From Halalkalibacterium halodurans (GTDB lineage: Bacteria; Bacillota; Bacilli; Bacillales; Bacillaceae_D): a DNA stretch of 32,000 nt. Of the stretch, positions 1 through 32,000 are shown piece by piece. Each line of letters begins with the position of its first letter. Position 1 is the stretch's first letter. The stretch lies in assembly GCF_004376175.1 (NCBI RefSeq), contig NZ_SNUY01000024.1, forward strand, positions 18,583 through 50,582, written 5' to 3'. The translations under genes and the position numbers were made by a program. The notes beneath the pieces are model-generated. The model made no database searches. It saw only the letters and a list, made by a program, of their open reading frames with translations, and was not told the origin of the DNA.

Positions 1-112
1 GGGATTTCGGATGTTACTTACGTGGCTTATTAACGGAGGTGGCATCCATGGCTGAACCGTTTCTTCGTTTTTGATTAAAAATGGGGAAGATGATAAATTG
101 TTTCTGCAATTC

Positions 113-132
113 AAATCGTAATGATAACTTTT
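113..132 (+). promoter_or_regulatory. Candidate Zur box upstream of the COG0523 GTPase gene
   Basis: The sequence is AAATCGTAATGATAACTTTT. The left half-site TCGTAAT matches the Bacillus Zur 7-1-7 consensus TCGTAATnATTACGA perfectly. The right half ATAACTT matches 4/7. The site lies about 35-50 nt upstream of the ATG at 166. Confidence 0.35.
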
Positions 133-165
133 ATCAATTATTTAGACGTGGGAAAGGAGCATAAA

Positions 166-1353
166 ATGAACATAGAAAAAGTACCTGTAACGGTGTTAAG
201 CGGTTATTTAGGAGCAGGAAAAACAACGGTGTTAAATCATGTGCTGGCCAATAAAGAGGGGATGAAGGTGGCGGTCATCGTCAATGACATGAGCGAAGTT
301 AATATTGATGCCACTCTTGTCAAACAAGGAGGGTTTACTCGAACCGATGAGAAGCTTGTGGAATTACAAAACGGCTGTATTTGCTGCACACTCCGAGAAG
401 ATTTAATTATTGAAGTGGAAAAGCTTGCGCGGCTCGGGAATATTGATTACATCCTAATCGAATCCACTGGAATCTCTGAACCGATTCCGGTTGCACAAAC
501 GTTCACTTATCTTGATGAAGAACTGGGAATACATTTAGGGGACCGTTGTACACTCGATACGATGGTGACTGTCGTTGATGCCAACCGCTTTTGGGAGGAT
601 TATGAGTCAGGGGAGAGTCTTCTGGATCGGAAGCAAACGGATGATGAGGCGGATACACGGGAAGTTGTCGATTTACTTATTGACCAAATTGAATTCGCCA
701 ACGTCATTCTCTTGAATAAAGTAGATCTTGTCGAGGAAGATGACGTACGGGAACTGACTGCTGTTTTACGTAAATTAAATCCAGAGGCTGAGATTTTGCC
801 AGTTTCCCACGGTCGTGTAGACTTGAACCGCATATTGCATACAGGTCTGTTTGATTTTGATAAGGCAAGCCAAGGTGCTGGCTGGATTAAGGAATTAAAT
901 GAGGAGCACACCCCCGAAACAGAAGAATATGGAATTTCATCGTTTGTGTATAAACGGCAGCGGCCGTTTCATCCTGAACGATGGATGGAATGGTTGGAGA
1001 ATTGGCCGCAAGAGGTAGTGCGTGCGAAAGGCTTCTTTTGGCTAGCGACGCGCAACGAAATGGCAGGGCTTATTTCTCAGGCCGGGACTTCGATTGTCAT
1101 TCAAGGAGCTGGACTCTGGGTCGCAGCTTATGATAAAGAAGAGCAACAACAAGTGTTGGCTGAAGAACCAGAGTTAGCTGCGCGCTGGCACCGCAAGTAC
1201 GGGGATCGAATGAATGAGCTTGTCTTTATTGGACTTGATATGGATCAAAAGGAAATCGAGAAAAGTCTTGACACCTGTTTATTAACAGACGAAGAGTTGG
1301 GACAAGACTGGTCTGCCTTACCAGATCCTCTGCCATCGTTTACTGAACAGTAA
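166..1353 (+). CDS. COG0523 / CobW-family GTPase (YciC/ZigA-like putative zinc metallochaperone)
   Basis: P-loop GYLGAGKTT, the family-typical CxCC motif (GCICCTLRED), an NKVD-type motif (LLNKVDL) and a CobW C-terminal-like domain. I chose the start at ATG 166 because it follows GGAAAGGAG, rather than the ORF-track 121. Confidence 0.85.
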   Translation: MNIEKVPVTVLSGYLGAGKTTVLNHVLANKEGMKVAVIVNDMSEVNIDATLVKQGGFTRTDEKLVELQNGCICCTLREDLIIEVEKLARLGNIDYILIESTGISEPIPVAQTFTYLDEELGIHLGDRCTLDTMVTVVDANRFWEDYESGESLLDRKQTDDEADTREVVDLLIDQIEFANVILLNKVDLVEEDDVRELTAVLRKLNPEAEILPVSHGRVDLNRILHTGLFDFDKASQGAGWIKELNEEHTPETEEYGISSFVYKRQRPFHPERWMEWLENWPQEVVRAKGFFWLATRNEMAGLISQAGTSIVIQGAGLWVAAYDKEEQQQVLAEEPELAARWHRKYGDRMNELVFIGLDMDQKEIEKSLDTCLLTDEELGQDWSALPDPLPSFTEQ

Positions 1354-1379
1354 TCTAAGTTGACACTCCCTTCTACTAT

Positions 1380-1417
1380 TCTCCTCCTTTTCTATATATA
1401 ATGGATGAAGGAGGAGA
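1380..1417 (+). promoter_or_regulatory. Hairpin pairing an anti-SD with the Shine-Dalgarno of the next gene
   Basis: TCTCCTCCTT (1380-1389) is the perfect reverse complement of AAGGAGGAGA (1408-1417), with an 18-nt loop. The 3' arm is the only SD for the ATG at 1424, and no U-tract follows. Confidence 0.35.
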
Positions 1418-1423
1418 GGCATT

Positions 1424-2587
1424 ATGTTTGGGTCAATCGGAGCATTCATTTCTCAAATCTATGAAACTGTTAAATTAGAAACCTTTCGCTTTGTCGATTG
1501 GCCATCGATTTCCTTTGATCAGCAAAGAGTGGAACGATTAAAGCGACAAGTGGATGAGTACTCTTATCAATCCGTTGCGTTGTTTCCGACAGTGAAAACG
1601 ATCATTGAGCAGATCAAGCAAAAAACGGAGAAAGCAAACGAGAACAATCGATCACGAACGAATGCGTATTTAACGTTTTTCAGCCGTCATCCAGAAGTCC
1701 ATTGGGCATTGCTTGCCCACATTGTATCTCGTAATTATGGTTGGCGAATGACAGATCTTCAAGGGAGCTTGTTACATCCGTTTCTATCGTTCGAGCAGAA
1801 GGAAGCTTTTTATCTTTTTTTCGAGCAAGCCAATTCGGTCATCTTTCAGGATGCCTATCCTCAGCTGCTGCTATTTGAAGAAAGTCTTAAGCATGGAAAA
1901 CCGCTGTTTCATCTACTTCCATCACTGGGGGTCTCCCGTTTTATGATCCCATTCTGGGAAGATTTTTTTCAAACCGAAGATTCTAAAATTGTCACGACAG
2001 CCTTACTCATAAATGAACAATATCGCCTCGAATCAACAATGGCGAACTACCGGCAACGTATCACATCGGCACTTGCCGATTCTCCATATATCATCGAACA
2101 GTTTTTATCCCGACCGTTCATTCTCGTTCCTTTTGCGACGAAAAAAGTGCCACGAACAGTTGTTGGAATGAGGATGAATGAGTGGACAGAGGTAGCCGAA
2201 CGGATTCAACAGAACAGAACACTTTATGCTCTCATCTTTGGCTTGCCAAGGCATCGCGAGTCATATGAATGGTTTGCGAAATCCTTTAAACCTTCAGGAT
2301 CTCGCGAAGACATGTGGCCACACTTGTTTTCTAGTGATAAGCGAGCGGTACTACAGCAGGGGCATCGCTCGCTTGTTAAGGGAAAGCCTTTTCTACATAG
2401 TCCTACGTTGTCTCAAGCGTGGGGTGAGCGAAAGAAGGCAGTCCGAGACTCTGAAAGCGATTGGTATAAAAAAGAAGCGTTTTTGCATTTTGGCGAGGTG
2501 ACTCCGCCCGATACGTTTGTACAAACAGAGAAATTTGCTACCTTCATCGATCTCTTATTTCTAATTTCTCGTATTGGTAGCGATTGA
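1424..2587 (+). CDS. Hypothetical protein, possibly DUF2515/YppC-like (tentative recall)
   Basis: A 387-aa uninterrupted ORF with a strong SD (AAGGAGGAGAGG) 6 nt upstream. I recognised no catalytic motif, and the family name is from memory only. Confidence 0.6.
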   Translation: MFGSIGAFISQIYETVKLETFRFVDWPSISFDQQRVERLKRQVDEYSYQSVALFPTVKTIIEQIKQKTEKANENNRSRTNAYLTFFSRHPEVHWALLAHIVSRNYGWRMTDLQGSLLHPFLSFEQKEAFYLFFEQANSVIFQDAYPQLLLFEESLKHGKPLFHLLPSLGVSRFMIPFWEDFFQTEDSKIVTTALLINEQYRLESTMANYRQRITSALADSPYIIEQFLSRPFILVPFATKKVPRTVVGMRMNEWTEVAERIQQNRTLYALIFGLPRHRESYEWFAKSFKPSGSREDMWPHLFSSDKRAVLQQGHRSLVKGKPFLHSPTLSQAWGERKKAVRDSESDWYKKEAFLHFGEVTPPDTFVQTEKFATFIDLLFLISRIGSD

Positions 2588-2701
2588 TTATGCTTTCCAG
2601 ACAGAAAAGTTTGTGAGCATGAGATTTTGTTCACAATATCTAGTGCAGGTTTGCTATGATATAGGCTGGAGTACATGATCAAGGATCTAAAGGAGAGAAA
2701 G

Positions 2702-4633
2702 ATGAACCGTTCACTACCGTTTCCACTGTCAAAGCAGCAACAGTTCTTTGACCAGCTAGGGGATTATATTGGCGATGTTTTTTATGAAATGTTACCAGAG
2801 AAAGGCTATGAATTGCGCGATGAGCAAATTTTTATGGCGTTTCAACTCGAGCAAGCGTTTAAAAAGAGAGCCGTTATGTTTGCCGAAGCAGGGGTCGGCA
2901 CTGGTAAAACGTTTGTTTATCTACTTTATGCAATCTGTTATGCACGTTATACAGGTAAGCCTGCGATTATTTCCTGTGCCGACGAAACGTTGATTGAACA
3001 GCTTGTGAAAGAAGAAGGAGATATTCGTAAATTAGAGCAAGCTCTTGGATTTGAGGTGGATGTTCGTCTGGCGAAAGCGCGAGAGCAATACGTTTGCATG
3101 CGCAAGCTAGACCCACTTGTCCAGCAATTCGGTGACGATGAGGATGTGACCCAAGTTCACGAGGAAATTCCATCGTTTGTGTTTAATGATTCACCCTCAA
3201 TGCAGCAGTTTCGTCGTTATGGAGACCGAAAAGACTATCCGTGGGTGTCCAATGAAAAATGGGAACGAATGGCATGGGACCCTCTACAGCCATGCACGAC
3301 CTGTGAATGGAGACATCGCTGTGGTCAGACGCTCCATCGCGATTATTACCGGAAAGCGACCGACCTGATCATCTGCTCCCATGATTTTTACATGGAGCAT
3401 GTGTGGACGAAGGAATCACGAAAGCGGGAGGGACAGCTTCCTCTTTTACCAGAGGCGAGCTGTGTTGTTTTTGATGAAGGGCATTTGCTTGAGTTTGCAG
3501 CGCAAAAAGCCTTAACGTATCGTTTTCACTTAGCCACATTGCAAAACGTATTGACGAGTTTTATGGACCAGGATGTAAGAGAGAAGACCCTTTATGTTAT
3601 CGAGGATGTTTTAGCCCTTCATGACGAATGGTTTCACATCCTTCAGACGACAGCGGTGCCAGTTGAGGGCTCCAACCGCAAGGAGGTACCGTTCGGTCCG
3701 GAAATGCTTGAGCAAGCAAAAGCGTTATACGGTAAAGTTCAGCAACTGCTTGAAGAGCTTGTCTTTGATTCCGAAATGTATGTTGTTGAAGAATATCATA
3801 TGAAGATGATCGAGGAGCATTTAGAGTTCCTTAGCTACGGTTTATCGATCTTATTGAAAGAAGGAGACGGGATCTTTTGGCTTGAGGAGACAGAAGGGGA
3901 AACAACGTTTGTCATTATGCCACGACTTGTGGAAGATGTTCTTCGTCAAGAGGTTTTTTCGCTTAACATCCCGTTTATTTTTTCGTCTGCGACCTTATCG
4001 CAACGCGGAGATTTCAGCTATCTTGCCAGCGCATTAGGGATTGAAGACCCGCTCACTTTTTCTGTCGACTCCCCGTTCGATTACGAAAGGCAAATGCAAG
4101 TGAAAGGGCACATTACGGACGAAGAGATGAAAAAGTGGGAGGTCATTGGACAAGCACTACGCGAAAATGGTGGCAGTAGCTTGATTCTCTTCACATCACA
4201 GGAAGAGATGAATCGCTTTCGCCGGTGGGCAGAAAGCAGTGAATGGTCATTTTCGATTCTTTATGAAGGGGACAGAGAAATTAGCGAGCTTGTGAAACAA
4301 TTTCAAAAGGAAACGGATACGGTGCTTTGTTCTTATCACTTGTGGGAAGGTCTAGATGTTCCTGGAGAGGCGCTCACGCAAGTGGTGATTGCATCCTTGC
4401 CTTTCCCGCCAAAGGATCCTGTTTTTGAAGCGAAACGTAAGCATGCCAGTGATCCAGAAGTTGAAGTGGATCTTCCGTATATGCTCCTACGGTTACGCCA
4501 AGGGATCGGCCGTTTGATTCGTAGCCATCATGATCATGGAAAGGTGCACTTATGGATGAGCACAAACGAGAAGCAGGCATACAGTGAGTCAGTAGCTGAA
4601 GTGGTACCCATTCCGATCGATTGGAAAGAGTGA
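2702..4633 (+). CDS. DinG/XPD (Rad3)-family ATP-dependent helicase with Fe-S cluster cysteines (YpvA-like)
   Basis: Walker A AEAGVGTGKT, a DEAH-type box VFDEGHLLE, and a four-Cys pattern (C...CTTCEWRHRC) between motifs I and II as in XPD/DinG. C-terminal helicase motifs include LWEGLDVPG. The start at ATG 2702 follows AAGGAGAG. Confidence 0.85.
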   Translation: MNRSLPFPLSKQQQFFDQLGDYIGDVFYEMLPEKGYELRDEQIFMAFQLEQAFKKRAVMFAEAGVGTGKTFVYLLYAICYARYTGKPAIISCADETLIEQLVKEEGDIRKLEQALGFEVDVRLAKAREQYVCMRKLDPLVQQFGDDEDVTQVHEEIPSFVFNDSPSMQQFRRYGDRKDYPWVSNEKWERMAWDPLQPCTTCEWRHRCGQTLHRDYYRKATDLIICSHDFYMEHVWTKESRKREGQLPLLPEASCVVFDEGHLLEFAAQKALTYRFHLATLQNVLTSFMDQDVREKTLYVIEDVLALHDEWFHILQTTAVPVEGSNRKEVPFGPEMLEQAKALYGKVQQLLEELVFDSEMYVVEEYHMKMIEEHLEFLSYGLSILLKEGDGIFWLEETEGETTFVIMPRLVEDVLRQEVFSLNIPFIFSSATLSQRGDFSYLASALGIEDPLTFSVDSPFDYERQMQVKGHITDEEMKKWEVIGQALRENGGSSLILFTSQEEMNRFRRWAESSEWSFSILYEGDREISELVKQFQKETDTVLCSYHLWEGLDVPGEALTQVVIASLPFPPKDPVFEAKRKHASDPEVEVDLPYMLLRLRQGIGRLIRSHHDHGKVHLWMSTNEKQAYSESVAEVVPIPIDWKE

Positions 4634-4656
4634 CGAACGAGTCGTCGCTCTTTTTT
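4628..4656 (+). terminator. Rho-independent terminator of the helicase gene
   Basis: GAGTGACGA / TCGTCGCTC forms a 9-bp stem with one G-U pair and a 5-nt loop, followed by TTTTTT. It overlaps the stop codon. Confidence 0.75.
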
Positions 4657-4737
4657 CAATAAGAAAAAACCGTTAGGAGTTTCTGTCATTTACTTAAAAG
4701 AACCAATCATGGAAATCTATGATAGGTAAAATATGCG

Positions 4738-4766
4738 TTGATTCATATTTTACAATTATTTATAAT
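4738..4766 (+). promoter_or_regulatory. SigA-type promoter for cstA
   Basis: TTGATT (4738-4743), a 17-nt spacer, then TATAAT (4761-4766). Confidence 0.55.
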
Positions 4767-4772
4767 AAACTC

Positions 4773-4786
4773 TGTAAGCGTTTTCT
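4773..4786 (+). promoter_or_regulatory. Candidate CcpA cre site
   Basis: TGTAAGCGTTTTCT matches TGWAANCGNTNWCA at all fixed positions except the last. It lies just downstream of the -10 element, which is a roadblock position. Confidence 0.5.
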
Positions 4787-4846
4787 ATTCTTTATATTAA
4801 GAATAGTCTAAAATCAATCGGTTTTCTGGTGAAAGGGGCTGTTGAC

Positions 4847-6589
4847 GTGTACGGAGTATTACTTGCAGCTTTAGGCATGCTCGTGTTTGCGTTAGGGTAT
4901 CGGTATTATTCAAAGTTTATCGCCGAACGAATTTATCGCCTTGACCCTAATTTTGTAACGCCTGCCCATCAATTTAAGGATGGAAAAGACTTTGTCCCAA
5001 CCAACAAGTTTGTTCTGTGGGGACATCATTTTACCTCAGTTGCTGGTGCCGCACCGATCGTAGGGCCAGCAATTGCGATTTATTGGGGCTGGCTACCAGC
5101 AATTCTCTGGGTCACCCTTGGGACGGTGTTTGCAGCAGGTGTTCATGACTTTGGGGCACTTGTTTTATCGGTTCGAAACAAAGGTCAATCGGTCGGAACG
5201 TTAGCCGATAAGCTCATCGGTCGTCAGGCCAAGCTGTTATTTTTATTTATTATTTTGATCCTTGTTCTTATGGTTAACGCTGTGTTTGCCTGGGTCATTT
5301 CCAACTTGTTTATCTCAAATCCTTCAGCGGTACTGTCCGTTTTTATTCAAATTCCATTAGCAGTGTGGATTGGCTACCATGTATACAAACGACAAGGAGG
5401 AATGCTCATCCCGTCCCTTGTGGCGCTGGCGGTGATGTACGTGTCAGCCATTGTGGCAAGCCGAGTACCTGCTTTACAAATTGACCTTGTCCGCTATTTT
5501 GGTGGGGAGGAAAACATCGTAGCTTTTGGTCTTGATGGGGTCGCTATGTCGTTCTTCGTCTGGATTATCGTCCTTATGATCTACGTCTACATCGCCTCCA
5601 CATTGCCGGTTTGGAAGCTGTTACAGCCACGGGATTACATTAACTCCCATCAGCTCGTCGTCGGTTTGCTTATTTTATACTTAGGTTTGCTGTTTTCTAA
5701 CCCAAAGGTTACAGCACCTGCTGTCAACGGTTCACCTGATACGTCATGGTTCCCGTTGCTGTTTATTACCATTGCGTGTGGTGCGATCTCCGGGTTCCAC
5801 GGTCTCGTTTCTTCTGGGACGACATCGAAACAGCTGAATAAGGAAACAGACGCGAGGTTTGTTGGGTATTTAGGAGCAATTGGTGAGGGGCTACTCGCTC
5901 TCATCGTAATCGTCGCAGTTGCTACGTTCTTTGCATCGCCTCAAGCATTCTCCGAGGTGTACTCAAGCTTTGGTGCAGCAAATCAAGGCGGGCTAGGAAA
6001 CTTCGTTCAAGCCGCAGGTCAGCTTGCGACAGGTCTCCTCATTCCGCAAGATATGGCGGCGACGATCGTGGCTGTGATCATCGTCAGCTTTGCCGCGACC
6101 ACACTGGATACCTCTGTCCGCTTAATGCGATACATTATTGCTGAACTCGGTCAAGAATATAAGGTGCCAGCGTTATCTAAAACTCATGTGGCCACTTCAA
6201 TTGCCGTTGTGTCAAGTGCGGCGCTCGTTCTTTTACCAGAAGGACCAAATGGATTTGGTTCAGGAGGTTACTTGCTTTGGCCACTATTTGGAACGTCAAA
6301 TCAGCTTCTTGCAGGGATTACCTTGCTGCTAATAACGATTTGGCTGAAACGTCAAGGGCGTAACTATTTACCGACTTTGATCCCGATGGTTTTCGTTTTG
6401 TTTATGACGCTGTATGCTATGTTACAACAAGTCCTCTTTCAATGGTCACCATTTGGTGGTACGGGGACGAACATTCTCTTATTTACGCTAGGTTCAATTA
6501 TTCTCGTATTTGCGTTCTGGATTGTCATTGTCGCCATCTCTGAAATTATGAAATCCAAGCCAAGGGATGATTCAAGAAAAAGTGCGTAA
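4847..6589 (+). CDS. cstA: Carbon starvation protein CstA family peptide/pyruvate transporter
   Basis: A polytopic membrane protein of about 580 aa with CstA-typical N-terminal sequence (YRYYSKFIAERI, HHFTSVAGAGPIVGP-like HHFTSVAGAAPIVGPAIA). I prefer the GTG start at 4847 because it lies 8 nt after GAAAGGGG. Confidence 0.9.
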   Translation: MYGVLLAALGMLVFALGYRYYSKFIAERIYRLDPNFVTPAHQFKDGKDFVPTNKFVLWGHHFTSVAGAAPIVGPAIAIYWGWLPAILWVTLGTVFAAGVHDFGALVLSVRNKGQSVGTLADKLIGRQAKLLFLFIILILVLMVNAVFAWVISNLFISNPSAVLSVFIQIPLAVWIGYHVYKRQGGMLIPSLVALAVMYVSAIVASRVPALQIDLVRYFGGEENIVAFGLDGVAMSFFVWIIVLMIYVYIASTLPVWKLLQPRDYINSHQLVVGLLILYLGLLFSNPKVTAPAVNGSPDTSWFPLLFITIACGAISGFHGLVSSGTTSKQLNKETDARFVGYLGAIGEGLLALIVIVAVATFFASPQAFSEVYSSFGAANQGGLGNFVQAAGQLATGLLIPQDMAATIVAVIIVSFAATTLDTSVRLMRYIIAELGQEYKVPALSKTHVATSIAVVSSAALVLLPEGPNGFGSGGYLLWPLFGTSNQLLAGITLLLITIWLKRQGRNYLPTLIPMVFVLFMTLYAMLQQVLFQWSPFGGTGTNILLFTLGSIILVFAFWIVIVAISEIMKSKPRDDSRKSA

Positions 6590-6601
6590 AGAACGAAAAG
6601 G

Positions 6602-6630
6602 AAGGGGTTAGTCTCACTAATCCCTTTCAT
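6602..6630 (+). terminator. Possible partial terminator/attenuator after cstA
   Basis: AAGGGGTTAGT / ACTAATCCCTT forms an 11-bp stem with one G-U pair and a 3-nt loop, followed by TTTCATT, a weak U-tract. Confidence 0.4.
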
Positions 6631-6661
6631 TCATGTAGATGTAAAGGAAGGAGGGGAACCA

Positions 6662-6925
6662 ATGGAGCAAAAGCTATCGTTAAAACGATTGTTCGAACTT
6701 TATGATGAAATGTTACGTGTTCCCCATCGAGCAGAAATTCATCGGGAGCTCCAAGATGAGGATGATTTGTTTTTGCTTCTCGTCTATTCAGAGATGCTAG
6801 GCGTGCCAAATCCAGCCTTTTATTATACGCTTGAACTTTACCCGTACATCATTGAAACGTTTCACGAATGGCATTTGCGGATGGGGATGGATAAGTCACC
6901 ATTGCAAGGGATTCGTTGTTGCTAA
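6662..6925 (+). CDS. Small CstA-associated protein ending in Arg-Cys-Cys-stop (resembles what I recall PGAP calls cory-CC-star protein)
   Basis: An 87-aa ORF with a strong SD (GGAAGGAGGGG) 6 nt before the ATG. It ends ...LQGIRCC*. It sits directly downstream of cstA, as the YbdD/YjiX small proteins do, and I recall those also ending in RCC. Confidence 0.7.
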   Translation: MEQKLSLKRLFELYDEMLRVPHRAEIHRELQDEDDLFLLLVYSEMLGVPNPAFYYTLELYPYIIETFHEWHLRMGMDKSPLQGIRCC

Positions 6926-6949
6926 CTTAACGGAGAAGGATGGGTGCAA

Positions 6950-7891
6950 ATGTCACATTTGTATACAAAGCACATTTATTTCATCGGTGGAAAGGGAGGC
7001 GTGGGTAAGTCAACGTCTGCTGCATCATTTGCTTGGCGTTGCGCTGAACGTGGAGAGAAAACGCTTCTCATTTCCACCGATCCAGCGCACAATTTAGGAG
7101 ATCTATTTCATACAGAAATCGGCGCAAAGCATAAAAAAATAACGGATAATCTGTTTGCGACCGAAATTGATCCAGAGCAAGAAACAAGGAGATACATTCA
7201 ATCGGTTAAGGATAATTTAAGGGGCATGGTGAAATCGACGATGCTGGACGAAGTAAATCGGCAGATCGATGCCGCCGCCGCGACACCCGGTGCAGATGAA
7301 GCAGCGATGTTTAATGCGATTTCATCCATTGTATTAGACGAACAAGGAACGTACGACAAGCTCGTTTTTGATACAGCGCCGACTGGACACACGATCCGTC
7401 TATTGACTCTTCCGGAAATGATGGGCGTCTGGATCGATGGGATGGTGAAAAAACGGAAAAAAATAAACGAAAACTATTCCAATTTGTTAAACGATGGGGA
7501 ACCAGTAGATGATCCGATCTACGATACTCTGCAGCAGCGGAAAGAGCGATTTGCTGCCGTTCGAAACGTATTACTCGATCCGAAAAAGACGGGGTTCATG
7601 TTTGTTTTAATACCAGAGCGGCTGCCGATATTGGAAACGGAAAAAGCTGTCAAGCTCCTAGCAAAACACGATTTACATGTGGAGACATTAATCATTAATA
7701 AAATTTTGCCAGATGTAGCAGATGGCCAATTTTTAGAAAAAAGAAGACAAATAGAACAGCGATACTTGCAGCAAATTCACAACACTTTTCGCAAGCAAAC
7801 GTTACTGCGCGTTCCGTTGTTTCCAGAAGACATCGGTTCAATTGAAGCGCTCTACCATTTTGCTCGTTATTTAGAACCGACAGCCTCATAA
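6950..7891 (+). CDS. ArsA/Get3(TRC40)-family P-loop ATPase, single-domain
   Basis: Deviant Walker A GGKGGVGKST, STDPAHNL, and DTAPTGHTIRLL, the signature ArsA/Get3 switch II motif. The ATG at 6950 lies 9 nt after GGAGAAGGA; the alternative is GTG 6944. Confidence 0.85.
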   Translation: MSHLYTKHIYFIGGKGGVGKSTSAASFAWRCAERGEKTLLISTDPAHNLGDLFHTEIGAKHKKITDNLFATEIDPEQETRRYIQSVKDNLRGMVKSTMLDEVNRQIDAAAATPGADEAAMFNAISSIVLDEQGTYDKLVFDTAPTGHTIRLLTLPEMMGVWIDGMVKKRKKINENYSNLLNDGEPVDDPIYDTLQQRKERFAAVRNVLLDPKKTGFMFVLIPERLPILETEKAVKLLAKHDLHVETLIINKILPDVADGQFLEKRRQIEQRYLQQIHNTFRKQTLLRVPLFPEDIGSIEALYHFARYLEPTAS

Positions 7892-7897
7892 AATTTT

Positions 7898-8473
7898 TTG
7901 AAACTTCTTACGGTGTCTAACGTGACCGAATCAAGCTTGGACGCCGGCATCGTGGATCGGGTGTTTATGAGAGTCGCCGATGGATTTTTAGCGTTTCCTG
8001 ATACGATTGTAGCCATTGTCTTAAGTGGTTTGCTTGGGCCTGGCATCGGCAATCTCGTCCTTGCGATCGTCATGGTGAAATGGGTCAGTTATGCCCGTCT
8101 TGTACGAAGTACGGTCCTGACTGAGGTGGAAAAAGACTATGTTGCGATCGCACGGATAAACGGTTTATCGTCAAGCAAAATTATGCGTAAACACTTATTT
8201 CCTCATATCGTTGGACATGTATTAGTAATGGCTACTTTGGACCTTGGAAAAATCATTTTGCTGATCTCAGCTTTGTCTTACATCGGGCTTGGCGCCCAAC
8301 CGCCGACTCCTGAGTGGGGGGCGATGCTCAATGATTCTCGTCCTTATTTTCAGTCGATGCCGCAACTAATGATCTATCCTGGTCTCGCGATCGTCATTGT
8401 TGTGTTGCTTACCAATATGCTGGGGGATTACTTACGAGATTATTTTGATGTGAAGAAGGAGGTGGGACAATGA
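7898..8473 (+). pseudogene. 5'-truncated OppC/DppC/NikC-type ABC permease remnant
   Basis: Only the C-terminal ~175 aa of a binding-protein-dependent permease are present (DRVFMRVADGFLAFP..., EAA-like region VAIARINGLSSSKIMRKHLFPH, C-terminal GDYLRDYFD). The N-terminal ~90-100 aa are missing. There is no SD, and the only start is a TTG 4 nt after the arsA-like stop. Confidence 0.7.
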
Positions 8474-9270
8474 TTTTATCTGTTGAGCAAGTGACAATTA
8501 GAAGTAAAGAAAACATCATCGTCGATCAAGTCTCCCTCCAAATTCGAGCTGGACAGTGGTTTGCTCTCGTCGGCCAAAGTGGGAGTGGGAAAAGTTTGTT
8601 GTCCCAAGCCATTGGACAAATGTTAGCCCCTAATTTGCAAGTGGAGGGAAAGATCTCATTCAAAGGACGAGACTTGTTTACTTTATCACGAAAAGAGATG
8701 CGAACCCTTCGTGGATCTAAGATCTCTTACATTTTCCAAGACTATCAAGGCTCTTTTACACCATTTCGTACAATTGCCCAACATTTTGAAGAATACCAAA
8801 AAAACCATACAACCCGTTCGGCTAAGGAACGAAAAGGCGAAGCCATGCGTGCCCTTCAATCGGTCGGTCTTGAGGAAATGCTCTATCATCGATATCCGTT
8901 TCAGCTAAGTGGCGGCCAGCTTCAACGGGTTTCGATTGCGCTCGCTCTCTTGCTTTCACCTGATTTACTAATTGCGGATGAGGCGACAACCGCTCTTGAT
9001 AGTGTTTCTGGCCATCGGATCTTGGAACTGCTTGCGAGACGACAAAGAGAAACAGGCTGTGCCATTCTTTTTATAACCCATGATTGGCGCCATGTGAGAC
9101 GTTATGCGGACCACATTGCTGTTATGAAAGAAGGGACAATAGTAGAATCAGGTAGGAAACATCGTGTACTTGATCATCCGAAAGATGATTATACAAAGCA
9201 ACTGATCCAAGCAGCGCCTACGCTAGGACATGGATTGCCCTCAGGTTTGCCGGAGGTGGGGGAGGGGTGA
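8470..9270 (+). CDS. ABC transporter ATP-binding protein (OppD/DppD/NikD-like)
   Basis: Walker A GQSGSGKS, signature LSGGQLQR, Walker B LLIADEATTALD and H-loop ITHD. The start overlaps the upstream stop as ATGA. Confidence 0.85.
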   Translation: MILSVEQVTIRSKENIIVDQVSLQIRAGQWFALVGQSGSGKSLLSQAIGQMLAPNLQVEGKISFKGRDLFTLSRKEMRTLRGSKISYIFQDYQGSFTPFRTIAQHFEEYQKNHTTRSAKERKGEAMRALQSVGLEEMLYHRYPFQLSGGQLQRVSIALALLLSPDLLIADEATTALDSVSGHRILELLARRQRETGCAILFITHDWRHVRRYADHIAVMKEGTIVESGRKHRVLDHPKDDYTKQLIQAAPTLGHGLPSGLPEVGEG

Positions 9271-10028
9271 CGTTACTATCTGTCGACCATTTAGTGAAAT
9301 CATACGGGACAGGAAAAGTAGCCATTTCCGATGTTTCCTTTGATGTAAATAAAGGGGAATGTCTCGGCCTTGTTGGGGAGAGTGGTTGCGGAAAAAGCAC
9401 TCTTGCCCGTTGTTTACTACGAATCGAATCGATTGATCGTGGTTCGATTACGTTTAAACATCAATCAATTGAGCGCCTTAAAGAGCGGCGATTACGCCCG
9501 TTTCGCAAAGATCTACAGGCTGTATTTCAAAACCCAACGGCGGCCTTGAATCCGAAGCTTAAAGTGAAAGATTCCCTCCTTGACCCATACGACCAATACA
9601 AACAGGGGCTCAAGCTTCGTCATTTTAGCTACACGTCAAAAAACGCTTTTGTTAGACAGCTCCTAGAGGCGGTAGAACTTCCAAGCTCTTTAGCAGAGCG
9701 TTATCCTCATGAGCTGAGCGGGGGACAACGTCAGCGGGTTACGATCGCTCGAGCGATAAGTATAGAGCCAGCCCTGATCATTTTAGATGAACTTACAGCG
9801 AGCCTTGATGTGATTTCACAAGGGGCGATTCTCCGCTTGCTCTCAGACCTGCGGAACACGCTAAATGTAGCGTACTTGTTTATTTCCCATGACCTTGCCG
9901 CTGTGGAACAAATGAGTCAACGAATCATCGTAATGAAAGATGGCACGTTTGTCGATGAATTTCAGAGTGACCACTTATTTTCAGAAGGACGTCATCCGTA
10001 TACGAAGGAATTGATCTCCATTTTTTAA
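9267..10028 (+). CDS. ABC transporter ATP-binding protein (OppF/DppF/NikE-like)
   Basis: Walker A GESGCGKS, signature LSGGQRQR, Walker B LIILDELTASLD and H-loop ISHD. The GTG start overlaps the upstream stop as GTGA. Confidence 0.85.
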   Translation: MTLLSVDHLVKSYGTGKVAISDVSFDVNKGECLGLVGESGCGKSTLARCLLRIESIDRGSITFKHQSIERLKERRLRPFRKDLQAVFQNPTAALNPKLKVKDSLLDPYDQYKQGLKLRHFSYTSKNAFVRQLLEAVELPSSLAERYPHELSGGQRQRVTIARAISIEPALIILDELTASLDVISQGAILRLLSDLRNTLNVAYLFISHDLAAVEQMSQRIIVMKDGTFVDEFQSDHLFSEGRHPYTKELISIF

Positions 10029-10125
10029 TCAATCATTCAAATGAGGAGCCAGCTTTAACCATAAGTCAAACGGATGGAAAAGGACTTATGACCTGAAAAC
10101 ACGAATAGCAGTGGGCATTTATCCC

Positions 10126-10163
10126 AACGACCACCTACTTAAGCAGGTGGTCGTTTCATTTTT
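10126..10163 (+). terminator. Rho-independent terminator of the ABC remnant operon
   Basis: AACGACCACCT / AGGTGGTCGTT forms a perfect 11-bp stem with an 8-nt loop, followed by TCATTTTT. Confidence 0.8.
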
Positions 10164-10230
10164 GGGTAGCTTTCATGGACAAGTTTTCAGTATAATACGT
10201 AAGAAGAGATTTTCGAAAAGGGGATAGTGT

Positions 10231-11223
10231 ATGCAACAATCCCGACAACGATTGTGGATGTTAGTGGCAACTTTAATTGTTGTAGCCATCATCTTAATGA
10301 TTCTTTGCTATCAATCAGTAAAAATTGTGTTAAGTCCAGATACTGAACCAACTGACCGAGTCATCATGAGTATTTTTACGTCAGATAAACTGGTGGATCA
10401 GAGTTGGGGCAGCTTAGCCTATTTGGCTCAGCTCCATGTGGAGAAGAAGTTTCCGGTCGATATTGAACTTTATAGTGAAGTCGATACAATAGAGAAAATG
10501 GAAGAATCCTTGCATGCCTCCATAGATCGAAAAACGGAACTGATTATTGGGCACGGGCGAGAGTTTTCTGACTTTTTTACAAAAGTTGCACCAAGCTATC
10601 CAACTGTTCGATTTGTTACGATTCATGGAAGCGCAACTTATGAGAATCAAACGGTCTATACGTTTGAAAAGGGGAAAATTGAACTGATTGCAGCCCTTGC
10701 CGCTACGATGAAATCGAAAACGAGAAAAGTGGCACTCATCGATGCTTATGATGGACGAGAAGATGAGCCTTATTTTGAACGAGGCCTTGAAAAATATGCT
10801 AATGATATCGAGTTTTTTTATTACGTTGTAAACAGCCGCCATGATGGAAAGCAGGCGAAAGCAGTGATGGATAAATTAATAAAAGAAGGAGTTGACGTCG
10901 TCTATTCCCGTGGCAACGCGTTCAACCGAGACGTGATTCATTACGCGAAACAACATGACATCTATGTCATCGGCTTTCTTGATGACCAGTCGTACCTTGG
11001 TGAGGAGCACGTGCTGACAAGTGTATTGAACGATGTTACTCAGGCCTATGTTAAAATTATAGAAGATTATTTTAACGAGGAAGAGCCTTTTCCAAATGGG
11101 ATCGTTATCCTCTCGGGAAAAGACGGTGTTTTTCGCTTGGCGCCTTTCGGGAAGATGTTTACAGAGGAAGAAAAAAAACGTTTACAGGAAGAGTTGGATC
11201 GCTACTATCGTGGTGAATTATAG
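10231..11223 (+). CDS. Membrane-anchored BMP-family (PnrA/Med-like) substrate-binding-fold protein
   Basis: An N-terminal TM/signal anchor (LWMLVATLIVVAIILMILC) followed by a BMP-type periplasmic-binding fold. The C-terminal half (GVDVVYSRGNAFN...YVIGFLDDQSYLGEEHVLTSVLNDVTQAY) resembles my recollection of B. subtilis Med. Confidence 0.7.
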   Translation: MQQSRQRLWMLVATLIVVAIILMILCYQSVKIVLSPDTEPTDRVIMSIFTSDKLVDQSWGSLAYLAQLHVEKKFPVDIELYSEVDTIEKMEESLHASIDRKTELIIGHGREFSDFFTKVAPSYPTVRFVTIHGSATYENQTVYTFEKGKIELIAALAATMKSKTRKVALIDAYDGREDEPYFERGLEKYANDIEFFYYVVNSRHDGKQAKAVMDKLIKEGVDVVYSRGNAFNRDVIHYAKQHDIYVIGFLDDQSYLGEEHVLTSVLNDVTQAYVKIIEDYFNEEEPFPNGIVILSGKDGVFRLAPFGKMFTEEEKKRLQEELDRYYRGEL

Positions 11224-11249
11224 ATACATTACAGGCTTGGGGATATTTT

Positions 11250-13052
11250 ATGAGAAATTGGTTCCAGTCTTTGTCATTTCGTAATCGGATTTTAGTTGTG
11301 CTATTGCTCATCACGTTATTGATGAGCAGCTTTTCGCTTGTATTAATAGCTTCGATTAGTGAAGTGAATGATGTAAGCAAAAAAATATCAAATGAAGGTG
11401 TTCCAGAATTGGCGTGGCTTACGAGCTGGCAAGAGGAGCTCGCCGTTAAAACTTTTTTGGTGGAATCGTACTTAAACGAGGAATGGTGTTGTGATCTTGT
11501 CGAGGAATATCAATCCATTCATTCAGATCAGGATGGCAACATCCCAGAGGCTTGGACCAGGCTTCCTTCTTCATTAGAAGAGATTAAAATGAGTATGGAG
11601 CGGCTCGATTTTGAGATGATTAACAACGTTCAAGGGCTGCTTGACTTTGGAGATGAGGAAGGAGCCCGTTCCTATTTACAAACTCAATTTTTGCCGCGAA
11701 TCGAAGAAGTCGAACTAGAATTAAGTGAAGCGAGAAGTAACGTTCTTTCGACATTAAATGATCATTCTTCTAGCTTAACGACGATCATTCATCAATCGCT
11801 ATGGCTTCTGTTTATCGTGACGGTGATGGTCATCGGATTCTCCATTGTTGCTGCCTATCGCATTAGTGGAAAATTAACAAATCCTCTTGAACGAATGGTC
11901 GACCAAGTGGATGCGATTTCGAAAGGTCAATATGGACTCTATCTTACATCAACTCCTCAGTTTGAGATGCAGCAAATGACGGTGGCCATAAATGAAATGT
12001 CCAAGCGATTAAAATCGTCGTTCGATACATTATTTAACGAAAAAAAATACCGTGAGCAAATTTTAAATTCGTTGCCAATCGGAATTATTACATTCGATCA
12101 TCAAAGCAATGAACTCTCATTGAATACGGCTGCAAGACTTTGGGTGCAAGCATCTGAGTCTGATATTCTCTTGCGACAGGTTGAAGAAAATCAGGCGTTT
12201 TGGCAACTGTTTTGGTCGAATAGTATGTGTCAAAACGTGAAGGTGTCGTTCTCGAATTCAGAGGGGACTCATCAAGTGCTCGTCTCGAAAACAGAATTGT
12301 TTAATGATCAACAGATCGTCATTGGACAAATCTTTTATTTTATTGATATTACAGAAGTGGAAGAAATGGCTAAGCGCATGCACCAATCGGAGAAGCTTGC
12401 ACTTGTAGGTGAAATGGCTGCTGGAGCTGCCCATGAAATTCGGAATCCACTTGCCGTGATCCACGGGTTTATTAGCTTAATGAAACAGACGATGCCTGAT
12501 TCAAATGAAAACAAAAGCTATATGCCACTGCTATTGCAAGAAATTGATCGGATCAATGGTATCATTGACGAGATGCTTTTATTAGCAAAGCCAGGGGCAC
12601 CAATCTTAAAGCGTGGAGATATAAAAGAAATGGCGGAGGAGTTAATTCCGCTGATTCGCCATTCATATGGACACGATGATCTCAAGATCGAAATGAAATT
12701 AGATTCAGCTGTGGTCATGATGGATCGGAAGCAAATGAAACAAGTGTTACACAATTTAATTAAAAACAGCATTGATGCGGTGGGGGGCACAGGGACGGTT
12801 ACTCTTTATTCGAAAGTGGATGAGAGTGGTTGGTATCACCTCTTTATCCGTGATACGGGAAAAGGGATTCCTTCACACTTACAAGAGACGATCTTTGAAC
12901 CGTTCTCAAGTTCAAAAGAAAGTGGCACCGGACTAGGCCTTACGATTGTTCAGCGAATCATTGAAAATCATCACGGATCGATCCAGTTGGTGGACTCCTC
13001 AGAAAATGGTACGACCTTTCAAATCTCGTTGCCGTTGGCGGATGATGCTTAA
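11250..13052 (+). CDS. Orphan sensor histidine kinase (2 TM + extracytoplasmic domain, HAMP, PAS, HisKA, HATPase_c); sporulation-kinase-like H-box
   Basis: TM1 is LVVLLLITLLMSSFSLVLIASI and TM2 is LWLLFIVTVMVIGFSIVAAY. The H-box is AAGAAHEIRNPLAVIHGF, the N-box LHNLIKNSIDA and the G-boxes RDTGKGIP / GTGLGLTIV. There is no response regulator gene next to it. Confidence 0.9.
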   Translation: MRNWFQSLSFRNRILVVLLLITLLMSSFSLVLIASISEVNDVSKKISNEGVPELAWLTSWQEELAVKTFLVESYLNEEWCCDLVEEYQSIHSDQDGNIPEAWTRLPSSLEEIKMSMERLDFEMINNVQGLLDFGDEEGARSYLQTQFLPRIEEVELELSEARSNVLSTLNDHSSSLTTIIHQSLWLLFIVTVMVIGFSIVAAYRISGKLTNPLERMVDQVDAISKGQYGLYLTSTPQFEMQQMTVAINEMSKRLKSSFDTLFNEKKYREQILNSLPIGIITFDHQSNELSLNTAARLWVQASESDILLRQVEENQAFWQLFWSNSMCQNVKVSFSNSEGTHQVLVSKTELFNDQQIVIGQIFYFIDITEVEEMAKRMHQSEKLALVGEMAAGAAHEIRNPLAVIHGFISLMKQTMPDSNENKSYMPLLLQEIDRINGIIDEMLLLAKPGAPILKRGDIKEMAEELIPLIRHSYGHDDLKIEMKLDSAVVMMDRKQMKQVLHNLIKNSIDAVGGTGTVTLYSKVDESGWYHLFIRDTGKGIPSHLQETIFEPFSSSKESGTGLGLTIVQRIIENHHGSIQLVDSSENGTTFQISLPLADDA

Positions 13053-13109
13053 GCTGAATGAAAGACGGCTTCAGAAAAACATGAACAGAAAAGATTGTCA
13101 CACGATACA

Positions 13110-13146
13110 ACGAAGAGGGAGTGGTCATTCCCTCTTCGTTTACTTT
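13110..13146 (+). terminator. Rho-independent terminator of the kinase gene
   Basis: ACGAAGAGGGA / TCCCTCTTCGT forms a perfect 11-bp stem with an 8-nt loop, followed by TTACTTTG. Confidence 0.75.
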
Positions 13147-13294
13147 GTCTAAGTTTGAGTCATAGGGATAATGGTCTCTTTTATGGCATTGAACTAGTTA
13201 TCACTACAATCACAAATAAATGAATTTCCTCCTTACCCAATCTTTTTTCCTTCCCCATTTCATAGACTCAAGCGTACTCGGGTTATCCTCCAAA

Positions 13295-13334
13295 TAAAAA
13301 AGTAGCACAAACCATCACGTTGGTATGTACTACT
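13295..13334 (-). terminator. Rho-independent terminator of the LysM-CAP gene (minus strand)
   Basis: On the minus-strand RNA, AGUAGUACA ... UGUGCUACU forms a 9-bp stem with one G-U pair, followed by UUUUUU (the A-run at 13295-13300 on the + strand). Confidence 0.65.
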
Positions 13335-13351
13335 CAATGTTTATATGCTAC

Positions 13352-13984
13352 TTAACGCCCGATAAACATTTGCGTCCAGTAATGACCGTAAGAGCCTCCA
13401 CGTGCATAACCGACACCGATTTCGGTGTAATTAGATGAAAGAATGTTCTGACGATGCCCCGAACTATTCATCCATGCTTGGAATACAGCTTGTGGTGTGG
13501 ATTGGCCAGCAGCAATGTTTTCACCTGATGAACGATAGCTAATGCCGAAATTGCGAATCATTTGATGTGGGCTACCGTATGTTGGGGATGTATGGCTAAA
13601 ATAGTTGCGATCTCTCATATCCTCTGATTTAATGCGAGCTACCCGCGCCAACTCCCAATTTGATTTTAATGGTTTTAACCCATATTTTGCGCGCTCTTGG
13701 TTTACGAGTCTTACAACCTCCTCTTCAAAATTTAGATGAGCGCTTTTGGCTGGGATGTTTAGCTTTTGCCCTGGGTAAATCACATTTGGGTTCGAAACTT
13801 GAGGGTTCGCTTGAATGATTTCGGATACGCCGACCTGATAGCGAGCAGCGATCTTCCACATCGTATCACCTGAGACAACAGTATGTGTAGTGGAAGCCTC
13901 AGCCTTTTCCCCAATACCAAAGACACAGACAACAGACAACAATAAAATGATAAAAAATTGTGTTAAGTATCTCATGGTTTTCAT
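13352..13984 (-). CDS. Secreted LysM + CAP/SCP (YkwD-like) domain protein
   Basis: Signal peptide (LTQFFIILLLSVVCVFGIGEKAEA), a LysM motif (HTVVSGDTMWKIAARYQVGVSEIIQANP...IYPGQKLNIP) and a CAP/SCP domain (VNQERAKYGLKPL ... SSGHRQNIL ... GVGY). No clear SD precedes the ATG. Confidence 0.85.
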   Translation of the reverse strand: MKTMRYLTQFFIILLLSVVCVFGIGEKAEASTTHTVVSGDTMWKIAARYQVGVSEIIQANPQVSNPNVIYPGQKLNIPAKSAHLNFEEEVVRLVNQERAKYGLKPLKSNWELARVARIKSEDMRDRNYFSHTSPTYGSPHQMIRNFGISYRSSGENIAAGQSTPQAVFQAWMNSSGHRQNILSSNYTEIGVGYARGGSYGHYWTQMFIGR

Positions 13985-14158
13985 CTTAATAGGTTACGTT
14001 TGAAAAGTATAGCGGGAATCGGTGGGCAAGATGGGCATTGCTACGCTGAAAGCAAGACATGGGAAGTGCTTGAAATAAAAGTAGCAAATTTTACGAAAAT
14101 ATTACTATAGGGTGACCGGTGTAATAAAAAAATTGATATTTTGTAATAAAGTGAGCGA

Positions 14159-14923
14159 TTATTTTCTAGCAACCCATATGGTCCAACGGTCGGTTTCTTC
14201 AATGAATTCTTGGATTTGTTGATCGAGATAGTCAATTAACTTGTTCAATTCGAGGTCTGATAATGCGTGGAGGATCGAGCACCCAGTTCTAGCTCGGATC
14301 TCTTGCAGGAAATGTTGCTTGGATGATGTCTGTCTCGTTTCCAAAAACGTTTCTACCCGTTCGACCTCATACCCTGAGCGAATAATTGTGGAAGAAAGCA
14401 TTTGAATTGTTGGCCGTCGTTTTCTTTCAATCTCTTGCAAGTGAGGAAATAGGTTGTAGTAATAGCCACGGATATGGGATGGACTTCCTTGCAAAAAGCA
14501 GTCCTCCGACGTGCGATCTTGTACGATCAACTGCCCATCATTTTCTAACAAGCGAAAGGCTTCAGAAAGGAAAGGTTCAACTTCATTCAATTGATGGATC
14601 AGAGCTCGACAATAAACGAGGGAGTAGTGACCAGATGCAAGTCCAGTAGCCTCAGCTTGCCCGTGGTGAAAAGGGAGAGTTGGGTGCAATTGTTTTGCCA
14701 CCTCAAGTATAGGAAGGGAACTGTCTACACCTGTTACCGTATCAAACCCTTATGAAGTAAGAGCCCTTGTATAAATACCTCTGCCACAGCCGATGTCCAC
14801 GGCATGTCCTGTTGGAGAATCAAGAAGGATAGACATCTTCTTGATCCATGAAACGTCAGCTCGTCTTGTTGCGTAACTATATTGGTAACGCTTGTCGTGA
14901 AAGTCAATATGATAACCGAACAC
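14159..14923 (-). pseudogene. Class I SAM-dependent methyltransferase interrupted by a single in-frame TAA
   Basis: Minus-strand translation reads ...ILLDSPTGHAVDIGCGRGIYTRALTS*GFDTVTGVDSSLPILEVAKQLHP... SAM-binding motif I (VDIGCGRG) is upstream of the stop. The stop is + strand 14750-14752 (tta). The rest of the fold (ORF 14159-14701) is downstream in the same frame. Confidence 0.75.
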
Positions 14924-15176
14924 CTCTTTTACCTATTATATACAGTCAATTCGGTAAAAAAGCTTAGAGTTTTCAAATCACAAGTGAAAACGGGCACAAA
15001 TCATATAAAAAAAAGAGAACGAACAGAAGCTAATAGGATCTTAAGAAGCAAAGAAGGTGGAAAATCTATGAAAAAATGTTGTTTGAAAAATTCTTTTATT
15101 TTAAGATAGAACGAGTAGATTTTTGTTGAAAAATGCAATTGAAATAAAGAAAACTTTTATATTATTGGAGGGACTT

Positions 15177-16235
15177 ATGGGAATTATTAAAGCTGCGGTA
15201 AGTGCAGTAAAAGGTGGATTGGCGGATCAGTGGCTCGAAGTTATAGAACCGCAGGGAATGAGCGATAGTACAGTGATGTCTGTTGGCGTAAAAGTGCGGC
15301 CAAAAGATCGGCGTAATCAAAATTTCAAAGGAACCGAAGCTACTGTTTCAAACGGTTCGATCATTCATGTGTACCCGAATCAATTTATGATGTTAGTCGA
15401 CGGGGGAGAAATCGTGGACTATACGGCAGAGGAAGGCTATTATGAGGTGGACTTTTTTGGAATGCCGTCCATGTTTAATGGGGAGTTTGGCGATTCACTA
15501 AAAGAGACGTTTAATCGAGTGAAGTTTGGCGGGGTTCCATCGAAAACACAGAAGGTTTACTTTATTAATCTACAAGAAATTAAAGGTATTAAATTTGGGA
15601 CTCGTCATCCAATTAACTATTTCGATAACTTTTACAATGCTGAATTATTTTTAAGAACTCACGGAACGTATTCAATCAAGATTGTTGACCCAATAAAATT
15701 TTTTATGGAGGCAATTCCACGTAATCAGTCGGTCGTTGATATTAAACAAATTAACGAACAATATCTCTCAGAGTTTATGAATGCCTTGCAGGCGGCCATC
15801 AACCAAATGTCAAGTGACGGGACACGCATCTCGTTTGTCACGTCAAAGGGAATGGAGCTAGCGAAATATATGGCGACCGTTTTAGATGAAGATTGGCGTC
15901 GGATGCGCGGGATGCAAGTGGAATCTGTCGGAATTGCCAGTATTTCATATGATGAACAATCGCAAAACTTAATCAACATGAGAAATAAAGGGGCGATGCT
16001 ACAAGATCCTACCGTGCGAGAAGGGTATGTTCAAGGTTCAGTTGCACGAGGATTAGAGGCTGCTGGTTCGAATGAAAGTGGTGCGATGCAAGGCTTTATG
16101 GGGGTCGGCATGGGGATGCAAGGAAGTGGTGGCTTTATGGGCGCCGTTTCAGATGCTAATCGTCAGCAAATGCAGCAGGCTCAACAGTCGGGCGGACAAC
16201 AGCAGGCAGCTCAAGATTCCAATAAATGGAAATGA
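15177..16235 (+). CDS. SPFH/band-7-superfamily protein of the COG4260 (YdjI-like, virion-core-protein-like) type, ending at an in-frame TGA before its Zn-ribbon tail
   Basis: The ATG at 15177 lies 7 nt after GGAGGG. The N-terminus is MGIIKAAVSAVKGGLADQWLEVIEP... followed by a Gly/Met/Gln-rich linker (GFMGVGMGMQGSGGFMG...QQMQQAQQSGGQQQ). This family normally carries a C-terminal Zn-ribbon. Confidence 0.8.
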   Translation: MGIIKAAVSAVKGGLADQWLEVIEPQGMSDSTVMSVGVKVRPKDRRNQNFKGTEATVSNGSIIHVYPNQFMMLVDGGEIVDYTAEEGYYEVDFFGMPSMFNGEFGDSLKETFNRVKFGGVPSKTQKVYFINLQEIKGIKFGTRHPINYFDNFYNAELFLRTHGTYSIKIVDPIKFFMEAIPRNQSVVDIKQINEQYLSEFMNALQAAINQMSSDGTRISFVTSKGMELAKYMATVLDEDWRRMRGMQVESVGIASISYDEQSQNLINMRNKGAMLQDPTVREGYVQGSVARGLEAAGSNESGAMQGFMGVGMGMQGSGGFMGAVSDANRQQMQQAQQSGGQQQAAQDSNKWK

Positions 16236-16247
16236 CGTTGCGGTCAG

Positions 16248-16478
16248 ATGAACCATGGTCGCTTTTGCACCGAATGTGGAACAGCAAAGCCGAGTCCAAA
16301 TCAGGAAGGCTGGACGTGCACGTGTGGACAACATAACACTGGGAATTTTTGTATGGAATGTGGCTTGAAAAAGCCTGAAGAAATGAAAGCTGTGACATGC
16401 AATAATTGTGGGTTTACGCCTCCACCGAATGTGGCTATGAAATTTTGTCCAGAATGCGGCCAATCGTTTAATGATTAG
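16248..16478 (+). CDS. Triple Zn-ribbon peptide, probably the detached C-terminal domain of the preceding SPFH protein
   Basis: It is in the same frame as 15177-16235 and separated only by TGA plus 4 codons. There is no SD before ATG 16248. The repeats are FCTECG, CTCG..FCMECG and CNNCG..FCPECG. Confidence 0.5.
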   Translation: MNHGRFCTECGTAKPSPNQEGWTCTCGQHNTGNFCMECGLKKPEEMKAVTCNNCGFTPPPNVAMKFCPECGQSFND

Positions 16479-16517
16479 CGGTTTGATGATTTTAATCATG
16501 AATAGGAGGGGCGTACT

Positions 16518-17594
16518 TTGGGGGTCATTGTCTATAAATGTTTAAATTGTGGTGGGCCACTGGAATTCAAGGCAGAGTCTCAAAAGAGGGAGTGTGAATA
16601 CTGTTTAAGCGATTTTAGTGCAGAGGACATGAAGCGCTTTGAGGATGAGCAAAAGTCACAAGCAGTGGCAGAAATGGATACAGAAACATTCGAAAAAGAG
16701 AAGGGACAAGAGATTGAATTTGTAGAAAAATCGAAGAGTTATAGCTGCAAAAGCTGCGGGGCGGAAATTGTAACGGAGGAAACGACGGCTGCAACTTTTT
16801 GTTACTACTGTCATAATCCGACGATCATTCCCGGACAATTATCAGGAGACTATCGCCCAGCACAAGTGATTCCTTTTCAAATTACGAAAGAACAAGCGGA
16901 AGAATCGTTCGTTCAATGGTGTAACAAAAAACCCCTTTTGTCCAAATACTTTACATTGCCTTCGCAACTCGAGAAATTATCGGGAATTTATGTCCCTTTT
17001 TGGCTCTTTGATTGCGATACATTAGGGAGCATTGATGCAGAAGCAACGAAATCACGATCGTATACTCGAGGAAATATGCGTTACACAGAAACAAAATATT
17101 ATCGAGTGATCAGAGAAGGGAAAGCAGATTATCGAAAAGTCCCTGCTGATGGTTCAACAAAAATGGATGAGAAGCTCATGGGTGGACTTGAACCTTATGA
17201 TTATGCAGATTTAAAGGATTTTTCCATGTCTTATTTATCGGGCTATCTAGCGGAAAAGTATGATCTCAATCAAAATGATGTGTACGGTCGAATATCGGAT
17301 GTCATCCGGCAGCATACAAGCTCTCTGCTTCGGCAAACGATCAAGGGGTATGGGAGTGTTTCGATCAAAGATTCATCGTTTAATATTAAGAAAGTTGATG
17401 CGACCTATGTATTGCTCCCTGTCTGGATGTTCACATACCAATACAAAGGCAAGACGTACGTCTTTGCGATGAACGGGCAAACAGGAAAAATTTCCAGAAA
17501 CCTCCCAATTAGTATGAAACGAGCTGCTGCATGGTTCGGGATTGTTACCGGAGCGTCGTTTCTCACGATGTTAATTGGAGGATGGGTATTATGA
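16518..17594 (+). CDS. Zn-ribbon membrane protein (YdjG-like), C-terminal TM anchor
   Basis: TTG start 8 nt after AGGAGGGG. Two CxxC...CxxC ribbons (CLNCGG...CEYC and CKSCGA...CYYCHN) and a C-terminal TM segment (AAWFGIVTGASFLTMLIGGWVL). Confidence 0.75.
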   Translation: MGVIVYKCLNCGGPLEFKAESQKRECEYCLSDFSAEDMKRFEDEQKSQAVAEMDTETFEKEKGQEIEFVEKSKSYSCKSCGAEIVTEETTAATFCYYCHNPTIIPGQLSGDYRPAQVIPFQITKEQAEESFVQWCNKKPLLSKYFTLPSQLEKLSGIYVPFWLFDCDTLGSIDAEATKSRSYTRGNMRYTETKYYRVIREGKADYRKVPADGSTKMDEKLMGGLEPYDYADLKDFSMSYLSGYLAEKYDLNQNDVYGRISDVIRQHTSSLLRQTIKGYGSVSIKDSSFNIKKVDATYVLLPVWMFTYQYKGKTYVFAMNGQTGKISRNLPISMKRAAAWFGIVTGASFLTMLIGGWVL

Positions 17595-18406
17595 GTAATG
17601 TGGTCATGAAGCTATTTTATCGTATGGGTATCGCCATTATGTTACTTATTACATTCTCGAATCCGGTAAACAGTGCCACGCCTCATGTTTATGATCATGC
17701 TAAGCTCTTTACTGATTCAGAACGGGATGATTTGGAGCAGCAAGCAACAACACTTTCAGAACAGGTTCAATTGGATATTGCCGTAGTTACGATCGATGAC
17801 AATGCTGGGAAAACAGCTGAGGAAAATGCAATGGACTTTTTTGACGAGCATGATTTAGGTTACGAGGATGGTGAAGACAGTGTCCTTCTTCTCATTGACA
17901 TGGACGGTCGGGAAGTCTTTATATTGACGAGCGGGCTCGGGAGCAAATATTTAACAGATCAACGACTGGACTTAGTTTTGGATGACATCTATCCTTATTT
18001 ATCTGAACAGAATTACACCTCTGCGGTGGAGTTTTTCTTAACAGGGGTCAACGAATACGTTCAACAAGGAATACCTGCGGGCCAACACACAGTAGTAGTA
18101 AGCGAAAAAACCGAAACGAGCTTAGCCTATAAATTATTAGTATACCTTGGTATTTCGAGCGTAATCGGGTTGCTGGTTGTCGGGGGAATGGCAACGAAAA
18201 ATCGAAGCACGTCTAGTATAAGTAAGGGAACTTATTTGTTAAAAGATTCGTTTCGGTTGATTCGACACGAGGATCGCCACTACAATACGAAAGTGACAAA
18301 GCGGAGAATTCAGACGCAGTCCTCTAGCGGGTCGCGTCCAGGACGATCGACGGTCCGAAGCTCTAGTAGTGGCCGATCATATGGTGGCCGTGGACGAAAG
18401 TTTTAA
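17591..18406 (+). CDS. TPM-domain membrane protein (YdjH/YgcG-like)
   Basis: ATG 17591 overlaps the upstream stop (ATGA). It has a signal/TM segment, a TPM-domain opening motif (HVYDHAKLFTDSERDDLEQ), a second TM segment (LLVYLGISSVIGLLVVGG) and a Ser/Gly/Arg-rich tail. Confidence 0.8.
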   Translation: MSNVVMKLFYRMGIAIMLLITFSNPVNSATPHVYDHAKLFTDSERDDLEQQATTLSEQVQLDIAVVTIDDNAGKTAEENAMDFFDEHDLGYEDGEDSVLLLIDMDGREVFILTSGLGSKYLTDQRLDLVLDDIYPYLSEQNYTSAVEFFLTGVNEYVQQGIPAGQHTVVVSEKTETSLAYKLLVYLGISSVIGLLVVGGMATKNRSTSSISKGTYLLKDSFRLIRHEDRHYNTKVTKRRIQTQSSSGSRPGRSTVRSSSSGRSYGGRGRKF

Positions 18407-18425
18407 TAGAATGATTTTAGGTTTC

Positions 18426-18459
18426 AAAACCTTGAAGGCTTAAGTTTTCAAGGTTTTTT
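18426..18459. terminator. Bidirectional-looking Rho-independent terminator
   Basis: AAAACCTTGAA / TTCAAGGTTTT forms a perfect 11-bp stem with a 10-nt loop. The T-run continues on the + strand, and an A-run precedes the stem. Confidence 0.75.
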
Positions 18460-18671
18460 CGTGTGCCACTTTTGTATCAAAATGATCGTGATAGATTTCT
18501 GTTTTTCGTGCTTGTTGTCTTGCTTCGTAAACTTTTAGAAATCATGTGTTTCGGTTCAGGTATTTTTCTTTTGATGGCTTCGATGATTGGCGGATGTTGT
18601 ATTCGTAAAATGCAGGATGTCTCAACCATTAGTCAAAACCAGCTAAAAGTTTAATAAAAAAGATTCACGCT

Positions 18672-18699
18672 TTGTTAACAGGGAATAAATTGGTAAAAT
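18672..18699 (+). promoter_or_regulatory. Candidate SigA promoter for the HD-domain gene
   Basis: TTGTTA, a 16-nt spacer, then TAAAAT, with a TGg extended -10 element. Confidence 0.4.
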
Positions 18700-18750
18700 G
18701 AAGGAGTGGTACGAGTGAATGGCGAATGATTAATGATGAGGAGGAGTAAA

Positions 18751-19728
18751 ATGAAATTAGTAGATTCCATTTATGGTACGTATACGGTAGAACCTGTCAT
18801 TTCGGAGCTGATCGATTCAGCGCCAGTACAACGATTAAAAGGTATTCATCAGGGTGGAGCGTGCTATTTAGTAAAACCATCATGGAATGTGACTCGCTTT
18901 GAGCATTCGATTGGGGTCATGCTCCTTATTCGGAAGTTAGGAGGCTCTCTTGAAGAGCAAATCGCCGGGTTACTCCATGATGTCTCTCATACCGCTTTTT
19001 CCCATGTGATTGATTATGTATTAGCGGAAGAGGAGGAAGACTATCACGAGCAAATTTACGAGCAAGTGATACGGGCTTCCGAGATTCCACACATTTTAGA
19101 CAAGTACGGCTTTGACTTAGAACGAATCGTCCTTAATCATTCGTGCTGGACTTTACTAGAGCAACCCTCACCGTCTCTATGTGCTGATCGAATCGATTAT
19201 ACACTTCGGGATTTATACACTTATGGTCATATTAACAAACAAGAAGTGGATGATTTTATCGCTAATTTGATTGTTGTAGATGGAATCATTAGCACGTCTT
19301 CTGTTGCAGGGGCTGAGTGGTTTGTAAGAGCATACTACAAGGAAGTGATTGATTTCTTTTTAGATCCATTGAACGTATACGGTTCGTCTGTTTTAACATC
19401 AGTGCTAAAGAGTGCCGTTGAACGAAAAGCACTAGGCCTAGATGACTTTTTAAAAACAGACGAAGAACTCATGGAGCAATTACAACGATTGAACGATGAC
19501 TCGATCCAAAAGCAGCTTGCTACCCTCCATCCACACGTTAACGTTCGCGAAAATGAAAATCACTACCATATTCATAAAACGAACAAGCTCCGGCTAATTG
19601 ATCCTCATGTGTATCTAGATGGAACATTTCAACGAATATCCTCACTCTCTAAACAGGTGAAAAAGTGGAATGAAGAAGCTCAGAGACGAGCGGATCGAGG
19701 GGCTTATGTGGAGGTTTTGTCCTCGTAA
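18751..19728 (+). CDS. HD-domain metal-dependent phosphohydrolase
   Basis: HD motifs are FEHSIGV and LLHDVSHTAFSH, and a downstream D is present (CADRIDYTLRD). ATG 18751 lies 7 nt after AGGAGGAG. Confidence 0.85.
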   Translation: MKLVDSIYGTYTVEPVISELIDSAPVQRLKGIHQGGACYLVKPSWNVTRFEHSIGVMLLIRKLGGSLEEQIAGLLHDVSHTAFSHVIDYVLAEEEEDYHEQIYEQVIRASEIPHILDKYGFDLERIVLNHSCWTLLEQPSPSLCADRIDYTLRDLYTYGHINKQEVDDFIANLIVVDGIISTSSVAGAEWFVRAYYKEVIDFFLDPLNVYGSSVLTSVLKSAVERKALGLDDFLKTDEELMEQLQRLNDDSIQKQLATLHPHVNVRENENHYHIHKTNKLRLIDPHVYLDGTFQRISSLSKQVKKWNEEAQRRADRGAYVEVLSS

Positions 19729-19803
19729 GGTCATAGTTTAAACTTATTGAAGGGTATAATAAATGATAGCAGGTAATTAAAGGGAAAGAAGTAGGGTGAT
19801 GAG

Positions 19804-20964
19804 ATGATGGCCATTATACAGTTGAATGAATCTCACTATGACGAAGTTCTTAATCTATCAAGCTATGCTTTTCAATATCCATTGACCCAAAGCGAGAGAC
19901 AAGAACGTGCGATTATTTTAAAGGAACAAGACATTTACGGTATTTTTCATGATGAACAATTGGCAGCAAAGCTACATATTTATCCATTCCAAATATGGTT
20001 TAATGGTCAGAAAATAGAGATGGGTGGTATTGCTGGTGTCGCAACGTATCCTGAATATAGGCGTCAAGGTTTTGTTAAAGATTTGCTGCTTCACTCATTA
20101 CGAGAGATGAGGCGCAATGGTCAATCCGTTTCGATCCTCCACCCTTTTTCAATCCCATTTTACCGAAAGTATGGCTGGGAGCTTTTTTCTTATTATGTTT
20201 CGGTTGACTTTTCAGTTAAGGAGCTAGTTCTTATGGAGGAGCCCTCAGGATATATGAGGCGACGTACCGCTAAGGCTACGCTTGCAGAGCTTCGTACGAT
20301 TTACGATGAATATGCAAAAACGTATTCAGGGATACTTGATCGCAAGGACTCTTGGTGGCAACAGAAGGTCGTAAACGATTGTGAAATAGCCATTTATTAT
20401 ACTAAAGAAGGAAGCCCTACTGGGTATATTCTTTATCAAGTGAAAGACGCAAAGATGATCATAGATGAGTTTGTAGCCCTCCAACATGAGGCTCGGCTAG
20501 GATTATGGAATTTTATTTGTCAACACGATTCAATGGTACAAACGATTACCATTACGTTACAAGAACATGATCCACTGCTATATACTTGCTTGCACGTCAA
20601 AGAGCGCATTGAACAAAAGCCCTTCGGCATGGTGAGGATTGTGGATGTTCAGCGTTTTTTAACACAATGTCCATTTTTATTGAAAGAGAATGACGAACCG
20701 TTGTTTTTGCATGTTTTGGATAAACAAGCACCATGGAATCGAGGGGTATTTAAATTGACGGAGGGCACTTGTACGAAAGTGGATGAATTTGCAGGGAACC
20801 GAGCGGTAGTCATTGAAATAAATCATTTAAGTGCGCTTTTATTCGGATACAAAACAGTGATTGATCTTTTAGCAATTGAAGCTGTAAACGGCCCAGAGGG
20901 GGAAATTGAACGGCTTGCGCGGATGATTCCAAGAAGGCGTCCGTTACTTTTTGACTTCTTCTAA
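19804..20964 (+). CDS. GNAT N-acetyltransferase of the Eis-like (GNAT + SCP2-like C-terminal domain) type
   Basis: Acetyl-CoA binding motif GIAGVATYPEYRRQGF. The ~386-aa length and the FGMVRIVD... C-terminal domain are typical of Eis-family enzymes. Confidence 0.8.
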   Translation: MMAIIQLNESHYDEVLNLSSYAFQYPLTQSERQERAIILKEQDIYGIFHDEQLAAKLHIYPFQIWFNGQKIEMGGIAGVATYPEYRRQGFVKDLLLHSLREMRRNGQSVSILHPFSIPFYRKYGWELFSYYVSVDFSVKELVLMEEPSGYMRRRTAKATLAELRTIYDEYAKTYSGILDRKDSWWQQKVVNDCEIAIYYTKEGSPTGYILYQVKDAKMIIDEFVALQHEARLGLWNFICQHDSMVQTITITLQEHDPLLYTCLHVKERIEQKPFGMVRIVDVQRFLTQCPFLLKENDEPLFLHVLDKQAPWNRGVFKLTEGTCTKVDEFAGNRAVVIEINHLSALLFGYKTVIDLLAIEAVNGPEGEIERLARMIPRRRPLLFDFF

Positions 20965-20966
20965 AC

Positions 20967-20996
20967 GTTACTGCAAGGGAGCTCCCTTGCAGTAAC
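20967..20996. terminator. 30-bp perfect palindrome / strong hairpin between convergent genes
   Basis: GTTACTGCAAGGGAGCTCCCTTGCAGTAAC is self-complementary over all 30 nt (13-bp stem, AGCT centre). No proper U-tract follows on either strand. Confidence 0.5.
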
Positions 20997-21009
20997 CATC
21001 GCTTTGCCT

Positions 21010-21032
21010 AAAAAACCGCACGTATTGTACGG
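21010..21032 (-). terminator. Rho-independent terminator of the small peptide gene (minus strand)
   Basis: The minus-strand RNA reads CCGUAC-AAUAC-GUGCGG (6-bp GC-rich stem with one U-G pair) followed by UUUUUU. It lies 15 nt after the TAA. Confidence 0.5.
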
Positions 21033-21047
21033 CGGATGAAAATATAA

Positions 21048-21173
21048 TTAATGCATATAAGGCAAGTTGTTTCCAAGAGAAGTAATAACATCTTGGCTCA
21101 CAGCATCAAAGGAGCCAATCGTAAATACACCTAAAACTAATGTCGCAACAAATAAACCTTTTACCATTTTCAT
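21048..21173 (-). CDS. 41-aa secreted pro-peptide, PapR-like candidate quorum-sensing signal
   Basis: The peptide is MKMVKGLFVATLVLGVFTIGSFDAVSQDVITSLGNNLPYMH. The SD (AAAGGGGAAA) lies 6 nt upstream, there is an N-terminal signal peptide with an FDA|V-type cleavage site, and the gene has its own terminator. The C-terminal LPYMH resembles the PapR LPFEF/LPFEH pherotypes. It is divergent from a PlcR-like regulator and is not in the ORF track because it is under 60 aa. Confidence 0.6.
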   Translation of the reverse strand: MKMVKGLFVATLVLGVFTIGSFDAVSQDVITSLGNNLPYMH

Positions 21174-21317
21174 GAAGTATTTCCCCTTTCGTGTAGGTTT
21201 ACAATTAGTATAAACGAAAAATGGGTGGAAAAAAAAAGCGAAAAGAATGAAAATACAGGGTTTTTACGCGATTTCTAAACCAAATTACGGAATTATCTAG
21301 TTCTCTTGTATGGGCTT

Positions 21318-21331
21318 ATTAATATATTAAT
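21318..21331. promoter_or_regulatory. 14-bp perfect palindrome just upstream of the regulator's SD
   Basis: ATTAATATATTAAT is fully self-complementary. It ends 8 nt before GGAGGG and 19 nt before ATG 21351. It is AT-rich, so it could also be part of a -10 region. Confidence 0.3.
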
Positions 21332-21350
21332 TTTTACTTGGAGGGCTATT

Positions 21351-22244
21351 ATGGAGACATTATCGGTTGGACATAAAATTAAGACGCTTAGACAGTCCTT
21401 AGGGTTATCACAGCGCGATTTAGCTGAAGGGATTTGCACTCAAGCGTTAATCAGTCATATTGAAAAAAACAAAACGACGCCTACAGTTGATGTCTTTTTT
21501 AATATTGCCAAAAAGCTCGGAGCCCCAGCAGATTATTTCTTGGAAACGCATGACAATTCCTTAGATTATATTTTGGAAGTACAGTACCAAATACGGAAAC
21601 AAGTGCAAGAGCACAATTATGAGGAAGCACTTAACATTATTAAGACAGAACAGAAAAATCCGATTTTTAACAACAGCAAATATTTGCAATTTTTATTGTG
21701 GCATGAAGCGATTTGTGAATATTCTCTAAACAAAAGATATAACGAAGCAGTGGAAGCGATTGAAGAAGCACTTAAACTTACTCATAAAGAAGGGAATTCT
21801 TATTCTGAGCGGGAAATTGAAATTTTGATTAGTCTCGCTAACTTTCATGACTCAGAGAAGAAATACAATCTCTCGACAAAAATCTACAAAGACATCAATG
21901 ATTCTTTAAAGGCATTAAACTATCTATCCGATCGAAAAATTCAACTTCGATTTTTATTTAATTATTCGTTAAACCGAAACAATGTTAAGAGATATAAGGA
22001 AGCAATTGATTTGTGTAACAAAGGCATTATTCTTTGTAAGCAGCATGGATTTTTATATTCATTCGGAGAATTCCATTATCAAAAAGGGCAAAACTTGATT
22101 GATCTTGGACGAAAAAAAGAAGCAGTGAAGTTTTTAGAAAAAGCAAAAATGATTTTCGACATTCAGGACAACGAGTTGTTTGCTAACATTGCAGATAAGG
22201 AGATCAAAAAACTGCAAAAATCGCTAGAAATGACAGTTAGCTAA
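21351..22244 (+). CDS. RRNPP-family transcriptional regulator, PlcR-like (XRE HTH + TPR peptide-binding domain)
   Basis: The N-terminal HTH (VGHKIKTLRQSLGLSQRDLAEGICTQALISHIEKNKTTPTVDVFFNIAKKLGAPADYF) is colinear with my recollection of B. cereus PlcR. It is followed by ~230 aa of TPR-like helices (YEEALNII, YNEAVEAIEEAL, YKEAIDLCNKGI, GEFHYQKGQNL). ATG 21351 lies 5-6 nt after GGAGGG. Confidence 0.8.
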   Translation: METLSVGHKIKTLRQSLGLSQRDLAEGICTQALISHIEKNKTTPTVDVFFNIAKKLGAPADYFLETHDNSLDYILEVQYQIRKQVQEHNYEEALNIIKTEQKNPIFNNSKYLQFLLWHEAICEYSLNKRYNEAVEAIEEALKLTHKEGNSYSEREIEILISLANFHDSEKKYNLSTKIYKDINDSLKALNYLSDRKIQLRFLFNYSLNRNNVKRYKEAIDLCNKGIILCKQHGFLYSFGEFHYQKGQNLIDLGRKKEAVKFLEKAKMIFDIQDNELFANIADKEIKKLQKSLEMTVS

Positions 22245-22264
22245 AAGGCTAACACCATAAAGCA

Positions 22265-22303
22265 AAAAACCTTTTCTTATGTTTACGACAGGGAAAGGTT
22301 TTT
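22265..22303 (+). terminator. Rho-independent terminator of the regulator gene
   Basis: AAAAACCTTTTC / GGAAAGGTTTTT forms a 12-bp stem with one G-U pair and a 15-nt loop, and a T-rich tail follows. Confidence 0.5.
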
Positions 22304-22396
22304 CTTATTTTCACTCGATCTCTTTGAAAAACTGTCCGATATATAGAAAGAGGGGATGAAAAATAGTTAGGGGTTATAGAAATGAGGTGAGGGGAT

Positions 22397-23395
22397 TTGA
22401 ACAACAAAGAGCGATTATTATATGTACAAGACATCTTGCAAAAAGAGACCGATGAGGAGAATGAGTTAACTCTTGAGCAAATTATGACAAAGCTTCATGC
22501 TGTCAAAGGTACGGAAGTCAATAAAAAAACGTTGCGTGATGACTTAAATACCCTTAAAGATTCTGGATTATTTCCAATTGTGGTCAAACAAGAAAAGAAC
22601 GGAGTAGAGAAAACGTACCAACATCGAACGAAATTATTTACCATTCAGGAACTGCGCCTCTTGGCAGATGCTCTTACGACCGCGTCGTTCATCAGCAAAG
22701 AAGAGACTGAGCAAATGATTAACAAATTAAAAAAGCTAACGAGTCATAGGCTAGCAGAACATTTGGATAACCGACTAGTGGTACAGCCAGATCGAGGGAG
22801 TAGGGACGTTCAAGAGCTCATGAAGACCGTTCACTTACTCCATGATGTGATTAAACACGGTGACATCATTCGCTATCAGTATGGGCAACACAATCTTACG
22901 AAAGAATTTACGCTGCGTGAAAATGGGCGTTTTTATACATTAAAATCATATGCACTTATCTGGGATGATCAGAGGTATTATTTAATTGGGGAAGACGAAG
23001 AAGAAGGTCTGATTCGTTATGAACGGGTCGATCAAATGTATCATGTGGAACGAACAGGTGCACTTTTCACATGGCCTGAAAAGTTTGATCTTATGGAATG
23101 GCTTCACACCCACTCTTCTGTAATGACAGAAGAGAAAGAAGACTTGCAGCTTGAATGTCACCTAGATTCCTTGCAAGACGTATTCGATTGTTTAGGTCTT
23201 GATGTAACGATTCAACCGTTAACGGATGAGCGCTTTCTCTTGGCAACGAAGGCTGTCATAGACAAAGGATTGATGGATTGGCTCTTTTCTTTAGGTGGAA
23301 AGGTGAAAGTGATTCATCCACCTAAGCTTGCAGAAGAAATTCAACGGGAAGCAACGGCGATTATAGATCAATATCGATTGTTAGCAAATTCATGA
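22397..23395 (+). CDS. WYL-domain transcriptional regulator (wHTH + WYL + C-terminal extension)
   Basis: TTG start after GAGGTGAGGGGA. There is an N-terminal wHTH-like region, a WYL-type core (YALIWDDQRYYLIGEDEEEGLIRYERVDQM) and a C-terminal WCX-like region. Confidence 0.8.
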   Translation: MNNKERLLYVQDILQKETDEENELTLEQIMTKLHAVKGTEVNKKTLRDDLNTLKDSGLFPIVVKQEKNGVEKTYQHRTKLFTIQELRLLADALTTASFISKEETEQMINKLKKLTSHRLAEHLDNRLVVQPDRGSRDVQELMKTVHLLHDVIKHGDIIRYQYGQHNLTKEFTLRENGRFYTLKSYALIWDDQRYYLIGEDEEEGLIRYERVDQMYHVERTGALFTWPEKFDLMEWLHTHSSVMTEEKEDLQLECHLDSLQDVFDCLGLDVTIQPLTDERFLLATKAVIDKGLMDWLFSLGGKVKVIHPPKLAEEIQREATAIIDQYRLLANS

Positions 23396-23422
23396 CAATA
23401 AAGTTCGATAGAGGGGGATCAT

Positions 23423-23737
23423 ATGGAACGCTGGGAAAAGGTTGGTATATTCGTTCGCGATCATGAAACGGTGACGTTGTTTACAGCTACGGAGCAAGAG
23501 ACGGAGGAGAGAGATGAAGCTGACAGGCAATACAAATGGATTTACTCATGTTATGGACGGAATGGAAAAGTGAATACGTATAGTCAAGAGGAAGAGCACT
23601 TGCTAGATGTTATTGATCAGTTTCATGACAAAGGGTTTTGGGCGTTCATTCCGCTCATAATCGATAAGGACCATACTTATTGGGTAAAACGAGAGATGAA
23701 TCGAAAATTGGAGAAAATGTGGAAATCACATGGATAA
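23423..23737 (+). CDS. Hypothetical 104-aa cytoplasmic protein, no family recognised
   Basis: The ATG lies 7 nt after AGAGGGGGA and 27 nt after the WYL gene's stop. A good terminator follows immediately. The protein is acidic in the N-terminal half and Trp/Lys-rich in the C-terminal half. Confidence 0.6.
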   Translation: MERWEKVGIFVRDHETVTLFTATEQETEERDEADRQYKWIYSCYGRNGKVNTYSQEEEHLLDVIDQFHDKGFWAFIPLIIDKDHTYWVKREMNRKLEKMWKSHG

Positions 23738-23748
23738 CCATTCAAGGG

Positions 23749-23780
23749 AAAGGTGATGTCAATTGGGCATCGCCTTTTTG
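23749..23780 (+). terminator. Rho-independent terminator of the WYL two-gene unit
   Basis: AAGGTGATG / CATCGCCTT forms a 9-bp stem with one G-U pair and a 9-nt loop, followed by TTTTT. Confidence 0.75.
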
Positions 23781-23984
23781 TATGCAGGATTTAAACAAAT
23801 GGTTACCCGAAGGTATATTGTTAAAACGGGGAGGGTAAATGTTTCTGCTTATCATTCAATAACGAACGTCTATAGGGCGTGCCACAATGAAGATAAAACT
23901 TTTCTGGAGTCTACTATAAAGGTGATTGCTTACATTAAGAATCAAAGTCGTAAGTCTACCAGCATCTTTTATCGCTTGTTTTTC

Positions 23985-24014
23985 TTGTGTTTTTATTTTT
24001 GTATGATTTATAAT
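23985..24014 (+). promoter_or_regulatory. Candidate SigA promoter for pxpBC
   Basis: TTGTGT, an 18-nt spacer, then TATAAT (24009-24014). Confidence 0.4.
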
Positions 24015-24038
24015 AGTGAAAAACTATTATTCGGACTA

Positions 24039-24059
24039 TTGTTCTGAATATCAGAACAA
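24039..24059. promoter_or_regulatory. Perfect inverted repeat (candidate operator) between the pxpB promoter and its SD
   Basis: TTGTTCTGA-ATA-TCAGAACAA has 9-bp perfect arms and a 3-bp spacer. It ends 20 nt before ATG 24080. Confidence 0.45.
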
Positions 24060-24079
24060 AGGGGGCGGTTTACATTCAA

Positions 24080-24799
24080 ATGAAAAGTACAGTAAAGATT
24101 CTTCCACTAGGAGAGTCGGCTTTGCTGGTTCAATTTGGAAAAGAGATAGATCCTCATGTTCAGCGAAAAGTGGATGCCTTTATGACCTTGCTTGAAACGC
24201 AGCCATTTCTAGGGATGCTTGAATGTGTACCATCCTATACGAGTGTTGCGGTTTATTACGATATTTTAAAAATAGCGCCCTTGATCGATCATGGTTCCAC
24301 AGCATTCCAAGTTGTTCGAGAACTTGTTAACGAAAAGCTCAAACAGATGAACGAAGGAACGGTGAAGAAACGAAATATCATAGAAATACCTGTGTGCTAT
24401 GGAGGGAGCTATGGCCCGGATTTAAAGGAGGTTGCTCAGCATAATCAGCTTAGCCTAGAAGAGGTTGTGAATATACATGCGAGCAAGGAATATTTAGTGT
24501 ATATGATCGGCTTTGCTCCTGGATTTCCTTATTTAGGGGGAATGTCAAAGCGAATCGCAGCTCCTCGGAGGAAGGAACCGCGGACGCTTATACCAGCTGG
24601 TTCTGTCGGGATTGCTGGCGAACAAACAGGTGTTTATTCCATTGACACACCTGGAGGTTGGCAAATCATTGGAAAAACCCCACTCTCTTTATTTCGACCA
24701 ACAGCAAAACAACCAAGTCTTTTGCAGGCGGGGGACTTTGTTCGCTTTCAACCAATTACAGAGAAAGAATTTATTCGTTTGGAAGGTGAGGAGGCATGA
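24080..24799 (+). CDS. pxpB: 5-oxoprolinase subunit PxpB (KipI / allophanate hydrolase subunit 1 family)
   Basis: KipI-family motifs include the IPVCYGG, MIGFAPGFPYLGG and GGWQIIGKTP cyclophilin-like fold signatures. Confidence 0.9.
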   Translation: MKSTVKILPLGESALLVQFGKEIDPHVQRKVDAFMTLLETQPFLGMLECVPSYTSVAVYYDILKIAPLIDHGSTAFQVVRELVNEKLKQMNEGTVKKRNIIEIPVCYGGSYGPDLKEVAQHNQLSLEEVVNIHASKEYLVYMIGFAPGFPYLGGMSKRIAAPRRKEPRTLIPAGSVGIAGEQTGVYSIDTPGGWQIIGKTPLSLFRPTAKQPSLLQAGDFVRFQPITEKEFIRLEGEEA

Positions 24800-25797
24800 G
24801 CATGACAATTTTTCGACCAGGTCTGTTAACTACGATTCAAGACCTTGGTCGAACGGGGTATTTAAAGTACGGTGTCATTGTTAGTGGCCCGATGGATGAA
24901 TATGCTCACCGAATGGCCAACCTACTTGTCGGGAATGATGAAAAAGCGGCACTTTTAGAAATGACATTTATCGGTCCGACGATTCAATTTACGTCTGATC
25001 AGCTGATCGCGATGACAGGTGGGGACTTGTCTCCTACGATTGACGGCCACTCCGTACCGATGTATCGTCCTGTATTTGTAAAAAAAGGAGCCGTTCTATC
25101 TTTTGGACGTTGTAAAACAGGCTGCCGATCCTATTTAGCGATTGGCGGCGGAATCGATGTACCAAAGGTCATGAACAGCAGGAGTACCTATCTTCGTGCA
25201 AAAATTGGTGGTTTTCAAGGAAGGGCGTTAGTCGAAGGAGATGAACTTATATGCGGAGCTCCACCGGAGCAGACAGAAAGACTAGTGAAAACATGTCAAA
25301 AGGGAATCGTCCATTCGTTCGCGACAACTAAATGGAGCGTCGTATCTTCGCAACGGAGTAGGGATGGAGCCGAAAAGGTGGTACGGGTAACCGTTGGTTC
25401 ACATTATGAACAGTTCTCAGAGGCTAGTCAGCATAAGTTTTTTTCCGAAACGTTTCAGGTTACTTCAAAATCGGATCGGATGGGTTATCGTTTGAAAGGC
25501 CCAACTCTTGAACGTCTAGAAGAACAGGAGTTAATCTCGGAACCGATTTCGGTTGGGACGATTCAAGTGCCTGCTGACGGAAACCCAATCATTTTGATGG
25601 CTGATCGGCAGACAACAGGGGGCTATCCTCGAATCGCCCATGTCATTGCCGTGGATTTACCGATTATTGCACAAGCCAAGCCTGGAGCAGCCATTCGTTT
25701 TCAACAAGCGTCGCTAAAAGAGGCAGAGCGACTATACATACGACGAGCACGTGAATTTAACGAGCTTAAGACAAGCATTTATTTACAAACACGCTAA
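24796..25797 (+). CDS. pxpC: 5-oxoprolinase subunit PxpC (KipA / allophanate hydrolase subunit 2 family)
   Basis: Family motifs LTTIQDLGR, SDRMGYRL and DRQTTGGYPRIAHVI. The start overlaps the pxpB stop as ATGA. Confidence 0.9.
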   Translation: MSMTIFRPGLLTTIQDLGRTGYLKYGVIVSGPMDEYAHRMANLLVGNDEKAALLEMTFIGPTIQFTSDQLIAMTGGDLSPTIDGHSVPMYRPVFVKKGAVLSFGRCKTGCRSYLAIGGGIDVPKVMNSRSTYLRAKIGGFQGRALVEGDELICGAPPEQTERLVKTCQKGIVHSFATTKWSVVSSQRSRDGAEKVVRVTVGSHYEQFSEASQHKFFSETFQVTSKSDRMGYRLKGPTLERLEEQELISEPISVGTIQVPADGNPIILMADRQTTGGYPRIAHVIAVDLPIIAQAKPGAAIRFQQASLKEAERLYIRRAREFNELKTSIYLQTR

Positions 25798-25802
25798 ATT
25801 AT

Positions 25803-26561
25803 TTATGTTGCAAGCCAGCCTAATTGCTTGGAAATGCTCTTCGCTGCATTTTTCAGAGTCACCTTCAACGTAGATAAACGCTCCTCTGTGACACGAATGT
25901 CAGGACCTGCGATGCTAATACCGGCAACAATCGTTCCAGAATGATCATAAATTGGGGCGGCGATTGCTGTCGTATTGTTTTCCAATTCTGAATGACTGAT
26001 CGCAACACCCGTTTGTTGCGTTTCGGAAATACGCTCTTTTAATAGGAGCTTATCGGTAATTGTCCCGTCAGCTAATGGTATTAGCTCAACACGCTCTAGA
26101 TAAGCTGTTTGCTCCTGCTCTGGTAAAAAAGAAAGAATCACTCTTTGACATGCTCCGGCATATAATGGTGCCCGTCGTCCCACCTTTGTAAAAAGACGCA
26201 CTGGATGTAGCGTGTCCAGCTTTTCGATATAGATGGCCTCGTCGCCATCGCGAACTGTGAGGTGAACGGCCTCTTCCACTTGATTGCGCAACGCTTCCAT
26301 AATAGGGAAGGCTACTTGACGAAGATCCAGCCTATCTGAAACCAATTGACCCAACTCTAGGAACACGACACCTAGCTCGTAGGCTCCATCATGTCTTTTC
26401 TGAAGAAAGCCCATTTCTTCCAAAGAATTGATCATACGGTGAACGGATGTTTTGGGCATCCCTGATTGTTTTACCATCTCTTGTAGGGTGAGGGTTGGAT
26501 AGGTACGAAAGAGGTTAAGGAGGTTCATGGATTTAATTACGGTTTTATTTTTTTCTTGCAT
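25803..26561 (-). CDS. IclR-family transcriptional regulator (KipR-like by context)
   Basis: An N-terminal wHTH (LTLQEMVKQSGMPKTSVHRMINSLEEMGFL) and an IclR effector domain. ATG 26561 lies 7 nt after GGAGG. The gene is convergent with pxpC, with a gap of only 5 nt. Confidence 0.85.
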   Translation of the reverse strand: MQEKNKTVIKSMNLLNLFRTYPTLTLQEMVKQSGMPKTSVHRMINSLEEMGFLQKRHDGAYELGVVFLELGQLVSDRLDLRQVAFPIMEALRNQVEEAVHLTVRDGDEAIYIEKLDTLHPVRLFTKVGRRAPLYAGACQRVILSFLPEQEQTAYLERVELIPLADGTITDKLLLKERISETQQTGVAISHSELENNTTAIAAPIYDHSGTIVAGISIAGPDIRVTEERLSTLKVTLKNAAKSISKQLGWLAT

Positions 26562-26574
26562 TGTATGCCTCCGA

Positions 26575-26626
26575 AGAATGATCATTACTTATCATTCTAC
26601 TAAACGGAATAGAGACTGTCTAGACA
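26575..26626. promoter_or_regulatory. Two palindromes in the divergent iclR / NRAMP intergenic region
   Basis: AGAATGAT-N8-ATCATTCT (26575-26598) has perfect 8-bp arms. TGTCTAGACA (26617-26626) is a perfect 10-bp palindrome. Confidence 0.35.
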
Positions 26627-26647
26627 ACTAGCGAAAGGGTGAAATGA

Positions 26648-27862
26648 ATGAAACAAGAGCTTATGGAAAAAGAATTGACAAAGAAACGAAGGTTGACCGC
26701 GATGATGGGAGCCACGTTTCTCATGGCTACTTCAGCCATTGGACCGGGCTTTTTGACCCAAACGGCCGTATTTACTGAACAGTTACTTGCTAGCTTTGCT
26801 TTTGTTATCCTCGCATCGATTATCCTCGACATCGGGGCACAGCTGAACATATGGCGCATCATTGCCGTAACGAAAATGAAAGGTCAAGACATTGCCAATA
26901 CCGTTTTGCCTGGGCTCGGATATGTTGTTGCTTTTTTCATTATCCTTGGTGGATTAGCGTTTAACATCGGAAACGTTGCTGGAGGGGGACTTGGCTCGAA
27001 TGCATTGCTTGGGATAAGCCCAACGGTGGGAGCTATTTTAACAGGAGTTATTTGTATTATTATTTTTCTATTAAAGGAAGCCCAAGTGGCTATGGATAAA
27101 ATTGTCCGTTATCTTGGGGCTCTCATGATTTTGCTAACAGCATATGTGATGATCGTAAGTAAGCCACCGTACGGTGAAGCGCTTGTTCGTTCCGTTGTTC
27201 CACTTGAAATTGATTTTCTTGCGATTGTAACTCTAGTTGGTGGTACGGTTGGCGGTTATATTACGTTCGCTGGTGGTCACCGTTTATTAGAAGCAGGGAT
27301 ATCGGGAAAGGAAAATTTACGGCAAGTAACGAATACAGCGATATCAGGAATTGTCGTCGCCTCTGTCATGCGGATTATTTTGTTTCTAGCGATTTTAGGT
27401 GTCGTTGTTGCGGGGTATACACTCAACCCAGACAACCCTACGGCAGATGTGTTTAAGCATGCGGCCGGAGAAATCGGCTACCGTTTGTTCGGTCTCGTGT
27501 TCTGGGCGGCTGGAATTACTTCTGTCATTGGGGCTGCGTATACGTCCGTGAGCTTTTTGACGACCTTTCATCCGAGTATTGAGCGAAACAAAAACTATTG
27601 GACGATCGGGTTCATTGTCTTTTCCACATCAGTCTTCGCTCTTGTTGGACAACCAGTCACTCTACTCGTGTTAGCCGGGGCCTTTAACGGGTTGATCTTG
27701 CCATTAACACTTGGCTGCATTTTGCTTGCTGCCCATCAGAAAAAGATTGTAGGTGATTATAACCATCCGATCTGGCTAACGATTTTGGGGGCCATCGTTG
27801 TCATACTCACGCTATTTTTAGGTATTCGCACATTGATGCAAATGATACCACAGCTATTTTAA
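26648..27862 (+). CDS. NRAMP-family divalent metal transporter (YcsG-like)
   Basis: An 11-12 TM protein with the NRAMP N-terminal motif MATSAIGPGFLTQT. It sits in the pxp cluster, as ycsG does in B. subtilis. Confidence 0.8.
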   Translation: MKQELMEKELTKKRRLTAMMGATFLMATSAIGPGFLTQTAVFTEQLLASFAFVILASIILDIGAQLNIWRIIAVTKMKGQDIANTVLPGLGYVVAFFIILGGLAFNIGNVAGGGLGSNALLGISPTVGAILTGVICIIIFLLKEAQVAMDKIVRYLGALMILLTAYVMIVSKPPYGEALVRSVVPLEIDFLAIVTLVGGTVGGYITFAGGHRLLEAGISGKENLRQVTNTAISGIVVASVMRIILFLAILGVVVAGYTLNPDNPTADVFKHAAGEIGYRLFGLVFWAAGITSVIGAAYTSVSFLTTFHPSIERNKNYWTIGFIVFSTSVFALVGQPVTLLVLAGAFNGLILPLTLGCILLAAHQKKIVGDYNHPIWLTILGAIVVILTLFLGIRTLMQMIPQLF

Positions 27863-27882
27863 CTTAAAGAGGTGAAGCGAAA

Positions 27883-28656
27883 ATGCAGCGTGTAGATTTG
27901 AATAGTGATCTTGGTGAAAGCTTTGGCGCATATACGATTGGTCAGGATGATCGTGTCCTTGAACATGTGACTTCTGCCAACATTGCTTGTGGCTACCATG
28001 CTGGAGATCACAATGTCATGGCGCGTACGGTCAAGCTCGCGGCTGACAAGGGAATGGGAATTGGCGCTCATCCTGGCTTTCCCGATTTACTCGGGTTTGG
28101 CAGACGAAACATCCAAACAGATCATAAAGATATTTACAACTTTATCGTGTACCAAGTCGCTGCACTAAACGGTTTTTGCCAGTTGCATCGTGTACGGATG
28201 CAGCATGTGAAGCCTCATGGGGCTCTTTATAATATGGCAGCGAAAGACCGCGTGATCGCCGAGGCGATTGCCGAGGCCATTTACGATATTGATCCTAGCT
28301 TAATTTTATTTGGTCTTTCCGGAAGTGAGTTAATAAAGGCTGGGAAAAAGCTCGGTCTAACCGTTGCCAATGAAGTGTTCGCTGACCGTACGTACCAACC
28401 CGATGGCACACTGACGCCGAGGAGTGAAGCGAATGCCCTGATCAAAGAAAGTGAACGAGCGACCGAACAAGTGATTCAAATGGTGAAAGAAAGCAAGGTA
28501 ATCGCTGTCGACGGAAGTCACATTCCGATTGAGGCAGATACGATTTGCGTACATGGTGATAGTCCAACCGCCCTTTCATTTATTGAGCGATTGCACGCAC
28601 AATTACAGGTAGAAGGTGTGACGGTCACAAAGGTTAGCGATTTTTTATTTAAATGA
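27883..28656 (+). CDS. pxpA: 5-oxoprolinase subunit PxpA (LamB/YcsF family)
   Basis: Family motifs DLNSDLGESFG, ACGYHAGD, GAHPGFPD and VKPHGALYN. Confidence 0.9.
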   Translation: MQRVDLNSDLGESFGAYTIGQDDRVLEHVTSANIACGYHAGDHNVMARTVKLAADKGMGIGAHPGFPDLLGFGRRNIQTDHKDIYNFIVYQVAALNGFCQLHRVRMQHVKPHGALYNMAAKDRVIAEAIAEAIYDIDPSLILFGLSGSELIKAGKKLGLTVANEVFADRTYQPDGTLTPRSEANALIKESERATEQVIQMVKESKVIAVDGSHIPIEADTICVHGDSPTALSFIERLHAQLQVEGVTVTKVSDFLFK

Positions 28657-28667
28657 CAACCGTTTGG

Positions 28668-28696
28668 AAGATTCCACAAAGGTGGAGTCTTTTTTA
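28668..28696 (+). terminator. Rho-independent terminator after pxpA
   Basis: AAGATTCCAC / GTGGAGTCTT forms a 10-bp stem with one G-U pair and a 4-nt loop, followed by TTTTT. Confidence 0.65.
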
Positions 28697-28886
28697 CTTT
28701 TAAGAACGGTAAAGAACAGTACTAGAGTATAGAAACCTTTTGTAGTTAAGCCATTAGTGATCTCTTCTTTGAGAGCACTCTTTTAGTATCTTGAACGTGT
28801 GAACAAATCGGAACATTTATAGACAATGTGAGACGTAACAGTGTTGCTAGTTTTGTAAAAGCCTGTAGAGATGCAGGCTTTATTGT

Positions 28887-28902
28887 TGGCACAACTTTTG
28901 CA
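28887..28902 (+). promoter_or_regulatory. Sigma-54 (SigL) -24/-12 promoter of the acetoin dehydrogenase operon
   Basis: TGGCAC-AACTT-TTGCA is an exact match to TGGCAC-N5-TTGCW. It lies 60 nt upstream of the acoA ATG. The B. subtilis acoABCL operon is known to be SigL/AcoR dependent. Confidence 0.75.
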
Positions 28903-28962
28903 AGAAACAAAATGTAGAAGCACTTTTTTGAAAGCGCTTCATAAAAAGGTGAGGTGATAAAG

Positions 28963-29976
28963 ATGAAGACAGTGGAACAGACAAGTCCAACAATGACAAG
29001 TGAGAAGGCGAGGTGGATTTATCAAAAAATGGTGGAGATCAGAATGTTTGAGGATCGAGTCCATGACATTTTTTCTAAAGGAGAGATTCCAGGATTTGTT
29101 CATCTGTATGCAGGTGAAGAAGCGATTGCTGTTGGTCTATGCGCTCATTTAGATCACAACGATTACATTACGAGCACACACCGGGGGCACGGTCACTGTA
29201 TTGCAAAAGGGTGTGAACTGGATGGGATGATGGCTGAGATTTACGGTAAAAGCACAGGCCTTTGTAAAGGAAAAGGAGGTTCCATGCATATCGCCGATTT
29301 AGATCGAGGGATGCTCGGAGCTAATGGAATTGTTGGTGGCGGCTTTACCCTTGCAGCCGGGGCTGCCTTAACAGCGAAATTTAAACAGACCGGAGGAGTC
29401 GCCGTCTGCTTTTTTGGAGATGGGGCGAACAACCAAGGTACGTTTCATGAAGGGATTAACTTAGCCGCAATATGGGATTTACCCGTTGTATTCGTCGCGG
29501 AAAATAACGGCTATGGAGAAGCGACACCTTTCCATTATGCTTCTGCTTGTGAACAGATTACTGATCGCGCAAAAGGTTACAACATACCAGGTGTCAAAGT
29601 GGACGGCAAAGATGTGGTCGCTGTCTATGAGGTTGCACGTGAAGCAGTTGAGCGAGCCCGTCGAGGAGAAGGGCCGACGTTAATTGAATGTATAACTTAC
29701 CGCAACTACGGTCATTTTGAAGGCGATGCACAAACGTACAAAACAGGTAGAGAGAAAGAGGAGCACACGGAAGAACGGGATGCCATTACACTTTTCGAAA
29801 AGTATGCGCTAAGCAATAATCTCCTGACGGAAGAAGCGATCCAAACGGTACGACACGAGGTGGAACAGTCGGTCGATCGAGCAGTAGATTTTGCAAACGC
29901 GAGTGACTATCCACAACCAGAAGAGCTGTTAACTGATGTGTATGTTTCTTACGATCACGAAGGGAGGAACGGATAA
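28963..29976 (+). CDS. acoA: Acetoin:DCPIP oxidoreductase / TPP-dependent dehydrogenase E1 alpha subunit
   Basis: E1-alpha motifs are YAGEEA, TSTHRGHGHCIAKG and the TPP-binding GDGANNQG...ENNGY. The sigma-54 promoter and a following E1-beta start support the aco assignment. Confidence 0.85.
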   Translation: MKTVEQTSPTMTSEKARWIYQKMVEIRMFEDRVHDIFSKGEIPGFVHLYAGEEAIAVGLCAHLDHNDYITSTHRGHGHCIAKGCELDGMMAEIYGKSTGLCKGKGGSMHIADLDRGMLGANGIVGGGFTLAAGAALTAKFKQTGGVAVCFFGDGANNQGTFHEGINLAAIWDLPVVFVAENNGYGEATPFHYASACEQITDRAKGYNIPGVKVDGKDVVAVYEVAREAVERARRGEGPTLIECITYRNYGHFEGDAQTYKTGREKEEHTEERDAITLFEKYALSNNLLTEEAIQTVRHEVEQSVDRAVDFANASDYPQPEELLTDVYVSYDHEGRNG

Positions 29977-30080
29977 TGACAAGAAAAATCAGCATGTCGA
30001 ATGCTATTAATGAAGCCATGCAATTAGCGATGCGTCAAGATGAACATGTCATCTTATTAGGAGCGTCCGGACAAAATTAA
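29976..30080 (+). pseudogene. acoB: acoB (E1 beta) 5' fragment, truncated by IS insertion
   Basis: MTRKISMSNAINEAMQLAMRQDEHVILLG matches the conserved E1-beta N-terminus, and ATG overlaps the acoA stop (TAATG). After codon 29 (~30062) the expected EDV... is replaced by IS-end sequence. The frame then stops at 30078-30080. Confidence 0.8.
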
Positions 30081-32000
30081 TTTCTGCTTGGTTGATAGCG
30101 ATTTTTACAGAAGAACTAGCGTAGAAAAAAATTAAATTAGGCTAAGAGCGGAGAGTGAGTTTACATTTTTTTGAAATTATATTAAAAAAGGGCAGACTAT
30201 CCCCTTGAGGTTGTATGGATGGATAATTTCCATATATTGGTTTTAAGTGGATTCTCTATTATGCCGATAATTTCGTCCAGCCTCGATATAGTTGCCCAGT
30301 TCCTTGAACAGACATATAAGCCAAGGCATGTGCAGTGATCATACATCGATCGACATGAGCTTCGACTGCCAAGCGACCTCTTTTATGTACTCTTCGCATA
30401 CTAAGTCCGTCTTTGGCAATTCCAATAACACGCTCTATCGCAGTTCGTTCTGCGTATTTCTTTTTGAACGATTGGAGGTGTTGTGGGAACTCCGTATCAA
30501 TTTGTGGTGTCATCGATTGATGGATACGAAGCGTTCTACCAGTTTTCGCGCCATTACAGCATTGAATATGCTGTTCATTCGAACAGGAAAGTCCTTCTTG
30601 CTTGTATTTTGGATCAAAGACTGGGCAAGTCCAAACATAGTGTTCTTTTGCTTCATCCAACCCTTTCAATTGTAACTTATGGCCACTAATACAATGAGGA
30701 ACACCATACCTATCCAGCTTGGTCATGCCACAAGATTCAAGTGCTTTATCTTGAATTTTACGTGGATTTATGGGAGCCAATAGCTTTGCTTTAAGAATGG
30801 ATTTTGTGTGTTGTTGATTGTCCGCTGATTGATAAATCCCATCTGCGCTCACGTATTGCACTGTTTTTAGGAACTCTTCAGGAAGATCTTCCGTTACCTT
30901 TTCCAAAGTGGGTTCTAGTGTTTTTGCATCATGTTCGTCTCCTTTAAACACACTTCTGGACAAAGGAAGTTCAGACTCTACACCACAGACCAAGGAGATT
31001 TTATGTGCAATGTACGTGACGGTATTGCTTTTTCTCATCACGCCTACGTTATCATCCGTAGGAATCTTTGGGCAATGACATGGCTCAGAATGGCTACATT
31101 TCTTCATTTTATGGACAGTGGCTTCCGCATCTACATGGGTGGTATCTACAGCGAGTTGTTCTTCTTTTCCTACGATACCGTGAAAAAGATTGTAGCTCAC
31201 CATAAGTTGCCGAGCTTTCTCCCAAAGTCCGTTTTCAATCATGATCTGATCAAAACGTTCAAATGTTTTCAAGGATGGTCGTGTATCAAAACCACAGACC
31301 ATCCGGAAGTCAGAGTTCCCAATAACTTGAAGGTGTACACTGGAAACCATTACTTCCACATAGAGGAGTGGAGCCAAGAGGAAAGCTTTTAATAAAGCAT
31401 AAAAGTTCACTCCTTTTCGTCCTTTGGCAGATCTCGTAGGCAATGTGCTCAAGTCCTGTGGAATATCTGGAAATAATTCTGTTGAAGATGGGGCTGCATC
31501 CGTTGAAGTTCGTTTTTTAAAATGATATTCAAACCGTGCTTGGAGAAATTCTTGTTCAATGGGAGAGAACACCTCCTCCCAAGGAAACTCCAACCCTAAT
31601 TTAACATAAGGAAGGTGACGTAAAGAAGAAAATGAATCTTCTGTAAATGAAAAAGAAGGTTGAAGATAGATTACATTTGAATAAGATTTTGGTATGATAG
31701 AGGTAGTCATAATGAACTCCTTTCGTGATAGTTGCTAGATACTTCTATTCTACCAAAGGAGCACCATTATGGCTTTTCTTTTTGCCTGAATGATCAAAGT
31801 TTCCGTTTTCCATAAAAATCCTGTAAATAACTAGAATGACGATATGGTGAAATGGCTGATTATGGCCAAAAATCGCTAAAATTGAGGTTTGACAAAACAT
31901 AAAGAACTTGATCACGTAAAAAGGTATGGGAACACATCTATAGTAGCAAATTGAATGGAATCAGTAATATCAAGGGTTACAGAAATTTGTCCTGTGGCTC
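30061..32000 (-). mobile_element. IS4-family insertion sequence (about 1.94 kb or more, reaches the window end)
   Basis: There is a single DDE transposase gene. Imperfect terminal inverted repeats are present. The left end is GAGCGTCCGGACAAAATTAATTTCTGCTTGGTTGATA (30061-30097). The reverse complement of the right end is GAGCCACAGGACAAATTTCTGTAACCCTTGATA (32000-31968). They share the blocks GAGC, GGACAAA, TTTCTG and TTGATA. The element interrupts acoB. Confidence 0.8.
30259..31710 (-). CDS. IS4-family DDE transposase
   Basis: DDE candidates are LAVDTTHVDA, VSADGIYQS and the exact Y-(2)-R-(3)-E-(6)-K signature in YAERTAIERVIGIAK. A Cys-rich insertion lies between the second D and the E. The SD is AAAGGAG. 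Confidence 0.9.
   Translation of the reverse strand: MTTSIIPKSYSNVIYLQPSFSFTEDSFSSLRHLPYVKLGLEFPWEEVFSPIEQEFLQARFEYHFKKRTSTDAAPSSTELFPDIPQDLSTLPTRSAKGRKGVNFYALLKAFLLAPLLYVEVMVSSVHLQVIGNSDFRMVCGFDTRPSLKTFERFDQIMIENGLWEKARQLMVSYNLFHGIVGKEEQLAVDTTHVDAEATVHKMKKCSHSEPCHCPKIPTDDNVGVMRKSNTVTYIAHKISLVCGVESELPLSRSVFKGDEHDAKTLEPTLEKVTEDLPEEFLKTVQYVSADGIYQSADNQQHTKSILKAKLLAPINPRKIQDKALESCGMTKLDRYGVPHCISGHKLQLKGLDEAKEHYVWTCPVFDPKYKQEGLSCSNEQHIQCCNGAKTGRTLRIHQSMTPQIDTEFPQHLQSFKKKYAERTAIERVIGIAKDGLSMRRVHKRGRLAVEAHVDRCMITAHALAYMSVQGTGQLYRGWTKLSA

Follow-up and report, generated by a model that had tools for sequence, protein, structure and literature searches.

In Bacillus subtilis, the protein YdjI (SamI) combines an SPFH domain with a low-complexity linker and a zinc finger at the C terminus, and it acts in conjunction with YdjG and YdjH, two membrane proteins (PMC8581546; bioRxiv 10.64898/2026.02.06.704340). 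The corresponding genes form the pspA-ydjGHI or samGHI operon. Loss of SamI in B. subtilis leads to a chronic-stress phenotype, which is suppressed by the deletion of samH or of the entire samGHI set (bioRxiv 10.64898/2026.02.06.704340). The Halalkalibacterium halodurans gene analyzed here is of this type and is interrupted by an in-frame TGA. Two further bodies of work bear on such a codon. On the one hand, the replacement of Cys by selenocysteine (Sec) has been described for redox-active residues (PMC1794560). On the other hand, UGA is leaky in wild-type (prfB+) B. subtilis, for which a readthrough of 6% of catA86-TGA is quoted in PMC7918605.

The intact H. halodurans protein resembles YdjI in that it carries a PF13421 domain, a linker and C-terminal ribbons, and it is adjoined by genes for a membrane protein with zinc ribbons and for a TPM-domain protein, which by architecture and position may correspond to the partners in the YdjGHI set. 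However, it has three ribbons where YdjI has one such motif. The gene order at the H. halodurans locus is I-G-H, and upstream there is a divergent methyltransferase gene instead of pspA. A PspA gene was absent from the flanks of every H. halodurans locus examined. The intact allele of the same gene is BH1805 of strain C-125, and it is the ribbons of this protein that are cut off by the stop in the strain studied here. We consider it likely, with a probability of roughly two in three, that this strain carries a private nonsense allele of the COG4260-type SPFH-Zn-ribbon gene.

The locus and its reading frame

Within the window, i.e. the whole 32-kb stretch of DNA that was analyzed, the following features are relevant:

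14159 to 14923, minus strand: gene for a SAM-methyltransferase, divergent, inactivated in this strain only
15177 to 16235, plus strand: truncated SPFH gene of 352 aa with a Band_7_1 SPFH domain, together with a low-complexity linker rich in G/M/Q, ending at the premature TGA
16233 to 16235, plus strand: premature TGA at codon 353, the first zinc ligand of ribbon 1; TGC in the other H. halodurans samples
16236 to 16478, plus strand: in-frame remnant after the stop, comprising the rest of ribbon 1, ribbon 2 and ribbon 3
16518 to 17594, plus strand: partner gene of 358 aa, YdjG/SamG-like by architecture and position, with CxxC zinc-ribbon motifs at the N terminus and a hydrophobic helix at the C terminus
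17591 to 18406, plus strand: TPM-domain gene of 271 aa, YdjH/SamH-like (PF04536, E = 1.5e-26)

The sequence confirms that the SPFH open reading frame, which starts with the ATG at 15177, closes at the TGA 16233-16235. Its 352-aa product is 100% identical to WP_243854938.1 (P0004), and this form was found on a single 53,883-bp contig. PF13421 is detected in residues 51-268 (E = 1.2e-13, 51.7 bits with a cut-off of 24), and the domain is not preceded by an N-terminal membrane anchor. Beyond the stop, a 76-aa open reading frame extends from 16248 to 16478. Since the distance between the two start codons is divisible by three (16248-15177 = 1071 = 3 x 357), both frames are one and the same, as a preliminary description of this DNA had stated. 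That no GGAGG-like Shine-Dalgarno sequence lies within 15 nt upstream of the ATG of the short frame (16248) was likewise found to be correct.

When the SPFH frame is read through the stop, it gives ...AAQDSNKWK*RCGQMNHGRFCTECG..EGWTCTCGQHNTGNFCMECG..VTCNNCGF..KFCPECG, which represents three zinc-ribbon-like units and is followed by the normal stop of the frame, TAG at 16476-16478. The residue-for-residue match between DSNKWK*RCGQMNHGRFCTECG and the second repeat EGWTCTCGQHNTGNFCMECG, on which the earlier assignment of the stop had been based, was reproduced. Both this alignment and the Cys in homologous proteins assign the stop to the position of the first Cys in ribbon 1. The remaining ligands of ribbon 1 (C355, C364 and C367) lie past the stop, as do ribbon 2 (C381-C395, 16317-16361) and ribbon 3 (C408-C427, 16398-16457). 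In the intact alleles, a G/M/Q-rich linker is followed by three CxC/CxxC...CxxC units, an arrangement kept across 26 homologues. The zinc-ribbon matches in Pfam remained below threshold (DZR with 20.2 bits; Zn_Ribbon_1 with three stretches).

Comparison with other strains and related genomes

The best database match of the read-through protein is a 433-aa H. halodurans 'SPFH domain-containing protein' (P0001), which is 99% identical over the full length. Cys353 is present in this protein as well as in two further 433-aa H. halodurans proteins, P0121 and P0124. The latter is BH1805 of strain C-125 and belongs to the same 90% cluster as P0001. At the DNA level, 28 conspecific loci were fetched, and 21 of these, from 14 distinct samples, cover position 16235. 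Codon 353 is TGC in all 21 covering loci (14 samples), and TGA was found in the window alone. The change from TGY to TGA by one base, which had previously been deduced from the repeat alignment, is therefore seen directly: position 16235 is C in the 21 conspecific loci and A in the window only.

A comparison of orthologous codons, as had been proposed, gave the same picture outside the species. Among the matches listed, 80 related genomes of other species were available. The W-x-C-x-C knuckle is found in 69 of these 80, and its first Cys is encoded by TGC in 50 cases, by TGT in 19 and by TGA in none. Of the related loci among the matches listed, 78 extend as far as a stop, and in all of these the frame is first closed at codon 398-452. 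Furthermore, conservation of the Cys column reaches at least 90% in an alignment of 27 sequences.

Over 11.2-18.4 kb the closest relatives available are four loci (L090, L092, L093 and L106); their identity to the window is 99.6-99.7%, and they all have the intact P0121 allele. In the closest sample, ERR1034890, contig breaks leave 9.4-17.5 kb uncovered. Look-ups of the exact 352-aa, 358-aa and 210-aa products did not reveal a second copy of the stop allele, and pattern scans of metagenomes yielded no second copy of either allele.

The same SPFH gene has been disrupted a second time. In GCA_001274915.2 and GCA_005671335.1 it is frameshifted independently by a TT (2-bp) insertion after nt 297 (codon 99). 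Thus, loss of the SPFH gene does occur in the species, which suggests that the gene is dispensable under some conditions. The two assemblies represent one other strain that was sequenced twice.

Strain-private changes around the stop

The stop does not stand alone. Substitutions private to this strain, counted against all comparators, are distributed as follows:

5606 to 11205: no private substitution
11206 to 13196: two private substitutions
13197 to 17510: 13 private substitutions and one private 1-bp deletion
16216 to 16235, plus strand: 20-bp stretch with five substitutions private to this strain (C>A, G>A, G>T, C>A, C>A), which yield A347D, E349N, Q350K and C353*
17511 to 19929: one private substitution

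The density of private changes thus amounts to 0.3% locally as compared to about 0.03% in the flanks. Within the 20-bp cluster, E349N results from two base changes, and the stop C353* is the last of the five substitutions. When 15 substitutions were placed at random in 7.2 kb, at least five within 20 bp were obtained in 0 of 200,000 placements (P < 5e-6). The 13 substitutions in 13197-17510 comprise ten changes from G/C to A/T and three A/T swaps, with none towards G or C, and those located in coding sequence outside the methyltransferase gene are all non-synonymous.

A genome-wide AT-biased mutator was rejected as the origin of this bias: with closer relatives as comparators, the bias is limited to about 12-17.5 kb and absent in 1-5.6 kb. 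A templated origin or a gene-conversion donor for the five substitutions was also discarded. The 21-mer has no second copy in the window when up to three mismatches are allowed, and no matching patch of DNA was present among the related genomes listed. The changes in the cluster lengthen a local inverted repeat by one pair only. The cluster could be the trace of one localized error-prone repair event. In the ribbon-coding remnant past the stop there are no strain-private changes at all, and the remnant therefore gives no independent sign of the age of the stop.

In the divergent methyltransferase gene, the 1-bp deletion at 14908 destroys the ATG, and further private changes lead to G44R in motif I (14782), L53* (14751) and H106Q (14591). 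A simple frameshift was considered for this gene and rejected, the 1-bp deletion being located in the start codon and accompanied by a separate nonsense codon. The LysM-CAP gene carries a private H101Y. In 66 of 80 related loci (among the matches listed), the SPFH gene is followed by a homologue of the 358-aa partner gene, and in this strain the partner gene has two private changes, W24R and G327R. Among the matches listed, position 24 is aromatic in 57 of 64 homologues, and position 327 is Gly in 63 of 63. The TPM-domain protein has the same sequence as in other strains. Taken together, the loss of the methyltransferase and the two changes in the partner gene make it appear that this lineage is losing the module by decay or shutting it off.

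Recoding, leaky termination and assembly error

With bacterial selenoprotein genes the locus shares an in-frame UGA where homologues have Cys, and the stop aligns exactly with the conserved residue. The preliminary description had drawn attention to the stop on a metal-ligand Cys as a signature of selenoproteins, and to a hairpin with a GGUC that begins 4 nt past the UGA:

16240 to 16262, plus strand: weak hairpin of 7 bp, including two G-U pairs, with a 9-nt loop; no SECIS element

The hairpin, GCGGUCA-N9-UGGUCGC, is present as described. If it acted in the manner of a SECIS element, the UGA would be decoded as Sec (or Cys), and a full-length protein with a Sec zinc ligand would be made. However, the stability of the hairpin (-4.4 kcal/mol) is at background level, as 25% of the codon positions in the gene precede an equally stable stretch of 40 nt. 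The fold of the 60-nt segment that starts at the UGA is no more stable than that of dinucleotide shuffles (z = +0.23), and the hairpin is not part of the minimum free energy structure. No SECIS family was found in a permissive Rfam scan of 16000-16600 at E <= 10. Rfam at gathering thresholds over the whole window gave no match, and neither a tRNA, including tRNA-Sec, nor sel genes among the annotated open reading frames were detected in the window. B. halodurans C-125 has negative entries for SelD, SelA, SelB, YbbB, YqeB and YqeC in the survey of Peng et al. 2016 (Table S1, PMC5029168). At 16236-16586 the window does not differ from any of its three closest relatives that encode Cys. The hairpin is thus unchanged in strains that encode Cys and did not evolve together with the UGA; it is older than the stop. 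Moreover, TGA was encountered neither in the 69 related genomes listed nor in the 14 conspecific samples, Cys353 binds zinc in a structural role, is no redox-active catalytic Cys and so lies outside the context for which Cys-to-Sec replacement has been described (PMC1794560), and the same short stretch contains other plainly destructive private mutations. Unlike in bacterial selenoprotein genes, the UGA is not conserved, a SECIS is lacking, and Sec machinery is not reported for the species. Because the orthologous codons, the folding, the Rfam scans and the literature on C-125 all argue against it, recoding is effectively excluded, and the selenoprotein signature is a false positive here. A full-length product might also arise from ordinary leakiness of the stop, or the gene might have been split into two functional parts, an SPFH protein and a separately initiated 76-aa peptide. 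The stop is followed by a C, and a leaky UGA of the kind quoted for B. subtilis (6% for catA86-TGA, PMC7918605) together with this C could, by analogy, allow a small full-length fraction. The downstream ribbons are still intact, and with the ATG at 16248 only 12 nt past the stop, reinitiation is conceivable. Against this stand the lack of a Shine-Dalgarno sequence before 16248, the loss of the first knuckle of ribbon 1 from the 76-aa product, and the absence of the exact 76-aa sequence from a collection of 15 billion proteins; in no assembly was it called as a gene. The product of readthrough, for its part, would hold a residue other than Cys at a zinc ligand. The stop was found in this strain only and is conserved in no relative among those listed, so that nothing indicates a selected arrangement, be it programmed readthrough or fission. 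We thus regard a functional fission, or a UGA-C leaky enough to supply the full-length protein, as highly improbable, and the gene fission considered earlier does not hold up well.

A weightier alternative is a sequencing or assembly artefact, in which the true codon would be TGC, and the A at 16235 and the neighboring changes would be consensus errors caused by low coverage or damaged DNA. Several observations fit this explanation: the five private substitutions in 20 bp with the stop as the last of them; the direction of 13 out of 13 private substitutions, G/C to A/T or A/T swaps, which is that of deamination and oxidation; the crowding of four substitutions and the 1-bp deletion within 340 bp of the methyltransferase gene, with none in the 5.6 kb to the left; the exclusively non-synonymous coding changes outside the methyltransferase gene, two stops included, which resemble unselected noise; and an allele known from a single assembly. 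In other respects, however, the assembly appears to be reliable. It shows one mismatch in 2,419 bp to ERR1034890 and no private changes in 5606-11205, and an unusual 3.16-kb deletion junction at 7919/7945 recurs in three other samples. There is a single private indel in 13 kb, and this is therefore not a homopolymer-error assembly. Furthermore, the independent natural disruption of the SPFH gene in the strain sequenced twice speaks against an artefact. The possibility of a sequencing error raised in the preliminary description is thus made somewhat more plausible by the odd private cluster, whereas the agreement of the assembly with independent data elsewhere counts against it; on balance we judge an artefact less likely than a real mutation, but a serious alternative. 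A misassembly at the breakpoint 7945 was also considered and is ruled out by the recurrence of the junction in three other data sets. The junction contains an inverted filler of 25-27 nt whose sequence comes from the deleted substrate-binding gene.

A probable nonsense allele of the SPFH gene

Local gene decay by a strain-private nonsense mutation therefore is the best reading of the locus. It is from the comparisons given above that we infer the reality of the mutation, as opposed to an error of assembly, and its consequences for the protein. The preliminary description had already named simple decay as the likeliest cause, and the intact 433-aa Cys353 alleles in all other sampled strains support this view. 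The stop is premature relative to full-length orthologues and private to one lineage, and the downstream piece lacks expression signals. Some observations count against a nonsense allele as well. Relaxed selection alone would produce a smaller local excess of private changes than the one observed, the cluster and its A/T direction also fit errors from DNA damage or low coverage, and the allele has been seen in one assembly only. In its single-base private stop, the intact orthologues elsewhere, the inactivated neighbors and the independent frameshift of the same gene, the locus resembles ordinary strain-specific pseudogenes; it differs from them by five A/T-ward substitutions in 20 bp, which are untypical of independent point mutations.

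According to this nonsense reading, the Cys353 codon of the YdjI/SamI-type gene (BH1805 in C-125) would have changed from TGC to TGA in one H. halodurans lineage, and ordinary RF2 action would end translation at the UGA. The predicted product of 352 aa would keep the SPFH domain and the linker and lose all three C-terminal zinc ribbons. As judged from B. subtilis, a near-cognate tRNA, probably that for Trp, may read UGA-C in at most a few per cent of the ribosomes. The 76-aa downstream frame would be a remnant and not a new gene, and the stop would be part of a local burst of mostly damaging private substitutions.

One might ask whether the stop is not a random hit but one step by which the SamGHI-like envelope-stress module is being shut down under selection. 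This idea draws on the repeated loss of the SPFH gene, the changes W24R and G327R in the partner gene and the precedent in B. subtilis, where removal of the partner proteins relieves the loss of SamI; we consider it rather improbable. W24R and G327R might even be compensatory changes that followed the loss of the SPFH protein, a speculation that leans on the same B. subtilis precedent.

In its general features the stop allele is an ordinary strain-specific truncated allele of an already known gene family, and its significance beyond the annotation of the SPFH gene is slight. If the base is real, the strain would be a natural mutant that lacks only the zinc-ribbon tail, which would be of minor value for work on the SPFH protein YdjI/SamI. 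For annotation, WP_243854938.1 (352 aa) is better treated as a truncated version of the 433-aa BH1805-type protein, or as a pseudogene. Close homologues of this protein carry the COG4260 name 'putative virion core protein (lumpy skin disease virus)'.

Strain-private changes around the SPFH gene

Substitutions that are seen only in the window strain among the H. halodurans loci compared are unevenly distributed along the window. Between 13197 and 17510 their density is about tenfold that of the flanks, and none of these substitutions is directed towards G or C. Localised error-prone repair, an unsampled donor and consensus errors are candidate causes of this excess. Two genes beside the SPFH gene carry such private changes:

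14159-14923, minus strand: SAM-dependent methyltransferase gene, four strain-private hits within 340 bp
16518-17594: gene of the YdjG-like zinc-ribbon membrane protein, two private non-synonymous changes, both at conserved positions

The SAM-dependent methyltransferase has 250-251 aa and is unbroken in every other strain compared. In the window strain only, its ATG start codon was lost through a 1-bp deletion at 14908; the other private changes are G44R in motif I (14782), the nonsense change L53* (14751) and H106Q (14591). In the YdjG-like protein, the changes are W24R, at a position occupied by an aromatic residue in 57 of 64 homologues, and G327R, where glycine is found in all 63 homologues aligned at this position.

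A second disruption of the SPFH gene

The same SPFH gene was independently broken in another H. halodurans lineage, represented by the loci L107 and L108 (2657-3960; assemblies GCA_001274915.2 and GCA_005671335.1, the latter equal to CP040441.1). Here, a 2-bp insertion (TT) after nucleotide 297 splits the gene into ORFs of 108 aa and 319 aa (WP_233443892.1).

Other variable regions of the window

Left of about 19.9 kb the window is more than 99.6% identical to its closest sampled relatives, while the stretch 19930-26476 shows only 95-97% identity to every other sampled strain. Rightwards of about 19.9 kb the direction of the differences is balanced. The segment 19930-26476 appears either to have been imported by recombination or to have diverged deeply.

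The spacer that separates the TPM gene from the HD-domain gene (18406-18733) is a variable island within the species. It holds a 3.4-kb cassette of response regulator, histidine kinase and VanY in some strains and a MarR regulator with an MFS transporter in others, and is empty in the window and in locus L091.

A peptide-type ABC transporter has undergone a 3.16-kb deletion at 7919-7945 relative to most strains. Lost with it are the gene for the substrate-binding protein, permease 1 and one third of permease 2, at its 5' end; what remains is a permease fragment of 191 aa with two orphan ATPase genes. The junction, which is common to the window and the loci L095, L096 and L098, contains a filler of 25-27 nt whose reverse complement occurs in the deleted binding-protein gene. 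L095 has a further break in the second ATPase gene, which splits it into ORFs of 132 aa and 72 aa, and in L096 no ORF was called at the place of this gene.

At the right end, a DDE transposase gene (PF01609; 30259-31710, minus strand) directly follows the gene of a 2-oxoacid dehydrogenase E1 component (28954-29976) and may represent an IS insertion within or beside the 2-oxoacid dehydrogenase operon.

Follow-up and report, generated by a model that had tools for sequence, protein, structure and literature searches.

A probable RRNPP-type peptide signalling cassette, BH1813/BH1814, in Halalkalibacterium halodurans

Halalkalibacterium halodurans serves as a model alkaliphile and as an industrial producer of enzymes; we know of no peptide quorum-sensing system that has been characterized in it. 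An earlier note on a 32 000 nt stretch of its DNA (hereafter the window) singled out a short minus-strand ORF divergent from the gene for a PlcR-like regulator, and proposed the two as a candidate new quorum-sensing pair. This raises the question of whether the locus encodes a pheromone and its receptor and, if so, whether the system is indeed new. Our analysis indicates that the pair is very probably a self-contained quorum-sensing cassette of the RRNPP type, in the PlcR/PlcRa branch, consisting of two divergent monocistronic genes (Table 1). It belongs to a well-known and already catalogued class of Gram-positive cell–cell signalling systems.

The small ORF had been described as unannotated, which is true of the ORF track but not of the public record. 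An identical 41 aa protein has been deposited as BH1813 (BAB05532.1, hypothetical protein), located beside BH1814 in H. halodurans C-125, and again from other assemblies; since the pair is BH1813/BH1814, the small ORF is publicly annotated. The claim of novelty was likewise upheld in part: no mention of BH1813 or BH1814 was found in the literature searched, but large catalogues of PlcR-subfamily pairs from outside the B. cereus group already exist (PMC9765709, PMC10075063). The catalogued Bacillales pairs have the same signature as the pair described here, namely a small SEC-type pro-peptide beside a TPR receptor of 250–500 aa with an HTH. H. halodurans, Aneurinibacillus and Peribacillus gave no match in the supplementary text of these two surveys, a text that may be incomplete.

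Table 1. Coordinates of features at the BH1813/BH1814 locus, numbered from the first base of the window
Feature	Position	Strand	Details
Intrinsic terminator, peptide gene	21009–21033	-	7-bp stem, 5-nt loop, U6
Pro-peptide gene, BH1813 orthologue	21048–21173	-	41 aa + stop; ORF and translation
Divergent intergenic region	21174–21350	.	exactly 177 bp
Shine–Dalgarno region, peptide gene, AAAGGGGAAA	21180–21189	-	ATG six nt further on
Candidate dyad GTTTA-N9-TAAAC	21197–21215	.	overlaps possible -10 of peptide promoter
Possible -10 TATACT, peptide promoter	21207–21212	-	overlapped by candidate dyad
Candidate operator palindrome TTAATATATTAA	21319–21330	.	one occurrence in window
RRNPP receptor/transcription factor, BH1814 orthologue	21351–22244	+	297 aa; Pfam, phmmer, hhalign, AF2
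XRE HTH of BH1814	21378–21539	+	residues 10–63
TPR/RNPP_C domain of BH1814	21591–22193	+	residues 81–281
Allele-variable receptor patch, includes S161	21717–21833	+	residues 123–161
Intrinsic terminator, regulator gene	22265–22312	+	stem-loop 22265–22303, then U-rich tract

The regulator and its closest relatives

As judged from its sequence and a structural model, BH1814 is an RRNPP receptor. Pfam assigned RNPP_C (PF18768) to residues 81–281 (55.3 bits, E 8e-15, gathering cut-off 26.5) and HTH_3 to residues 10–63 (48.4 bits, E 1e-12, cut-off 23), and several further TPR models also matched, confirming the XRE-HTH and TPR architecture that the earlier note had read from the sequence. A phmmer search of the PDB aligned the protein over its full length with PlcR 2qfc (E 1.8e-15) and reproduced the similarities to PlcR that the earlier note had pointed out (LQFLLWHEA/QQFLQWQYY and GEFHYQKGQ/GQLYYQRGE), while hhalign of the BH1814 family profile against the PlcR profile gave a probability of 100 (E 2e-45, 285 columns). 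The AF2 model (pLDDT 91.9, pTM 0.75) found its best Foldseek matches in the PlcR structures 3u3w, 2qfc and 4fsc (E 6e-11 to 1e-7, TM 0.66–0.74), followed by ComR, Rgg2 and PrgX. The Asn that binds the peptide backbone is kept, BH1814 N204 corresponding to PlcR N201 and PlcRa N205, and Asn occupies this column in 46 of 54 family members (alignment A2). Profile comparison and the model thus establish the homology and fold of the receptor, and with them the membership of the RRNPP group that had been predicted.

The description of the regulator as PlcR-like was borne out for the fold, but its sequence lies nearer to a PlcRa-type paralogue, and its closest characterized relative is probably of the PlcRa type rather than PlcR. 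PlcRa of the B. cereus group (Huillet et al. 2012, PMC3519770) is likewise a protein of 297 aa with an XRE HTH, a linker helix and five TPRs. Chromosomal PlcRa (BC0988) was not among the matches, as single-query and family-profile searches returned the protein’s own family and a PlcR query returned PlcR orthologues; a presumed paralogue of 297 aa from a B. thuringiensis plasmid, picked by its PlcRa-specific residues, was therefore used as a proxy, and to this protein BH1814 is 34 % identical (142 bits, E 3e-45). The proxy has all of K89, Q161, N205, K208 and Y280, which line the PlcRa pocket, and is 28 % identical to PlcR, the reported identities of PlcRa, PlcRb and PlcRc to PlcR being about 28–29 % (PMC3519770). 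At the same sites BH1814 has H88, I160, N204, L207 and F277, with the Asn alone retained. BH1814 and PlcRa have a WHEAI motif in common, a PlcRa primer encoding LMWHEAIA (PMC3519770). The targets of PlcRa are abrB2 and cysteine metabolism, to which the neighbourhood of BH1814 offers no counterpart; plcRa shows no autoregulation and has no known box.

PlcR itself (PDB 2qfc, 3u3w, 4fsc; PMC2441798) is homologous over its full length and is the best structural match, at 26 % identity (70.9 bits to P0134). Homologues of PlcR in the B. cereus group are mostly at least 66 % identical to the PDB protein, with the three most distant full-length ones at 41–48 %. We rejected BH1814 as a PlcR orthologue on the basis of its 26 % identity and because no PlcR orthologue clusters with it. 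The HTH recognition helix also differs (GICTQALIS in BH1814, NICHQSEVS in PlcR), and the gatekeeper lysines K87 and K89 of PlcR are Q86 and H88 in BH1814, in line with Met replacing Glu at position 6 of the peptide. As had been pointed out from the gene context, the virulence regulon of PlcR has no counterpart around the pair.

The peptide gene and its recurrence beside related regulators

The features that the earlier note described for the small ORF, its 41 codons, its Shine–Dalgarno sequence at 6-nt spacing and its tail NNLPYMH, are all present in the sequence, the product being MKMVKGLFVATLVLGVFTIGSFDAVSQDVITSLGNNLPYMH followed by a stop codon. Two Lys lie within residues 1–5 and are accompanied by a hydrophobic core of 15 residues, so shaped that by a hydrophobicity heuristic (a simple signal-peptide and Shine–Dalgarno filter) residues 1–24 (21102–21173) look like a Sec signal peptide, as had been supposed; the Phe at -3 of the putative cleavage site, between FDA and VS, is atypical. 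BH1813 was the sole small ORF between 20500 and 22800 to pass this filter. The terminator was also confirmed as a stem-loop (21033–21015) followed by U6, with a dG of -9.8 kcal/mol. The predicted mature pheromone is the C-terminal NLPYMH (21051–21068) or NNLPYMH (21051–21071). BH1813 resembles PapR in being a secreted-type pro-peptide whose active part would be C-terminal, and LPYMH has the same Leu-Pro-aromatic-x-[His/Phe] core as the PlcR pherotype IV peptide SDLPFEH. With PapRa7 (CSIPYEY) the tail NNLPYMH has a core [I/L]-P-Y-x-[Y/H] in common (PMC3519770), although PapRa7 is internal to its pro-peptide and BH1813, like PapR, ends in its motif.

Conservation beside homologous regulators, which the earlier note had named as a check on its proposal, was found in many genera. 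An adjacent signal-peptide ORF with a C-terminal [LI]Pxx(x)[H/Y/F/L] was present at 61 of 79 related loci, compared to 136 of 6697 background small ORFs (2.0 %), and the recurrence of the motif beside related regulators is far beyond chance. These loci occur in Bacillaceae and Paenibacillaceae, on chromosomes and on plasmids. Only the last 5–7 residues are conserved among the peptides, which share the end [LI]Pxx[HYF] (for example RLPYQH, DLPHRH, DLPYCH, ALPFEH, ELPLMH and DLPYIH(T)). Many homologues carry the motif as a tandem repeat, as surveys report of mature peptides in the PlcR subfamily (PMC9765709, PMC10075063), and in some the repeats directly abut (ELPSVY-ELPSVY, ELPGLY-ELPGLY, ELPSIH-ELPSIH), which indicates a unit of six residues. 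At the remaining 18 of the 79 regulators no adjacent peptide was detectable, and the family therefore includes orphan receptors. Conservation, coding constraint and a secretion-type architecture of the peptide gene are thus apparent at the level of sequence.

The divergent arrangement does set the pair apart from plcR–papR, as had been remarked, since papR lies downstream on the same strand; it is not unusual in its own clade, where it is the norm, being found at 46 of the 61 motif-positive loci. In PlcRa–PapRa the peptide gene is also upstream of the regulator, as for BH1813, the orientation of papRa being unstated in that report (PMC3519770). The pheromone gene of Bacillales systems has been said to lie immediately downstream (PMC9765709), whereas the divergent upstream position prevails in the clade of BH1813.

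No family annotation was found for the window peptide in Pfam or NCBIfam, and NCBIfam holds no specific model for either the peptide or the regulator. An Rfam scan of the whole window matched no RNA family, so the region of the small ORF corresponds to no known sRNA or riboswitch.

Co-variation of peptide and receptor

Across genera, the receptor residue at position 247 (PlcR 244) varies with the residue that precedes Leu-Pro in the peptide (E with R, K with D, Y with E), and the residue at position 244 is mostly Q with peptides ending in His and mostly H with those ending in Tyr, Phe or Leu; these are raw counts that ignore kinship. Co-variation of the two partners, a further check proposed in the earlier note, was therefore seen both across genera and within H. 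halodurans (below), and the receptor residues concerned correspond to the pocket of PlcR in the alignment. A family-wide code may be read from these patterns, in which the signal would be a hexapeptide x-L-P-x-x-[H/Y/F], residue 247 would be charge-complementary to the residue preceding Leu-Pro, and residue 244 would follow the C-terminal residue of the peptide.

These data also bear on the proposal that the product of the small ORF is a micro-protein, either secreted or anchored in the membrane, or else a bacteriocin/RiPP-like precursor, its proximity to the regulator being regulatory or coincidental rather than that of a ligand to its receptor. A homologous small ORF on plasmid pBpOF4-01 of Alkalihalophilus pseudofirmus OF4 lies directly upstream of TOMM/YcaO biosynthesis genes, which favours such a role, as does the absence of a family annotation for the window peptide. 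However, the restriction of conservation to the C-terminal residues resembles PapR LPFEF and PapRa7 IPYEY, the tandem repeats of many homologues are typical of pheromone precursors (PMC9765709, PMC11343458), the pocket residues of the receptor co-vary with the motif, and no genes for modification or export accompany the ORF in the window. We consider this explanation highly improbable.

Within H. halodurans, two linked alleles of the peptide–receptor pair were found. LPYMH was always linked to S161 (the window and six loci), and LPYMN was always linked to N161 together with a patch of 12 substitutions (four loci). The regulator alleles differ at 18 amino acids, 12 of which fall in residues 123–161; dS is saturated over residues 120–165, and the two alleles do not differ in the part that codes for the HTH. 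Saturated dS in the specificity region beside an identical HTH part would point to long-term balancing selection with recombination. S161 aligns with PlcR A160, a contact of PapR residue 7, the last residue, and in PlcR-IV A160S and N163S touch His7 of SDLPFEH (PMC2441798). The polymorphism thus resembles the pherotypes of PlcR–PapR, with peptide and TPR residues, including the A160 equivalent, changing together. We tentatively suggest, as a reading somewhat short of even odds, that H. halodurans keeps two old, mutually specific pherotypes, NLPYMH with an S161-type receptor and NLPYMN with an N161-type receptor bearing the 12-substitution TPR patch.

Both genes are under strong purifying selection. 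Between the alleles the peptide gene has six synonymous changes and one non-synonymous change (dN/dS 0.04), the probability under neutrality of no more than one non-synonymous change in seven being 7e-4, and dN/dS of the regulator is 0.11. This argues against the pair being a decaying or silent remnant, a horizontally acquired orphan cassette that is now without function, and so do the intactness of both ORFs at all 11 H. halodurans loci examined and the maintenance of two old alleles with a perfect peptide–receptor linkage. A foreign origin and loss of use might be suspected from the GC content of 32–34 % over the regulator against 40–47 % in the flanks, from the distance of the closest homologues outside the species (at most 41 % identical) and from the lack of a visible regulon nearby. 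Of the explanations weighed here, we regard a functionless remnant as the most improbable.

The intergenic region and the proposed mode of action

The two genes are 177 bp apart, as first stated, and each has its own ribosome-binding site and its own terminator; that of the regulator, whose ATG at 21351 is preceded by GGAGGG (21340–21345), has a dG of -14 kcal/mol (z -3.9). Divergent related loci keep a similar intergenic length, about 177–200 bp. The 177-bp region must hold the promoters of both genes, and probably the operator too. A scan of this region found no consensus sigma-70 promoter, and a consensus -35 is absent for the promoters of both genes, which fits activator dependence.

The operator was sought in several ways. 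Matches to the PlcR box (TATGNAN4TNCATA) with up to two mismatches numbered 16 in the window compared to 18.6 expected, which is no enrichment, and an operator of the B. cereus type was rejected on this ground; one such match is intergenic (21309–21324, two mismatches), and its sequence differs in the second H. halodurans allele. The dyad GTTTA-N9-TAAAC is a weak candidate because two substitutions in the second allele, A21201G and T21206C, change its left arm. Alignment of the window’s intergenic region with its counterparts in Aneurinibacillus, the closest divergent loci, yielded no block of conservation that could be trusted, and a dyad-enrichment search recovered a strong, conserved 22-nt element, 13–15 nt upstream of the regulator ATG, in the ELPxxY clade only; it is absent from the window. 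Conserved neighbours did not point to a regulon, as no neighbour in the window recurs beside related regulators.

By analogy with PlcR–PapR and PlcRa–PapRa, we infer a course of export, processing, import and binding, and a role for the regulator as activator or repressor. The 41 aa pre-pro-peptide would leave the cell by way of Sec and lose its signal peptide, and extracellular proteases would then cut back the short pro-region, releasing a C-terminal oligopeptide that is most likely six or seven residues long (NLPYMH or NNLPYMH). At high cell density an oligopeptide permease would re-import the peptide, which would bind the concave TPR groove of the regulator and switch its HTH-mediated DNA binding. 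This switch would alter transcription of a regulon, probably including the cassette’s own promoters.

The logic could also be inverted: the regulator would bind DNA in its apo form, acting as a repressor or anti-activator, and would be released or re-shaped by the peptide, as in PrgX or AimR. Foldseek does match PrgX, ComR and Rgg as well (E 1e-5 to 1e-7), the 22-nt dyad of the ELP clade would coincide in part with the -10/+1 region, where an operator for repression is more typically found, and in the window about 20 nt separate the candidate palindrome TTAATATATTAA from the regulator ATG downstream of it. Nonetheless, PlcR and PlcRa, the nearest relatives of known function, need their peptide for DNA binding and activation (PMC2441798, PMC3519770), BH1814 is far closer to these proteins (26–34 % identity over the full length) than to PrgX and AimR, which phmmer against the PDB matched in the HTH only, and neither promoter has the consensus -35 whose absence fits an activator. 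An inverted switch therefore seems unlikely.

In summary, BH1813/BH1814 is no new kind of system. Our comparative data instead define a large receptor clade, nearer to PlcRa than to PlcR, in which the peptides follow a simple pheromone code at the C-terminus, LPxx[H/Y/F], the mature unit is often repeated in tandem and receptor residues vary with the peptide. This clade is useful both for annotating the short ORFs left out by gene callers and ORF tracks and for the study of how signalling specificity diverges. If the pherotype reading is true, then together with the family-wide code the clade would constitute a compact natural data set for the rules of specificity in five-TPR RRNPP receptors. 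For H. halodurans, the pair could make density-controlled genes cheaply approachable, using synthetic peptide and reporters of the 177-bp region.

Locus layout and family of the regulator

BH1813 and BH1814 are two divergent monocistronic genes, as they lie on opposite strands and each has its own ribosome-binding site and terminator. Within a scan of 20500-22800, the peptide ORF was the only small ORF to combine a basic N-terminus, a hydrophobic core and a Shine-Dalgarno sequence. The earlier note had described the ORF, its Shine-Dalgarno sequence, terminator, spacing and the regulator accurately, but had taken the small ORF to be unannotated, whereas an identical protein is on public record as BH1813 (BAB05532.1, 'hypothetical protein') beside BH1814, at about 1.887-1.890 Mb of H. 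halodurans C-125 (BA000004.3), and in about 30 assemblies. The regulator is identical to WP_134229471.1.

Features of the BH1813/BH1814 region in the window
Feature	Position	Strand	Remarks
Pro-peptide ORF MKMVKGLFVATLVLGVFTIGSFDAVSQDVITSLGNNLPYMH (41 aa)	21048-21173	minus	ORF translation
Peptide-gene Shine-Dalgarno AAAGGGGAAA	21180-21189	minus	six nt from ATG
Peptide-gene stem-loop and U6	21033-21015	minus	dG -9.8 kcal/mol
Regulator ORF (297 aa)	21351-22244	plus	behind GGAGGG RBS
Regulator's own terminator	3' of 22244	plus	dG -14, z -3.9
Perfect 30-bp palindrome GTTACTGCAAGGGAG/CTCCCTTGCAGTAAC	20967-20996		dG -22.9, z -7.3
WYL/WCX-domain regulator (332 aa), then 104-aa protein	22397-23737		directly downstream of BH1814 orthologue
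DDE transposase gene (DDE_Tnp_1)	30259-31710	minus	near window end

Judged from its sequence and predicted fold, the regulator belongs to the RRNPP class of cytoplasmic peptide receptors, as the earlier note had proposed. Pfam returned RNPP_C at 55.3 bits (cut-off 26.5), plus HTH_3 and several TPR models, and phmmer against the PDB matched PlcR (2qfc) across residues 4-288 (E 1.8e-15), the remaining matches being to the HTH only. Profile-profile alignment of 17 family members with 11 PlcR homologues (bona fide PlcRs and three more distant members) gave a probability of 100 and an E of 2e-45 over 285 columns at 23% identity. The AlphaFold2 model was all-helical (pLDDT 91.9) and its best PDB neighbours were three PlcR entries (TM 0.66-0.74), with ComR, Rgg2 and PrgX next.

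The resemblance to PlcR claimed in that note holds for full-length homology, although sequence comparison places the regulator nearer to PlcRa (34% identity and 142 bits, through the plasmid proxy WP_042970344.1 rather than BC0988 itself) than to PlcR (26%, 71 bits). The proxy, from pBMB431 of B. thuringiensis HD-1, has 297 aa, is 28% identical to PlcR and contains K89, Q161, N205, K208 and Y280, all residues listed for PlcRa by Huillet et al. (PMC3519770). Translation of the PlcRa-specific primer given there yields LMWHEAIA; the matching residues are LIWHEAIA in the proxy and LLWHEAIC in the window regulator. By tblastn, 116 plasmids, most from the B. cereus group, carry homologues at 33-35% identity. 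Two of that group's plasmids, pBMB431 (L084) and pLVP1401 (L085, B. cereus), carry 297-aa PlcRa-type paralogues with no adjoining pro-peptide gene on either; a TasA-family gene and an S8 peptidase gene neighbour the pBMB431 paralogue.

The pair has the features by which RRNPP systems can be recognized in sequence, but departs from PlcR proper in orthology, gene order and the PlcR box. It would be expected to work like PlcR-PapR and PlcRa-PapRa. No mention of the BH1813 or BH1814 locus tags was found in the literature searched. The pair is uncharacterized, but pairs of this type are already catalogued in large surveys, namely 126 PlcR-subfamily pro-peptides with up to six repeats (Felipe-Ruiz et al. 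2022, PMC9765709) and 11,872 strict pairs in 34 clusters (Bernard et al. 2023, PMC10075063).

The pro-peptide family and its predicted mature unit

Comparison of related loci, a check proposed in the earlier note, indicates that the small ORF encodes a conserved pro-peptide. More than 559 relatives were found when one genome per species was scanned, and among the best 79 loci examined (35-41% identity), 61 had a 37-75 aa ORF adjoining the regulator, with a signal-peptide-like N-terminus, a Shine-Dalgarno sequence and a C-terminal [LI]Pxx(x)[H/Y/F/L] followed by up to three further residues, versus 136 of 6697 (2.0%) for the other small ORFs in those loci. Examples include LRLPYQH (Aneurinibacillus), EDLPHRH (Alkalihalobacterium), EDLPYCH (Guptibacillus), GLPSQH (Priestia megaterium), DALPFEH and LELPLMH, while ELPxx[Y/F/H] peptides are numerous in Peribacillus, Rossellomorea and Cytobacillus. 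The peptide gene was upstream-divergent in 46 of the 61, whilst the others had it downstream in convergent (10) or codirectional (5) orientation, so the divergent layout, previously thought noteworthy, is the usual one in this clade. The loci also conserve the intergenic distance, with a median of 195 bp and, in the window, 177 bp between the two starts.

Many homologous pro-peptides contain two to five tandem motif copies, and where these abut directly the unit has six residues (ELPSVYELPSVY, ELPGLYELPGLY, ELPSIHELPSIH), which suggests a hexapeptide signal and, by analogy, NLPYMH for the window. Because active PapR is a heptapeptide (PMC2441798), NNLPYMH is also possible. Repeats were seen among loci L013-L078, L071 included, with examples such as ELPPVY x5 (L078), ELPPML x3 (L065) and ELPSIY x3 (L033).

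No adjacent signal-peptide ORF was detected beside regulators of the Rossellomorea group (L048-L050, L055-L059, L063, L064, L069 and L079), so these are possible orphan receptors. Several paralogues are present in many Rossellomorea genomes. Most of these peptide-less loci have a same-strand ORF just upstream ending in DPDGLPLELYE, whose match to the motif was taken to be coincidence.

Operator search and gene surroundings

In the window, PlcR-box matches were at chance level, and no consensus promoter was found within the intergenic region. Among candidate intergenic dyads, TTAATATATTAA was unique and the rest were not conserved between the two H. halodurans alleles. By analogy, the sign of regulation would be that of PlcR and PlcRa.

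A nearly invariant 22-nt dyad, AAATAT-N10-ATATTT (AAATATAACTCTAGGCATATTT; e.g. L013:2965-2986), is found in the divergent ELPxx[Y/F/H] clade (among L013-L078; Peribacillus, Rossellomorea, Cytobacillus and Falsibacillus) and is absent from the window. It was exact in 35 of 46 loci. In most, 12-20 nt (typically 13-15) separate its end from the regulator ATG, and in some a further, inverted copy occurs about 45 nt upstream of the peptide gene's start. Its TAT-N10-ATA core shares the 16-bp geometry of the PlcR box, and the dyad is likely an operator or promoter element of that clade. In 35 ELP-clade loci, a conserved 104-aa ORF (e.g. L013:2139-2453) follows the peptide gene in the same orientation and is thus a possible co-transcribed target.

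The window neighbours encode an HD-domain protein, an Eis-like GNAT, the WYL/WCX regulator (WCX 3e-07, weak WYL match), a 104-aa protein with no family match and PxpB/C-type carboxyltransferase subunits. None recurs beside related regulators, so they give no hint of the regulon. Upstream of the HD-domain gene, 17000-18600 varies by strain, with a TPM-phosphatase-domain gene (window, L082), VanY and a histidine kinase (L080) or an MFS transporter and MarR (L081/L083). The palindrome lies just past the Eis-like acetyltransferase stop codon, between two convergent genes, with no U-tract after it on the plus strand.

Elsewhere, Alkalihalobacterium and A. macyae loci have an ORF of ~324-341 aa divergent from the regulator (e.g. 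L002:1843-2817), with a sequence that resembles subtilisin. On pBpOF4-01 of Alkalihalophilus pseudofirmus OF4 (NC_013792.1), a divergent small ORF MKNLLIMGIFFSLCLGSMEMIHTASILTPLDLPYIHT (L086:1651-1764), missing from the PLSDB gene table, adjoins regulator WP_012961173.1 (35% identical). Next on the strand of the small ORF come genes for a 46-aa hypothetical protein, a TOMM leader-peptide-binding protein and YcaO, and quorum sensing may here control a thiazole/oxazole peptide cluster.

Two alleles and peptide-receptor co-variation

A second allele of the cassette is present within H. halodurans (locus L082). Between it and the window, seven codons of the peptide gene differ, six synonymously and one by replacement of the last residue (H41N), giving a dN/dS of 0.04 and a neutral probability of so few replacements of 7e-4. 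The regulators differ at 18 residues, 12 of them between 123 and 161. Regulator dS was zero at residues 1-80, which include the HTH, about 0.4 at 81-119 and 166-297 and saturated at 120-165, compared with 0.03 in the neighbouring acetyltransferase gene; this contrast argues that the alleles are old and mosaic. Against L080-L083, the window diverges by 5-18% per 200 bp across 20800-24700 and by <2.5% across 18600-20800. This island takes in both genes of the pair as well as the WYL/WCX regulator, the 104-aa gene and the first part of the PxpB-like gene, and looks like a recombination mosaic. GC content is 32-34% across the regulator versus 40-47% around it, and the nearest relatives found outside H. 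halodurans belong to other families at ≤41% identity, a pattern compatible with an old horizontal origin.

Linkage in the sample was perfect, S161 occurring with LPYMH (window and six loci) and N161 with LPYMN (four loci). Residue 161 aligns with PlcR A160 by both phmmer and MAFFT. In PlcR pherotype IV, A160S and N163S were modelled as hydrogen-bonding His7 of SDLPFEH (PMC2441798). The last residue of the peptide and its predicted contact have thus changed together. Across genera, position 247 (PlcR 244, anchor of the N-terminal part of PapR7) has Glu with Arg before Leu-Pro, Lys with Asp and Tyr with Glu, and position 244 has Gln mostly with His-terminal and His mostly with Tyr/Phe/Leu-terminal peptides, in counts uncorrected for shared ancestry. 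A ligand-receptor pair would nevertheless be expected to show such charge-complementary swaps in separate lineages, and the co-variation that the earlier note proposed to look for is thus seen both within the species and across genera. Beyond the pair itself, the two-allele, pherotype-like polymorphism and the simple peptide-receptor code seen across the clade are the most interesting features.
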